Below are positions 1-64,000 of a stretch of 64,000 nt of DNA, one piece after another (positions within the stretch are counted from its first letter, which is position 1; each line of letters starts with the position of its first letter). The notes beneath the pieces were generated by a model. The model worked only from the letters and a program-made list of their open reading frames with translations. It was not told the origin of the DNA and made no database searches. The stretch is from Gammaproteobacteria bacterium (GTDB lineage: Bacteria; Pseudomonadota; Gammaproteobacteria; Francisellales; CACEW01): positions 1,104 to 65,103 of the forward strand of contig JARDZR010000006.1 of NCBI GenBank assembly GCA_029240715.1. The letters run 5' to 3'. A program made the translations under genes and the position numbers.

Positions 1-992
1 AAGCCGATAGCCTTAGTGATATTTTATATTTTATGGCTTACTTTTTGCCCGTTTGGTGGGTATGGATGGGTTTTTCGTATTATGCTGATCAGTTTGAAAC
101 GAATGACTTTTTACATAAATGCCTATTTCTAATTGCCATGTTCCTTATCCTGGCATTGGCGGTCAGTATCAATAGCCAAGGTTTTGTTAATCCCAAAGCT
201 TTTGTCATTTGCTATGTCAGCTTAAGAATATTGTTATGGGCGCTGTATGCTAGGGCCTGGTATTTGGAGTCTGAATTTAGAACATTTTTAGCTTGTTATT
301 TAGCAGGCTTTGGCATTGGCATAGTGTTATGGACTTCCTCTTTATTTGTACCAGAGCACTGGCATTTCTATTGCTGGGGGCTGGCTATGCTAATTGAGCT
401 TTTGGCACCCATTCTATCTTATGTGCTATTAAACAAGTTCCCAACCCAGGTTTCGCATATGGATGAGCGCTTTGGCTTGTTTGTATTAATTGTGCTGGGT
501 GAAATGGTGGTTTTAGTTGGAAGCAGCCTAAGCCAAACTCATTTTCAGCCGCATCTGATTTTGTTGAGTTTTTTAGGCTTGTTGGTGATTTTTCAGGTCT
601 GGCAGCTTTACTTCGCTCATGCTGACCAGGATGTGATTCATCAATCTCTGCGAGGAGGTAAAATTGCTTTGGCTAAGTCCTTTGTATTCGGTTATAACCA
701 CTTTGGATTATTTGTCAGCTTGGTGATGCTCGCAGCAGGAATAGGGCGCATGTTGGATCAGGACGGGCTCACTCATTTTACTCAGAATATGATTCTTCTC
801 AGTTCAAGTGCATTTTTATTAATGATATCCATGATTCATTGGGCCACCCCGGCTGGACTCAGCGCTAAAAAGTTATTTTTAAGACTCAGTTCCGCTCTGA
901 GTTTATTTGGCTTTTGTTTTGCCAATCTTTCAGCGACAGCATTAATGTTGATGGTGGCCACGGTCTTGGGAGGATTGCTGGTTTTCGGCTAG
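1..992 (+). CDS. LtrA-family (low-temperature-requirement A-like) polytopic membrane protein; 5' end cut by the window edge
   Basis: Frame 3 is open from base 3 to the first ATG at 33, so the gene probably starts upstream of the window. The protein is very hydrophobic with multiple TM segments and carries PVWWVWMGFSYYADQFETNDF, which resembles the LtrA family signature as I recall it. Confidence 0.6.
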   Translation, partial: ADSLSDILYFMAYFLPVWWVWMGFSYYADQFETNDFLHKCLFLIAMFLILALAVSINSQGFVNPKAFVICYVSLRILLWALYARAWYLESEFRTFLACYLAGFGIGIVLWTSSLFVPEHWHFYCWGLAMLIELLAPILSYVLLNKFPTQVSHMDERFGLFVLIVLGEMVVLVGSSLSQTHFQPHLILLSFLGLLVIFQVWQLYFAHADQDVIHQSLRGGKIALAKSFVFGYNHFGLFVSLVMLAAGIGRMLDQDGLTHFTQNMILLSSSAFLLMISMIHWATPAGLSAKKLFLRLSSALSLFGFCFANLSATALMLMVATVLGGLLVFG

Positions 993-996
993 GCTG

Positions 997-3312
997 TTAA
1001 TCCTTTCCTGGCAGCACTGTGGCAGTCTGCTCTTGGTTGTTTTGGGCGTGTTCGCCAGCATTTAATGCGGGTGCAAAAGTGATGGCAGCCATCGCTCTTT
1101 CAGCAGAGTTAAGACTTGGGCTTGCTATGATTGGGCTTGAAAGTTGCACATGCTCTGTTTCTTCCTCTAAAGCGTAAATGGCTAGATCTAGTATAATTTC
1201 CCCAATTAAAACTTTGTCTTGCTCGCTTATTGAAGATTCCTGATTAAGCAAACGCGCTATTTTTTCATTCAATGCAGAAAGGTCGCTAACCTGATCAAGG
1301 TTAATCCGACGCTTGGCAAGCAGAACAAAACAGTTTATCGCATTAGAGCGTACGGTTGGGTTTTCATGAATAAAGAGATCTGCAACACTGTCCATTAGCC
1401 CAGCGCTTTCACCGGCAAGCTTTAGGTTTTCTGCATGAGATTTAATCAATTCAAATAAGGCTGTTAAGGCATTACCTTGGGCTTGATAATTGGCATGGTT
1501 TTTAAGGACGGGCACTAAGGCTTTGAAAATTTTTGGGTTTTTGCCAAGAAGCTCTTGGTTTTCAGGATTGTTTTTAGCAAGCTGCGCCAGTTGGAAAGTT
1601 GCATTTCTTTGTAAATCTGCATATTCAGCATGGGTATCTGATATAGCATCCAGCAGCTTTGTTTGAACAGAAGGGTTGGCTGCAATCATAGTAAAAGTAG
1701 AAGGGTGGCCATTTGTCAGCAAAGATAAAACTCTTAAGCTGTTAATGTTTGATAGTTCCGGGCTGTTGAGGCTGTTTAAAAAATATTTAAGGTCCACTTT
1801 GGCAAGGACCGCAGCTTGTCGATCCGAATTCTCCCCGGCAACACATTCTAAAGCAAGGATCAATTGATTTTTGATTTCAGAATGAGCAGAGCTTTCTAAA
1901 ACAGCGATGACGTTATTGATAAACTCTGGGTGAGCAAGCATTCTGGCTTGATAGTCAGTGTTAAATGCGGTCAAATTTTCGATGGCTAGAGCTGTTTTGT
2001 ATAAAATTTCAAGATGATTGCTTTTAAGGGAAGTGATGAGCTGCTCAGTCAATCTAGCGTCCAAAAAATCGGTGTGCTTAAACGATAAAGCATTAATGAG
2101 TGAAAGTGCGGATAATTTTGAATGTTGTTCTTGGTTTGTATTTTCATGATTGCGTGGCCCTGAGACATGAAAGTAAAGTAAGCTATTGAGAGCCTCGACA
2201 ACAATTTGCATTTGGGTGTCGGATAATAAAAAATCAGGATCTTTGAGGGCCAATTGCTCTATAATATTGCAAGCAAAGATTTTAACGCTTATGTTGCTGC
2301 TCGCCAGCACTTCGATAATAAAATTATTCAACAGTGCATTTTTGCTAAGAACTGATATATCACCTGATGAGGTATCTGCTAAAGTTCTTAATATATATAA
2401 GGCCCGCAGAATTTGCGGTACGGCATCCGCTTCTTTGGCATAATCTTTAAGAAGTGCTGCAAGAGTCGAGATTGCCACAGGGCTTTGTGCAATTCTTGTT
2501 CTTAATAAAGCTGAATTAATTAATTCAGCCAAAATCATCAGAAAGTTGTAGTTTAGCTTTGGGTCCTTGTATTTAAATGCTTCAAAAATCTCAAGAACAG
2601 GCATGTTAATAAAAAGGCTTGCAGCATGAGGAGTTAATTTATTTAACATAAACAAAATTTCATTCACATGAGCTTGTATTTTTTTTGGTTTTTCTATGCT
2701 GGGATCTGCTTTTAAAAGTAAGCAGGCATTTTTAAGCAAGTCTGGATGGGCCAAAACAATTTTTTGACTATCTGGTAGCATCAATAAATTATTTAAAAGA
2801 ACGAGTGCATTGGCTTTTGCTTCAAATGAAGCAAGGGCATCACTCATGATTCCCGCGAGTATATCAAACACATTTAGCCCATTAACCTTGGTGCTTACAG
2901 CTATTTTTGAATTTGCTTCATGCGCCCTAATTAGTTGGAGTAAACCTGCTACAAGGCCAGAAAATGCTGGATGAGTTTTTAGCTTGGCTAGTTTTGATAT
3001 GAGGATTTGAATGATATCCGTTTTTGAGCCAACGTGATTTTGATTCAGCTTGTGGTTTTTTACTAAAATGCTGACGGCCATCGCAGCAGTAGCTATGTTC
3101 CCATTGGTTTCGTAATCGCTGGCTAAAATTGACCTCAATGCATGAAAAATCTCACGGTCACCCAATGCGCTTTGCATGCCTGGCTTTGGGATGGGAATGT
3201 CTGAAAATGGCTGGTCAGCGCATAAAAATATAATTTGATTTAATGCGGTTGATCTCAGTGCTGGATCACGGCTATGAAGCTGTGAGAGTAAGTCGTTAAT
3301 TTTTCCCTGCAT
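997..3312 (-). CDS. Armadillo/HEAT-repeat protein (eukaryote-like, candidate secreted effector)
   Basis: 771 aa from ATG 3312, with AAGGAA about 7 nt upstream; the track start at 3342 is TTG. The protein is all-helical. It has at least 6 degenerate ~40-aa repeats of the ARM pattern N/DxxxQxx(L/I)xxxPxxxxxL(V/I)xxL, e.g. NTDYQARMLAHPEFINNVIAVLES, NSDRQAAVLAKVDLKYFLNSLNS, NPENQELLGKNPKIFKALVPVLKN. No enzymatic motif was seen. Confidence 0.6.
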   Translation of the reverse strand: MQGKINDLLSQLHSRDPALRSTALNQIIFLCADQPFSDIPIPKPGMQSALGDREIFHALRSILASDYETNGNIATAAMAVSILVKNHKLNQNHVGSKTDIIQILISKLAKLKTHPAFSGLVAGLLQLIRAHEANSKIAVSTKVNGLNVFDILAGIMSDALASFEAKANALVLLNNLLMLPDSQKIVLAHPDLLKNACLLLKADPSIEKPKKIQAHVNEILFMLNKLTPHAASLFINMPVLEIFEAFKYKDPKLNYNFLMILAELINSALLRTRIAQSPVAISTLAALLKDYAKEADAVPQILRALYILRTLADTSSGDISVLSKNALLNNFIIEVLASSNISVKIFACNIIEQLALKDPDFLLSDTQMQIVVEALNSLLYFHVSGPRNHENTNQEQHSKLSALSLINALSFKHTDFLDARLTEQLITSLKSNHLEILYKTALAIENLTAFNTDYQARMLAHPEFINNVIAVLESSAHSEIKNQLILALECVAGENSDRQAAVLAKVDLKYFLNSLNSPELSNINSLRVLSLLTNGHPSTFTMIAANPSVQTKLLDAISDTHAEYADLQRNATFQLAQLAKNNPENQELLGKNPKIFKALVPVLKNHANYQAQGNALTALFELIKSHAENLKLAGESAGLMDSVADLFIHENPTVRSNAINCFVLLAKRRINLDQVSDLSALNEKIARLLNQESSISEQDKVLIGEIILDLAIYALEEETEHVQLSSPIIASPSLNSAERAMAAITFAPALNAGEHAQNNQEQTATVLPGKD

Positions 3313-3550
3313 TTTAAAATTCCTTGAGTCGTTTTTAAGCAAATATTGTTTTTTAAAACAAACTACACGCTAATCCTATCATTTTATGTGAATGGGTTTA
3401 TACATGCATATACATAGCAGTATCCATACTATTGTTGGCTTTATAGGGGCTTCAAGGAGCTAGAGAGAACTGTGTTTTTGTCTGTATGACTTGATTGCTA
3501 ATGAGCGTTGAAAGTTTGTGAAATGATTAAAACTTCTAAAGGTCTTTAAT

Positions 3551-3637
3551 TGGTGCCGAGAAAGAGAATCGAACTCTTACTGTATCTCTACAACCGGATT
3601 TTGAGTCCGGCGCGTCTACCAGTTCCGCCATCTCGGC
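3551..3637 (-). tRNA. tRNA-Leu (anticodon CAA), class II with long variable arm, CCA encoded
   Basis: The reverse complement reads GCCGAGA-TG-GCG..CGC-G-CCGGA CTCAAAA TCCGG-variable arm-AAGAG TTCGATT CTCTT-TCTCGGC-A-CCA. Acceptor, anticodon and T stems all pair, and the anticodon loop CU-CAA-AA gives CAA. Confidence 0.93.
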
Positions 3638-3797
3638 ACGCGAAACGCGATTATACTGGCTTCCTATTTCATGTCAAGCAAGAAAATTTCAACAGTATTC
3701 TCGATTTGAAAATGATCAATTGCCTTTATAGGCTTGTTATGCTTGCGTGAAATGGGCAAGATAGCTCATCTGGTAATCATTCGACTGGGTTAAAGCT

Positions 3798-5051
3798 ATG
3801 CAAAAACTGACTAGATTGACTTTGATTTCAAGTATCGGTTCTGCTTTGGAATATTATAACTTTGTTACCTACGCTATGTTGGCGGCTTATTTAAGTGCTT
3901 TGTTTTTTCCCAAAGACAATCCCATCAACGCACTGCTTGAGGTCATGACTTTATTTTCGGTAGCCTATTTAGCTTCTCCATTTGGTGCTGTTCTTGGTGT
4001 GTGGGCGGATAGAAATGGTAGAAAAACCATCTTTCTGATCAGTATTTTGCTGATGGCTTTTGCCACTTTTGCCATGGGGTTTTTGCCTACTTCTCATCAA
4101 ATTGGCCTATGGGGCACCTTGGCCATTATTATATTAAGACTTATCCAGGGCATTGCCCAGGGAGCTGAGCTTCCGGGTGGCATCACCTTTATTACTGAGC
4201 ATGGAGAAGACAGTAACCGTGGTTTTCTATGTGGCTTGGTCTTTATGGGGGTGGGCTTTGGTGCAGTGTTAAGCACACTGGTCAATACCATTTTAACTTC
4301 TGTGTTAAGCAATAATCAAATTATGCAATGGGGTTGGAGGCTGCCATTTATTTTGGGCGGCGCATTAGGCTTGCTTGGCTTTTTAGTCAGAAGAAAAGTA
4401 GAGGAAACGCCAGTTTTTTTAAAGCAGCGCCCCATTAATTATCAAATCCAATGGCAAGCAGTAAAAGATCATCGATTTCAGTTTTTAAGGGGCTTTGGCA
4501 TCATGCTGTTGCCAGCCTCAATGGTGACTTTTGGTCTGTTTTTGCCTGCATTTGTTGAAGAAAACTTTCGCTATACTGAAAAACAAGCTTTCTCAGCTTT
4601 GCTGCTCAGTTTTATCGTAACGAGCTTTTTGCTGCCATTGATAGGCTATTGTTCGGATAGAGTAGGGCGCAAGTTATTATTAAGCATGGGGATGTTTTTA
4701 ACGCTCCTGTGTCTATTGCCATTATTTGATTTGCTCAAACTTGATCATGACTGGGCATTGATTTTATTTATGTTAGGCTATCATTTGCTGATAGTCATAA
4801 TGGCGGGTTGTTATCCTTGTTTGTTAACGGAATTGTTTCCGACACCGATTCGCTATACCGGCGTGACTTTGTGCTACATGGGATGCTATTCTTTTGCGGG
4901 TTTAGTACCTTTTATCATTATAAGTTTGTATAAATATAGCCTGCGCCCGGAGTTTGCAGTAGTTTTGGTATTGTTTATCTGCGGACTAATTTCCATTTTG
5001 TCCTTGGCGAGGGCGCCAGTATTAAAGGCATTGTCTGATGAAGCTATCTGA
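3798..5051 (+). CDS. MFS transporter, metabolite:H+ symporter (ProP/KgtP-like) family
   Basis: 417 aa with about 12 TM segments. The N-terminal [25 protein letters not shown] matches the ProP-type G.a.EwfDF..Y......FFP signature, and a GRK loop follows TM2. Confidence 0.75.
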
Positions 5052-6060
5052 TTTTGATTATGAATTACCTAAAGAGCTGATTGCTGTTAAGCCATTAGCT
5101 GAAAGAAGTGCTAGCCGATTATTGGTATTAAATAAAGATAATGGCGAAATTTCGCATCGAAAGTTTGCTGATATCGTTGAGTTTTTAAACCCAGGTGATT
5201 TGTTAGTATTTAACAACAGTAAAGTCATTCCGGCTAGGATCTATGCCAAAAAGCCCACGGGCGGTCAGGTTGAGATTTTAATAGAAAGGGTCTTGAGCGA
5301 ACATAAGATTTTGGCGCATGTTAGAGCCAGTAAGTCGCCTAAAGCAGGCACTGTATTGATTGCGCAAGAAGGTTCAGAGCTGGTTTGCCAAGGCAGGGAA
5401 AATGATTTATTTGTTTTAAGCTTGAGCGGCCATAAAAATATTTGGCAGCTAATGGAAGAAGTAGGTCATATGCCTTTGCCGCCCTATATCGAAAGGCATG
5501 ATGAAGACTTTGATAAAGAACGCTATCAAACTGTTTATGCTGAACCAAGAGGCTCTGTGGCCGCTCCCACGGCCGGACTTCATTTTGATCAAGCTTTGCT
5601 GGATCAAATAAAAAGCAAAGGAGTGGAATTTGCTTATGTTACCTTGCATGTTGGCGCAGGAACTTTTCAACCCGTTAGAGTTGACAATATTTTAGAACAT
5701 AAAATGCATAGTGAAACCATAGAAGTGCCTATTGATACCGTTGCTAAAATTGAAGCGGCTAAGAAAAACGGTAAAAGAGTGATCGCAGTAGGGACCACTA
5801 GCGTTAGGTCACTGGAGTCAGCGGCTCAAGCTGGAAAGCTCAAAGCTTATACTGGAGAGACCCAGATTTTTATTTACCCAGGCTACAAGTTTCAGGTAAT
5901 CGATGCTATGATCACCAACTTTCATTTGCCGCAATCCACTTTGCTTATGCTGGTGAGTGCTTTTGCTGGATCAGAACATATCCGGCATGCATACGCGCAA
6001 GCGATTAAAGAGCGCTATCGCTTCTTTAGTTACGGGGATGCGATGTTGATTACTGGCTAG
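5038..6060 (+). CDS. queA: S-adenosylmethionine:tRNA ribosyltransferase-isomerase
   Basis: Collinear with E. coli Que[102 protein letters not shown]. Confidence 0.95.
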
Positions 6061-6114
6061 GGTTTATAACGCTTGGTTGCCGGGGTCCTGCCAGGTGATT
6101 TTGAGAAGGGATAA

Positions 6115-7242
<1,128 letters not shown>

Positions 7243-7359
7243 CATGGCCTTTGACAAGTCCCGACTGAGCTAAACAATAATCAGCTCAAGCTGAGGCTTT
7301 TAAAGCATTATGCTGAGCCTGTTGAACCATATGTTGTAAAATGATAATAGGAGATTTAT

Positions 7360-7719
7360 ATGAAAAAGTTAGTCAGTATATTAGGTTTGTCGGCCATTGC
7401 AGGAACAGCGGTAGCGGATGGATTAGGTCAAGCGCCAGCTCAAGGTTCTAGCTTGCCCTCTATTTTGATGTTGGTGGTAATGGTAGCAATATTCTACTTT
7501 TTACTTATCCGCCCACAAATGCGCAAAACCAAAGAACAGCGCGAGCTCATTAGCAGCTTGGAAAAAGGCGATGAAGTCGTCACCACAAGCGGTATTTTTG
7601 GCAAAATAAGCAAAGTAGAAGATACTTTTGTAATATTAAGCATTGCTAACGGAGTAGAGATTAGAATTCAAAAGCAAGCTATCATTAGCATGTTGCCAAA
7701 AGGCAGTCTGGAAGCATAA
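7360..7719 (+). CDS. yajC: Preprotein translocase subunit YajC
   Basis: Single TM followed by FYFLLIRPQMRKTKEQRELISSLEKGDEVVTTSGIFGKI, the YajC signature. AGGAG Shine-Dalgarno sequence (SD), and located between tgt and secD. Confidence 0.9.
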   Translation: MKKLVSILGLSAIAGTAVADGLGQAPAQGSSLPSILMLVVMVAIFYFLLIRPQMRKTKEQRELISSLEKGDEVVTTSGIFGKISKVEDTFVILSIANGVEIRIQKQAIISMLPKGSLEA

Positions 7720-7730
7720 GGATCTATAGA

Positions 7731-9620
7731 ATGTTTACACCTAGAAATTCAGTACCTTTAAATTGGTACCCACTCTGGAAATACGTGCTAATTGTGGTGC
7801 TGATTTTTCTAGCATGTCTTTACGCATTGCCCAATATTTTTGGTGAAAGTCCGGCTGTGCAGGTCTCCCCCAAAGGCGGACAGACTGTTAGCTCCAGCAT
7901 GGTCTCTAATGTCCAGCAAATTTTAAACAGCAGCAATATTTCCTATAGGAACCTAAGCAGTAGTACCTATGATATTGAAATGATGTTTAATAACACTGAC
8001 CAGCAAATGCAAGCTCAGGATGCCTTGAAGTCAGCATTAGGCGATAACTATATTGTAGCAATCAACTTGGCGCCAAATACGCCTAAATGGTTGATGAATC
8101 TAGGCGCTTATCCTATGAAGTTAGGCTTGGATTTGCGCGGCGGTATGTACTTTTTGCTTGATGTTGATATGCAGGTTGTCATCGATAATAAGCTGCAAAA
8201 TACAAGTGATCAGTTAGCCCAAGATTTAAGAACCCAAGATATTCGTTATACTGGAATTAATTTAATACCCAATCAAGGGATTCAAATTCAGTTCCGTGAC
8301 CCGGCAGTCATGAGCACTGCACAAAGTTATATTGCTTCACACTATTCAATGTTGGCTGTTTCAAAGTATCCTGGTCAGCCGTTAAATTTATTGCTTAACT
8401 TTAATCAGGCGGCTTTAACCCAAATTCAAGACTATGCTGTTCAGCAGACCGTAGAGGTCATGAGAAATCGAGTCAATGATTTAGGGGTGGCTGAAGCCTC
8501 TGTTGCGCGTGAAGGGCCAGATAGGGTGGTGGTTGAGTTGCCTGGTGTTCAGGATGCGGCTCGAGCTAAATCTATTATCGGCGGAACAGCTACATTAAAA
8601 GTCATGTTGGTGGATGAACAAGCCAATTCACAGGCCGCAGTAAAAGGCAATGTGCCGATAGGTGATGGGCTGTATTATGATGCCAACAATAATCCTGTGG
8701 TATTGAAAAACCAAGTGGTATTAACCGGGAATTCTATTAGTGGTGCAAGCGTAGGCTATGACCCTCAAACCAGTCTTCCTGTAGTTCAGGTCAGTCTAAG
8801 CGGGCCTGAGGTGAATAATTTCAGCCAGGTGACAGGCGATAATATTGGTCATTTGCTGGCAATTGTTTTGGTTACCAATAGCTTTAATAAGCAAATGCTT
8901 AATGGCAAAGAAGTAACTAATACTCAAACCAATCAAACCGTGGTTAATGTGGCCACCATTCAAAGCCGTTTAGGAAATAACTTCCAAATTACTGGAATTG
9001 GCAATAGCAGAGCCGCTCAAGATTTAGCTTTAACCATTAGAGCAGGTGCCTTGCCCGCTCCAGTTCAAATTGTTGAGGAAAAGCAAATTGGGCCTTCTTT
9101 AGGGGTTCAAAATATCCAAATGGGATCTATTTCAGTAGTAGTAGCCATGGCTTTGGTTATGCTGTTTGTAGCATTTTACTATCGAGTGTTTGGCTTGATT
9201 GCTGACTTAGCTCTTATTCTTAATTTAATTTTTATCGTGGCGGTAATGTCATTAATGCCAGGGGCAACTCTTTCTTTGCCAGGCATAGCAGGTATAGTGT
9301 TAAATGTCGGTATGGCAATTGATGCTAATGTGCTTATTTTCGAAAGAATTAGGGAAGAGCTTCGCGGCGGTACTCCCGTTCAGGCTGCAATTCATGCGGG
9401 TTATGAAAGGGCTTTTTCAACTATTGTCGATGCTAACGTTACCACCTTTATAGTGGCAGTCATTCTATTTGCGATTGGTACCGGGCCGGTTAAAGGTTTT
9501 GCCGTTACTCTAATGATTGGTATTATCACCTCGATGTTTACAGCCATTATGATTACTCGAGGCATTGTGAATTTAATTTATGGTAAGCGTTCTGTTAAAC
9601 GCTTATCCATTGGTATATAG
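7731..9620 (+). CDS. secD: Protein translocase subunit SecD
   Basis: Collinear with E. coli SecD over its full length: YPLWKY, MKLGLDLRGG, LRNRVN.LGVAE, VVELPG, IQSRLGN.F.ITG, RAGALPAPVQIVEE, LPGIAGIVL, DANVLIFERI.EE. Confidence 0.95.
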   Translation: MFTPRNSVPLNWYPLWKYVLIVVLIFLACLYALPNIFGESPAVQVSPKGGQTVSSSMVSNVQQILNSSNISYRNLSSSTYDIEMMFNNTDQQMQAQDALKSALGDNYIVAINLAPNTPKWLMNLGAYPMKLGLDLRGGMYFLLDVDMQVVIDNKLQNTSDQLAQDLRTQDIRYTGINLIPNQGIQIQFRDPAVMSTAQSYIASHYSMLAVSKYPGQPLNLLLNFNQAALTQIQDYAVQQTVEVMRNRVNDLGVAEASVAREGPDRVVVELPGVQDAARAKSIIGGTATLKVMLVDEQANSQAAVKGNVPIGDGLYYDANNNPVVLKNQVVLTGNSISGASVGYDPQTSLPVVQVSLSGPEVNNFSQVTGDNIGHLLAIVLVTNSFNKQMLNGKEVTNTQTNQTVVNVATIQSRLGNNFQITGIGNSRAAQDLALTIRAGALPAPVQIVEEKQIGPSLGVQNIQMGSISVVVAMALVMLFVAFYYRVFGLIADLALILNLIFIVAVMSLMPGATLSLPGIAGIVLNVGMAIDANVLIFERIREELRGGTPVQAAIHAGYERAFSTIVDANVTTFIVAVILFAIGTGPVKGFAVTLMIGIITSMFTAIMITRGIVNLIYGKRSVKRLSIGI

Positions 9621-9629
9621 GATAAGCCC

Positions 9630-10580
9630 ATGGAATTTTTTAAACAAAAAACCAATATCGATTTTCTGGGAATTCGCAAATGGAGCTGGTTGCTATCCGC
9701 ACTGCTCATTATCGCGTCATTTGTTTCATTGGGAGTTAGAGGCATTAACTGGGGCCTGGATTTTACGGGCGGATATTCAATTCAAGTCCATTATCAAAAC
9801 CAACCTAATCTTGATCAAGTGCACAGCCAGTTGGCCCAGGCAGGCTTAAGTCATGTCGATGTCGTTACATTTGGCTCAACCAAGGATTTAATGTTGAGCT
9901 TGTCGCCTTCTCAAGATATGCAAAACCAAATCGTGAGTGCTCAAGGCCAAAGCGAGCAGGAACAGTTAGCTTCTCAAGTTCAATCGGCTTTAGGCAGTTC
10001 GGTGCAAATAGTTGCTGTGAACTATACAGGGCCTGAAGTAGGCGCAGAGTTGGCACAACGCGGAATGCTGGCAATGTTGATCGCCGTGTTAGCGATTATG
10101 GCCTATATCGCTCTAAGGTTTGAAATGCGTTTTGCAGTGAGTGCAGCAATTGCTTTGGCGCATGACCCGATTATTATTATGGGTATTTTTTCAGTATTTC
10201 AGTTGAAGTTTGACCTCACAGCTTTAGCAGCGGTTTTGGCTGTTATTGGCTATTCTTTAAATGATACCGTAGTCGTGTATGACAGGATTCGGGAAAACTT
10301 TAGAAAAATGCGTAAAGCAGGAGTCGAGGAAGTGGTCAACCGTGCTATTAATGATACGCTGTCCAGGACCATTATGACTTCAGGTTTAACCTTTATTGTT
10401 GTCACGGTTTTGTTTTTGTTAGGCGGGCCAAGCATTCATTATTTTTCATTGGCCCTAATGATTGGGGTGATAGTGGGTACTTATTCTTCGATCTATATTG
10501 CAGGGGCGTTGGCAGTATTGTTTGGTTTAAATCGACAAGCCCTGGTTCCAAGCCCTAAGCAAGTTGATGACCGCCCTTAG
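9630..10580 (+). CDS. secF: Protein translocase subunit SecF
   Basis: Motifs GINWGLDFTGG, ALAHDPIII, IGYSLNDTVVVYDRIRENFRK and the C-terminal TM bundle. Follows secD. Confidence 0.95.
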   Translation: MEFFKQKTNIDFLGIRKWSWLLSALLIIASFVSLGVRGINWGLDFTGGYSIQVHYQNQPNLDQVHSQLAQAGLSHVDVVTFGSTKDLMLSLSPSQDMQNQIVSAQGQSEQEQLASQVQSALGSSVQIVAVNYTGPEVGAELAQRGMLAMLIAVLAIMAYIALRFEMRFAVSAAIALAHDPIIIMGIFSVFQLKFDLTALAAVLAVIGYSLNDTVVVYDRIRENFRKMRKAGVEEVVNRAINDTLSRTIMTSGLTFIVVTVLFLLGGPSIHYFSLALMIGVIVGTYSSIYIAGALAVLFGLNRQALVPSPKQVDDRP

Positions 10581-10594
10581 TGTAAGGAGTGTTT

Positions 10595-13472
<2,878 letters not shown>

Positions 13473-13553
13473 AATTATAAAAAAATATGTAAAATCCGAC
13501 TATAATAGTATATAATAACTATTAAATTTGCAGGGAAGCAAAAGAGAGGCGCT

Positions 13554-14582
13554 ATGCAAGGCAAGTCGGGACTTAAAAAAATCAATCCGCAACAGCAAAA
13601 ACCTTTTATTGATATGGCTTTTCAGGACCTCAAAAAAAGCATGAACGGCGCTTATTCATTTAGTCTTATGAATAACTTTTTTAAAAAACATCAAATGCTA
13701 GTCCAAACATTTTCCCCAGAAAACCGCGCCTATTATAAACAAAAGCTAAGCGAATTTCCTAAACAGTTTGCTGCTCAAACTAGCGTAAAAAGAGATAAAG
13801 TCATAACGAATATGCAAGCGACTGTGGCTAAGGCACAAGCTCTAAACACTATGGCTCAGGCAGTCATCGCTAAAGCCCCCCAAGTGAAATCCGCTCCTGT
13901 GCAACAGTCCCTTTTTTCCAAAATAGCCAGTGCCATTAGTGAGGCAGTAAAATCGACATTCAGCGCTATTTCAAGCTTATTTAGCAAGGCTAAAGCCACA
14001 GAAAATGCAGTAAGCCCAAGTAGCTCTGTTTTAATAGGCACGGCTCCCAATATTTTAGGCCCTAAAGCCTCAGAGCAAATCGTCACCGACGGTAGCCCAG
14101 CTTCTTATGCAAAGCTTGCCATGCCAAGCGAACCCGAGTTCACTGCGTTTAGAGAGCCTGCACCTACTATGTTAGGTGAACAAGCGGCTCAAAAAATTAT
14201 GGACGAGCTTGAAGCGCTGGCTGCGCGTGACTCAGCAAGCGCTGACTTATACCAGGCTCCTGTTATGAGCCAGGTTAGGGAACCTGAGGTCCAATTAACC
14301 GATTTAAGCCCAGATCAGGCTAAGCATTTAGCTGAAGCTTTGAATGAGGCTGAGGCAACTATAAACAGGGAAGGGGTTGCTGGCAGCTTAGCGCTTGATA
14401 TCCATGAAAATTTAAATAATATGCGGACAGATACTCAGCAATTAGCCTCAGCTTTAAATAAAGGAGTAGGCATAGCAGCAGGTACATTTGCTCAAGCTTC
14501 TAAGACATTACAGGATTTAAGCACTGAGCTTGATCGATCTGGACTGTCTAAGCTCGACAAGGATGACTTTGCTCCCCGCTAA
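13554..14582 (+). CDS. Hypothetical protein, low-complexity/probably disordered (orphan)
   Basis: 342-aa ORF with AGAGAGG upstream and an AT-rich region containing two TATAAT hexamers at 13501 and 13511. Rich in A/S/Q/K, with no signal peptide, TM segment or recognisable motif. Confidence 0.5.
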   Translation: MQGKSGLKKINPQQQKPFIDMAFQDLKKSMNGAYSFSLMNNFFKKHQMLVQTFSPENRAYYKQKLSEFPKQFAAQTSVKRDKVITNMQATVAKAQALNTMAQAVIAKAPQVKSAPVQQSLFSKIASAISEAVKSTFSAISSLFSKAKATENAVSPSSSVLIGTAPNILGPKASEQIVTDGSPASYAKLAMPSEPEFTAFREPAPTMLGEQAAQKIMDELEALAARDSASADLYQAPVMSQVREPEVQLTDLSPDQAKHLAEALNEAEATINREGVAGSLALDIHENLNNMRTDTQQLASALNKGVGIAAGTFAQASKTLQDLSTELDRSGLSKLDKDDFAPR

Positions 14583-14648
14583 GCTGCTTAAGATAAAGGC
14601 AGCGGGTTCATTGACATTTCCCTGATTTCTCTATACCATTGCCCGGCT

Positions 14649-15161
14649 ATGACTAAACTTGGACTACCAGCTAAAATTGACCCAGCAAGCTTTGCAAGAG
14701 CGGGCCGGGAATTCACCGGGGTTTTGGCTCTTTCAGCAATGCCCAGGCTAGCAGAGGCTTTGGCACATGATAAAGCTGAGGCTAAGTACAAGCTGGGCTT
14801 TAAGATAGACGAGGAAGGGTTTGTAGTCATTGGAGTAAGAGCTGAGGCTGCGTTGCCATTAATCTGTCAGCGTTGTTTGCAGGCTTTTTTGTATGAGGTT
14901 AGGCTTTATACTGAATTGAGCCCCGTTACAGATGAGGCTCAGGTAAGTAAGTTGCCTGAAAGATATGAGGCTTGGCCTTTATCTGAAGAGCTAACAATAT
15001 CTCCAAAAGAGATATTAGAAGAAGAATTATTATTGAGCTTGCCCGTTGTGCCTATGCATGATGAAGCAGATTGCCCGGCAACAAAATTGCTGGCTGACTC
15101 AAAGCCTGAAAAAGAACAGGCTACCCATAAACCTTTTGCAATATTAAAAAAATTGAAGTAA
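14649..15161 (+). CDS. yceD: YceD (DUF177) 23S rRNA accumulation protein
   Basis: Collinear with E. coli YceD: N-terminal K.gLP..iDP, CxRC motif (CQRCLQAF), [10 protein letters not shown], and the C-terminal PFA.L..LK. Directly upstream of rpmF. Confidence 0.85.
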
Positions 15162-15175
15162 TTAAGGAGATAAAC

Positions 15176-15328
15176 ATGGCAGTACAACAGAATAAAAAAT
15201 CACGTTCTAGACGTGATATGCGTCGTTCACATGACGCTTTGACTGGCCCAAGCCTTTCAGTTGAACAAACTTCTGGTGAAACCCATCTTCGCCATCATGT
15301 AAGCCCTAATGGCGCGAGCTCTGAGTAA
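15176..15328 (+). CDS. rpmF: 50S ribosomal protein L32, with aberrant/truncated C-terminus
   Basis: Not in the ORF track because it is only 50 aa. GGAGA SD. The protein [46 protein letters not shown] matches L32, then ends ASSE* instead of the conserved (Y/F)YRGR(K/Q) tail. Confidence 0.85.
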
Positions 15329-16241
15329 GTATAAGCTTGCCGAGCATCCCCGAGTCAGCATTCATCATGCTTCCGAAGTAGTGGAAATGGATGAATTGCC
15401 TTCTCATGCGCTTCGTAATAAAAAAGATTCCTCGATGCGAGTTGCGATTAATCTGGTAAAAGAAGCTAAGGCACAGGCATGTGTTAGCGCCGGCAATACC
15501 GGGGCTTTAATGGCCACTTCACGATTTGTTTTAAAAACTCTGCCCGGAATTGATCGCCCAGCCATTGTTTACGCAATGCCTGGAGTTAATCACAAGACAG
15601 GCGAAAGGACAGCAGTCCATATGTTAGATTTAGGCGCAAATGTGGATTGTACAGCAGAACATTTGTTCCAATTTGCCATTATGGCCTCAGTTAGAAAGGC
15701 CTTAATCGATAACGTGCCTCAGCCCAGAGTCGCTTTATTGAACATAGGCGAAGAAGAAATCAAAGGCCTGGAAAGCATTAAAGAGGCAGCCAAGCTTATT
15801 GCTAACTGCCGTTATTTAAATTACTGCGGCTTTGTAGAAGGCAATGATATTTTTACAGATAAGGCTGATGTCATTGTTTGCGATGGCTTTATCGGCAACA
15901 TTGCACTGAAAACTGCTGAGGGCACAGCTAAATTTATTTCTTACATGGTGAAAGACGCATTCAGAAGCAATTTGCTAATGAAAATATGCGCTATTTTGGC
16001 TTTCCCTGCTTTGCTTAGAATTAAGAAAAACCTTGATATGCGTCGTTATAATGGCGCTAGCTTTCTTGGGCTTAAAGGCATTGTAGTCAAAAGCCACGGC
16101 GGGGCCGATGCTTTAGCTTTCTCCACTGCCATTACTGAAGCGCTGGCTGAAGTTGAAAAAAACATCCCTAGCCAAATTCATGCCCAAGTGGAAGCGCTAT
16201 TAGGGCAGACCAATATTACAGGAACAACTAATGCCGGCTAA
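15309..16241 (+). CDS. plsX: Phosphate acyltransferase PlsX, N-terminally truncated (possible pseudogene or shortened form)
   Basis: Strong PlsX similarity from [27 protein letters not shown] onward ([54 protein letters not shown]). About 35-45 N-terminal residues, including the (A/V)DAMGGD motif, are missing. The frame is closed by TAA at 15300-15302, and the ATG overlaps the rpmF 3' end. Confidence 0.8.
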
Positions 16242-17196
16242 GATAGCAGGGACAGGCTATTATTTGCCTAAACAAGTTTTAACTAATCAAGAAATTGCGA
16301 AGTGGGTGGATACTTCTGATGACTGGATCCGCCAACGAGTAGGAATTATTTCTCGCCATATTGCCAGTGAAAATGAAACCAATGTGTTTATGGCAGAGCA
16401 GGCAGCAAAAAAAGCTTTGGCTGAAGCTAAGCTTGACCCTAAAGATCTTGATCTCATTATTGTCGCTACTTCCACTCCTGACAGCATCATGCCAAGCACA
16501 GCTTGCGAAGTGCAGCATAAACTTGGAGTGGCAGGTTGTCCTGCCTTTGATGTCAATGCAGCCTGCAGTGGCTTTATTTATGCTTTAAGTATTGTTCATC
16601 AGTTTTTCTTAGCGGGCACAGTTAAGCATGTTTTAATTATTGGCAGTGAACGCATGTCCCGTGTGATTAACTGGCAAGATCGCAGCACCTGTGTCTTGTT
16701 TGGAGATGGCGCTGGAGCGGTGGTATTAAGCGCATCAGACCAGCCTGGAATTTTAGGTAGCTATATTCATGCAGATGGCCAGCATAAAGAATTGCTGCAT
16801 ATTCCTAATCACCTGCCCGACCAAGCTTTTGCAGGGGAAAAATTAGAAGCTAAGTTGACCATGCAGGGCAATAAGGTGTTTCGCTACGCCGTAACGATGC
16901 TAGAACAGGTGGTTTTGGAAGTATTAGAGAAACAAGGTTTAGACAAGTCTGCCATTGACTGGTTAGTTCCTCACCAAGCCAATGAAAGAATTATCGCAGC
17001 CACTGCTAAAAATTTAGGGCTTTCTATGGATAAAGTCATATTAACTTTGCCTACTCAGGGAAATACTTCGGCAGCTTCTATTCCTTTAGCTTTGGCTTAT
17101 GCCATTGAGCAAAATAAAATAAAACGCGGTGAACTTTTGTTGTTAGAAGCATTTGGGGCTGGCTTCGTTTGGGGCGCAGCTTTAATACGTTATTAA
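16231..17196 (+). CDS. fabH: 3-oxoacyl-ACP synthase III
   Basis: Catalytic motifs AACSGFIYAL (Cys), VPHQAN (His) and GNTSAASIPLAL (Asn). 321 aa, in fab cluster order. Confidence 0.95.
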   Translation: MPAKIAGTGYYLPKQVLTNQEIAKWVDTSDDWIRQRVGIISRHIASENETNVFMAEQAAKKALAEAKLDPKDLDLIIVATSTPDSIMPSTACEVQHKLGVAGCPAFDVNAACSGFIYALSIVHQFFLAGTVKHVLIIGSERMSRVINWQDRSTCVLFGDGAGAVVLSASDQPGILGSYIHADGQHKELLHIPNHLPDQAFAGEKLEAKLTMQGNKVFRYAVTMLEQVVLEVLEKQGLDKSAIDWLVPHQANERIIAATAKNLGLSMDKVILTLPTQGNTSAASIPLALAYAIEQNKIKRGELLLLEAFGAGFVWGAALIRY

Positions 17197-17220
17197 TAAA
17201 ATAATAGTTAGGTGATAAAC

Positions 17221-18156
17221 ATGGAAAAAATTGCCTTTTTGTTTCCAGGGCAGGGCTCACAAAAGCTGGGTATGCTAAGTGAATTAGCAGCACAGTTTCC
17301 TGTAGTGAAATCAACTTTTGAAGAAGCTAAACAAGCTCTAGGTTATGATCTGTGGGAACTTATCCAGCAAGATGAAACTAAGCTGAATCAAACTGAATAT
17401 ACTCAACCAGCCGTTTTAGCGGCCAGTATCGCAATTTGGAGAATATGGCAGGAAAACACTGAGATCAAACCTGATCTGATGGCTGGCCATAGCTTGGGCG
17501 AATACTCAGCCTTGGTTTGTGCTGAATCCATTGGTTTTGCTGATGCCTTACGTTTAGTGCGTTTGCGTGGTCAATTAATGCAAACTGCAGTGCCTTCAGG
17601 CCAAGGTGCCATGGCTGCTGTTTTAGGATTAGATGATCAAGGGGTGATTGAAGCTTGCAAACAAGCTGCGCAAGATGAAGTCGTCTCAGCCGTTAATTTT
17701 AATGCACCTGGCCAAGTTGTGATTGCAGGCAAACGCAATGCAGTGACTCGTGCGATTGAAACCGCAAAAGCTTTAGGGGCCAAAAAAGCGTTGCTTTTAC
17801 CCGTTAGCGTTCCTTCGCATTGTGAACTAATGCGACCGGCTGCAGAAAATTTGGCGCAGGCTTTAGAGCAGGTTTCCATTCAGACCCCTAAAATTCCAGT
17901 GGTACAAAACGTTGATGCTAATATTCATTTATCATCTGAAGAAATAAGATCTGCCTTGGTAAAACAATTATTCAGCCCAGTTCAATGGGTGAAAAGCGTG
18001 CAAAAGCTGCATCAAGAATCTTGCCGAACTTTCATTGAATGCGGTCCAGGCAAAGTGTTGTCGGGGCTTAATAAAAGAATAGTGAGTGAAGGTAGCTTCA
18101 TTGCAATTGATGACTTAAGCGGCTTAGAAGCCGCGTTGCAATTGGTTAAAAATTAA
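17221..18156 (+). CDS. fabD: Malonyl CoA-ACP transacylase
   Basis: ATG 17221 after AGGTGA gives MEKIAFLFPGQGSQ, matching the E. coli FabD N-terminus; the track start 17212 is GTG. Active-site motif GHSLGEYSAL. Confidence 0.95.
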   Translation: MEKIAFLFPGQGSQKLGMLSELAAQFPVVKSTFEEAKQALGYDLWELIQQDETKLNQTEYTQPAVLAASIAIWRIWQENTEIKPDLMAGHSLGEYSALVCAESIGFADALRLVRLRGQLMQTAVPSGQGAMAAVLGLDDQGVIEACKQAAQDEVVSAVNFNAPGQVVIAGKRNAVTRAIETAKALGAKKALLLPVSVPSHCELMRPAAENLAQALEQVSIQTPKIPVVQNVDANIHLSSEEIRSALVKQLFSPVQWVKSVQKLHQESCRTFIECGPGKVLSGLNKRIVSEGSFIAIDDLSGLEAALQLVKN

Positions 18157-18172
18157 AGCGCTTGGAGGAATT

Positions 18173-18910
18173 ATGTCAGAAAACCAAAAAATTGCTCTAG
18201 TGACAGGCGCAAGTCGAGGTATTGGCCAGGCGGTTATGTTTGAGCTAGCTAAGCATGGTATCTATGTGATTGGCACAGCCACCAGTGAATCTGGGGCTGA
18301 AAAGATTAGCCAAGCTCTTCAGAGCGCAGATTTAAAAGGTGAAGGCAGGGTTTTAGATGTGGCCTCGCCAGAAATGATTGAAAGTTTTTTTGAGCAAATT
18401 AAAGATAAAGTGGGTATGCCCAATATTTTGGTTAATAATGCGGGTATTACTCGAGACAATTTAATGATGAGAATGTCAGATGAAGAATGGCAGACGGTAA
18501 TTGATACCAATTTGTCAGGAGTCTTTCGTCTAAGCAAAGCTTGTTTGCGCCCAATGATGCAAGCACGCTGGGGACGCATTATCACTATCGGCTCAGTCGT
18601 GGGCAGTATGGGAAATCCTGGCCAAGCCAATTATTGTGCGGCAAAAGCCGGGGTAATAGGATTTTCAAAAGCTTTGGCTCGTGAAATAGGCTCGCGTGGC
18701 ATTACGGTTAACGTGGTTGCCCCGGGCTTTATCGATACGGATATGACTTCAGGTCTGCCGGATAACCATAAACAAGCCTTGTTAGATATGATTCCCTTAA
18801 AGAGAATGGGGAAACCAGAAGATATTGCATCTTTGGTGGGTTTTTTAGCTTCAGAGCAGGCGTCCTATATTACCGGTGAAGCTATTCACGTCAATGGCGG
18901 TATGTATTAA
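18173..18910 (+). CDS. fabG: 3-oxoacyl-ACP reductase
   Basis: SDR motifs TGASRGIG, NNAGI and Y...K (NYCAAKAG), and the C-terminal YITGE..HVNGGMY. GGAGGA SD. Confidence 0.95.
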   Translation: MSENQKIALVTGASRGIGQAVMFELAKHGIYVIGTATSESGAEKISQALQSADLKGEGRVLDVASPEMIESFFEQIKDKVGMPNILVNNAGITRDNLMMRMSDEEWQTVIDTNLSGVFRLSKACLRPMMQARWGRIITIGSVVGSMGNPGQANYCAAKAGVIGFSKALAREIGSRGITVNVVAPGFIDTDMTSGLPDNHKQALLDMIPLKRMGKPEDIASLVGFLASEQASYITGEAIHVNGGMY

Positions 18911-18987
18911 ATCGATTAAAATAAGATACAGATTGGCAGATATATTGACAAATTGTTTGAAAATTGAGCAAAAGAAAAAAGTTTTTC

Positions 18988-19015
18988 TTGAAACATCCGG
19001 AAATTTGAATAAACT
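18988..19015 (+). promoter_or_regulatory. Candidate sigma70-type promoter for acpP
   Basis: TTGAAA (18988-18993), a 16-nt spacer, then TAAACT (19010-19015), about 45 nt upstream of the acpP ATG. Hexamer matching by eye only. Confidence 0.25.
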
Positions 19016-19059
19016 AGCACGATAAGCTTTTTTGAATCATTAATTAAGAGGATAACTAG

Positions 19060-19299
19060 ATGAGCAATACAATCGAAGCCCGCGTTAAAAAAATAATCGT
19101 TGAACAATTGGGCGTTAAAGAAGAAGATGTCACTCCAAATGCTTCACTAGTTGATGATTTGGGCGCAGATTCACTTGATACCGTAGAATTAGTGATGGCT
19201 TTGGAAGAAGAATTTGAAACTGAAATTCCAGACGAAGATGCTGAAAAAATTACTACTGTTCAACAAATCACTGACTACATTAAGAGTCATTCCAAGTAA
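19060..19299 (+). CDS. acpP: Acyl carrier protein
   Basis: 79 aa with the phosphopantetheine site [19 protein letters not shown]. Confidence 0.97.
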
Positions 19300-19323
19300 T
19301 TTATTGTCTACAGAATCATCTAA

Positions 19324-19360
19324 AGGCTGGTTTATCGGTAACGAGAACCGGCCTTTTTTT
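19324..19360 (+). terminator. Rho-independent terminator/attenuator between acpP and fabF
   Basis: AGGCTGGTT (19324-19332) pairs with AACCGGCCT (19346-19354) through one G-U pair, followed by a T7 run. Confidence 0.65.
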
Positions 19361-19373
19361 ATAAGGAGATAGC

Positions 19374-21222
<1,849 letters not shown>

Positions 21223-21289
21223 TGCACCCCTATTTATTTTAAATGAAATTTGCTATGTTCTAGTTCATTTAACCAGAGAAAGGGACCTT

Positions 21290-21892
21290 ATGAAACTCAC
21301 CTATGTAACAGGCTATTTGTTAGCTATCGCTGCTGTGGTACAAAGTCAGTTGCTTGCAAAAAAGCAGGCATTTATTGATGTTACCCAAGACCCGCATCCT
21401 TCCGAATTTGCCGATATCACGACCTTATATACCGGAGCACCGGCTGATAGTTGTATTCTAGGTTTTGAATTGGGCCGTTTGGACCACGATGTAGCTGAGC
21501 AACAGATTTTACAAAAAGGAGCGTATTTGCCTTTATTAGCAACAGCTGGTTCTGGCTTTCCCAACGCCACGCATTACTTAGGTGCGCCTGATTATAATGA
21601 GCAAATGTATTGCACATTTAGCCCTAAATTAAAACTGCAGTTTGATGCTGATCCAAGTTGTGAGGTAAATCCAGGCAATATAAGTTGCGTGGAAGGTCAA
21701 ACCTATATAGTTGCCAAATCAGAACAAGCTTATGGGGTTGTTATCAAAAATATTGGCGATAAGTATCAAGGGGTTTTTGGAAGCTTTTCGCTATTGCAGG
21801 AGGAAAGCGGACTAGCTGGGAAATTTCATTGTAGAAAAGCCCGCAGTTCAGAAACCTTGGGTAGCTCGAAATTTGATCAGGCTGCGCCTTGA
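21290..21892 (+). CDS. Hypothetical secreted protein (signal peptide, 6 Cys)
   Basis: ATG 21290 after GAAAGGGA gives MKLTYVTGYLLAIAAVVQSQLLA, a signal-peptide-like N-terminus. The track's longer start overlaps tmk. No recognisable domain. Confidence 0.55.
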   Translation: MKLTYVTGYLLAIAAVVQSQLLAKKQAFIDVTQDPHPSEFADITTLYTGAPADSCILGFELGRLDHDVAEQQILQKGAYLPLLATAGSGFPNATHYLGAPDYNEQMYCTFSPKLKLQFDADPSCEVNPGNISCVEGQTYIVAKSEQAYGVVIKNIGDKYQGVFGSFSLLQEESGLAGKFHCRKARSSETLGSSKFDQAAP

Positions 21893-21967
21893 GCAAGCTT
21901 TCGAGTATTTGATATGCTGCTATAGGTTTAGCGAGCCAACGGAACATAATAAAACGGGAGATAAAAT

Positions 21968-22834
21968 ATGCAAGGTTTTTCCATAAAAAAAGCTGTTATT
22001 GCAACAGTTGCTGCTTGTGCTGCTGTAACTAAAAGTGCTTTAGCGCAAGATTCGTTCGGTTTTGTAGGGGCAAATCATACTTATGTGAGCAGTAACGACG
22101 GAGAAGCTGTTAATCTTTTTAACGGCACAGGTCTTGTCGGGGGCAATGATACCCTCGGCTATACTCTTGGCTTTACCGCTACATTTACTGCGATTGATCC
22201 TTCTGCCGCTAATTGTAGCATGGCGGTCGGCAACCAAACATTAGTGCTGGGTTCGCATCAAGCTAACGGCACTTTACCCATCCTGAATATTACTTCCGAA
22301 GGGATGGCTAACCAAACCCTGGCTAACTTTAGCTCAATTTGTTACGGCAACGATACCTTGGCAATAAGTGTTTCCGCATTAAATGGTGAAACTTCTGCCA
22401 ATAATACTTTGCTAGCTACCCAAGATAACTATGAGACGCCTGCTCCTTCTGGAGATTGCGTGAATGGAACAGTGACAGGCGTGCCGTTAATGGAAAAGGT
22501 AACTTTAGGTAAGTCCTTTACTACTTCTGGAATAGGATTTAAAGCAACAGGTTCTGGAGATGTTACGCCGTTCTGTGACTTTTCACAGGTTTCAAAAGCA
22601 TGTCCGGACGGATGGAATGCCACAGAAAGTTTTTGTGAAGGAAAAACGGCAGCAGCTGAGCAATTACCTCAGTCATTGAATAACGTGGTGGTCGTCAATC
22701 AAAAGTTACTTGTAGGAAAATCCGGAGAGGTGAACTGTTACTTAAAACAAGAAGCTTGTCCAATATTTGGTAATTTTACCTTGGCAAAAGTTTTGGGCAT
22801 TGCTTTAGAACAGTCCCCGCAAGCAGCATTGTAA
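21968..22834 (+). CDS. Hypothetical secreted protein, Asn-x-Ser/Thr-rich, 8 Cys in the mature part
   Basis: GGGAGA SD and signal peptide MQGFSIKKAVIATVAACAAVTKSALA. 14 of 23 Asn lie in N-x-S/T, and the motif N-x-T-L recurs six times. Followed by a strong terminator. Confidence 0.6.
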   Translation: MQGFSIKKAVIATVAACAAVTKSALAQDSFGFVGANHTYVSSNDGEAVNLFNGTGLVGGNDTLGYTLGFTATFTAIDPSAANCSMAVGNQTLVLGSHQANGTLPILNITSEGMANQTLANFSSICYGNDTLAISVSALNGETSANNTLLATQDNYETPAPSGDCVNGTVTGVPLMEKVTLGKSFTTSGIGFKATGSGDVTPFCDFSQVSKACPDGWNATESFCEGKTAAAEQLPQSLNNVVVVNQKLLVGKSGEVNCYLKQEACPIFGNFTLAKVLGIALEQSPQAAL

Positions 22835-22851
22835 TAACTTAAGTTGTTTAA

Positions 22852-22875
22852 AGCCCTCAGCTGAGGGCTTTTTTA
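22852..22875 (+). terminator. Rho-independent terminator
   Basis: AGCCCTC-AGCT-GAGGGCT hairpin followed by TTTTTT, 18 nt after the stop at 22834. Confidence 0.8.
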
Positions 22876-22949
22876 TGCCTTAATAAATTGCTAAGCCAGC
22901 GGCAAAATTATACACTATACATTTTGTGTGCAGGCTTAGGGACTTATAG

Positions 22950-24251
22950 ATGACAGGGCAATTGCCTAAAAAGCATTTTACCGCATATGCGGCGTATCCG
23001 ATATTAATCGTGATGCTCTGCGCTGCTTTTCTTTTTTACAAATATGTCCTACAAGTTTCCCCCAGCATCATGACTCATCAGCTTATGCGGGAGTTTCAGG
23101 TTAATGGAGTTGGGCTAGGTAACCTAGCAGCGACCTTTTTCTATGCTTATTTTATTACTCAATTGTTTGTTGGGATTTTATTAGACAAATACAGCGTTCG
23201 CTTGTTAAGCAGCTTGGCCATTTTGATCAGCGGCTTGGGGGCTTGTTTATTTGCCGATACTCATTCTTTGCTTTTAGCAGGATTATATCGTGCTATGATG
23301 GGCTTTGGCGCGGCTTTTGCAACAGTCTGCTATTTAAAAACGACTGCTGTTTGGTTTAAGCCTAAGCAGTTTGCCTTTATCAGCGGGCTTTTAGCAACTG
23401 CTGCAATGCTAGGGGCGGTGTTTGGAGAAGCGCCTTTATCTTTTGTAGTCCAATCTTATGGCTGGCGGGCTTGCCTAACAGGTTGTGGTATTGCAGGCAT
23501 TCTTTTGGCCGTGCTGTTTTTTGTTGTAGTAAGAGATCAGTCTTTTTTTGGGCCGTCAGCTGCATCGCAGCAAACTAAGCATGGCATCAGTTTGCGGGCC
23601 GTTGCTGAAGTATTAAAAAGCAAGCAAAACTGGCTGCTGACTTTTTACAGCGGGCTTTCATTTACCCCGGTTGCAGTGTTTGGGGGCTTGTGGGGCAACC
23701 CTTTTTTACAGGAAAGCTATACTATTTCACAAACTCAGGCGGCTAGTTTGGTTTCATTAAGCTTTTTGGGTTTGGCTTTTGGTGGGCCGATACTTGGGCT
23801 GATTTCAGACCGTCTTGGTAAAAGAATGCAAATCATGCTGCTTGGCAATCTTCTGGCCCTAGCGGCTTTGTGCTTAGTCATTTATTGCTCTGCTTTATCC
23901 TACTGGATGGTCGGTATTTTATTGTTTGTATTTGGTTTTGGAGTGAGCGCTTTCATGCTGGCTTTTGCAGTCGGAAAAGAAAGCAACCCGATTGCATTAG
24001 CGGCTACAGTCATTGCCTTAATCAATTCAGGAGACGGGATATTGGGTTCCTTTTCTGAGCCTTTAGTCGGCAAAGTTTTAGACTGGCAATGGAGCGGAAA
24101 AATAGTAAATGGCGTGCATTATTTTTCTTTAAAGGACTATCAAACAGCACTGTCTTTACTGCCGGTTTATTTATTGATTGCCATCGTTTTATTGTTTTTT
24201 GTGCGGGATTCCAAGCGGCATTTTAATGCCATGGCTGAGCTAGAAGCCTAA
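22950..24251 (+). CDS. MFS transporter, possibly Pht (phagosomal transporter)-like
   Basis: 433 aa with 12 predicted TM segments. The N-terminal FLFYKYVLQVSPSIM....F.....GLGNLAATFFYAYF..Q...G.LLD resembles the Legionella/Coxiella Pht family as I recall it. The family assignment is tentative. Confidence 0.6.
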   Translation: MTGQLPKKHFTAYAAYPILIVMLCAAFLFYKYVLQVSPSIMTHQLMREFQVNGVGLGNLAATFFYAYFITQLFVGILLDKYSVRLLSSLAILISGLGACLFADTHSLLLAGLYRAMMGFGAAFATVCYLKTTAVWFKPKQFAFISGLLATAAMLGAVFGEAPLSFVVQSYGWRACLTGCGIAGILLAVLFFVVVRDQSFFGPSAASQQTKHGISLRAVAEVLKSKQNWLLTFYSGLSFTPVAVFGGLWGNPFLQESYTISQTQAASLVSLSFLGLAFGGPILGLISDRLGKRMQIMLLGNLLALAALCLVIYCSALSYWMVGILLFVFGFGVSAFMLAFAVGKESNPIALAATVIALINSGDGILGSFSEPLVGKVLDWQWSGKIVNGVHYFSLKDYQTALSLLPVYLLIAIVLLFFVRDSKRHFNAMAELEA

Positions 24252-24260
24252 GGGAGATAA

Positions 24261-25301
24261 ATGATAGAGCTTAAGGCGGTTAATAAATCTTATCATAGCA
24301 AACTGGCTAAGTTTCATGCTTTAAAAGACATTAACCTGAAGGTCGCCAAAGGCGAAATTTATGGCATTATTGGCAGGTCTGGGGCTGGAAAAAGCACATT
24401 GATCCGCTGCGTTAATTTATTGGAAAGGCCAGATAGCGGTGAAGTCATCGTGGATGGAGTAGATTTATTAAAGCTCAATCCGGCTGCTCTGCGTGAAAAG
24501 CGGCATTCCATCGGCATGATTTTCCAGCATTTCAACTTATTACATTCCCGAACAGTCTATGACAATGTAGCCTTGCCTTTAGAATTAATCAGCATTGGTA
24601 AGCCTTATATCGCTAAAAGGGTCAATGCTTTGTTGGAGTTAACGGGTTTGGCTTCTCATAAAAACCACTATCCGCATCAGCTAAGCGGTGGGCAAAAGCA
24701 AAGGGTGGCAATAGCCAGAGCTTTGGCAACTTCTCCCAAAGTTTTATTAAGCGATGAAGCGACTTCCGCTTTAGACCCTGAAACGACTCGCTCAATTTTA
24801 AATTTGCTTAAAAAAATAAACCAAGAGCTTAATCTGACCATTTTACTGATTACCCACGAAATGGATGTTATCAAAAGCATTTGTGACAGGGCAGGCATTT
24901 TAGATCAGGGAGGGCTGATTGAAGAAGCCCCGGTATTGCAACTATTTGCAAGGCCAAAATCTGAGGTAGCTAAAAAATTTACTCAGTCTGCTTTGCATAT
25001 TCAATTGCCGGAAAGCTTAAGAGAAAGGTTGCAGGCCCAGGTTTTCCCTAATTCAAGGCCTATTGTTAAATTGACCTTTTTGGGGGAAAAAGCAGAGGAG
25101 CCTATTGTGGTCAGTTTAATGACACGCTTTAACGTGACCACCAATATTTTGCAGGCCAACTTAGAAATGGTTGGGCATTCTCCGGTAGGTATGACCATTT
25201 GTGAGCTATGGGGCACTCCAGGAGCTATCGAGCATAGCCTTGAATTTATTAAATCTCAAAATATACAGGTGGAGGTATTAGGCTATGTCTCAACTCATTA
25301 A
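24261..25301 (+). CDS. metN: Methionine ABC transporter ATP-binding protein
   Basis: Walker A GRSGAGKST, signature LSGGQKQRVAIARAL, Walker B LLSDEATSALD, and a C-terminal NIL/ACT-like domain (ILQANLE....G...CEL.G). Confidence 0.92.
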   Translation: MIELKAVNKSYHSKLAKFHALKDINLKVAKGEIYGIIGRSGAGKSTLIRCVNLLERPDSGEVIVDGVDLLKLNPAALREKRHSIGMIFQHFNLLHSRTVYDNVALPLELISIGKPYIAKRVNALLELTGLASHKNHYPHQLSGGQKQRVAIARALATSPKVLLSDEATSALDPETTRSILNLLKKINQELNLTILLITHEMDVIKSICDRAGILDQGGLIEEAPVLQLFARPKSEVAKKFTQSALHIQLPESLRERLQAQVFPNSRPIVKLTFLGEKAEEPIVVSLMTRFNVTTNILQANLEMVGHSPVGMTICELWGTPGAIEHSLEFIKSQNIQVEVLGYVSTH

Positions 25302-26745
25302 TTCCGATCTGTATCTAGCTTTATGGCAAACCATTTATATGGTGTTTATCTCAAGTTTTTTAAGCCTTATTTTAGGCTTGGGGCTTGGGGTGGCTTTATT
25401 TATCACTCGCCCTAATCAATTATTAGCTTCTCCTTCCTTAAATAAAGTGTTGGGAAGCATAGTGAATATCACTCGCTCGGTGCCTTTTGTAATTTTGATG
25501 ATTGGCATTATTCCCTTAACCAGGCTTTTGGTGGGCAGCACAATCGGTAGCAATGCCGCTATTGTGCCTTTAACTTTAGCGGCCATTCCCTTTTTTGCCA
25601 GAATTGCCGAAACTGCGCTGTCTGAAGTGGACCTCGGTTTAATTGAGGCTGCTGAAGCGATGGGGGCTACTCCCTGGCAAATTATTTTTAAAGTGCTGGT
25701 TCCAGAGGCTTTGCCAAGCCTGATTTCCGGAGCGACTTTGACCATTATCAGCTTAATCAGTTATTCGGCGATGGCTGGGGCAGTAGGCGGAGGAGGATTA
25801 GGAGATTTGGCTATCCGCTATGGCTATCAACGTTTTGATGTGATAGTGATGCTGGAAACCGTTGTCATTCTTGTTATTTTGGTACAAATGGTGCAAATGC
25901 TGGGAGATTATTCGGCCAAACTCCGAAGCTTAAGAGGCTTTGCTGTCTTGAGTATAGTTTTGTGGTTGTGCTGTATATTCGCTTGGTCTTATTCCTATTT
26001 TGCTGCACCTAAACAAGACAGTTTAAAAGTAGGAATTATGTCAGGTACAGAAGAGCAGGTGATGCAGGTGGCGCAGCAAGTTGCGGCCAAGCAGTATAAT
26101 TTAAACCTACAGCTTGTGACTTTTGATGACTATATTTTGCCTAATACGGCCCTTAATTTTGGCAATATTGATGCCAATATTTTCCAAACTATTCCCTATT
26201 TAAATAACCAAATCGCTCAAAGGCATTATCAGATTGCCTGGATTGCCAAAACCTTTGTTTACCCAATGGGCCTGTTCTCTAAAAAATATAATAATCTTAA
26301 CGCCTTGCCATATGGAGCTATCGTAGCGATTCCTAATGACCCTAGCAATGAAGGCAGGGCTTTATTGCTGCTGCAAAAGGCCGGTTTGATTAAACTGAAT
26401 CCAACAGCAGGTTTGTTCGGCACGCCAAGTGATGTGATTAGCAATCCTAAAAATATACAGCTTAAGGCTTTAGACGCCGCTAGTATTCCAAGAGCTTTGC
26501 CTGATGTGGATTTGGCCGCAATTACCAATGACTACGTGGCCCCGTCCGGCTTAAATTTAACTCAGGCCTTATTTAAAGAAGATGCCAGCGCACCCTATGC
26601 CAATATAATTGTGGTGAGAACTCAAGACCAGAACAACCCGCTGCTTCAAAAGCTCGTTGCAGTGATGCATTCGCCTGAAGTCATTAAAGTCACTGCACAG
26701 CTCTATCCAAGTGGCGCGGCGATTCCAGCTTGGACGGCAAGTTGA
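25285..26745 (+). CDS. Fused methionine ABC transporter permease (MetI) and substrate-binding protein (MetQ/NlpA family)
   Basis: Residues 1-215 are collinear with E. coli MetI (RS.PF.IL, VGTSIG..AAIVPLT, EA..AMGATP.QI..KVL.PEALP, YSAM.GAVG.GGLG). A hydrophobic segment follows (FAVLSIVLWLCCIFAW). Residues from about 245 to 486 are collinear with MetQ (KVG.....E..V..VA.....Y.L...LV.F.DY.LPN.AL..G.IDAN.FQ, PNDP.N.GR.LLLLQK.GLIKL, NPKN). There is no stop codon between the parts. Confidence 0.85.
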   Translation: MSQLINSDLYLALWQTIYMVFISSFLSLILGLGLGVALFITRPNQLLASPSLNKVLGSIVNITRSVPFVILMIGIIPLTRLLVGSTIGSNAAIVPLTLAAIPFFARIAETALSEVDLGLIEAAEAMGATPWQIIFKVLVPEALPSLISGATLTIISLISYSAMAGAVGGGGLGDLAIRYGYQRFDVIVMLETVVILVILVQMVQMLGDYSAKLRSLRGFAVLSIVLWLCCIFAWSYSYFAAPKQDSLKVGIMSGTEEQVMQVAQQVAAKQYNLNLQLVTFDDYILPNTALNFGNIDANIFQTIPYLNNQIAQRHYQIAWIAKTFVYPMGLFSKKYNNLNALPYGAIVAIPNDPSNEGRALLLLQKAGLIKLNPTAGLFGTPSDVISNPKNIQLKALDAASIPRALPDVDLAAITNDYVAPSGLNLTQALFKEDASAPYANIIVVRTQDQNNPLLQKLVAVMHSPEVIKVTAQLYPSGAAIPAWTAS

Positions 26746-26746
26746 T

Positions 26747-27358
26747 ATGAAGCCGACACTATTAGCTCTTGATAGCTCAACAGACAGTTGCACGGTGGCT
26801 TTACAGGTTAATGGAAAGTTTTATTCCGAGCATGTTGTTGAGGCCCGTCGTCATAATGAATTGTTGTTAACGATGATTGACTCAGTCATGCAGCAAGCCA
26901 GTATTCAGTTTAGCGAGTTAGATGGCATTGCATTTGGTGCAGGCCCTGGAAGCTTTGTCGGGGTGAGAATTGCCGTTGCCATCGCTCAAGGTTTGAGCTT
27001 TGCTGCAAAAAAGCCTGTCATTCGCTTATCCAGTTTACAGATTATGGCGCAAACTGCTTTAAGAGAGCAGGCTGTTAAACAAGCTCAAGTGATAGTCGAT
27101 GCCAGAATGCAGCAAGCTTATGTTGGCTTATATCAAGAAAACCAAGCTTTGATGTTGCCTATTCAGCCTGATTCCATTCAGCCAATAGATCAAATAAGCC
27201 TTATGCCTGGATTTGCAAAAATTGATGTTCTGCCAAACGCAATGGATATGCTGCCTTTGGCAGAATTTTATTATGCTAAGGGGCAAACATTAAAACCAGA
27301 GCAAGCTTTGCCCATCTATTTGGATGAAGCCAAGCAATGGAAAAAGCTGGGGGCTTAG
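26747..27358 (+). CDS. tsaB: tRNA threonylcarbamoyladenosine biosynthesis protein TsaB
   Basis: ATG 26747 lies 1 nt after the metIQ stop. Motifs LLALDSST..C.VAL, GAGPGSFVGVRIAVAIAQGL and DARM...Y. Confidence 0.85.
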   Translation: MKPTLLALDSSTDSCTVALQVNGKFYSEHVVEARRHNELLLTMIDSVMQQASIQFSELDGIAFGAGPGSFVGVRIAVAIAQGLSFAAKKPVIRLSSLQIMAQTALREQAVKQAQVIVDARMQQAYVGLYQENQALMLPIQPDSIQPIDQISLMPGFAKIDVLPNAMDMLPLAEFYYAKGQTLKPEQALPIYLDEAKQWKKLGA

Positions 27359-27778
27359 TTACTGGTTGCCGGGTTCAGGTGTAAAATGGATCCCGCCTTC
27401 AGCATCAACGTATAGTTTGCTTGTTGCTGCTGTTTCTTCTGCTCTCGCTGCCGCTGGCTCTGTAGGCACGATAGGGCTGTTGAGCATTGCGCCAAACAAA
27501 AGGCTGCTTTTGCTAATCGGGCTAAGTAATGCTTCCAAAGCTTGTCTCTCTGTTAGTTCTCGAACAAATTGAGTAACTCTGCTGTCGTTTGAAACAGAAA
27601 TAGGAAGATAGTTAATTTCTGGGGTGCGTATGACTGAAATGTTCCTGATCGATTCACTAAGATTTTTTATATGTTCATCCATTTTACAGGTATCAAATTG
27701 GACCGTTATGTTAGAGCTTAAGGCACGCACTTCCTCTGTAGCCTGAGCTTCACCTGTTTGAGCATTATTGCCATTCAT
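27359..27778 (-). CDS. Hypothetical protein (third gene of an orphan operon)
   Basis: 139-aa ORF with GGGGAA SD. Its stop codon abuts the tsaB stop with 0 nt between them. No recognisable motif. Confidence 0.5.
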   Translation of the reverse strand: MNGNNAQTGEAQATEEVRALSSNITVQFDTCKMDEHIKNLSESIRNISVIRTPEINYLPISVSNDSRVTQFVRELTERQALEALLSPISKSSLLFGAMLNSPIVPTEPAAARAEETAATSKLYVDAEGGIHFTPEPGNQ

Positions 27779-27794
27779 AGATATTCCCCGTTAA

Positions 27795-28373
27795 TTAACG
27801 ATCGTTGCCGTAAGCCTTATCTTTTCCAGTAGCGGCCTCTGTCAGTAAAGAGTGAGCAGCCTCTGAAGGCATGCCGTCACTACCTTGTCTAAATCGAATA
27901 AAAGCAGCGGCTAGTTGAGCTTGGGCTGCTTTTTCTTCTTGAGCTTGCCGTTGCGCCTCTGCTATAAGTGCCCTGGTCTTAGAGATCAAATCATGATTGT
28001 CTTGCATAATCGCTTTGAACACATCATCGGTTTGATCTGCAAATTCTTTAAAAAGCGCCCAGTGTTTTTCGCTATATAAGCTTATCAATTGCTTGTGAGC
28101 TACTTTGGCAGGGCCGCTGACTGTGCTCTCAGCGCTTAATAAAAGTTTGAGAAAATCTAAATTCTGTTCTTCGGTTAGCGTGATAAACATAACAGATTGA
28201 TCAGGATGAATGCTGTTACTGTTGCATCTTTCTACTAAGTCTTCGAGTTCTCTGATAAAGGGGTCTTTTTTGCAGCAAAGTGCTTGAGCCATTGAGCTGA
28301 ATATAGATTGATTTGCTGCATATTGAGTTAGAACTGCATCAAGGCTATCAATAGCGATTTTAATTCCTGCCAT
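27795..28373 (-). CDS. Hypothetical protein, helical/coiled-coil (second gene of an orphan operon)
   Basis: 192-aa ORF with AAGGAGAAACACC-ATG SD. The C-terminal third is Ala/Gln/Glu-rich (AEAQRQAQEEKAAQAQLAAA). No recognisable motif. Confidence 0.55.
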   Translation of the reverse strand: MAGIKIAIDSLDAVLTQYAANQSIFSSMAQALCCKKDPFIRELEDLVERCNSNSIHPDQSVMFITLTEEQNLDFLKLLLSAESTVSGPAKVAHKQLISLYSEKHWALFKEFADQTDDVFKAIMQDNHDLISKTRALIAEAQRQAQEEKAAQAQLAAAFIRFRQGSDGMPSEAAHSLLTEAATGKDKAYGNDR

Positions 28374-28463
28374 GGTGTTTCTCCTTGTTTGATAGGCACA
28401 TATTAATTTTTCTATGCAATGAATGGAAGCTTAATTAATACTTAGGAATTTTTTCATGATTGC

Positions 28464-28682
28464 TTAAAAACGGTCTGGCGCTGGGCCTTGAGGCGGGCGT
28501 GGAGGAGTGCTAACAAAAGGTGTGACCGCCGCTTTTGGCGTGGCAACTTTTAATGGCCCATCTTGCAATATGATTACATCAGGTGCCTCAGCAGGCATTT
28601 CAACTGCAACCGCTTTTGAGATTTTCAGTAAGGGTTGCCAGACGATAATCGCTGTTTGGCTTGCTGGCTTTTCAGTTGGCAT
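28464..28682 (-). CDS. Hypothetical small Pro/Ala-rich protein (first gene of an orphan operon)
   Basis: 72-aa ORF with AAGGAG 6 nt upstream of the ATG. I prefer it over the antisense 64-aa ORF, which has a GTG start and no spaced SD. Confidence 0.45.
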   Translation of the reverse strand: MPTEKPASQTAIIVWQPLLKISKAVAVEMPAEAPDVIILQDGPLKVATPKAAVTPFVSTPPRPPQGPAPDRF

Positions 28683-28774
28683 ATTGTGCTCCTTTGATTA
28701 AATCCGCTCAATCATACTGAATTTCTTGCCGGAATGTGATAGAATGCCAGCATTTTTTGCAGCTTAGGTTAAAT

Positions 28775-30517
28775 ATGGAAAATCCCAAATTATTAGAAAC
28801 TTATAAGCGTTTGCTTGGCTATATTAAGCCCATGTGGTTAGCGCTTGTTATCGCATTTGCCGGCAATACCACTTATGCAGCGGTCGATTCCTATATTACT
28901 TATTTAATTAAGCCCATCATCAATGATGGCTTTGTAGCAGGAGACCAGCATTTTTTAGCCATGCTGCCTTTTATGGTGGTGGGGCTGTTTTTGCTAAGAG
29001 GCACAGCTGGGGTAGCTTCTACTTATTTTATGGGCTATGTCAGCCGTAAAATTGTATTAACTTTTCGCCAACAAATGTTTCATAAACTAATGAAGTTGCC
29101 AGCGAGTTATTTTGATTTATCTGCTTCTGGTAAGTTGCTTTCAAAAATCACCTACAATGTCGACCAGGTGACTCAGGCTACAGGAGATACTTTAACTACC
29201 GTAGTGCGGCAAGGCTTTACTTTAATTGGTCTTATTATCGTGATGTTTGTGATCAGCTGGAAGTTGACCTTAATCACCTTTTTAATTTTGCCGGTAGTCG
29301 TTGTTTTTGTGAAATATGTCAGTAACCGATTTAGAAAACTGTCTCGTCGCATCCAAAACGGTATGGGAGACGTAGTGCATCTGGCTGAAGAAAGTGTGGT
29401 AGGTTATCGAGAAGTTAAAATTTTTGGGGCTGAGCACCAGCAAAACACGCATTTTGATAAGGCAGTGACCTATAATTTCATTCAAGAAATGAAAATGAAT
29501 TTCACCAATGCTTTAAACTCTCCGGTCATTCAATTTCTTTGCTCATTGATGTTGGCTTTAGTGATTTATCTTTCAGTGGGACGCAATGCTCATATTATTT
29601 CAGCCGGTAGCTTTATCGCTTTTTTTACAGCGATGGGTTCTGCTCTCAAGCCTGTAAGAGATTTAAGTCAGGTCAATAACAACATTTCAAGAGGGGTCAC
29701 GGCTGCTGAGAGCATTTTTGAGCTGTTAGATGAGCCCGAGGAGATCAATCAAGGCAACAAGGTACTCACTCAGGTTAAGGGTGGGCTTGAGTTTAAGCAG
29801 GTCAGCTTTAAGTACCGTCCTGAAAGCGAGTGGGCTTTAAGAAATATCAATCTTTCAATTCCAGCGGGACAAACAGTCGCATTTGTCGGCAAAAGTGGTT
29901 CAGGCAAAAGTACCTTGATGAGCTTAATCGGCCGTTTTTATCAACCAAGCGAAGGGCAAATATGCTTGGACGGAGTCAATATCCAGGAGCTTGCGCTGCC
30001 CAATTTGCGCTCTCATATTGCTTTGGTTTCGCAACATGTGACCTTGTTTGATAACAGTGTTTTTCACAATATTGCTTTTGGGATACGTAACAACGCCAGT
30101 CGTGAAGAGGTGATAGCAGCCTGTAAAGCGGCGTATGCTTGGGACTTCATTCAGGCTTTGCCTCAAGGCTTAGACACTCAGGTAGGCGAAAACGGTCTTA
30201 ATTTATCCGGTGGGCAAAGGCAAAGAGTGGCCATTGCCAGGGCCATTTTAAAAAATGCGCCTATTTTAATCTTGGATGAAGCCACCTCGGCTTTAGACAA
30301 TGAATCGGAAAGGGCCATTCAAATGGCTTTAGACACTTTAAAGAAAGGTCGTACTACTTTAATTGTGGCGCATCGCTTAAGTACTATTGAGCAGTCAGAT
30401 TTAATTGTGGTGATGGAACAAGGTCAAATTAAAGAAACCGGCACTCATATAAGCTTAATGCAAAGTCAGGGTATCTATGCCCAGCTGCATCGGGCCAATA
30501 TTAACTTTGAGGAGTAA
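28775..30517 (+). CDS. msbA: Lipid A export ATP-binding/permease protein MsbA
   Basis: Six-TM ABC exporter domain plus an NBD (GKSGSGKST, LSGGQRQRVAIARA, ILILDEATSALD, AHRLSTI). MENPKLLETYKRLLGYIKP matches the MsbA N-terminus length, so I chose ATG 28775. Confidence 0.85.
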   Translation: MENPKLLETYKRLLGYIKPMWLALVIAFAGNTTYAAVDSYITYLIKPIINDGFVAGDQHFLAMLPFMVVGLFLLRGTAGVASTYFMGYVSRKIVLTFRQQMFHKLMKLPASYFDLSASGKLLSKITYNVDQVTQATGDTLTTVVRQGFTLIGLIIVMFVISWKLTLITFLILPVVVVFVKYVSNRFRKLSRRIQNGMGDVVHLAEESVVGYREVKIFGAEHQQNTHFDKAVTYNFIQEMKMNFTNALNSPVIQFLCSLMLALVIYLSVGRNAHIISAGSFIAFFTAMGSALKPVRDLSQVNNNISRGVTAAESIFELLDEPEEINQGNKVLTQVKGGLEFKQVSFKYRPESEWALRNINLSIPAGQTVAFVGKSGSGKSTLMSLIGRFYQPSEGQICLDGVNIQELALPNLRSHIALVSQHVTLFDNSVFHNIAFGIRNNASREEVIAACKAAYAWDFIQALPQGLDTQVGENGLNLSGGQRQRVAIARAILKNAPILILDEATSALDNESERAIQMALDTLKKGRTTLIVAHRLSTIEQSDLIVVMEQGQIKETGTHISLMQSQGIYAQLHRANINFEE

Positions 30518-30519
30518 GC

Positions 30520-31290
30520 ATGCTTTTATGTCTGGATGTTGGCAATACTCAGGTTTATGCTGGTTTATTTGATGGCGACAAAATTCTATTGCGATTTAGA
30601 AGGACCTCAAAAGATCAGGCCTCTTCGGATGAATATGGTATTTTTTTGCGAACTGCCCTAAGAGAAAATGGTTTTGACCCGTTAAAAGTTAAACATATTG
30701 TAATGTCTTCGGTGGTTCCCGAAATCAATCATTCAGTAGCTTCTGCCTGTATTAAATATTTCGATATAAGGCCGATGGTTTTAGACCAGTCAGCTAAAAC
30801 CGGTTTAAAAATTTGCCTGGACAGCCCCGATAAACTTGGCTCTGATTTACTGGCTAATGCGGTAGGGGCGACTCATTTATATCCCAATCAAAACCTGGTG
30901 GTATTTGATTTTGGTACGGCCAATACCGGTTGCGTGATCAATGCAAAACGTGAATATTTGGGAGGTTTGATTACGCCAGGTCTTAAATTGTCAATGGCCG
31001 CTTTAGAACAGCAAACAGCCCAGCTGCCGACTGTTGAAATCAGAGTGCCTGATGTGATGATCGGCAAGAACACTATTCAATATATTCAAGCTGGCTTGTT
31101 TTACAGTGCTTTGGGCATGGTAAAAGAAGTGGTCAATCAAGTGAAACAGAACGAATTTTCCGGTCAAAAAGTGTTAGTAGTGGGCACGGGAGGTTTTTCT
31201 CGCTTATTTGAAAAGGCAGGGGTATTTGATGTAATAGAACCTGATTTGGTTTTAATCGGATTGCAGCAGGTTTATCAATTGAATTCATAA
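30520..31290 (+). CDS. coaX: Type III pantothenate kinase
   Basis: Motifs LLCLDVGNT, the GSD..AN motif (LGSDLLANAVGA), DFGTA and GTGG. 256 aa, starting 2 nt after the msbA stop. Confidence 0.9.
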   Translation: MLLCLDVGNTQVYAGLFDGDKILLRFRRTSKDQASSDEYGIFLRTALRENGFDPLKVKHIVMSSVVPEINHSVASACIKYFDIRPMVLDQSAKTGLKICLDSPDKLGSDLLANAVGATHLYPNQNLVVFDFGTANTGCVINAKREYLGGLITPGLKLSMAALEQQTAQLPTVEIRVPDVMIGKNTIQYIQAGLFYSALGMVKEVVNQVKQNEFSGQKVLVVGTGGFSRLFEKAGVFDVIEPDLVLIGLQQVYQLNS

Positions 31291-31369
31291 AATGCATTTT
31301 ACTGGGCAGAAAGGCTTTCAAATGCTACAATTCGCAGAACCTAATTGTTAGTAATATAAAAGGGACAAT

Positions 31370-32686
31370 ATGAAACGCTGGACAGCGCTTGCTTTGGTGG
31401 CTTGCCTATCAATGCAGCATGCCTTTGCAGTAGACTTAATGACAGTTTACCAGCAAGCTGTTGCTAATGCGCCCATTTTAAAAAGCGATGCAGCTACCAA
31501 TATGGCGGCGGCAGAAGGGATTCCTATTAATGCATCTGCTTTATTGCCACAGCTCGTTTTTACCGCTAATGCTTCGCAAAGCCAAGTTAAGAACTATGCA
31601 GTCAGCAGCAGTTTCCAAACTCAGAATTATCAGCTACAGCTCTCTCAGCAATTGCTCAATTTGAATAAAGTAGGCAGCCTGCAAAATGCCAAAGCCACTG
31701 CGCAAGCCCAATCAGCTACTTACACTTCACAGCAACAACAGTTTATTTTAACTGTAGCGACTGATTATTTTAATATTTTAGAAGCTCAGGACAACCTTGA
31801 TTTTTCTATTGCTCAGGTAAATTTTTTGGATAAAACCCTTAAGCAAACTAAGCAGAAATTTGAGGTGGGCTTAGCAACTGATACCGATTTAAAACAAGCT
31901 GAAGCCGAATATGACCAGGCTTATGCGACTAAGTTGCAAAATGAAAACGCTTTACAAAATGCCTATGAAGTTTTGGATGAGTTAACCAATCAGCGTGAAT
32001 CTAATTTAGCGACATTAAAATCCAGTTTTCCTTTTGTCAGCCCGCATCCTGCTGTGGTGCAACATTGGATTAATTTAGCTGAAAAAAATAATGCGGCTTT
32101 GCAAGCTCAGCGTTATACCACTTTAGCGGCTTTAAAAAATGTGACGACTAAAGTAGGCAGTCAGTTGCCAACGGTTTCATTAGTGGGGACTTATGGGCAG
32201 ACCCGTTATTCAGGTAATGTGCCGAGTATCGTCACTACCACCTTTAGTCAAAAGGCAGCCACAATTGGCTTGCAGTTAAACTGGACAGTTTTCCAGGGCG
32301 GTTCATTGTTTGCGCAATCTTTGCAAGCGGCCAAACAGTATGAGGCCTCTGAAGATACTCAAGATAACCTTTATCTGCAAACCGTTAGCCAAACCAAGCA
32401 GGATTATTTAAGTGTCATGGCTAATATCAGTTTGGTTGCAGCCTATCGCCAGTCTGTTTTAGCAAACCAACTGTCTTTACAAGAATTTGAAGCTAAATAT
32501 AAAGTGGGCGATGAAACCATTGTTAGCGTGTTAAATGCCGTGCAAAATCTTTATCAGGCCCAACAAAATTTCTCCCAGGCCGAATATCAATATATTTTAA
32601 GTGCTTTACAGCTTAAGTATGATGCAGGAACCTTGGGGGTGGCTGATTTAGCTTACTTGAACTCTTGGTTACAGGTAGCCCATTAA
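31370..32686 (+). CDS. tolC: TolC-family outer membrane channel
   Basis: Signal peptide ending AFA, DL...Y..A...ap in the N-terminus, and two internal OEP repeats with long coiled-coil segments. 438 aa. Confidence 0.85.
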   Translation: MKRWTALALVACLSMQHAFAVDLMTVYQQAVANAPILKSDAATNMAAAEGIPINASALLPQLVFTANASQSQVKNYAVSSSFQTQNYQLQLSQQLLNLNKVGSLQNAKATAQAQSATYTSQQQQFILTVATDYFNILEAQDNLDFSIAQVNFLDKTLKQTKQKFEVGLATDTDLKQAEAEYDQAYATKLQNENALQNAYEVLDELTNQRESNLATLKSSFPFVSPHPAVVQHWINLAEKNNAALQAQRYTTLAALKNVTTKVGSQLPTVSLVGTYGQTRYSGNVPSIVTTTFSQKAATIGLQLNWTVFQGGSLFAQSLQAAKQYEASEDTQDNLYLQTVSQTKQDYLSVMANISLVAAYRQSVLANQLSLQEFEAKYKVGDETIVSVLNAVQNLYQAQQNFSQAEYQYILSALQLKYDAGTLGVADLAYLNSWLQVAH

Positions 32687-32747
32687 GGGCCTTTCTGCAA
32701 CAGGCTCAAGATGAGCTTTCGAACCATATAATTAAAGAGAACTCACT

Positions 32748-33938
32748 ATGTTTACTTCTTTCCTTACAGACCATGCAGTAAAAGCCATTGCATTGCTGCC
32801 GATTGATCAAGCTCATTATAGCGCTTGGCTAAAACAACAAGATGCTCTGACCCAGCAGTGGCTTGCAACGGTCAGCTTCAATGCTGAACCTGGCCAAATT
32901 TGTTGCATACCTGATGCTACAGGCCATATTAAGCAGGTATTAGTAGGGGTCAATCCACAAAATAGCTTGTGGAGTTTAGCCGATTGCCCTAAACAGTTGC
33001 CGGCCGGCTCCTATGAGTTACAAGATCAATTTGCTTTGCTTTGTGCAGAACAAGCCGCTTTAGGCTGGGGCTTGGCTTCTTATCGATTTGACCGCTATAG
33101 CAGCAACAAACAAACTTCCTATCGCCAACTCATAATAGACTCTGCATTGTTGAAAAAAGTCACAGCAGTTTTAGAAGCCTGTTATTGGGTGAGAAATTTA
33201 ATTAATACTCCTGCTGAAGACATGGGGCCGGAACATTTATCTTCCCAAGCCCGTAATCTCGCTGAACGCTATCAGGCCCAGTTTACTGAGATAGTTGGAA
33301 AAGATTTGCTTAATCAGGGCTATGCCGGCATTTATACAGTGGGCCGAGCTGCAGTCCAAGCCCCTCGATTGATTGATATACACTGGGGAAAAAGTTCTGA
33401 CCCTAAAATAACTTTAGTGGGTAAAGGGGTGTGTTTTGACAGCGGCGGCCTTAATTTAAAGCCGGCAGATAATATGCTTTTAATGCGAAAAGATATGGGT
33501 TTGGCAGATGCTCTAAGCGAAGCTTCGCAAGATCATCCTGAGCTTTTGATCGATTTTGCCACCTTAACTGGAGCGGCCAGAATGGCGCTTGGAACTTCCT
33601 TGCCTGCTTTATTTTCCAATCGGGATGAATTGGCTTTTGAAATAGCTAAGCTTTCTAAAGCGGAAAACGATCCCATGTGGCCAATGCCATTATTTGCTCC
33701 CTACAAGCGTTTAATTAAAGGAAAATTTGCTGATTTAACCAACAATCCTGGAACAGGAATGGGAGGGGCAATCACTGCGGCCTTGTTTTTAGAATGCTTT
33801 GTAGATGAAAATATCCCTTGGCTGCATATTGATCTGATGGCTTGGAATGATTCAAACCAGCCTGGGCGCCCTGAAGGAGGAGAAGCAATGGGAATGAGGG
33901 CCTTGTTTGCATACCTGGCTAAGCGTTATATTGCGTAG
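32748..33938 (+). CDS. M17 leucyl-aminopeptidase-family protein with an internal in-frame gap removing the NTDAEGR catalytic core (probable pseudo-enzyme or pseudogene)
   Basis: Motifs N.PAEDMGP, VGKGVCFDSGGLNLKP, MRKDMG, then directly LADAL....P.L.IDFATLTGAA, GGAITAALFL and HIDLMAW. The roughly 60-65 residues that separate DM.GAA from EGRL.LADAL in E. coli PepA, including NTDAEGR, are absent. Confidence 0.8.
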   Translation: MFTSFLTDHAVKAIALLPIDQAHYSAWLKQQDALTQQWLATVSFNAEPGQICCIPDATGHIKQVLVGVNPQNSLWSLADCPKQLPAGSYELQDQFALLCAEQAALGWGLASYRFDRYSSNKQTSYRQLIIDSALLKKVTAVLEACYWVRNLINTPAEDMGPEHLSSQARNLAERYQAQFTEIVGKDLLNQGYAGIYTVGRAAVQAPRLIDIHWGKSSDPKITLVGKGVCFDSGGLNLKPADNMLLMRKDMGLADALSEASQDHPELLIDFATLTGAARMALGTSLPALFSNRDELAFEIAKLSKAENDPMWPMPLFAPYKRLIKGKFADLTNNPGTGMGGAITAALFLECFVDENIPWLHIDLMAWNDSNQPGRPEGGEAMGMRALFAYLAKRYIA

Positions 33939-33939
33939 T

Positions 33940-35544
33940 ATGAAAGCTGCCAGCGAGAACAGACCGCACTTGAATTTTCAATTAGATCCGATAGCTTTGG
34001 CTTTAATTGAGCAATATGGGCATTTATTTGCCAAGATTACCCGAGGGGTTGAAAGGGAAAGCCTTAGAATCACTGAGTCGGGGCATATTGCAAAAACTAA
34101 GCATCCTAACACTTTGGGTTCAGCCTTAACTCACCCCTTTATCACCACTGATTTTAGCGAATCTTTGATAGAGCTTGTCACACCTCCGCTTAACAGCTTA
34201 GAGCAACTGCAAGCTTCTCTGCAAAATTTACATCAATTCGTATACCAGCATTTAGATTATGAATTGCTTTGGCCTGCCAGCATGCCGCCTTTTATCAAAG
34301 ACCAAAATGATATCAAAATTGCTGACTACGGCAAAAGTAACATAGCTAAAATGAAGCAAGCTTATCGAAAAGGGCTACAGCACCGCTATGGCAAAATGAT
34401 GCAAGTCATAGCGGGCATTCACTATAACTTTTCCTTGCCATCAGAGTTGTTTTCCTTATGGCATGAGCTATCTGCTGCAAAAAGCAGTTTGCGCGAATTT
34501 ACTGATGCAGCTTATTTTAGGTTAATGCGCAATTACTTCAGGCATTATTGGCTGTTGATTTATTTATTTGGGGCTTCACCAACCTGCGCAGCAAGCTCTG
34601 TTACAGGCAGTCTTCCAAGTTATCTTAAAGTCTGGGACAAAGAAACTTATTTTGCAGCTTACGCAACCTCTCTTCGGATGAGCGGTCTGGGGTATAACAA
34701 TAACTCTCAAGCCGGTATTTCTATTTCTCGGGATAATTTATCAGCTTATGCTAAAGATTTGTTAAGCATGACTCAGATCCCTTATCCTGATTATGCCAAA
34801 ATAGGGCTGATTGATCAGAATGGCGAGTATCGCCAGTTAAATGCCAATTTATTGCAGATTGAAAATGAATACTATAGTCCGATTCGCCCCAAACAAGTTA
34901 CCCGTCCAGGCGAAAGGCCTGTTACCGCATTATGCGAAAGAGGGGTGCAATATATTGAGGTAAGAAGCTTGGATGTCGATCCTTTTTCAGCTTGCGGAAT
35001 TGAGATGAGCCAAGCAGCCTTTATCGATGTTTTTTTAGTATTTTGCCTATTGGCCGATCCGGAAAATTTAAGCCAAGTGGAATGCCAAGAGATACGTGAT
35101 AACTTGCAAAAGGTAGTCATTGAAGGGCGTAAGCCGGGCTTAAACTTAGAGCGCCAAGGCCATGCTGTAGAAATGACCGAGTGGGCCAAGCGTTTATTTG
35201 AGCAGTTTGCAAAAATTGCCCATGTTATGGATTTGGGAATAGATAAGCCTGTTTTTGCCGAGGCTGTTTCTTGGCAGCTTAAAAAAATAGAGGATAGTGG
35301 CTTAACTCCATCAGCTAAAATATTGACTGCAATGGCAAGCACTCAACAAAACTTTTCTCAGCTAATGTTAGAGCAGGCAAACGCATATAAAGCTTATTTT
35401 AAACAATTGCCGTTGGTCTCTAATCATCGTGAATTAATGGAAACAGCCAAAGCTTCTTTAATTGAGCAGCAAAAAATAGAGGCAAGCGATACTTTAAATT
35501 TTGAGCAGTTTGTAGAGCGTTATTTTGCACAAGGCATAAAATAG
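33940..35544 (+). CDS. gshA: Glutamate-cysteine ligase
   Basis: ATG 33940 lies 1 nt after the preceding stop. Collinear with E. coli GshA: RG.ERE.LR, LGSALTHP.ITTDFSESL.E..TP, GLQHRYG..MQ.I.GIHYNFS, YLFGASP, ATSLRMS.LGY.N, LQIENE.YSPIRPK, IEVRSLD..PF. Confidence 0.93.
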   Translation: MKAASENRPHLNFQLDPIALALIEQYGHLFAKITRGVERESLRITESGHIAKTKHPNTLGSALTHPFITTDFSESLIELVTPPLNSLEQLQASLQNLHQFVYQHLDYELLWPASMPPFIKDQNDIKIADYGKSNIAKMKQAYRKGLQHRYGKMMQVIAGIHYNFSLPSELFSLWHELSAAKSSLREFTDAAYFRLMRNYFRHYWLLIYLFGASPTCAASSVTGSLPSYLKVWDKETYFAAYATSLRMSGLGYNNNSQAGISISRDNLSAYAKDLLSMTQIPYPDYAKIGLIDQNGEYRQLNANLLQIENEYYSPIRPKQVTRPGERPVTALCERGVQYIEVRSLDVDPFSACGIEMSQAAFIDVFLVFCLLADPENLSQVECQEIRDNLQKVVIEGRKPGLNLERQGHAVEMTEWAKRLFEQFAKIAHVMDLGIDKPVFAEAVSWQLKKIEDSGLTPSAKILTAMASTQQNFSQLMLEQANAYKAYFKQLPLVSNHRELMETAKASLIEQQKIEASDTLNFEQFVERYFAQGIK

Positions 35545-35612
35545 TGAATCCTTCCTATACAAGCGGCTTATTGATCAGGTTGAAAATGACATTTTTTGGG
35601 AGGCTATAAGCC

Positions 35613-36554
35613 ATGAAAATCGGTTTTATTATCGATCCACTTGATAGCCTAAAGGCATATAAAGACAGCTCGGTTGCCATGATGCAAGCAGCATTAAATC
35701 TGGGTTTCCAGGTTTTTGTTATGCAAAGCAACGAGCTTTTCATCGAGCAAGCCAGAGCTTTTGCCAGTATGCAGGAAATTTTAGTCGCTGATCCCAAAAC
35801 AGTGCCTTGGTATCAGCTGGGCAATTCAATTACTCAAGAAATCTCTATGCTTGATGCAGTTCTCATGCGAAAAGACCCGCCTTTTAACATGGATTACATT
35901 TATGCTACTTATATTCTGGAACTGGCTGAACGGGCAGGTTGTTTTATTATCAATAAACCTCAGTCTTTAAGAGATGCCAATGAGAAATGTTTTATTAACC
36001 AATTTCCACAATGTATTGCAGAAACCTTGGTCAGTGCTGATCCTATCCGAATCAAACAGTTTTTAGAAGTTCAGCAAGATATTATTTTAAAGCCTTTAGA
36101 CGGGATGGGGGGCGCTTCTATTTTTAGATTAACTCAAGCTGATTCCAACCTTAATGTGATCCTTGAAACCATGACTCAGCATGGTCAGCGCCATGTTATG
36201 GCGCAACGCTATTTGCCTGAAGTAAAATTAGGAGATAAGCGAATTTTGCTGATTAATGGTGAACCTGTAGCTTTTGCTTTGGCAAGGATCCCGCAGGCCC
36301 ATGAAACAAGAGCTAATTTAGCAGCCGGTGGAAAGCCTAAGGCGCAGCCGCTCAGTGCGCGGGATAAATGGCTATGCGAGCAGCTAAAGCCAGTTCTGCA
36401 AGAAAAAGGCCTCTATTTTGTCGGCCTTGATGTGATCGGCGATTATATTACAGAGATTAACGTCACCAGCCCAACAGGCATTAGAGAGCTGAATGAACAA
36501 TGTAAGCTTGATATTGCCAGTGATTTAATGAGTTTTATTGCTTCAAGGCGTTGA
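35613..36554 (+). CDS. gshB: Glutathione synthetase
   Basis: Collinear with E. coli GshB: MRKDPPF....IYATYILE.AE, NKPQSLRD.NEK, ILKPLDGMGGASIFR, MAQ.YLP....GDKR.L...GEPV...LARIP, NLAAGG, FVGLD.IGD..TEINVTSPT. Confidence 0.95.
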   Translation: MKIGFIIDPLDSLKAYKDSSVAMMQAALNLGFQVFVMQSNELFIEQARAFASMQEILVADPKTVPWYQLGNSITQEISMLDAVLMRKDPPFNMDYIYATYILELAERAGCFIINKPQSLRDANEKCFINQFPQCIAETLVSADPIRIKQFLEVQQDIILKPLDGMGGASIFRLTQADSNLNVILETMTQHGQRHVMAQRYLPEVKLGDKRILLINGEPVAFALARIPQAHETRANLAAGGKPKAQPLSARDKWLCEQLKPVLQEKGLYFVGLDVIGDYITEINVTSPTGIRELNEQCKLDIASDLMSFIASRR

Positions 36555-36587
36555 TGCAAGAACCCGGCAGGAAACGCCTCGTTTTGA

Positions 36588-37850
36588 TTAGTTCTGTTCA
36601 GGTTCAGAATCTAAGCTTAACAGTTCACTGACTTCAATTTTTGAATTTTGGCTAAGCTCCACCTTTTCAATTTTATCAAAAGCCCCTGAAATTTTCTTGG
36701 CTGAAATATTCACTTCAGTCACATCTTTATTGGCAAGTTCAATATGTTTTTGTAAAGCGTCCATCCTATTTTGGAAGCGATCGAAATCTTTGCTTAAACC
36801 TTGTATATGTTTTTGAATGACATGGACCTGTTTTTTAGTGGCATCATCTTTTAGCACAGCCCTAACTGTTGTTAAAATAGCCATCATGGTAGTAGGGGAG
36901 GCTAGCCAGACTTTTGCCCGATAAGACGCTTCTACTAAATCTGGATAGTGGGCATGAATTTCTGCAAATATGGCCTCGGCTGGAATGAACATAATGGCCC
37001 CTTCAGCAGTCTCTCCATTGAGTATGTATTTATCGCTAATGTCTTTAATATGTTTTTTAATGTCCTGGCGAAACTGTTGTTCGGCTAATTTTTTATCCAT
37101 TTCTGAAATGTTGGAGTTCATGAGCTTTTGAAAGTTTTCTAAAGGGAATTTAGAGTCGATCACGATATTGCCGGTAGGGGCCGGTAAATACAATAAACAG
37201 TCAGCTCGGTTTCCATTGCTTAAGGTCGCTTGCAGTGAAAAGCTGGATTCAGGCAATACATTGCGAATTAAGCTGGCCAGCTGAATTTCACCAAAAGCAC
37301 CTCTTGAGCGTTTATCTGCCAATAAATCTTGCAAACTGACTACATTGCCAGACAGTTCCGAAATTTTTTGCTGAGCCTGGTCGATTAAAGCGAGACGCTT
37401 AACTACATCAGCAAATGTAATGGTGGTTTTTTCAAAGCCTTCCGATAGTCTTTTATCAACCTGGCCTGAAATTTCTTTAAGTTTATTTTCGGTGTTTTCG
37501 GTCAGTTTTTCGATTTTCTCGCTGAGGCTTTTAGCCGTTTCAGCTAAAGCAGACTTTACCTGATCTGAGGTTTCAGCTCGACCTTTTTGCAAGCCATCCT
37601 GTATGATTTGCAAAGATTTAATATGATTGTCGCCCATTTTTTCAATGAGGTCCTGGCGGTTTTGGGCCATTCTTTCCTGCAAGGCGGCTTTTAAGTTTTG
37701 TTCAAGGCTTTGCAATTGAAGCTCAATCGGTTGATCTTTTTGAATTTTAAGCTGACGCAAAATTAGCAGGCCTGTTACTGTGCTAAGGCCAAGCAAGGCC
37801 AACATAATCATAAGGCTGATAAACATAGCTGCTCCTAAATTTTTTTGCAT
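36588..37850 (-). CDS. rmuC: DNA recombination protein RmuC
   Basis: N-terminal TM segment, a long coiled coil, and a C-terminal RmuC-type domain (RGAFGE..L..L......F..Q....G.R.D....LP....I.IDSKFPLE, FIP.E..F). Confidence 0.85.
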   Translation of the reverse strand: MQKNLGAAMFISLMIMLALLGLSTVTGLLILRQLKIQKDQPIELQLQSLEQNLKAALQERMAQNRQDLIEKMGDNHIKSLQIIQDGLQKGRAETSDQVKSALAETAKSLSEKIEKLTENTENKLKEISGQVDKRLSEGFEKTTITFADVVKRLALIDQAQQKISELSGNVVSLQDLLADKRSRGAFGEIQLASLIRNVLPESSFSLQATLSNGNRADCLLYLPAPTGNIVIDSKFPLENFQKLMNSNISEMDKKLAEQQFRQDIKKHIKDISDKYILNGETAEGAIMFIPAEAIFAEIHAHYPDLVEASYRAKVWLASPTTMMAILTTVRAVLKDDATKKQVHVIQKHIQGLSKDFDRFQNRMDALQKHIELANKDVTEVNISAKKISGAFDKIEKVELSQNSKIEVSELLSLDSEPEQN

Positions 37851-37976
37851 TATATCATATTGTAACCGCCTTGGTTTTAGTCGCGGGGGCTAAAATAGCT
37901 TTACCAAGGGCTTTGCCTTAATTTACATTTTTTATGGAATTCCTTATACTGCTGGCTTCACTAGTAAGGGAATTCC

Positions 37977-38912
37977 ATGTGGTTTAAAAATTTACAGCTA
38001 TTTCAGTTTATCGAAGACTTTGATGTAGCAACAGAAGATCTGAACAAACAGTTAGAAAGTTATCCATTTCAGCCTTGCAGGAGCATCGATCCTGTCAGCA
38101 TGGGCTGGGTTTCGCCTATTGGCGAAGAAGCTGCGCCTTTAGTGCATGCTGCTAATGGCTTTATGATGATTTGTTTAAAAGTCGAAGAAAAAATTATTCC
38201 AGGCTCAGTGGTCAGACAAATGCTGGATGAGAAAATCCTGGAAATTGAAGATAAACAGGGCAGAAAAGTTCGCAAAAAAGAAAAAGAAACTCTGCGCGAA
38301 GATATCTATCACAATTTATTAAGCAGGGCCTTTAGTAAAACCAGTTTGCAGTACGCCTATATCGATCCTAAAGACGGTTGGCTAATATTAAACGCTTCTT
38401 CAAGCAGTAAGGCTGAGGAGTTCACTGGATTTTTACGCAAAACTTTGGGTAGCTTAAAAGTTCAATTGCCTGAGGTTCAGTCCGTTTCGACCTTATTGAC
38501 AGATTGGTTGAAGACCAACCAATATCCGGCTGAGTTTGCTATAGCCGATGCCTGTGTCATTCAGGATACCAAAGAATCTGGCGTGATTCGTTGCCAAAAG
38601 CAGAACCTCATATCTGATGAGATTCAATCTTTATTAGATGGCGGAAGAGAAGTGGTGCAATTGGCTTTATCCTGGAGTGATCAGGTTAGCTTTGTACTGA
38701 AAGAAGACTTTTCAATTAAATCTTTAAAGTTTTTGGAAGGGGTCCAGGACCAGGCCAAAGATGTGTTCACTGAAACTGCTCAAGCTAAATTCGATGCTGA
38801 CTTTACCATTATGACTGAAACTTTGCGCCATTTATTGCAAGGTTTAATGAAAGTATTTGGCAAATCAGGCGCCAACAGTGCACAGCATAACACTGAAGCT
38901 GAGATCGCCTAA
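37977..38912 (+). CDS. rdgC: Recombination-associated protein RdgC
   Basis: MWFKNLQLFQF with the typical RdgC N-terminus, and GW.SP in the first 50 residues. 311 aa. Confidence 0.85.
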   Translation: MWFKNLQLFQFIEDFDVATEDLNKQLESYPFQPCRSIDPVSMGWVSPIGEEAAPLVHAANGFMMICLKVEEKIIPGSVVRQMLDEKILEIEDKQGRKVRKKEKETLREDIYHNLLSRAFSKTSLQYAYIDPKDGWLILNASSSSKAEEFTGFLRKTLGSLKVQLPEVQSVSTLLTDWLKTNQYPAEFAIADACVIQDTKESGVIRCQKQNLISDEIQSLLDGGREVVQLALSWSDQVSFVLKEDFSIKSLKFLEGVQDQAKDVFTETAQAKFDADFTIMTETLRHLLQGLMKVFGKSGANSAQHNTEAEIA

Positions 38913-39616
38913 TGCAGGAAATCGAACTGAAGCTCAATTTGCTTGAAGATAACCCAAGAGGTTTATACGAACATCCTTTAATTAATCATTATGCCAAAGA
39001 GCCTGCAATAACCTTTGATCTTAATACTACTTATTATGATACAGAGCAATATGACTTGCTTAAGGCCGGAATTGCTTTACGGATTCGCGATCAAGATGGC
39101 GAATTTATGCAAACCGTTAAAACCAAGGGCAAAGAAAGCCAAGGCCTCCACCAGAGAAATGAATGGTCTGCCAAGCTTGATTCAAATAACATTGATTTGA
39201 GTGTAGTTGAGCCGCCTGAACTTCGTCAGCAATTAGAGGAGATCTCTAAAAAGCACAAATTAGTTCCTTTATTTCAAACTCAGTTTTCTAGGACCCAATG
39301 GATTTTAGATTTACCTAATCAATGCCAAGTTGAACTTGTGATGGATTTGGGTGAGGTTAGCGTCCAGAAGGCCTCTGTTCCTTTGCAAGAAATAGAGTTG
39401 GAATTAATCGAGGGTAAAGAGATTGATTGTTTGTTCGAATTGGCTGCCAGTATCGCCGCTTCTATTCCGGTTGCGATTGAAAATAAAAGCAAGGCTTGGC
39501 GTGGATATCAGCTTTGCCAAGCAGTAAAGGCCGGCAAATCCTATCATGAATCTCGTGATCTTGAGCGTCAGGCCCCTGAGTTTTTCTTAGAGCAAGCCGC
39601 TTTATTGCGAGCATAA
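38912..39616 (+). CDS. CYTH-domain protein (YgiF-like triphosphatase N-domain; no CHAD domain)
   Basis: MQEIELKL (the ExExK signature), R.R......T.K and the SKA.RGY.L end of a CYTH domain. It stops about 30 aa later and its tail overlaps prmC convergently. Confidence 0.7.
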   Translation: MQEIELKLNLLEDNPRGLYEHPLINHYAKEPAITFDLNTTYYDTEQYDLLKAGIALRIRDQDGEFMQTVKTKGKESQGLHQRNEWSAKLDSNNIDLSVVEPPELRQQLEEISKKHKLVPLFQTQFSRTQWILDLPNQCQVELVMDLGEVSVQKASVPLQEIELELIEGKEIDCLFELAASIAASIPVAIENKSKAWRGYQLCQAVKAGKSYHESRDLERQAPEFFLEQAALLRA

Positions 39617-40431
39617 GTGATTCTGACTGTGCCATTTAAGTCTTTGGAATTTTGGATATCTAAATAGCCATGCTCGAGCAAAATCTCTTTAACCGCATCA
39701 GCTTGATTATAGCCGTGTTCAAATAGCAGGTAGCCTTCTGGCTTTAGATAAATGTGAGCTTGTTTAGCGATCGTTTCTATATCGGACAGTCCATTATTTT
39801 GAGCGACTAAAGCTGAGCGAGGTTCAAAGCAAACATCGCCTTGTTTTAGGTGAGGATCATTTTCGGCAATATAAGGTGGATTACTCACAATCGCATCAAA
39901 CAATCTATTGGGCAGTGCTTCGCACCAGTTGCCATGTTGAAATTCAATATTATGAATTTTTAAATGCAGGGCATTTTGCCTGGCTACTTCAAGTGCTGGT
40001 TTTGAATAATCAGTCGCAATAATATGCCAATGGGGGCGTTCTGAGGCTAATGCCAAAGCAATGGCTCCAGATCCCGTGCCCAAATCAGCAATCATGGCTT
40101 GCTCAGTTTGAATGCATTTCAAAACGTTTTCTACCAGGATTTCAGTATCTGCTCTTGGAATCAAAACAGCAGGGCTTAGCTTCAATGGCAGTGACCAGAA
40201 TTCTTTTTGTCCCAGCAGATAGGCAATAGGTTGCCCGGCTTTTCTATGGTCAATCAATTCTAAAAAGGCTTGTTTTTGATCTGAATTTAAGGTTTTCTCT
40301 GGCCAGGCGTATAAATAAGTTCTAGGTTTTTGCAAAACATGGCTCATTAACAATTCTGCATCAAGTTTAGCGCTGTCAGAATGTGTTAAACTATGGGTCG
40401 CCTCTTGTAATAATTGCGCAATAGATTTCAT
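39568..40431 (-). CDS. prmC: Release-factor glutamine N5-methyltransferase
   Basis: SAM-binding DLGTGSGAIALAL and the catalytic NPPY motif (SNPPYI). 287 aa. Confidence 0.92.
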   Translation of the reverse strand: MKSIAQLLQEATHSLTHSDSAKLDAELLMSHVLQKPRTYLYAWPEKTLNSDQKQAFLELIDHRKAGQPIAYLLGQKEFWSLPLKLSPAVLIPRADTEILVENVLKCIQTEQAMIADLGTGSGAIALALASERPHWHIIATDYSKPALEVARQNALHLKIHNIEFQHGNWCEALPNRLFDAIVSNPPYIAENDPHLKQGDVCFEPRSALVAQNNGLSDIETIAKQAHIYLKPEGYLLFEHGYNQADAVKEILLEHGYLDIQNSKDLNGTVRITYARNKAACSKKNSGA

Positions 40432-40796
40432 AACATTAAAGCTGCCATTACCTTGCGGCCTTCAGAGGCCAAGACATTAAATGTACGAGAAGCAGCATCG
40501 GTGCTCATGACCTCGATTCCCACCTTGTTTTTTTGAATTTCAAACAACAGTTCTGCTGCTGGGAAAACTTGCTTGCTGCCTGTGCCAAGCAAAATAATCT
40601 CTGGCTGATACTTCAGTAGATCGGTTAAATGCTCAATTTTTAACTCGGCAATGGATTGTGGCTGCCAATCACTAATAAGATCTGAATGAGTTAAAACCAC
40701 AGTGCTTTTATAAAGGCTTTCATTAATTATGATTTCGCCTGGTTGATAACGCCTGATAAAATATTTTGAGCTTGGTAATTCTAGTGAGATATTCAT
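40428..40796 (-). CDS. Mth938/DUF498-like small conserved protein
   Basis: 122 aa from ATG 40796 (MNISLELP...). PEIILLGTGSKQVFP and G.GIEVMSTDAA.RT.N.L..EGR resemble the DUF498 family. The track's 201-aa extension overlaps the divergent neighbouring gene and I rejected it. Confidence 0.55.
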   Translation of the reverse strand: MNISLELPSSKYFIRRYQPGEIIINESLYKSTVVLTHSDLISDWQPQSIAELKIEHLTDLLKYQPEIILLGTGSKQVFPAAELLFEIQKNKVGIEVMSTDAASRTFNVLASEGRKVMAALML

Positions 40797-40851
40797 CTTG
40801 TTTCCCAATTTTTCAAATAGTGTAACATATTCCAAATAAAAGGAGAGGGCA

Positions 40852-41877
40852 ATGCATATAGAGCTATTTATCCCTGATTTAGTTTTTAATAGACCAGGCC
40901 ATGCTGCTGGTCTGCATCCTTTGTTTGAGCTTGAGTTGCCCAGCCTATCTTTATTATTAGATGGAGCAGTAAAAAGCGATTCATTGATAGATGAAGAATA
41001 CTGTTTGGCAGAAAGCTGTGGACTGGACATCAATCCTCCTTATGGAATAGCTGCTTTAACGGCTGAATTAGAAGGCTTGCCAGCAAAAATAGGCTGTTGG
41101 CTTAGAGCGGACCCGGTCCGTATGCAGGTCGGGCAAGAAACAGTTTATTGTTTGGGGCAGCAAGATCTTCACATCAGCTCAGAAGAAGCTAAATCACTTA
41201 TAGATGATGTGAATACGTTATTACAGGAAGACAATTTAAACTTAATGATGGGAGATAATCCCATGCATTGGTATTTGCTTATCGAGGCAAGAGATTTTCA
41301 AACTACCGCCCTAAGCAGAGTGATCGCTAAGCCTATAAGAGATTATTTGCCACAAGGAATAGCCGGGAGACTATGGCAAAAACGTCTCACAGAGATTCAA
41401 ATGTTGCTAAAAGCCCATCCAGTTAATATAAAACGCCAAAACTTGGGTTTGGCTGCTGTAGACAGCGTATGGTTCTGGGGGGAAGGTGAATATCCTAAGT
41501 TATCTTATCAGAGAAAAGACGTACTATTTGGAGATGATAGCTTTGCCCAGGCCGTTGCATTAGCGGCTAATTTAGCTTATCGGCCGATTCCTGAAAACCT
41601 CGACGAAATTTTATCGGGCCCCTATCAAAAAATAATATTGATTGATCATAGATTAAGATGGGCTCTAGCAAAAGGCAGCTTAGAGCAATGGCAATGCCAG
41701 GTGGTCAATTTAGAGAAGAAGCTATTTTTGCCTCTATTGCTAGCTTTGAAAAATAAAAAATTAGATCGGATAATTTTCAATTTTTGCAATTCGGTTTCTT
41801 TTCACATCGCACGGTCTAGCCTCAAAAAATGGTGGCAACGTACGCAATCATTGCAGGACAGACTTTGTAAACCTTAG
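40852..41877 (+). CDS. Conserved hypothetical protein (tentatively RpfE-type / phosphoglycerate-mutase-like family)
   Basis: AAAGGAGAGGG SD. The N-terminal L.IPDL and internal VWFWGEG resemble a family annotated that way in Xanthomonas and betaproteobacteria. Assigned from memory only. Confidence 0.4.
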   Translation: MHIELFIPDLVFNRPGHAAGLHPLFELELPSLSLLLDGAVKSDSLIDEEYCLAESCGLDINPPYGIAALTAELEGLPAKIGCWLRADPVRMQVGQETVYCLGQQDLHISSEEAKSLIDDVNTLLQEDNLNLMMGDNPMHWYLLIEARDFQTTALSRVIAKPIRDYLPQGIAGRLWQKRLTEIQMLLKAHPVNIKRQNLGLAAVDSVWFWGEGEYPKLSYQRKDVLFGDDSFAQAVALAANLAYRPIPENLDEILSGPYQKIILIDHRLRWALAKGSLEQWQCQVVNLEKKLFLPLLLALKNKKLDRIIFNFCNSVSFHIARSSLKKWWQRTQSLQDRLCKP

Positions 41878-41993
41878 CTTTTTTCTATTTGATGCAATGC
41901 TAGACAGTCATCAAATTTATTAATATGCTGGCACAGTTATGGAAATAACATCTTGAATTATATTAATAACATAAGTTTATTAGGAGGGGTATA

Positions 41994-43529
41994 ATGTTAG
42001 GATCAGATGGCATGGGTACAGAAGTGGGAAGCAGCTTGGCAGCTCGAAGAGCCTCATCTGCAAGTTTAACAGCGGGAGCAGCTTCGGCGGGTAGCGCAGC
42101 TTCGCAGTCATTAGCTGCGACAGCCTGGTACGCTGAATATCAGGAATATTACAATGAGTTAAAGGTAGCTGTGGTTAAGCTTTGGAATGCACAGCCTGCA
42201 GTCGGTGATCCAGCTAGCTTAAGACATGTTAGAGCGAAAGGGCAAGAGAATAGCACAGTGAACCTGTTCAAAGCTCCCCACTACAAGGCAGAAGAAGCTA
42301 AAGACATTGCAGAGAAGTGGTATGGAAAAATTCCAGCGGATATGAATTTTTCTGCTGCTGCTAACACTGAGCTTAATAAAACGATTGAAGCGATAACGAA
42401 AATTTTGCGTGAATATATCACGGAGTCAAAAGGCCGTTGGTTTGTGGACCCTTTGAAAACAGCTGCTAAGTCTGAAATAGCCGAGCTGGCGATTCAATTT
42501 TTTGAAAAAATCAGAGCAGATGAAGTTAGATCTTATCAAGTGCGTGCCTATTGTGTAGAGAGAATGCTGCATGAGCTTGTAGTATTTGACTCTAAAGACG
42601 CAGGGAAAGGAAAGCATTTTCCGCAAGCTTTGCAAAAATGTCATTTAGCTTTAAATGAATATGAAAACAAGTTACTTGTTGATGCTGTTTCCCTTCCAGT
42701 TGATGCTGTTTCTCTTCCAGCGCCTTCATATGAAGCTCAATATCCAGCAGCAGCTGCGGCAGCTGTTCCTGCTCCAGCTGTTGCATCTGACGCGCCATCT
42801 CTAACTGTAGCTACGGCTGCTGCTCCAGTTTCTGCTGCCGCAACAACAGGAAGTGCTGCCGATACAGCCGCAGTATCTCCTGGGAAAAAGCGTCGTGCTC
42901 AATGGCTTTCGCTGTTTGGCGGTGGCGCTGCTGCTCCAGCTCCAGCAGAAGCTGCTGTCGGCGCTGCAGAAGCGCTTGATACTAGATGGTCTCCATCGTT
43001 TGGCGCTGCTGTTGGCGCAGCTGCTCCAGCATCTGCTTCAGCTGGAAGCACAGACAGCACTGTAGTGGCTGACAAAACTCGAACTTCTTCTATAGCGGAT
43101 GCTACTGTTGCAGCCAATGCAGCTGCAGCTGCCGTCGCTGCTCTTTCTGCTAGCATAGGACAGCCAGATCAAGTAGCTGTAGCAATCCCTGTTGGTGCAA
43201 GTGAAAGCAAGTCTCAGGAAGCGGCTCCTGCTATCGTTGCTGCCCCTGCTGCAGAAGCTCATGCAGCTGCTCCTGCTCCAGGGCTGGTTGCTCAAATAGC
43301 AGGAAAAGCCCAAGATTTAGTAAGGACTTTGTCTGCTTTGAGTGGTTCAAGCCATGGCCGTGCAAGTGCGGGCAGCGTTGAAGAAGCTGGTGTTGCTCAG
43401 GGTCAAGCGGCCGAAGGGCTTGTTTTGCCAGATGTGGCACCAGTTCAAGGTGCATTTGCAGCTGTCGCCCGGCGCTCGCCTGTCGCAGCTGAAAGTGAAG
43501 CTTCAAGTACCGCAGAAGCGGGACAGTAA
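41994..43529 (+). CDS. Hypothetical protein: helical N-domain plus long Ala/Ser/Pro/Val-rich low-complexity C-half (candidate effector)
   Basis: AGGAGG SD, 511 aa. Residues from about 230 to 511 are Ala-rich low complexity (about 40 percent Ala by eye) and include the tandem VDAVSLP-VDAVSLP. Followed by its own terminator. Confidence 0.6.
   Translation: MLGSDGMGTEVGSSLAARRASSASLTAGAASAGSAASQSLAATAWYAEYQEYYNELKVAVVKLWNAQPAVGDPASLRHVRAKGQENSTVNLFKAPHYKAEEAKDIAEKWYGKIPADMNFSAAANTELNKTIEAITKILREYITESKGRWFVDPLKTAAKSEIAELAIQFFEKIRADEVRSYQVRAYCVERMLHELVVFDSKDAGKGKHFPQALQKCHLALNEYENKLLVDAVSLPVDAVSLPAPSYEAQYPAAAAAAVPAPAVASDAPSLTVATAAAPVSAAATTGSAADTAAVSPGKKRRAQWLSLFGGGAAAPAPAEAAVGAAEALDTRWSPSFGAAVGAAAPASASAGSTDSTVVADKTRTSSIADATVAANAAAAAVAALSASIGQPDQVAVAIPVGASESKSQEAAPAIVAAPAAEAHAAAPAPGLVAQIAGKAQDLVRTLSALSGSSHGRASAGSVEEAGVAQGQAAEGLVLPDVAPVQGAFAAVARRSPVAAESEASSTAEAGQ
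42678..42719 (+). repeat. Perfectly adjacent 21-bp tandem duplication inside the CDS (2 copies, 1 mismatch)
   Basis: gttgatgctgtttcccttcca (42678-42698) is followed by gttgatgctgtttctcttcca (42699-42719), encoding VDAVSLP twice. Confidence 0.9.
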
Positions 43530-43546
43530 TAATCTCTAATATTAAA

Positions 43547-43572
43547 AGCCCCATAAACTGGGGCTTTTTTTT
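43547..43572 (+). terminator. Rho-independent terminator
   Basis: AGCCCCA-TAAAC-TGGGGCT hairpin followed by a T8 run, 18 nt after the stop at 43529. Confidence 0.85.
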
Positions 43573-43645
43573 ATAAAATTTTTGCAGCAGACCAGCAGTT
43601 TTTTGAGTAAAGTAATAGGCCAGACATTTCAGTAAGGATATTTTT

Positions 43646-45259
43646 ATGTACGGAGATCATGATTCGATTTCGACAACGGTAGAAAAATTTGTCGCGGCCC
43701 CTGGGCTTAACGAAAGAATAGCGGCATTTTATAATTCTTTGCCTCAAGAAGTCCGTGATCAACTTGAGGCTACTACCATAGATATAATCTTTTCACAGGC
43801 GTCCTCTGAGTTTGAACAAAAATACCAGCCTGCACTGCAAGAATCTGTTGGCTTTGATTATGGGGTCGCTATTTTTGCAAGCTATGAAAAAACAATTTCT
43901 CAGTTAAAAGATGAATTGTCTCGACTGATTAAACTGGGGCTAGAGGATGAGGTTGGCAAAGAGTTTGCCAAGAAACTTGAACAGGACCATCAGGAAAAGA
44001 AAGCAATAATCAGTGAACTTTATATGGTTATTCCCATAAAACAAAAATGGGTCAAAATAGAGGCTGAATTGCTAGAAGCTGAGCAACAATTTAATGCAGC
44101 CATAGCGCCTTTAAAGCTAAAGTTAGACACCGAATTTATTATGCCTGCAAAAGAGGCTATGGATGATAAAGCCGCAGCTGAAGCAGCCTTTGGGGTTTAT
44201 GAAACAAGGCTTGCTAAGTTGTTTACATTTTTAAGCACAATAAGAACCCAAATAAAAAGCTGTGTTGAAGAAAGGCTTGTCAAGCAGCATGCCAATATAG
44301 AGTTTCTGAAAGCTATCTATAAATGCAGCGCTGAAAAAAAGCGCAGCCTACACCAAATTATTCATGCAAGTAAAATGGCTGTGTTAGACCTACAAGTTAA
44401 GTTCCTGGCAACTGCCAATGAAGGAGAAGAAGCCACTAAGCTTCAAAAAATAATGGAGGCTTTTGCAGCGGAAGGGACTGTCGATACTTGGAATAAAGAG
44501 TATTGTGAAGAGCGCGATAAAATTACAGAAGCCTATAAATGTCATGAAGTATTTGTCAAAATCCTTAGGGCTGATAAATCTTTTTTGCGTACAGTTGATG
44601 CTGCTAATTTTATGGCATATGTTCAAGCTAATAATACCGACTTAAAAGAATTCAACCAAGCTATGACAAGGGCTGATTTGAAATTTAAAGCCGTGGTACA
44701 AGACTATATCAACAAGCGTCAACCTAGCATATTAAAAGGCATGGTCCAATTTAATGTAACGGCAGAAGAAAAAATTAAATGGGCTAGAGTATTATTAACT
44801 TTCCTAGAACGTTTGCCAGAACGCCCATGGCTGCCCATTCAAAAGTTCTGGGCATTGTCGCAGTTAATTCATCAGCTTGAAAAGGCCAATCAAACTAAAT
44901 CCTTGTTAGCAGATCCTGGCACCCATTTCCCCAAATTAATGGCAGCCTGTAAGCTAATTTTGCTTGAACTAAAAGAGGCTTTGCCTGAGATTGTGTCGGC
45001 GCCTGAATCGCAATTTACAGTAGGCATTATGAGTACTGTAGCATTATATAGGCCAAGGTCTGGAACAGGCAGTACGACTGCAACCAGCTATACAGCTGAT
45101 GTCGCTAGCCCAGTCGGAGATAGCTTTCGCAGCTCAAGTTCACGCTTATCTGGAATCGCGGGGTCTTTTTTTAGGAAAGGGGGAGGCGCTGCCGCGTCTA
45201 GCCCAGCTGCCTCTGCTAACGGCGGAGCAGGAGGGGACGGCTTTGGCAATGTGTGTTAA
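43646..45259 (+). CDS. Hypothetical protein, all-alpha/coiled-coil with Ser/Gly/Ala-rich tail (candidate effector)
   Basis: 537-aa ORF with long helical heptad-like stretches. The last roughly 75 residues are S/T/G/A-rich and end GGAGGDGFGNVC. No recognisable motif. Confidence 0.55.
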   Translation: MYGDHDSISTTVEKFVAAPGLNERIAAFYNSLPQEVRDQLEATTIDIIFSQASSEFEQKYQPALQESVGFDYGVAIFASYEKTISQLKDELSRLIKLGLEDEVGKEFAKKLEQDHQEKKAIISELYMVIPIKQKWVKIEAELLEAEQQFNAAIAPLKLKLDTEFIMPAKEAMDDKAAAEAAFGVYETRLAKLFTFLSTIRTQIKSCVEERLVKQHANIEFLKAIYKCSAEKKRSLHQIIHASKMAVLDLQVKFLATANEGEEATKLQKIMEAFAAEGTVDTWNKEYCEERDKITEAYKCHEVFVKILRADKSFLRTVDAANFMAYVQANNTDLKEFNQAMTRADLKFKAVVQDYINKRQPSILKGMVQFNVTAEEKIKWARVLLTFLERLPERPWLPIQKFWALSQLIHQLEKANQTKSLLADPGTHFPKLMAACKLILLELKEALPEIVSAPESQFTVGIMSTVALYRPRSGTGSTTATSYTADVASPVGDSFRSSSSRLSGIAGSFFRKGGGAAASSPAASANGGAGGDGFGNVC

Positions 45260-45297
45260 ACTTTGTTGAGTGATAACTTGGCTTAAGAGAGACTGCT

Positions 45298-47076
45298 TTG
45301 CCTAAGCTTTTACCTAAAATTCAATCTCGTGTTGTAGATCAGGCTGTTTTTAAAAAATTACTCGAAGAGGGTGTCGAGCCGGTACTTGCTAAAATTATTG
45401 CAGCGCGGCCTCTTCCTTTCCATGAAAAGGGGGCTTTAGCGGCTTTAAACTGTAAGCTTGCTGATATGGACTCACCTTTTTTAATGAAAGACATGCAGCT
45501 TGCCGCTGAAAGGGTCCTTAAAGCCATTTTACAAGGCGAGGTGATTGGCATTGAGACTGATCATGACTGCGATGGCCAAACTAGCCATGCAGTATTGTTA
45601 AAAGGGCTGGTTGAGATATTGGGGCACCCGCTTGATAAAATTCAATCCTATATCGGCCATCGTCTACAAGAAGGCTATGGACTTTCTGAGGCTTTGGCCA
45701 AACGCATTCTAGCCAATCCAGTTCGCCCCAATTTATTGATTACAGCGGATAATGGGAGTGCGGATGAGCCTCGTATTGCTCTGCTCAAGCAAGCTGGTAT
45801 AGAGGTAATTGTAACGGATCATCATGCGATTCCTGCAGAAGGGGTGCCTAAAAGCGCTTATGCCTGTTTAAATCCTACTCAAGAGGACTGTCAATTTCCT
45901 GATCCCTATATTGCAGGATGTATGGTGGCATGGTTATTGATGGCCGCGGTAAGACGTTTAATGGTAGAGGCTAAACTGCTTGAAGCCTCAGCCCCTTCAA
46001 TGCTTGAGTTATTGGATTATGTAGCAGTCGGGACGGTGGCAGATTGTGTCAGTATGGCGCGCAGCATCAATAACAGGGTGGTAGTGCAGTATGGGCTTCA
46101 TAAAATCAATCAAATGCAAAGGCCTTGCTGGCAAGCTTTAAAGCCTTTATTAAGAAACTCTTCAGTTAGCGCAGAGGATTTGGGCTTTATTGTTGGCCCT
46201 TTACTCAATAGCGATGGCAGGCTATCTGATGCCTTGGGTTCAGTCAGTTTTCTTTTGTCGGCTTCAATTCAGGAAGCAGGGCCTTGGGCAGAACAGCTTT
46301 GGCGGCATAATCAGGCCCGTAAACAAATTCAGCGTGGCATTACTGAGCAGGCCATGCGTTGTGCAGAAAAGCAGGTCAATGCCGGTAAGTTATCGCTTTG
46401 CATTTTTTTAGAAGATGGGCATGCGGGGGTGCATGGTATCTCAGCCAGTAAGATAAAAGATGCTTTTGGCAGACCGACTGTTATCTTTTCGCCCAAGCTC
46501 AATGAACCTGAAATCATCACCGGCTCAGCCAGAAGCATCGATGGAGTGAATATCAGAAAAGCTCTACAGGATATGGCTGATAAAGAGCCTGATCTCATGC
46601 TAAAGTTTGGCGGACATAAAGGTGCCGCGGGTATGACCATTAAACAAGCTCATTTTGAGGGCTTTTCACTGGCTTTTGAACAAGCTGTTAAAAATCAGGT
46701 CTTGCCAGAGCAGGTGGGGCCTGTTTTATGGACAGACGGCCAGCTAGCAGAAACTTATAGTCTTGATCTGCTGCAGCGTTTGAATAAACTGTTGCCGTTT
46801 GGTCGTGAGTTTGAAGCGCCTCTATTTGAGGCCCATTGTAAAGTTTTGAGCATTAAGGCAGTGGGTCAGACAGGCAGTCATTTGCAGCTTAGTTTGCAGT
46901 GTGTCAATAAGCAGGTAATTTCTGCTGTATGGTTCAATGCTTGTGAATCTGAAGACAGTGAGCTTCCTGTTAAAATTGCGGACGATGTTCATGTGGTTTT
47001 TTCGCTAAGCGAAAATGTTTTTCGTGAACAGCGTAGTTTGCAATGCCAAATTCATTATTTAAATCCTATTGAGTGA
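45298..47076 (+). CDS. recJ: Single-stranded-DNA-specific exonuclease RecJ
   Basis: DHH motifs (I.TDHDCDGQTS, ITADNG, VTDHH) and DHHA1 (GGH..AAG). 592 aa with a TTG start. Confidence 0.92.
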   Translation: MPKLLPKIQSRVVDQAVFKKLLEEGVEPVLAKIIAARPLPFHEKGALAALNCKLADMDSPFLMKDMQLAAERVLKAILQGEVIGIETDHDCDGQTSHAVLLKGLVEILGHPLDKIQSYIGHRLQEGYGLSEALAKRILANPVRPNLLITADNGSADEPRIALLKQAGIEVIVTDHHAIPAEGVPKSAYACLNPTQEDCQFPDPYIAGCMVAWLLMAAVRRLMVEAKLLEASAPSMLELLDYVAVGTVADCVSMARSINNRVVVQYGLHKINQMQRPCWQALKPLLRNSSVSAEDLGFIVGPLLNSDGRLSDALGSVSFLLSASIQEAGPWAEQLWRHNQARKQIQRGITEQAMRCAEKQVNAGKLSLCIFLEDGHAGVHGISASKIKDAFGRPTVIFSPKLNEPEIITGSARSIDGVNIRKALQDMADKEPDLMLKFGGHKGAAGMTIKQAHFEGFSLAFEQAVKNQVLPEQVGPVLWTDGQLAETYSLDLLQRLNKLLPFGREFEAPLFEAHCKVLSIKAVGQTGSHLQLSLQCVNKQVISAVWFNACESEDSELPVKIADDVHVVFSLSENVFREQRSLQCQIHYLNPIE

Positions 47077-47196
47077 ACAAGAAAACCCGGTTTTGTGATT
47101 TCCGCTTAGGTACAAAAGCATTCTAAGACAATAAATTGTCAAGAAAATCCTCATTTTATTTGCTAGAATACTGGAAGTAGAGTTTTAAGAGGGTTT

Positions 47197-48273
47197 ATGG
47201 TGAAGTTACGGCTCATTATAAAAACAATAGTATTGAGTTGCTTGCTGTTAGCTTTTAATCATAGCTGGGCAATGCAAAGCTATGGCCCCACTAAAGCCAA
47301 TGAAACTTTGTGGTCAATTGCTAGCCGGCATCATCCGGCTAAAGTCACAGTAGAGCAAACTGCTTTAGCAATCGTAAAGCTTAACCCTAAATCTTTCCAG
47401 GGCTCAGATTATGTTTTGCGCCTGCATTCTTACTTAAGGCTGCCTACTACTGCTTCTGAAGTTAAATCTGTTTTAGGCTTGACTGCTGTGAGTACAGCCA
47501 ATAGTAAAGCCAAGGCTTCAAGCAAGCTAAACAAGCCAGTAGTTAAGTCGGCGCGCACTGTTTCAAGCGCTAAGTCAGTCCATCCACATAAACTACCTAG
47601 CGCAGATCACCGCGCTGTTTCGCCGCAGCCAATGCCTCCTCAACAAGCTTATCTCTCTCAGATAGCGGAACTTAATCAACAACTGACTGCAGCCAATCAG
47701 CAGATTGCTTCTCTTCAGCAGCAATTATCAGATAGCAACAGTAATGTTAATGGTTTTCCTTGGGCAAGCCTTTGGTTTATTTTATGGGCTTTAACCAGCG
47801 TTTCTTTATATATGGTCTATCGTCGTTATAAATCTGCTGAAACAGTAGAAACGGAAGACGATGCAAACTTAAAAGCTCAATTAAAAGAAGCTCGAGGCAA
47901 AACTGAGCCTATTATTATTTCAGTATCGGAAAAAGAGCCCGAAAACCCATTCCAGCAAGGTGAGCTTGATATTCCTGCAAATGAAATTGGCTTGAATGAA
48001 CAAAGCTTGGCAGAAACTACCGACAATGAAACAGAGCAGGCAGAAGACATGCCGGCCACCCCCGAAATTCAAGCTCTGTTGCAGCAAATAGAAACGGATC
48101 CTTACAACTTAGAATTGCGCATGGAGCTGTTAGAGCTTTATGCTAATGCTTCTGATCAAGCGGGTTTTAACCAACAGTCACGAGAGATGTTAAATCACAA
48201 TCTAATGATGGAAGGTGATGAGGTTTGGTCTAAAGTGAGGGCTTTATATCTTAATACCTGGGTCTATGCCTAG
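47197..48273 (+). CDS. Short FimV/HubP-family protein (LysM-like N-domain, TM, FimV C-terminal motif)
   Basis: Signal/TM segment, then YGPTKANETLWSIASRHHPAKVTVEQTALAIVKLNPKSF (the FimV N-terminal LysM-like signature). A Q-rich coiled coil follows, then a TM segment (WASLWFILWALTSVSLYMVY), an acidic region and the C-terminal DPYNLELRMELLELY motif. Confidence 0.6.
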   Translation: MVKLRLIIKTIVLSCLLLAFNHSWAMQSYGPTKANETLWSIASRHHPAKVTVEQTALAIVKLNPKSFQGSDYVLRLHSYLRLPTTASEVKSVLGLTAVSTANSKAKASSKLNKPVVKSARTVSSAKSVHPHKLPSADHRAVSPQPMPPQQAYLSQIAELNQQLTAANQQIASLQQQLSDSNSNVNGFPWASLWFILWALTSVSLYMVYRRYKSAETVETEDDANLKAQLKEARGKTEPIIISVSEKEPENPFQQGELDIPANEIGLNEQSLAETTDNETEQAEDMPATPEIQALLQQIETDPYNLELRMELLELYANASDQAGFNQQSREMLNHNLMMEGDEVWSKVRALYLNTWVYA

Positions 48274-48440
48274 TCAGCTTGATAATTTACCCTTTATTAG
48301 ACAAGCACATTATGCGCGATAGCTCAGCTAAAGCCTTAAGTTAAATTGAAAAGCCTTTGCTTGGCAGTGGCATGGGTTTTATTTTGTACTCACCTATTGC
48401 CTGTGATAAACTTAAAATATTTTTATTGAAAGGATAGGCT

Positions 48441-49397
48441 ATGCAATTTTTAGATTTTGAACAGCCGATTGCTGAACTTGAAGCTAAAATTGATGCTTTG
48501 CGCAAAGTCGAGCACGGCTCTGAAGTCAACATCAATGAAGAAATCAAAAAACTAGAGGAAAAAAGCAAAAAGCTGACTGCCTCAGTTTTTTCGACTTTAA
48601 CAGATTGGCAAGTTATTCAACTGGCACGCCATCCTCATCGCCCTTATAGCCTTGATTATATTGAGTATGCTTTTACTGATTTTGATGAGCTGCATGGTGA
48701 CAGGAGCTTTGCTGATGATCCGGCAATAGTAGGGGGTTTGGCGCGAATTGATGACCAGCCTGTAATGGTCATTGGTCAGCAAAAAGGCCGCACCACTAAA
48801 GAAAAATTATTTCGTAACTTTGGAATGCCTCATCCAGAAGGCTATCGCAAAGCTTTGCGCTTAATGAAAATGGCAGAACAGTTTAATCTTCCTGTGATTA
48901 CTTTAATTGATACCCCAGGCGCTTATCCTGGAGTCAATGCTGAAGCTCGTGGCCAGAGTGAAGCGATTGCTAGAAATTTACGTGAAATGTCCGTTTTAAA
49001 AGTCCCAGTTATCTGCGCCGTGATTGGAGAGGGCTGTTCAGGTGGTGCATTAGGTATTGGTGTGGGCGATGTTTTACTCATGTTTGAATACAGTTATTTT
49101 GCCACCATTTCACCTGAAGGCTGTGCTTCTATTTTATGGAAAAGTGCAGAGAAAGCCCCGCAAGCCGCTGAAATTATGGGAATTACAGCCGGCCGTTTAA
49201 AAAAGTTAAAGGTAGTGGACCAGATTATTAAAGAACCTTTGGGTGGGGCACACCGGAATCCTCAGGCAGCTGCAGAAAGTTTGAAAAAGGCCATATTGGC
49301 GGAGCTTTCACGATTACAAGCTTTAAGTACAGAACAGCTGCTTGAACAACGCTATCAAAAACTGATGGAATTTGGCCGTTTTGAGGTCAAAGAATAG
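48441..49397 (+). CDS. accA: Acetyl-CoA carboxylase carboxyltransferase alpha subunit
   Basis: Nearly collinear with E. coli Acc[81 protein letters not shown]. Confidence 0.96.
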
Positions 49398-49400
49398 CTC

Positions 49401-50696
49401 ATGCAGCCAGTTTCGGCCCTGATTGCCATTCTGTCACAGTATCAACCTGCGACAGTTTGGCTTGGTTTTAGCGGTGGTCTTGATTCAACTGTGCTGCTAC
49501 ATGCTACAGCCCAAGCTGTTAAGCATTTCCCAGATATTCAGATTCAAGCCATACACGTTAACCATGGCCTATCTCCTTTAGCTGAGCAATGGGCTGCTCA
49601 TTGCCAATCTCAAGCTCAACAACTTACTATCGCTTGTCATGTCGAACGATTAGCTTCAAAGCCGGCAGTGGGTGAGAGCATTGAACATTGGGCAAGACAG
49701 CAGCGCTATGCCTGTTTTGAAAAATATGTCAAAAAGGGCGATTTATTGCTAACTGCTCATCACCAAGACGACCAGGCTGAAACAGTCTTATTGCAGCTAT
49801 TGAGAGGGGCGGGGCCAAAAGGTTTATCGGCTATGGCGCAAATTTCAGATTTTAAAGAAGCTGTGCTTGCCAGACCTTTTCTTGGTATTTCTCGGCAAGA
49901 ATTAGAGGCTTATGCCAAAGAGCATAAGCTATCTTTTGTTGATGATCACTCCAATCTAGACATCCGCTATGATCGAAACTTTATTAGACATCAGATCATG
50001 CCTGTTTTAAAACAACGCTGGCCGGTTTGTGCTGAGCTTTTTGCAAGATCTGCTCAAAACTGTGCTGAGCAAGAGCAGGTTTTGCAAGAGTATATCGCAT
50101 GCGAACTGCAAGATTTGGGCCTTACCATTCCCGCCCAAGCAGGAGTTCAGACGGCATTTCCGATTGATCAGCTATTGCAGCATAGCCAGCCTAAGCAAAA
50201 TTTACTATTAAGGGCCTGGATCCATCAAATAAGCAATCAAGCTCCAAGCCGCCAATTGTTAGACAATATTCGACATAATATAGTGGAGGCTGCTCAAGAC
50301 GCAGAGCCTTTTATAAAATGGGGTAATTGGGAGTTTCGTCGCTATCATCATGCTTTATATCTTATCCAGGCTTTGCCTGAAGTTCCTCAGGGCTATTCGG
50401 TTAAATGGAATGGCAATAAGCCTTTGCAGGTCCCGACCTGGCCCGTTGCTTTGACAAAACAGTACTTATTAGAGCAGGGGCTTGATAATATCAATCAATT
50501 AGATTGGGAAAAGCTTGTCGTTAAATTGCGTGAAGGCAAAGAACGTTGTCGCCCCAAGGGCCGCCAGCACTCGCAATCTTTAAAAAAATGTTTGCAAGAA
50601 GCAGGCATCCCGCCATGGCTAAGAGACAGGATGCCGCTAATTTACTATAACGATCAATTAATTATGGTGGTTGGGGGGTTCCCCTGCCAGCCATAA
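49401..50696 (+). CDS. tilS: tRNA(Ile)-lysidine synthase
   Basis: PP-loop SGGLDS, HVNHGL, TAHH.DDQ.ET.LL.LLRG, and a C-terminal substrate-binding domain (K...QE.GIPPW.R...PL.Y). Confidence 0.92.
   Translation: MQPVSALIAILSQYQPATVWLGFSGGLDSTVLLHATAQAVKHFPDIQIQAIHVNHGLSPLAEQWAAHCQSQAQQLTIACHVERLASKPAVGESIEHWARQQRYACFEKYVKKGDLLLTAHHQDDQAETVLLQLLRGAGPKGLSAMAQISDFKEAVLARPFLGISRQELEAYAKEHKLSFVDDHSNLDIRYDRNFIRHQIMPVLKQRWPVCAELFARSAQNCAEQEQVLQEYIACELQDLGLTIPAQAGVQTAFPIDQLLQHSQPKQNLLLRAWIHQISNQAPSRQLLDNIRHNIVEAAQDAEPFIKWGNWEFRRYHHALYLIQALPEVPQGYSVKWNGNKPLQVPTWPVALTKQYLLEQGLDNINQLDWEKLVVKLREGKERCRPKGRQHSQSLKKCLQEAGIPPWLRDRMPLIYYNDQLIMVVGGFPCQP

Positions 50697-64000: not shown

Follow-up and report, generated by a model that had tools for sequence, protein, structure and literature searches.

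The 64,000-nucleotide stretch of DNA analysed here (the window) lacks 186 bp at the junction of rpmF and plsX, exactly between positions 15313 and 15314, so that both genes are shortened, while contigs of the same strain from other assemblies hold the missing segment. The gap is not a chance effect, being the single gap in an otherwise 100%-identical 12-kb alignment. Two further blunt losses, of 189 and 214 bp, were located in the same window, and a local assembly or scaffold-join error in the deposited contig, which belongs to a metagenome-assembled genome (MAG), is probably the origin of the 186-bp gap.

The truncated rpmF and plsX genes

In the window, rpmF (15176-15328, forward strand) encodes a bL32 protein of 50 amino acids, in which native residues 1-46 are followed by four foreign residues, ASSE, and a stop codon. 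The N-terminal MAVQQNK...RRSHD and central ...GE.HLRHH segments of bL32 are present, while native residues 47-60 (FYRGRKVIDSKRDE) are missing and the protein ends in ...SPNG-ASSE, lacking the C-terminal (F/Y)YRG(R/K) strand, which completes the bL32 fold in ribosome structures. Profile matches stop at the same place, covering positions 1-44 of the 56 in Pfam Ribosomal_L32p (PF01783; 62.8 bits, cutoff 21.3) and positions 1-45 of the 56 in TIGR01031, rpmF_bact (58 bits, cutoff 22.6).

The plsX remnant (15309-16241, forward strand) is an open reading frame of 310 amino acids, made up of "MA" and then native residues 45-352. It retains the SAGNTGA region in the centre and the KSHG region at the C-terminus, and it matches positions 48-322 of the 324 in Pfam FA_synthesis (PF02504; 312 bits) and positions 50-330 of the 337 in TIGR00182 (322.2 bits, cutoff 243.4). 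On the other side, the N-terminal 45 residues or so, with the (A/V)DAMGGD loop, are absent and the first 47-50 or so profile positions remain unmatched. A TAA at 15300-15302, inside rpmF and two codons upstream of the ATG at 15309, closes the plsX frame. Both triplets are also found in the intact allele, where the ATG is formed by the A-AT-G of the Asn-Gly codons (AAT-GGC) of rpmF, and it falls in the plsX frame because the deleted 186 bp are a multiple of three.

Most of this had been anticipated by a sequence-only reading of the region. The 50-residue L32 ending in ASSE, with its conserved tail gone, is confirmed by the open reading frame and the profile matches, and so are, from sequence and profiles, the closure of the plsX frame by the TAA and the loss of the head containing DAMGGD. 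The same reading described ATG 15309 as devoid of a Shine-Dalgarno sequence, and indeed no GGAG-like motif was found upstream of it. It was also said to be the only start, which holds in so far as it lies near the 5' end of the open reading frame; however, an in-frame GTG (codon 25) and an in-frame ATG (codon 27) follow it. Finally, a single deletion of about 150-250 bp had been proposed to account for the loss of the rpmF tail, the spacer and the plsX head, an estimate borne out by the exact figure of 186 bp.

As established by blastn against the same-strain contigs, the missing segment opens with the 42 nt for L32 residues 47-60 and the TAA stop codon, continues with the 10-nt spacer and closes with 131 nt from the start of plsX, which cover residues 1-43 plus two bases of codon 44. 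No microhomology (0 bp) exists at this blunt junction: the left flank, ending in ...CTAATGGC, and the deleted segment, ending in ...ATACTTGA, have no base in common, nor do the start of the deleted segment, TTTTATCG..., and that of the right flank, GCGAGCTC.... A repeat search found no direct or inverted repeats bracketing this junction or either of the other two described below. Repeat-mediated deletion, or a repeat-mediated collapse during assembly, is thus ruled out by the lack of both microhomology and bracketing repeats.

The bL32 chains of solved ribosomes (PDB) align with the intact L32 along its whole length, and the intact PlsX aligns from residue 3 onward to Bacillus subtilis PlsX (1VI1) from residue 4; both lost pieces are parts of the folded proteins. 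The PlsX residues missing from the window, 1-44 of the intact protein, align to 1VI1 residues 4 to about 45, and, judging by this alignment and by the sequence pattern, they would form a core beta-alpha-beta unit of the alpha/beta domain, made up of beta-strand 1, the Gly-rich loop, helix 1 and strand 2. The 310-residue product, if expressed, would very likely be misfolded and inactive. In the published description of a PlsX structure (PMC6702220), the suspected active sites lie at the dimer interface, and nothing specific is said on the N-terminal 44 residues.

The surroundings of the junction are undisturbed. Upstream, yceD (DUF177; 14649-15161, forward strand) is intact and identical in the same-strain contigs; downstream, fabH-fabD-fabG-acpP-fabF (16231-20606, forward strand) are all whole, as the sequence-only reading had stated, and 100% identical to the same-strain contigs. 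Gene order and orientation, both in the window and in its relatives, are those of the canonical gammaproteobacterial cluster known from Escherichia coli and Legionella, yceD-rpmF-plsX-fabH-fabD-fabG-acpP-fabF. The window differs from this arrangement in lacking the 3' end of rpmF, the spacer and the 5' end of plsX, whereas the same-strain contigs have all three. When the open reading frames of at least 120 amino acids were compared with Pfam, no plsB, plsY, plsC, second plsX or second rpmF was found in the 64-kb window. Beyond fabF, a related species (contigs L083/L084) carries a RelB/YafQ toxin-antitoxin pair between fabF and tmk (15662-16233 of those contigs), at a place where the window has, after tmk, two open reading frames of unknown function (21197-22834).

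The intact allele in other assemblies

Contigs of the same strain were found by exact look-up of the window FabH. One comes from a JGI metagenome assembly (3300042923, Ga0456365_0007631; L081/L085) and the other from a Logan assembly of an SRA run (SRR35179801_45957; L082). By blastn, the former matched window positions 13137-15313 and 15314-25172 (2,177 + 9,859 nt, 12,036 nt in all) with one mismatch, while the latter aligned over 136 + 3,715 nt (3,851 nt) with no mismatches. Both carry the extra 186 bp exactly between window positions 15313 and 15314, corresponding to 2178-2363 of L081, where rpmF occupies 2040-2222, and both encode an L32 of 60 amino acids and a PlsX of 352. Relative to this intact allele, the plsX remnant and rpmF of the window show zero substitutions. 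The JGI and Logan assemblies were produced by different pipelines and are independent as assemblies, although they may share a project, so that the samples are not certainly independent. The 24-nt left flank, common to both alleles, gave 0 matches in a metagenome collection lacking this organism.

Recovery of the missing segment by resequencing had been named in the sequence-only reading as an outcome that would refute it, and this is in effect what the two assemblies provide, since they hold the segment between 100%-identical flanks. The same reading had offered that plsX might be inactive, a state tolerable if PlsB were present, or might be made as a shortened protein by coupling to rpmF. 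Neither proposal finds support, because the other assemblies of the strain restore the segment and encode intact L32 and PlsX. In the intact allele, plsX begins 10 nt after the rpmF stop, a spacing consistent with co-translation, and its native start has no obvious Shine-Dalgarno sequence, so translational coupling between rpmF and plsX is probably the normal mode.

Among other species, the closest in the GTDB representative set is a soil MAG (L001), whose PlsX has 90% amino acid identity and which encodes a 60-residue L32 (ending in ...SPNGFYRGRKVIDSKRDE) together with a full-length PlsX. In a tblastn comparison of the intact alleles with 80 related loci, the PlsX alignment started at residue 1-4 in 79, the exception being cut by a contig end, and the L32 alignment reached at least residue 53 in all 78 loci that include the gene. 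Moreover, contigs L083/L084, which are only about 77-80% identical to the window in DNA, encode an identical 60-residue L32, and the tail of this protein is, on such a comparison, under strong purifying selection.

These comparisons dispose of two readings. It is almost inconceivable that short forms of L32 and PlsX are conserved and functional in the lineage, with no deletion involved with respect to its ancestors, a state which the sequence-only reading had named as a possible refutation: the soil MAG and the same-strain contigs are intact, and so are the heads of 79 of 80 PlsX and the tails of 78 of 78 L32 sequences. It can equally be ruled out that the window is the true sequence and the additional 186 bp an insertion or artefact of the other assemblies, since the segment encodes exactly the conserved L32 C-terminus, the stop, the spacer and the PlsX N-terminus, aligns to bL32 and PlsX proteins of solved structure as well as to the loci of 78-79 other species, and is identical in two assemblies from different pipelines.

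Three gaps in the window and their origin

The same-strain contigs cover about 62.8 of the 64 kb of the window and are collinear with it, with 0-2 mismatches per contig, apart from three deletions; no insertions were observed. The second deletion lies between positions 33499 and 33500, where 189 bp are absent that are present in a Logan contig (SRR35179801_28735; L088, 1007-1195) and in a JGI contig (3300045996, Ga0456371_00260855; L093, 3251-3439). The loss is in-frame and takes 63 amino acids from an M17 leucyl aminopeptidase, including NTDAEGR, the metal-site motif of the M17 family, so that the window frame (32748-33938) encodes 396 residues compared with 459 in the intact form. The third deletion lies between 61597 and 61598, where 214 bp are absent that are present in a further JGI contig (3300042923, Ga0456365_0031246; L098, 546-759); it frameshifts an ankyrin-repeat gene with a C-terminal OTU-like DGNCGF motif, leaving a window frame of 296 residues (60716-61606). 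Both junctions are blunt and show no microhomology. The second gap has its left breakpoint at 33499, precisely where a contig of the sister assembly (JGI Ga0456365_0029549) ends, and because of this coincidence 33499 is an assembly-graph end or branch point. Separately, the contigs of JGI 3300042923 break inside ligA, leaving 167 bp uncovered at window positions 12970-13136, and a further pair of contigs share exactly 127 bp (56267-56393), as is usual at the ends of a graph built with k=127; assembly of the strain from that sample is poor.

The boundaries, the content and the recurrence of the gaps can be read directly from these alignments, while the technical cause and the step responsible are matters on which we infer. 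An error of assembly is favoured by the occurrence of three blunt losses of 186, 189 and 214 bp within 64 kb, never accompanied by gains, and by flanks that match same-strain contigs holding the segments. In addition, each gap cuts conserved or functional sequence (in the first, FYRGRKV at the C-terminus of L32 and the DAMGGD head of PlsX are lost), the remnants of plsX and rpmF show no decay, with zero substitutions, and the end of the JGI contig coincides with the left breakpoint of the second gap. Taken together, these features agree far better with an artefact than with three separate deletions of very recent biological origin. Most probably, two assembled pieces were abutted at a scaffold join, or by a failed gap-fill, without the approximately 190 bp between them, and the real junction of the organism most likely comprises a 60-residue L32, a 10-nt spacer and a 352-residue PlsX.

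Some points nevertheless speak against an assembly error. The contig end at 33499 is equally expected from a real branch between two alleles, and a de Bruijn graph assembler needs a read or a scaffolding step to produce a junction without microhomology. Scaffolders normally insert Ns; since the window has none, an error at a scaffold join needs an extra step, such as the removal of Ns or a wrong gap closure.

Local assembly errors in the scaffolds of short-read MAGs have been documented, and they are said to be particularly prominent with IDBA-UD (PMC7111523). In the cases described by Chen, Anantharaman, Shaiber, Eren and Banfield (2020, Genome Res; PMC7111523), a wrong consensus at scaffold joins gave rise to incomplete or incorrect genes in databases, as would be the case in the window. 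Those errors were detectable either through other assemblies or through missing perfect read support, and the gaps reported here through the comparison of assemblies. There are differences as well, since the published case had 13 errors in a 1.13-Mb genome whereas the window is denser, with 3 per 64 kb, and since the gaps of the window are specifically clean losses of about 190-214 bp with no Ns left. The MAG series to which the closest relative, L001, belongs consists of IDBA-UD scaffolds binned from JGI-sequenced soil microcosms (bioRxiv 10.1101/2021.11.04.467385), a link to that assembler which serves as context for the MAG of the window and not as proof.

The alternative of most weight is that of a genuine, very recent deletion allele, present in the strain or subpopulation that the MAG assembler followed, and it is considered unlikely. 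In its favour, a pure k-mer graph assembly would need reads containing the junction, given that this lacks microhomology, and the contig of the sister sample ends at a breakpoint as a graph branching into two alleles would. Furthermore, the eukaryote-like proteins of the window, of the ankyrin, ARM/HEAT and MATCAP types, suggest life in association with a host, where genes are commonly lost. In E. coli, plsX is dispensable as long as the cell has PlsB, and knock-outs of rpmF survive. Against such an allele, three blunt deletions of 186-214 bp set beside a handful of SNPs in 64 kb make an implausible ratio, and neither the narrow range of sizes nor the lack of microhomology fits a known process: we know of no bacterial mechanism that yields deletions of narrow size without microhomology. 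The sequences struck are strongly conserved, and plsB, plsY, plsC and second copies of plsX and rpmF are absent from the window. Moreover, the rpmF-plsX gap is confined to one assembly, with intact alleles in every other assembly examined.

A comparison with the pseudogenes produced by reductive evolution in host-restricted bacteria leads in the same direction. As in the window, deletions there disable conserved genes, the remnants of which are annotated as proteins. However, true pseudogenes are common to related strains and carry further substitutions or frameshifts, whereas the window remnant is 100% identical to the intact allele; here the truncated form occurred in one assembly only and with zero substitutions.

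A real deletion would have considerable consequences. L32 would be made without its last 14 residues and PlsX without residues 1-44, as a null or misfolded fragment. Translation of the latter could only begin at ATG 15309, which has no Shine-Dalgarno sequence, perhaps by reinitiation after the rpmF stop at 15326-15328, a conceivable route since this stop follows the ATG by 17 nt. Survival would then need an acyl-ACP-dependent PlsB for phospholipid synthesis, and it would also need explaining why the deletions are so frequent and so uniform in size. It is rather improbable that there exists a real subpopulation with a truncated L32, no functional PlsX and a lost M17 active site, generated by an unexplained process of blunt deletions of about 190-214 bp which would be frequent relative to point mutation.

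Deposited proteins and other features of the window

The truncated products form part of the public record. An exact protein look-up of the truncated PlsX and L32 found no encoding contig, while a cluster look-up gave NCBI MAG proteins: MDF2690358.1 (L32, 50 amino acids) and MDF2690359.1 (PlsX, 310 amino acids). MDF2690378.1 corresponds to the truncated leucyl aminopeptidase and MDF2690402.1 to the truncated ankyrin protein. All derive from the MAG "Gammaproteobacteria bacterium", from a contig of 65,599 bp, and since the truncated products are deposited, the deletion was already in the public record and was not introduced later. If the losses are errors of assembly, the 50-residue L32 and the 310-residue PlsX are consequences of collapsed sequence for the annotation, and at least four deposited NCBI proteins from this contig are probably truncated in this way. 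With about three events per 64 kb, many more are possible in the rest of the MAG, and any call of a truncated gene or pseudogene from this genome should first be checked against reads or other assemblies. The biological weight of the observation is small, as an ordinary rpmF-plsX-fab operon is most likely present in the organism; the practical value of the observation is that of a data-quality flag.

As regards the eukaryote-like proteins, the window encodes an ARM/HEAT-repeat protein of 781 amino acids (997-3342, reverse strand), a homologue of the microtubule-associated tyrosine carboxypeptidase MATCAP (53890-55191, reverse strand; E 5e-126) and the ankyrin-repeat protein mentioned above (60716-61606, forward strand). 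These proteins suggest that this uncultured gammaproteobacterium lives in association with a host, in the manner of Legionellales. Several open reading frames of 231-537 amino acids have no Pfam match (13554-14582, 21197-22834, 40852-45259 and 47197-48273) and are 100% conserved in the same-strain contigs. At two of the sites, one upstream of yceD and the other after tmk, L083/L084 have other genes instead. The unmatched frames are possibly lineage-specific or effector genes. Finally, a frame of 486 amino acids (25285-26745) combines an ABC permease domain (BPD_transp_1) with an NlpA/MetQ lipoprotein domain, as a fused MetI-MetQ-like transporter component. This fusion is not an effect of the assembly, because the same open reading frame is found in the same-strain contig L097 and one of 486 amino acids with these two domains in the related species (L083/L084).

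What the first reader, a model, noticed from the sequence alone, without database searches (positions are those of the whole stretch)
21968..22834. Secreted protein in which 14 of 23 asparagines sit in N-x-S/T sequons, with a recurring N-x-T-L motif
Seen in the sequence:
- There is a signal peptide, and the mature part has 8 Cys.
- Sequons occur at N36, 52, 60, 82, 89, 100, 107, 115, 120, 128, 145, 166, 217 and 269.
- Six of them have the form N-x-T-L, spaced about 11-29 residues apart: NDTL, NQTL, NGTL, NQTL, NDTL, NNTL.

Established knowledge: N-x-S/T is the acceptor for eukaryotic OST and for bacterial cytoplasmic NGT/HMW1C-type glycosyltransferases. PglB additionally needs D/E at position -2, which is mostly absent here.

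Inference, three alternatives:
- a protein evolved to be N-glycosylated in the host secretory pathway or by an NGT
- a gene of eukaryotic origin
- a structural Asn-ladder repeat (beta-helix/solenoid) unrelated to glycosylation
Basis: partly seen in the sequence, partly recalled or inferred. Interest (0 to 1): 0.55.

Follow-up and report, generated by a model that had tools for sequence, protein, structure and literature searches.

The report
Sequon-rich exported bacterial beta-sandwich protein
A small exported protein of an uncultured, probably host-associated gammaproteobacterium carries far more N-x-T motifs than chance allows, on a beta-sandwich domain rather than a solenoid, which suggests but does not prove that it is a bacterial N-glycoprotein of a new family.

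Summary
The ORF 21968-22834 (+) encodes 288 aa with a Sec-type signal peptide, 8 Cys in the mature part and 14 of 23 Asn in N-x-S/T. Twelve of those are N-x-T, and seven (not six) are N-x-T-L. Shuffling gives p<1e-5.

The bias is directional: there is no T-x-N, and N-x-S is at chance. Among 1,528 ORFs from 1.35 Mb of gammaproteobacterial DNA this protein ranks first. Its only homologue in about 15 billion proteins (P0002, another bacterial contig) ranks second.

Residues about 27-162 form a new two-Cys domain of roughly 125-135 aa, present in four copies in P0002. AlphaFold models it confidently as a beta-sandwich, with weak resemblance to FimH/FmlH lectin domains. That refutes the solenoid or Asn-ladder idea.

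The 34 sequons in the five domain copies occupy 22 alignment columns, and only C-x-G-N-x-T is invariant. No sequon has D/E at -2, so this is not the classical PglB sequon. Codon usage is native and there is no eukaryotic homologue.

The best reading is an exported adhesin-like protein whose sequons are selected as N-glycosylation sites, most likely for an NGT-type enzyme encoded elsewhere. No glycosyltransferase was found in the window. A purely structural turn motif remains a serious rival.

The parts
21956..21961 (+). Shine-Dalgarno-like GGGAGA, 6 nt upstream of the ATG
   Evidence: Read directly from the sequence printed.
21968..22834 (+). CDS of the 288-aa sequon-rich exported protein (stop codon included)
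   Evidence: The identical protein is called on two independent metagenome assemblies. Protein-level homology to P0002 has E=1.6e-16.
21968..22045 (+). Sec-type signal peptide, residues 1-26 (MQGFSIKK / AVIATVAACAAV / TKSALA|QD)
   Evidence: By inspection of the translation. An alternative lipobox VAAC (14-17) exists, but only 8 uncharged residues separate K8 from C17. That is too short for the usual lipoprotein rules (my own application of the PROSITE PS51257 and G+LPP patterns; no predictor was run).
22046..22453 (+). N-terminal two-Cys beta-sandwich domain, residues 27-162. It carries 11 of the 14 sequons and 6 of the 7 N-x-T-L motifs. This is a new domain family with four further copies in P0002.
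   Evidence: homology and alignment. (AlphaFold2, pLDDT above 90 in the full-length run and 84.5 for the domain alone). (Foldseek). (sequon positions).
22340..22357 (+). C125-Y-G-N128-D-T130: the only sequon invariant in all five domain copies (C-x-G-N-x-T; the Cys is in four of the five). It sits in the two-residue hairpin loop between strands 122-126 and 129-139.
22454..22831 (+). C-terminal Cys-rich region, residues 163-288 (6 Cys, 3 sequons). The fold is unresolved. It shows weak similarity to a prealbumin-like SpaA_4 repeat around PDGWNAT..C.
   Evidence: pLDDT below 50. (P0003 repeat identified as PF24514 SpaA_4; pairwise E about 5e-6). The target itself has no Pfam hit.
21290..21892 (+). 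Upstream neighbour: an orphan 200-aa protein with a signal-peptide-like N-terminus and 5 Cys. It lies on the same strand, 75 bp upstream. Any functional link is unproven.
   Evidence: It is not a paralogue of the target, has no family hits and shows no sequon excess.

Best explanation
**Shown.** The gene is real and native. It encodes a Sec-exported protein of about 262 mature residues containing eight cysteines, and it has two parts.
- The N-terminal part (residues about 27-162) is a previously undescribed two-Cys beta-sandwich module. The same module occurs four times in tandem, separated by Pro-rich linkers, in the only detectable homologue.
- The C-terminal part is a Cys-rich region of unresolved fold.

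The extended motif [G/A]-N-x-T-[L/hydrophobic] is strongly and directionally over-represented in both proteins. It sits mostly at hairpin turns or within 0-5 residues before a beta-strand. Its positions differ between homologous domain copies.

**Inferred.**
- The eight cysteines imply disulfide bonding in the periplasm or outside the cell.
- The motifs are maintained by selection as N-glycosylation acceptor sites, so the mature protein carries a dense coat of Asn-linked sugar on an adhesin- or lectin-like domain.
- The L at +3 reflects the structural register. Asn sits in the turn, Thr is the first outward-facing residue of the strand, and Leu is the first residue facing the core.
- No sequon has D/E at -2, so the enzyme is not a Campylobacter-type PglB.
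- The most likely enzyme is a cytoplasmic HMW1C-like NGT (GT41) encoded elsewhere in the genome. It would add hexoses before Sec export, as happens for HMW1.
- The likely role is adhesion, or protection of a surface or secreted protein from host proteases and recognition. The bacterium's ARM, HEAT and ankyrin proteins point to life with a eukaryotic host.
For: - **Sequon excess.** 14 of 23 Asn are in sequons, p<1e-5.
- **Direction and residue specificity.** N-x-T z=7 with no T-x-N at all, and N-x-S at chance. P0002 shows the same pattern: N-x-T z=5.7, with T-x-N and N-x-S at chance.
- **Outlier status.** The target and its sole homologue rank first and second of 1,528 ORFs.
- **Specificity within the genomes.** Other envelope proteins of the same genomes show no excess.
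- **Positional turnover.** 34 sequons occupy 22 alignment columns, and only one column is invariant. This fits selection for number and density, not for fixed structural positions.
- **Placement.** 9 of the 11 sequon Asn in the N-domain lie 0-5 residues before a strand start or in a two-residue hairpin loop. These are the exposed sites that NGTs prefer (bioRxiv 10.1101/2020.09.10.281741, read).
- **Flanking residues.** None of 38 sequons has D/E at -2. The -1 residue is G or A in 10 of 14 and 13 of 24 sequons. This matches the G at -1 in the standard NGT acceptor peptides GGNWTT and FGNWTT.
- **Precedent.** The HMW1ct sequons named are N-x-T.
- **Export and fold.** The signal peptide and 8 Cys fit export. 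The fold is adhesin-like.
- **Host association.** ARM/HEAT and ankyrin proteins are encoded nearby.
Against: - No glycosyltransferase of any kind was found in the 64-kb window, in about 5.5 kb of extra flank, or on the 8.3-kb contig of the homologue. In the HMW1 and EtpA systems the NGT gene is adjacent to its substrate.
- Known NGT substrates are large beta-helical two-partner-secretion (TpsA) or autotransporter adhesins, not small beta-sandwich proteins.
- NGTs are not known to me in lineages of this kind.
- G-N is a favoured two-residue hairpin loop and Thr a favoured strand residue, so part of the motif has a structural rationale.
- The L at +3 is not a known requirement of any N-glycosylating enzyme.
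- The family has only two members, so the evolutionary argument rests on five domain copies.
Confidence: 0.4

Rival explanations
1. Purely structural motif, no glycosylation. [G/A]-N-x-T-L would be a recurrent hairpin-turn and strand-start solution in this beta-sandwich family. Asn would sit in a left-handed turn position or form an Asx-turn, Thr would be a beta-branched outward-facing first strand residue, and Leu would be the first core residue.
For: - Two of the motifs, including the only invariant one, lie in two-residue G-N hairpin loops.
- Most of the others lie just before strands.
- The +3 Leu preference (7 of 14 and 7 of 24) is more easily explained by structure than by any known enzyme.
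- No glycosyltransferase was found nearby.
Against: - Ordinary bacterial proteins show no such bias. The median fraction of Asn in sequons is 0.10 and the 95th percentile is 0.27 across 638 ORFs, against 0.61 here.
- Motif positions are not conserved between homologous copies of the same fold. That is unexpected if particular turns required the motif.
- N-x-S is not enriched, although Ser would serve an Asx/ST turn equally well.
Confidence: 0.3
2. Glycosylation by the eukaryotic host's oligosaccharyltransferase. The protein is released into an ER-derived vacuole, or reaches the host ER lumen, and its exposed N-x-T sites are modified there after translation.
For: - The sequons are of the eukaryotic type: N-x-T is preferred and there is no acidic residue at -2.
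- The genome neighbourhood is rich in eukaryote-like ARM/HEAT and ankyrin proteins and in orphan proteins, which suggests an intracellular lifestyle.
- Exogenous bacterial toxin subunits that reach the ER have been reported to become mannose-labelled, which was taken as evidence of N-glycosylation (PMC4247254, read).
Against: - There is no evidence on where this bacterium lives.
- A bacterial Sec signal delivers the protein to the periplasm, and no route to the OST active site is shown.
- OST acts mainly on unfolded chains, whereas this domain has a disulfide and should fold in the periplasm.
- I know of no natural precedent for a bacterial protein evolved for this.
Confidence: 0.1
3. Periplasmic glycosylation en bloc by a PglB/STT3-like oligosaccharyltransferase with a relaxed sequon that has no requirement at -2.
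For: - The protein is exported, and its sequons lie in turns that would be accessible on a folded periplasmic protein.
- From my own knowledge, and not checked here, some non-Campylobacter PglB enzymes are reported to tolerate sequons without an acidic -2 residue.
Against: - None of 38 sequons has D/E at -2.
- No pglB-like gene or glycan-assembly cluster lies in the window.
- Other exported proteins in the window show no sequon signal, which argues against a general system.
- As far as I know, PglB systems are not typical of Gammaproteobacteria.
Confidence: 0.08
4. The modified residue is the Thr, not the Asn. N-x-T-L would be the recognition motif of an O-glycosyltransferase or another Thr-modifying enzyme, by analogy with the Bacteroidetes D-(S/T)-(A/I/L/V/M/T) O-glycosylation motif.
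For: - T-L itself is over-represented: 9 observed against 2.4 expected. Seven of those nine are preceded by N-x.
- Thr is used and Ser is not.
- Two sites are N-D-T-L, which contains D-T-L.
Against: No such motif is known in Proteobacteria. Asn at -2 is the most constant position, which fits an Asn-centred sequon better. No enzyme candidate was found.
Confidence: 0.05
5. A relic of a gene acquired from a eukaryote, in which the sequons were selected in the donor.
For: The sequon style is eukaryotic and the genomic context is probably host-associated.
Against: - GC (0.434), GC3 (0.339) and codon usage are typical of the window.
- An exhaustive search of 1.84 billion representative proteins found no eukaryotic relative. 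The only homologue is on a bacterial contig.
- The bias persists, at different positions, in two proteins only about 30% identical. That indicates continuing selection in bacteria.
Confidence: 0.03
6. A beta-solenoid with an internal Asn ladder.
For: The N-x-T-L motifs recur every 11-17 residues between residues 89 and 145.
Against: - Confident AlphaFold2 models give a beta-sandwich with a helix.
- Foldseek hits are lectin, pilin and cohesin sandwiches.
- The Asn positions are not conserved among domain copies.
- The domain is a discrete two-Cys module separated by Pro-rich linkers in P0002.
Confidence: 0.01

Closest known systems
HMW1/HMW2 adhesins with HMW1C (cytoplasmic N-glycosyltransferase, GT41), and related NGT substrates (A. 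pleuropneumoniae autotransporters, ETEC EtpA/EtpC)
   Same: An exported bacterial surface or adhesin-type protein with many N-x-S/T sequons, mostly N-x-T. There is no acidic residue at -2. The sites lie in exposed turns. Export is Sec-dependent, which is compatible with modification in the cytoplasm beforehand.
   Different: The protein is small (27 kDa mature) and a beta-sandwich, not a >100-kDa beta-helix. There is no adjacent NGT or TpsB gene and no sequence similarity. The presence of an NGT in this genome is unknown.
Campylobacter-type general N-glycosylation (PglB; sequon D/E-x-N-x-S/T)
   Same: An Asn-x-Ser/Thr core on an exported protein.
   Different: The defining -2 acidic residue is absent from all 14 sequons here and from all 24 in the homologue. 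No pgl genes lie in the window. The signal is confined to one protein rather than spread across the periplasmic proteome.
Densely N-glycosylated eukaryotic and viral surface glycoproteins ('glycan shields', e.g. HIV Env; LAMPs)
   Same: Very high sequon density: 11 in about 135 residues. There is a strong N-x-T preference. Sites turn over in position between homologous copies while the density is kept.
   Different: The gene is bacterial with native codon usage and a bacterial signal peptide. There is no eukaryotic or viral homologue.
FimH/FmlH lectin domains of chaperone-usher pilus adhesins
   Same: These are the best Foldseek matches to the N-terminal domain. Both are elongated beta-sandwiches of similar size (about 140-160 residues).
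   Different: The TM-score is only 0.43-0.47, rmsd about 6-8 A, and sequence identity 7-14%. There is no pilin domain and no usher or chaperone context. The resemblance may be a generic beta-sandwich similarity.
Prealbumin-like fold domains of surface proteins (Pfam SpaA_4, PF24514)
   Same: A stretch of about 60 residues in the C-terminal half aligns with the ...PDGW(N/D)xT..C part of such repeats.
   Different: The similarity is below Pfam thresholds. The database E-value is inflated by ten repeats in the hit. AlphaFold gives no confident fold for this half.

Membership tests
NGT (HMW1C-like) substrate adhesins | Multiple N-x-S/T acceptor sequons without a -2 acidic requirement, in exposed positions | tested here: met
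   There are 14 sequons, none with D/E at -2. Nine of the 11 in the N-domain lie at turns or strand starts of the model.
NGT (HMW1C-like) substrate adhesins | A GT41 HMW1C-like N-glycosyltransferase encoded in the genome, often adjacent to the substrate | tested here: inconclusive
   None was found among the ORFs of at least 150 aa in the 64-kb window or in about 5.5 kb of extra flank. The rest of the genome is not available.
NGT (HMW1C-like) substrate adhesins | Beta-helical TpsA or autotransporter passenger architecture with a dedicated outer-membrane transporter | tested here: not met
   The model is a beta-sandwich. There is no TPS domain, no autotransporter barrel and no TpsB neighbour.
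NGT (HMW1C-like) substrate adhesins | Asn-linked hexose actually present on the protein | not testable with these tools
   This requires mass spectrometry of the native protein.
PglB-type N-glycoproteins | Extended sequon D/E-x1-N-x2-S/T | tested here: not met
   0 of 14 sequons in the target and 0 of 24 in P0002 have D or E at -2.
PglB-type N-glycoproteins | pglB (STT3-like) and a lipid-linked glycan assembly locus | tested here: inconclusive
   Absent from the window. The whole genome is not available.
Beta-solenoid / Asn-ladder repeat proteins | Regular tandem repeats forming a solenoid, with a conserved stacked Asn | tested here: not met
   The AlphaFold2 models are a sandwich and Foldseek returns no solenoids. 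Only 1 of the 22 sequon columns is conserved in all five copies.
FimH/FmlH-type lectin domain | Same fold (TM-score at least 0.5) and detectable sequence or profile relationship | tested here: inconclusive
   The best TM-score is 0.43-0.47 with E about 1e-4. The PDB profile search found no sequence hit.
FimH/FmlH-type lectin domain | Sugar-binding pocket residues, and a pilin domain with chaperone-usher context | not tested
No usher or chaperone genes are adjacent.
SpaA_4 prealbumin-like fold domain (PF24514) | Score above the Pfam gathering threshold | tested here: not met
   The target has no Pfam hit even at E up to 1. There is only a pairwise similarity to one SpaA_4 repeat protein.
Sec (SPase I) secreted protein | Positively charged n-region, hydrophobic h-region and an A-x-A cleavage motif | tested here: met
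   By inspection of the translation: KK at residues 7-8, a 12-residue h-region and ALA|Q at 24-26/27. No signal-peptide predictor was available.
Bacterial lipoprotein | A lipobox preceded by a sufficiently long uncharged h-region | tested here: inconclusive
   VAAC at 14-17 matches the lipobox. Only 8 uncharged residues follow K8, which fails the PROSITE PS51257 and G+LPP spacing rules as I applied them by hand. No predictor was run.
Gene of eukaryotic origin | Eukaryotic homologues and/or foreign composition | tested here: not met
   No eukaryotic hit among 1.84 billion representatives. GC, GC3 and codon usage are native.

The most novel reading that the evidence does not exclude
An uncultured, host-associated gammaproteobacterial lineage makes small exported adhesin-like proteins that have evolved a eukaryote-style 'glycan shield'. 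The shield would be installed in one of two ways. Either the host's own oligosaccharyltransferase modifies the protein after release into an ER-derived compartment, or a so far undescribed bacterial Asn-glycosylation system recognises [G/A]-N-x-T-L. In either case this would be a new class of bacterial N-glycoprotein, on a new domain family.
Probability: 0.15. Interest if true: 0.85.

Novelty: new variant of a known kind. Interest (0 to 1): 0.5.

Why it matters
Bacterial N-glycosylation is known from only a few systems: PglB in Epsilonproteobacteria and Deltaproteobacteria, and NGT on large adhesins of Pasteurellaceae and a few other groups.

A sequon signal this strong is notable on its own. 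It sits on a new, compact beta-sandwich domain in an uncultured lineage with eukaryote-like effector genes, and it is shared by the protein's only homologue. That makes it a concrete and cheaply testable lead to a new N-glycoprotein class and to its enzyme.

If the enzyme is the host's, it would be the first bacterial protein known to be shaped by selection for host N-glycosylation.

If the motif is purely structural, it is a caution. Extreme and direction-specific N-x-T enrichment could then arise without any glycosylation.

Tried and rejected
**Searches that found no relatives or no family**
- Word-indexed homology search with the protein found nothing. The same search with the five-copy domain profile also found nothing.
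- Searching with P0002 returned only P0002 itself.
- The GTDB species-representative genome scan found no relative of the target.
- Pfam, NCBIfam and a PDB sequence-profile search gave no hits for the target.
- Foldseek against viral models returned only generic sandwiches.

**Hypotheses rejected**
- Paralogy with the upstream orphan.
- Beta-solenoid.
- Recent horizontal transfer or eukaryotic origin.
- An ice-binding-like T-x-T or T-x-N array: T.T is at chance and there is no T.N.
- A general sequon bias of exported proteins in either genome.

**Attempts that did not help**
- Taxonomy could not be pinned down. Thymidylate kinase (Tmk) is at most 63% identical to any GTDB representative, and the best hits are scattered across Gammaproteobacteria.
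- The sample accessions appear in no paper held.
- Literature searches for sequon-rich proteins of intracellular bacteria, or for NGT homologues in Legionellales, gave nothing specific.
- Extending the window with exact-protein look-ups added only about 5.5 kb, with no glycosyltransferase.
- An OTU-like reading of the ankyrin protein's C-terminus was not confirmed by Pfam.
- Model coordinates were not exposed to the scripts, so solvent exposure of the Asn could not be computed.
Full report
**1. The observation**

The ORF at 21968-22834 (+) is 288 aa with an ATG start. A GGGAGA ribosome-binding site lies 6 nt upstream.
- There are 23 Asn, and 14 of them are in N-{P}-S/T at residues 36, 52, 60, 82, 89, 100, 107, 115, 120, 128, 145, 166, 217 and 269.
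- Twelve are N-x-T and two are N-x-S.
- There are seven N-x-T-L motifs, not six. NFTL at 269 was missed.
- There are nine Cys: one (C17) in the signal peptide and eight in the mature chain.

By inspection the N-terminus is a Sec signal. It has an n-region MQGFSIKK, a 12-residue h-region and an A-L-A|Q-D cleavage site after residue 26. A lipobox-like VAAC at 14-17 exists, but it follows only eight uncharged residues. I judge that too short by the usual lipoprotein rules. No predictor was available.

**2. Is it more than chance?**

Yes.
- 100,000 shuffles of the protein give a mean of 4.0 sequons (sd 1.75, maximum 13) against 14 observed.
- The bias is directional and residue-specific. N-x-T is 12 observed against 2.3 expected (z=7). 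T-x-N is 0 against 2.3. N-x-S is 2 against 1.9. N-S/T, N-x-x-S/T, Q-x-S/T and T-x-T are all at chance. N-x-T-L is 7 against 0.2.
- In the other window ORFs 13.7% of Asn lie in sequons, against 61% here.
This ORF is the top outlier (binomial p=3.4e-7). The best unrelated ORF reaches only 2e-3, as expected for that number of tests.

**3. Is the gene real and native?**

The identical protein is called on two independent assemblies: JGI 3300042923 and Logan SRR35179801. Both have the same neighbours, fabF-tmk-orphan-target-MFS-metN. The DNA is 99.99% identical, so there is no population variation to exploit. GC (0.434), GC3 (0.339) and synonymous codon choice lie within the spread of the window's genes. 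This argues against recent transfer from a eukaryote.

**4. Relatives**

- The word-indexed search of 5.8 billion protein clusters found nothing. The GTDB species-representative genomes hold no relative.
- An exhaustive phmmer search of 1.84 billion representatives found three hits: a fragment of the same protein (P0001), P0002 and P0003.
- P0002 (816 aa, E=1.6e-16) matches residues 42-165. P0003 is a 1,502-aa repeat protein that matches residues 185-226.
- P0002 lies on an 8.3-kb contig of 44% GC. Its neighbours are bacterial: two OMP beta-barrels, FolB, a Methyltransf_28 protein and an MFS transporter.
- P0002 contains four tandem copies of the same two-Cys domain of roughly 125-135 aa, separated by Pro-rich linkers. 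The copies are 15-30% identical to the target domain.
- P0002 is also N-x-T-rich: N-x-T z=5.7, with T-x-N and N-x-S at chance. It ranks second of the 1,528 background ORFs.
- No further members were found with the five-copy profile or with P0002 as the query. Pfam, NCBIfam and PDB sequence searches are empty.
- The P0003 repeat is a SpaA_4 prealbumin-like domain. Its similarity to the target's ...PDGWNAT..C stretch is weak (pairwise E about 5e-6). The database E-value is inflated by ten repeats. I treat it as a hint only.

**5. Structure**

AlphaFold2 was run with the five-sequence alignment.
- In the full-length run, residues about 30-155 have pLDDT above 90. In a domain-only run the mean pLDDT is 84.5. 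Both runs give the same secondary structure: ten beta-strands and one helix at 111-119.
- The C-terminal half (162-288) is not modelled (pLDDT below 50).
- Foldseek against the PDB gives beta-sandwich domains. The best are the FmlH and FimH lectin domains, followed by CooA pilin, cohesins and others. E is about 1e-4, but TM-scores are only 0.43-0.47. Viral models add nothing specific.
- The fold is therefore a sandwich, possibly lectin- or adhesin-like, and not a solenoid. It is not met.

**6. Anatomy of the motif**

I mapped the sequons on the model's secondary structure.
- N89 and N128 sit in two-residue G-N hairpin loops.
- N36, N52, N60, N120 and N145 lie 1-5 residues before a strand.
- N82 and N100 are first strand residues.
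- N107 is near a strand end and N115 is in the helix.

So N-x-T-L reads as turn Asn, x, first outward-facing strand residue (Thr), first core-facing residue (Leu). That explains the Leu.

The flanks are also shared by both proteins. The -1 residue is G or A in 10 of 14 sequons in the target and 13 of 24 in P0002. The -2 residue is never D or E in any of the 38 sequons.

Across the five homologous domain copies, the 34 sequons occupy 22 alignment columns. Seven columns are shared by at least two copies, three by at least three, and only C-x-G-N-x-T (target N128) by all five. The number of sites is therefore maintained while their positions drift.

**7. Context**

The window is an ordinary bacterial chromosome segment. 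It carries tgt/queA, secDF, zipA, ligA, the fab cluster, tmk, metNI, gshAB, recJ, accA, tilS, prfA, lolB, prs, L25 and pth.

It also encodes an ARM/HEAT-repeat protein of 781 aa, an ankyrin-repeat protein, a second ankyrin protein just outside the window, and at least seven orphans. Tmk is at most 63% identical to any GTDB representative, with best hits scattered over Gammaproteobacteria. I infer an uncultured, probably eukaryote-associated gammaproteobacterium. This inference is not proven.

None of the ORFs of at least 150 aa in the window is a glycosyltransferase. The same holds for the extra flank of about 5.5 kb and for the P0002 contig. Other exported or envelope proteins of either organism show no sequon excess, so the signal is specific to this family.

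**8. Interpretation**

The following observations fit selection for an enzyme-recognised Asn-x-Thr sequon, that is N-glycosylation, better than a fixed structural role:
- the excess is directional and specific to Thr;
- it recurs in a homologue only 30% identical;
- sequon positions turn over between domain copies;
- the sites are at turns and strand starts;
- comparable bias is absent from about 1,500 other ORFs.

The complete lack of -2 D/E excludes the classical PglB sequon. An NGT-type cytoplasmic enzyme fits the sequon. It also fits the G at -1 (compare the standard acceptor peptides GGNWTT and FGNWTT), the preference for exposed sites, and Sec export after modification.

Against this, known NGT substrates are large beta-helical adhesins with the enzyme often encoded next door, and no enzyme was found here.

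The structural alternative is real. G-N is a favoured hairpin loop, Thr is a favoured strand residue, and the +3 Leu is structural. I give it 0.3.

Host-OST glycosylation is conceivable for an intracellular bacterium. A bacterial toxin subunit that reaches the ER has been reported to acquire mannose label (PMC4247254). But no route to the OST is shown here, so I give it 0.1.

A relaxed PglB-like system gets 0.08, a Thr-centred modification 0.05, a eukaryotic relic 0.03 and a solenoid 0.01.

**9. Novelty and score**

The domain family is new: it has no Pfam, NCBIfam or PDB relative and only two proteins in about 15 billion. The phenomenon, a sequon-dense exported bacterial protein, resembles NGT substrates most closely. 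It differs from them in fold, size, gene context and lineage. I therefore classify it as a new variant of a known kind.

Interest is moderate at 0.5. It is a clean and statistically robust anomaly with a cheap decisive experiment. The enzyme and the modification itself remain unshown, and a structural explanation cannot be excluded.

Noticed in passing
window 15313/15314 (compare L001 2178-2363): The window lacks 186 bp that are present in the otherwise 99.99%-identical JGI contig. The missing piece covers the 3' end of rpmF (L32) and the 5' end of plsX, so both essential genes look truncated in the window. It is probably an assembly artefact or deletion in the window's source.
   Followed up: partly
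window 61597/61598 (compare L084 546-759); ORFs 60716-61606 and 61603-61908: A second gap of 214 bp relative to a JGI contig splits an ankyrin-repeat protein into two ORFs. In L084 it is one ORF of at least 355 aa. Its C-terminal part carries DGNCGF ... NHFDSL motifs reminiscent of an OTU or papain-like cysteine protease, but Pfam does not confirm this.
   Followed up: partly
window 997-3342 (-), 60716-61606 (+); L085 668-2161: Eukaryote-like repeat proteins cluster here: a 781-aa ARM/HEAT protein, an ankyrin protein, and a second ankyrin protein just left of the window. This suggests a host-associated (Legionellales-like) lifestyle.
   Followed up: partly
window 21290-21892 (+): An orphan 200-aa protein lies directly upstream of the target on the same strand. 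It has a signal-peptide-like N-terminus and 5 Cys. It has no family hits and no similarity to the target. Whether the two are co-transcribed or functionally linked is unknown.
   Followed up: partly
window 41994-43529 (+) and 43646-45259 (+): Two adjacent orphan proteins (511 and 537 aa) have no signal peptide. The first is very Ala-rich, with gene GC 0.50 but GC3 only 0.29. They are not significantly similar to each other. They look like effector candidates.
   Followed up: partly
window 13554-14582 (+), 27359-27778 (-), 27795-28373 (-): Three more orphan ORFs have no Pfam or NCBIfam hit. The 139-aa one has 4 of its 10 Asn in N-x-S sequons, which is not significant.
   Followed up: no
window 25285-26745 (+): The methionine ABC permease domain (BPD_transp_1) is fused in one 486-aa ORF to an NlpA-type substrate-binding lipoprotein domain.
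   Followed up: no
window 53890-55191 (-): A bacterial member of the MATCAP / DUF1704 family (microtubule-associated tyrosine carboxypeptidase family), E=5e-126.
   Followed up: no
window 47197-48273 (+) and 50697-52928 (-): One is a FimV/HubP-core-containing protein of 358 aa. The other is a 743-aa protein with only an N-terminal ParA/MinD-like ATPase domain, and the rest is unassigned.
   Followed up: no
L083 423-2873 (P0002): The only homologue has no recognisable signal peptide or transmembrane helix in its first 150 residues, which are coiled-coil-like and then mildly hydrophobic. Yet it carries four disulfide-type, sequon-rich domains. Its export route is unclear, and the called start may be wrong.
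   Followed up: no

Follow-up and report, generated by a model that had tools for sequence, protein, structure and literature searches.

A clade-restricted, fast-diversifying islet of small genes between tsaB and msbA in soil Gammaproteobacteria, with possibly effector-like products

The Dot/Icm effectors of Legionellales and Coxiellales are lineage-specific, fast-evolving proteins that are translocated. The Dot/Icm signal is a Glu-rich block ~10–17 residues from the C-terminus, inside a small polar tail, and the PmrA-type element consists of tandem TTAAT-containing repeats. Type II toxin–antitoxin and effector–chaperone pairs form a second point of comparison: here too, small genes lie side by side on the same strand, divided by short spacers.

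Here we describe an islet of three small genes in the gap between tsaB and msbA of an uncultured gammaproteobacterium, analysed within a 64,000-nucleotide stretch of DNA (hereafter, the window). Like the Dot/Icm effectors, the islet proteins have homologs in a narrow clade only and carry no Sec signal; they are of small to medium size, in part disordered and of low complexity; and their locus bears the marks of duplication, loss and rapid divergence. Their genes are interspersed with housekeeping genes, have native codon usage and lie close to ORFs with eukaryote-like repeats (ARM and, by eye, ankyrin-like). Unlike those effectors, they show by eye no clear C-terminal Glu block and no demonstrated PmrA- or CpxR-type element, and no secretion-system gene (dot/icm, T3SS or T6SS) was found among the ~40 ORFs scanned in the window. 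The best explanation overall, to which we give a probability of roughly 0.5, is a real, native, clade-restricted and diversifying islet with effector-like products. Its features, and the two flanking genes that form its fixed boundaries, are as follows.

26747..27358, plus strand: tsaB, the convergent flank (TIGR03725, 158.7 bits; cutoff 69.3)
27359..27778, minus strand: gene for the 139-aa protein, type C, acidic, Ser/Ala/Glu-rich, starting MNG (ORF, coding score, relatives)
27371..27448, minus strand: C-terminal module of the 139-aa protein, ARAEETAATSKLYVDAEGGIHFTPEP, ~26 aa, a hairpin-like motif
27795..28373, minus strand: gene for the 192-aa protein, type B, all-helical, with a Gln/Ala/Glu-rich long helix (ORF, homologs)
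28400..28445, minus strand: element upstream of type B, CTAAGTATTAATTA (28432–28445), plus a −10-like TAATAT (28405–28400), in the 90-nt spacer
28464..28682, minus strand: 72-aa ORF, type A, Pro/Ala-rich, starting MPTEK, the first gene past the divergent promoter region
28711..28745, both strands: conserved divergent intergenic block (promoter scan match at 28740..28711 on the minus strand)
28775..30517, plus strand: msbA, the divergent flank (TIGR02203 equivalog, 727.9 bits; cutoff 602)

The three ORFs of 72, 192 and 139 aa all lie on the minus strand, separated by spacers of 90 nt (72-aa/192-aa) and 16 nt (192-aa/139-aa). Each is preceded, 5–6 nt 5′ of its ATG, by a Shine–Dalgarno motif: AAGGAG (28694–28689), AAGGAGA and GGGGAA, respectively. 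The 72-aa ORF lies 53 nt from msbA if the latter begins at GTG 28736 and 92 nt from it if it begins at ATG 28775, and the stop codon of the 139-aa gene (27359–27361) is contiguous with that of tsaB (27356–27358). An earlier, sequence-only reading had reported these ORF sizes, motifs, spacers, distances and abutting stops, along with the compositions of the proteins and the AEAQRQAQEEKAAQAQLAAA stretch and Cys-Cys pair of the 192-aa protein, and all of these were confirmed. Its observation that the three islet proteins contain no transmembrane segment (maximum Kyte–Doolittle 19-residue mean ≤1.21) or signal sequence likewise held. Rfam and tandem-repeat scans of the locus returned no matches.

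Using TsaB as the query in genome-collection scans, we obtained syntenic loci. Six related loci (L001, L002, L013, L019, L021 and L022) were compared with the window. The MAG carrying L001 was traced to a sorghum-exudate soil microcosm study, and two JGI samples, 3300042923 and 3300045996, contain contigs with 99.9–100% identity to the window. In these relatives the tsaB–msbA gap is occupied by a single gene or by up to three or more, which fall into three groups: group A (about 70–100 aa, Pro-rich, with a hairpin-like module of ~25 aa), group B (~170–190 aa, helical, with a Cys-Cys pair) and group C (~110–180 aa, with the start ‘MNG’). The gene order is A-B-C in the window, C-A-B in L022, C-A in L001 and A-C-A′ in L002, the first two being circular permutations of each other; L013 has one ORF, of 110 aa, with no demonstrable relation to anything. 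Type A is paired with type B in L019 and L022, type B adjoins msbA without an upstream type A in L021, and type B is missing from three complete gaps (L001, L002 and L013). The last small gene meets the tsaB stop codon with 0 nt between them in the window and L001, and overlaps it by 4 nt in L002 and by 11 nt in L013. In the L002 islet, the last 146 nt of tsaB are directly repeated at 81% identity. We found no conserved DNA just 3′ of the tsaB stop that would explain the recurring ‘...PGNQ’ C-termini, and no islet paralogs elsewhere in the window.

TsaB is 65–69% and MsbA 81–86% identical to the respective relatives; flanking proteins range from 65 to 88% identity, while islet proteins reach at most 34%. 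The islet proteins thus evolve far faster than their flanks. The loci also vary in which genes they contain, in what order and in how many copies. By the sequence searches, the islet genes are limited to a small clade of uncultured soil Gammaproteobacteria, which holds all of their detected relatives. As a structural and evolutionary description, we hold with considerable confidence that the islet is a clade-restricted, fast-diversifying variable array and not a fixed machine. Groups A, B and C are reshuffled between genomes, probably through tandem duplication, divergence and loss.

The 192-aa protein matched a 176-aa ORF of L019 by BLASTP (E = 8e-12, 30% identity). As a query in a first genome-collection scan it gave no matches; in an exhaustive phmmer search of 1.84 billion representatives it gave two, itself and P0003 (E = 5.6e-11, 34% identity), whose gene adjoins msbA at the same locus in another MAG. 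The conserved Cys-Cys pair occupies residues 33–34 (nt 28272–28277), and the invariant type B residues include Y18, N21, Q30, C33 and C34. The AlphaFold2 (AF2) model is all-helical, with a pLDDT of 44.6. The C-terminal domain of ElaD/SseL-like deubiquitinases (PF22102) scored 17 bits (E = 0.0053), where the cutoff is 27; this identity was rejected, the match being sub-threshold and missing in both P0003 and the L019 176-aa ORF.

The 139-aa protein resembles two ORFs at the same locus in relatives, one of 182 aa in L002 (z = 5.4, p ~ 0.0015) and one of 132 aa in L001 (z = 4.3, p ~ 0.0035). Its AF2 model has a pLDDT of 41.3 and contains two short strands, residues 122–124 and 130–132, at low confidence. 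Because confidence is low for the models of both the 192-aa and the 139-aa protein, neither provides evidence for a fold. The strands fall in the C-terminal region, where two type C members carry the hairpin-like module. This module of ~25 aa is common to type A and type C proteins of the related loci, in one or two copies per protein, and follows the pattern h-Y-x-D-x-x-G-x-[IL]-H...P. Within the window, a regular expression for the hairpin matched this locus only; in the L002 gap it matched three ORFs. In leave-one-locus-out HMM searches, the module copies of L002 and of L019/L022 were the top matches (E = 0.004–0.008); the window copy ranked 2 of 1,702 with a non-significant E of 1.1.

The hairpin core of Rhs/YD repeats, CW_binding_1 repeats and tectonin-like blades resembles the islet pattern h-Y-x-D-x-x-G-x-h. 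A propeller, solenoid or Rhs shell, however, needs more copies than the one or two modules of the islet proteins. The best PDB profile match to the module was the BP39L lectin (PDB 6gxr, ‘TDVFAADSDGVLH’), at a non-significant E of 0.072. Two identities were considered and rejected: a YD/Rhs or choline-binding repeat (a Pfam search at E ≤ 10 with six concatenated modules matched neither RHS nor CW_binding) and a tectonin-like propeller lectin (PDB E = 0.072, single stretches not significant, and one or two modules against five to seven blades).

To assess the coding potential of the ORFs, we trained a codon model on the known genes of the window and compared six frames per ORF. The annotated frame was the best of six in all three cases, with scores of 0.176 (72-aa), 0.232 (192-aa) and 0.229 (139-aa) bits per codon; known window genes scored 0.300 ± 0.063, with a minimum of 0.138. 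The GC content of the islet equals that of its flanks and its GC3 is 0.34–0.38, against 0.38 for the genome; a foreign origin was rejected because both measures match the flanks. Comparison of L019 with L022 gave a dN/dS of 0.20 for the type A genes and of 0.33 for type B; between the type B genes of the window and L019 the value is 0.37. Where measurable, types A and B are thus under purifying selection. Judged by these sequence statistics and the relatives, all three ORFs are genuine genes that encode proteins and are native to the genome, the 72-aa ORF being the least certain.

We next consider what the products might do. Searches of Pfam, NCBIfam, PADLOC and PHROGs with the three islet proteins and ten relatives gave nothing significant, nor did PDB sequence and profile searches with the B family and the hairpin module; word-indexed searches with the islet proteins returned only themselves or members of the locus. 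It is possible, and we propose it tentatively, that the islet products are secreted or translocated, effector-like host-interaction proteins of a host-associated bacterium. The products would be made in the cytoplasm as small, partly disordered proteins without Sec signals, and the hairpin-like module and the Pro-rich tails could act as short interaction motifs. Hints of host association come from a 781-aa ARM-repeat ORF in the window (PF25598, E = 3e-9), from six further window ORFs of 288–537 aa without Pfam matches, and from an L001 ORF that is ankyrin-repeat-like by eye. A host-associated lifestyle is itself something we infer, because the organisms are soil MAGs with a class-level label only. 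The islet proteins end in polar, Pro-rich tails. That of the 139-aa protein carries E at −13 and D at −15, and by eye no clear Glu block of the Dot/Icm type was found in the tails of the 192-aa and 72-aa proteins.

If the effector-like reading is true, the islet would add new protein families and a new short interaction module to the known host-manipulating proteins, from uncultured soil bacteria that are probably protist-associated. It would also offer a compact natural case of gene turnover at a fixed site of the core genome, by duplication, permutation and loss, in which cis-elements are kept while the coding sequence races. If it is wrong, the islet is one more lineage-specific hypothetical gene cluster, and the value of the analysis lies in better annotation, as real genes and not a toxin–antitoxin or defence system.

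The alternative that survives best is that these are young or nearly neutral filler genes, that is, ORFs born and decaying in an expandable gap that two essential genes enclose, weakly constrained and with no specific cellular role. The extreme sequence turnover relative to the flanks would fit, as would the low-complexity proteins with their low-pLDDT models, the L013 ORF unrelated to the others, and the gene number per locus, which swings between one and at least three. By contrast, the dN/dS values of 0.20–0.37 show purifying selection on types A and B, the Cys-Cys pair and other residues are kept across B proteins of ~30% identity, a type-B-specific cis-element is conserved (see below), and the coding scores lie within the range of known genes. 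We regard this alternative as rather unlikely. More ambitious, and somewhat less probable still, is an extension of the effector-like reading to a dedicated ‘accordion’ locus, a contingency-type effector nursery at a constant site of the core genome. Tandem duplication anchored at the 3′ end of tsaB would there generate, permute and discard small proteins with a hitherto undescribed hairpin module, along with a new helical Cys-Cys protein, and the products would be a new family of secreted or translocated proteins that target hosts under diversifying selection.

The region shared with msbA bears on another alternative. On the minus strand, the conserved divergent block reads ATCACA-18 nt-TATGAT and resembles a promoter for the small genes; the plus-strand complement of the block, TGATAGAAT, forms an extended −10 for msbA. 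Alignment revealed that the block is kept in five loci, whichever small gene comes next. We infer that it acts as a promoter, and islet transcription would start there, back-to-back with the msbA promoter. The islet genes might then encode small accessory or regulatory proteins coupled, through the shared promoter and the 3′ overlap, to lipid A export by MsbA or to the synthesis of t6A by TsaB. The same two genes flank the islet in every relative, the conserved 35–45-nt block is able to serve both promoters, and the small gene at the tsaB end invariably touches the tsaB stop codon or runs into it. However, specific binding to MsbA or TsaB is hard to reconcile with small proteins that change in family, number and sequence, because MsbA and TsaB are themselves highly conserved. 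Furthermore, no transmembrane segment would place the small proteins with MsbA in the membrane, and the msbA promoter alone can explain the conserved block. Such coupling to the neighbours is improbable.

The spacer in front of the 192-aa gene contains a further conserved element. In an alignment of this spacer from four loci, 35 columns are invariant; the type B proteins of these loci are 30–46% identical. The CTAAGTATTAATTA element occurs once in the window and, among all fetched loci, solely in those bearing type B, always just upstream of the type B gene. Because the element and the −10 box travel with the gene in four loci, they probably constitute the 192-aa gene’s own promoter or operator, as opposed to reliance on a single transcript; a second, type-B-specific control site would then precede this gene. 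Minus-strand transcripts are predicted to start near 28704 and near 28393 and to read on into tsaB in antisense. The element contains ATTAATTA, but the window copy matches the second half-site of a PmrA-like pattern poorly. The pattern TTAAT-N6-TTAAT shows no enrichment in the window, where 15 matches compare with an expectation of 17, and identity of the element with a PmrA box was not substantiated.

This element counts against a fixed three-component module, made from one transcript, with the 192-aa protein in the role of a chaperone, adaptor or antitoxin for its small partners. The tight same-strand packing, the Shine–Dalgarno motifs and the 16-nt gap between the 192-aa and 139-aa genes speak for such a module, as does the pairing of type A with type B in L019 and L022. 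Against it, types A and C persist without type B among L001, L002 and L013, type B stands next to msbA with no type A upstream in L021, and gene order varies between loci. Searches of PADLOC, Pfam and NCBIfam gave no toxin, antitoxin or chaperone match. Because type B is missing from three loci that carry other types, no obligatory partnership is conserved, in contrast to type II toxin–antitoxin and effector–chaperone pairs, and we consider a fixed module very unlikely. Two specific candidates were rejected: a type II toxin–antitoxin system (no conserved adjacent pair, no toxin or antitoxin family match in Pfam, NCBIfam or PADLOC) and a secretion chaperone or adaptor of the T3SS class I or IcmS/IcmW-like kind for the 192-aa protein (no family match, co-occurrence with A and C not conserved).

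The sequence-only reading had proposed one coherent three-gene operon, possibly an effector with a chaperone or adaptor or a toxin–antitoxin-like system. Neither proposal is supported, given the variable subsets, orders and copy numbers in related genomes and the absence of type B where other types persist; the neighbourhood comparison shows a constant tsaB–msbA position and a three-gene set that is not kept. Its view of the genes as lineage-specific, without a recognisable family and with a function not readable from the sequence, is borne out by the empty database and profile searches. The word ‘orphan’ was nearly right: relatives exist, though only in this small clade.

That the ORFs are spurious, lying in a non-coding spacer, is the least credible alternative, and in the case of the 192-aa and 139-aa genes it is already largely refuted: the islet proteins lack family matches, and the coding score is lowest for the 72-aa ORF (0.176), which resembles its relatives only weakly, yet the annotated frame tops six for all three ORFs, type B homologs were found at E = 8e-12 and 5.6e-11, dN/dS is <0.4 and type C relatives were found at p ~ 0.002–0.004. 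Spurious ORFs, the case that the sequence-only reading had raised against itself, are excluded by dN/dS, the codon model and the relatives at the locus. The 72-aa ORF appears the weakest of the three genes, on its coding score and its weak similarity to one relative, a 78-aa ORF of L001 (Smith–Waterman z = 2.4, p ~ 0.03); in databases it matched only itself. The L001 78-aa ORF in turn resembles a 79-aa ORF of L019 (Smith–Waterman z = 3.7), and a ‘MP[EDTS]K’ start is common to the 72-aa ORF and the type A ORFs of L001, L002 and L019.

The islet between tsaB and msbA holds three small genes, whose products are here called W72, W192 and W139 after their lengths:

28464–28682, minus strand: ORF for W72 (72 aa)
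27795–28373, minus strand: ORF for W192 (192 aa)
27359–27778, minus strand: ORF for W139 (139 aa)

The sequence-only reading had placed the ORFs at these positions, and its description of the locus proved accurate: the Shine–Dalgarno motifs, the spacers of 90 nt and 16 nt, the divergent region of 53–92 nt ahead of msbA and the W139 stop codon abutting that of tsaB were all recovered. The flank names also held, with TsaB and MsbA scoring above the equivalog cutoffs (TIGR03725, 158.7 bits, cutoff 69.3; TIGR02203, 727.9 bits, cutoff 602), as did the reported lack of TM segments, no TM-like stretch being present in any of the three proteins (maximum 19-residue hydropathy ≤1.21). The convergent small gene and tsaB abut or overlap in four loci, with no room for a terminator between the last islet gene and tsaB. 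The three ORFs have a GC3 of 0.34–0.38, against 0.38 for the genome, and the GC content of their flanks; the genes are thus native rather than recently imported. The same locus occurs on two JGI metagenome contigs (100% and 99.86% identity), the second differing at three positions: one intergenic, and a synonymous change and F74L within the 192-aa gene.

Searches of Pfam, NCBIfam, PADLOC and PHROGs gave no significant match for the three proteins and ten relatives, PDB sequence and profile searches no significant matches either, and Rfam and TRF scans of the locus none. The best Pfam match, ElaD/SseL_C, stays below its cutoff (17 bits, cutoff 27; not repeated in homologs). AlphaFold2 models of W192 (all-helical, pLDDT 44.6) and W139 (pLDDT 41.3) were too low in confidence for a fold search. 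The islet protein families are new, members of no known family, and the earlier view of lineage-specific genes whose function is not readable from sequence was right.

Searched by word index, 5.8 billion proteins yielded the query proteins and nothing else. With W192 as query, HMMER run exhaustively against 1.84 billion cluster representatives returned W192 itself and P0003, a 167-aa protein (34% identity, E = 5.6e-11) encoded divergently beside msbA–coaX at the contig end of another MAG. Using TsaB as a handle, we fetched four syntenic loci from collections of genomes and metagenomes, and small minus-strand ORFs adjoin tsaB in all four; a further locus, L022, was added through a profile search. 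The complete backbone metI/Q–tsaB–[gap]–msbA–coaX is present in L001, L002 and L013, and one relative originates from a soil microcosm study. The islet ORFs sort into three groups, A, B and C.

Islet gene order by locus, in the direction of transcription.
Window: A-B-C
L001 (soil MAG JAQSYQ01): C-A
L002 (JAUSAW01): A-C-[tsaB fragment]-A'
L013 (129-kb metagenome contig): single ORF
L019 (1-kb contig): ?-A-B
L021 (locus of P0003): B immediately after the msbA-side intergenic region
L022: C-A-B

Type A proteins (W72, L001-78, L002-68, L002-104, L019-79 and P0007) are Pro-rich, 68–104 aa long and mostly start MP[EDTS]K. Type B proteins (W192, L019-176, P0003 and a partial L022 copy) are helical, with 167–192 aa; residues invariant in the three full-length members include Y18, N21, Q30, C33 and C34, while the L022 fragment reads FCSQK, with one Cys only. 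W192 matches L019-176 at E = 8e-12. Type C proteins (W139, L001-132, L002-182, L013-110 and the C-terminal part of an L022 ORF) have 110–182 aa and start MN, mostly MNG. In Smith–Waterman comparisons calibrated by shuffling, W139 resembles L002-182 (z 5.4, p ~0.0015) and L001-132 (z 4.3, p ~0.0035), and L019-79 resembles L002-68 (z 8.0), L002-182 (z 6.8) and L001-78 (z 3.7). The similarity of W72 to L001-78 is lower (z 2.4, p ~0.03), and L013-110 has no demonstrable relative among the other ORFs.

A module of ~25 aa joins types A and C; its pattern is approximately h-[FY]-A-x-E-x-T-x-D-h-Y-x-D-x-x-G-x-[LI]-H-x-x-P, with one or two copies per protein and, in the window, only at the W139 C terminus. 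In leave-one-locus-out HMMs, the omitted L002 and L019/L022 copies were the best non-training matches (E = 0.004–0.008). The omitted window copy reached only E = 1.1 (rank 2 of 1702 segments), so the module assignment in W139 is suggestive rather than strong. A profile test ruled out an Rhs/YD or choline-binding repeat, and the best PDB match, a propeller-lectin blade, was not significant (E = 0.072). Several islet proteins of different types carry similar C-terminal tails (PEPGNQ, APGNQ, SPANQ and TPGQ, each before the stop; window 27359–27373, L022:261–275 and 532–546, L001:8613–8627), with or without tsaB as neighbour; no DNA-level conservation accounting for them was found.

Gene order and content differ between loci: the islet is a variable array rather than a fixed trio, and the earlier treatment of the genes as one three-part system was mistaken. 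In L002, the final 146 nt of tsaB recur as a direct repeat inside the islet (81% identity; 8987–9132, a copy of 8457–8602), 530 nt downstream of the original, the relic of a ~530-bp tandem duplication. The copy is still open (ORF 8855–9133, C terminus GEVKRRKKLAT) and closes with a stop that overlaps the following small gene just as the real tsaB stop does; the adjacent small-ORF DNA has diverged past nucleotide recognition. A-B-C and C-A-B are circular permutations of one another, the pattern to be expected if genes were duplicated and then lost from different ends. Between these genomes, identity is 65–88% for flanking proteins and ≤34% for islet proteins. Purifying selection nonetheless acts on both A and B proteins in the comparisons that allow its measurement (dN/dS for L019 versus L022, 0.20 in type A and 0.33 in type B; for window versus L019 type B, 0.37, with dS near saturation).

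An msbA-side intergenic block of 35–45 nt is highly conserved in five loci regardless of which small gene comes next (window 28711–28745; equivalent sites in L001, L002, L013 and L021). Both of its strands resemble a promoter: towards the small genes, a promoter scan matched ATCACA-18-TATGAT (TATAAT in relatives), and the complement of the block reads TGATAGAAT, an extended −10 suitably positioned for msbA. The block looks like back-to-back divergent promoters, though the msbA promoter alone could explain its conservation. The 90-nt spacer upstream of the 192-aa gene contains CT[AT]AG-N-ATTAATTA, then an A-tract and a −10 box. This element occurs once in the window, is conserved in all four loci with a type B gene and is absent from loci without one; a promoter or operator of its own is thus probable for type B, and the earlier reading of a single operon is weakened.

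These data firmly support an islet restricted to this clade, with rapid gene turnover at one fixed position in the core genome and small products synthesized in the cytoplasm. Hypervariable islets of this sort, small and made up of orphan genes, are familiar as a phenomenon. As a candidate role, effector-like host interaction is tentatively favoured (probability roughly 0.25–0.3) because of the narrow distribution and rapid divergence with duplication and loss, the absence of Sec signals, the low-complexity, Pro-rich, acidic sequences with short conserved motifs, and a fitting genomic company (an ARM-repeat ORF, Pfam-less ORFs and an L001 ORF that looks ankyrin-like). Against it, a scan of some 40 window ORFs showed no dot/icm, T3SS or T6SS gene, a PmrA-like pattern is not enriched in the window, and the C-terminal signals of the three proteins are not clear-cut. 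Secretion or translocation, if borne out by whole-genome context or experiments, would raise the islet's interest.

Among the rivals, accessory factors for MsbA or TsaB would suit the fixed site, where the small-gene content nevertheless varies. Nearly neutral young genes would fit the fast sequence turnover relative to the flanks, but not the purifying selection on types A and B. A fixed toxin–antitoxin or chaperone module, suggested by the three adjacent genes, sits poorly with the permuted orders. Spurious ORFs, as the sequence-only reading rightly held, are very unlikely: under a codon-frequency model trained on 37 identified genes within the window, the annotated frame ranks first of six for each ORF, with 0.176 (W72), 0.232 (W192) and 0.229 (W139) bits per codon, known genes scoring 0.300 ± 0.063 (minimum 0.138).

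Elsewhere in the window, a 781-aa ARM-repeat ORF (997–3342, minus strand) has the plant U-box ARM-repeat region PF25598 as its sole Pfam match (E = 3e-9, 37.1 bits, cutoff 33) and no NCBIfam match. Eukaryote-like repeat proteins of this kind are typical of host-associated bacteria. Six plus-strand ORFs of 288–537 aa (13554–14582, 21968–22834, 40852–41877, 41994–43529, 43646–45259 and 47197–48273) match no Pfam family at E ≤ 1e-6 or 1e-8; they score like real genes (0.18–0.31 bits per codon) and may encode additional lineage-specific proteins amid what are otherwise housekeeping genes. In L001, a 469-aa ORF straight after coaX (11856–13265, minus strand) is ankyrin-repeat-like as judged by eye; in the window, tolC occupies the equivalent place, so that this conserved backbone varies at a second point. 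The window also encodes a 743-aa protein with a ParA/MinD-like AAA_31 domain (50697–52928, minus strand), a strong match to MATCAP (microtubule-associated tyrosine carboxypeptidase; PF08014, E = 5e-126; 53890–55191, minus strand), a family name of eukaryotic flavour here in a bacterial genome, and a XerC/XerD-type tyrosine recombinase with Phage_integrase and N-terminal SAM-like domains (56609–57502, plus strand).
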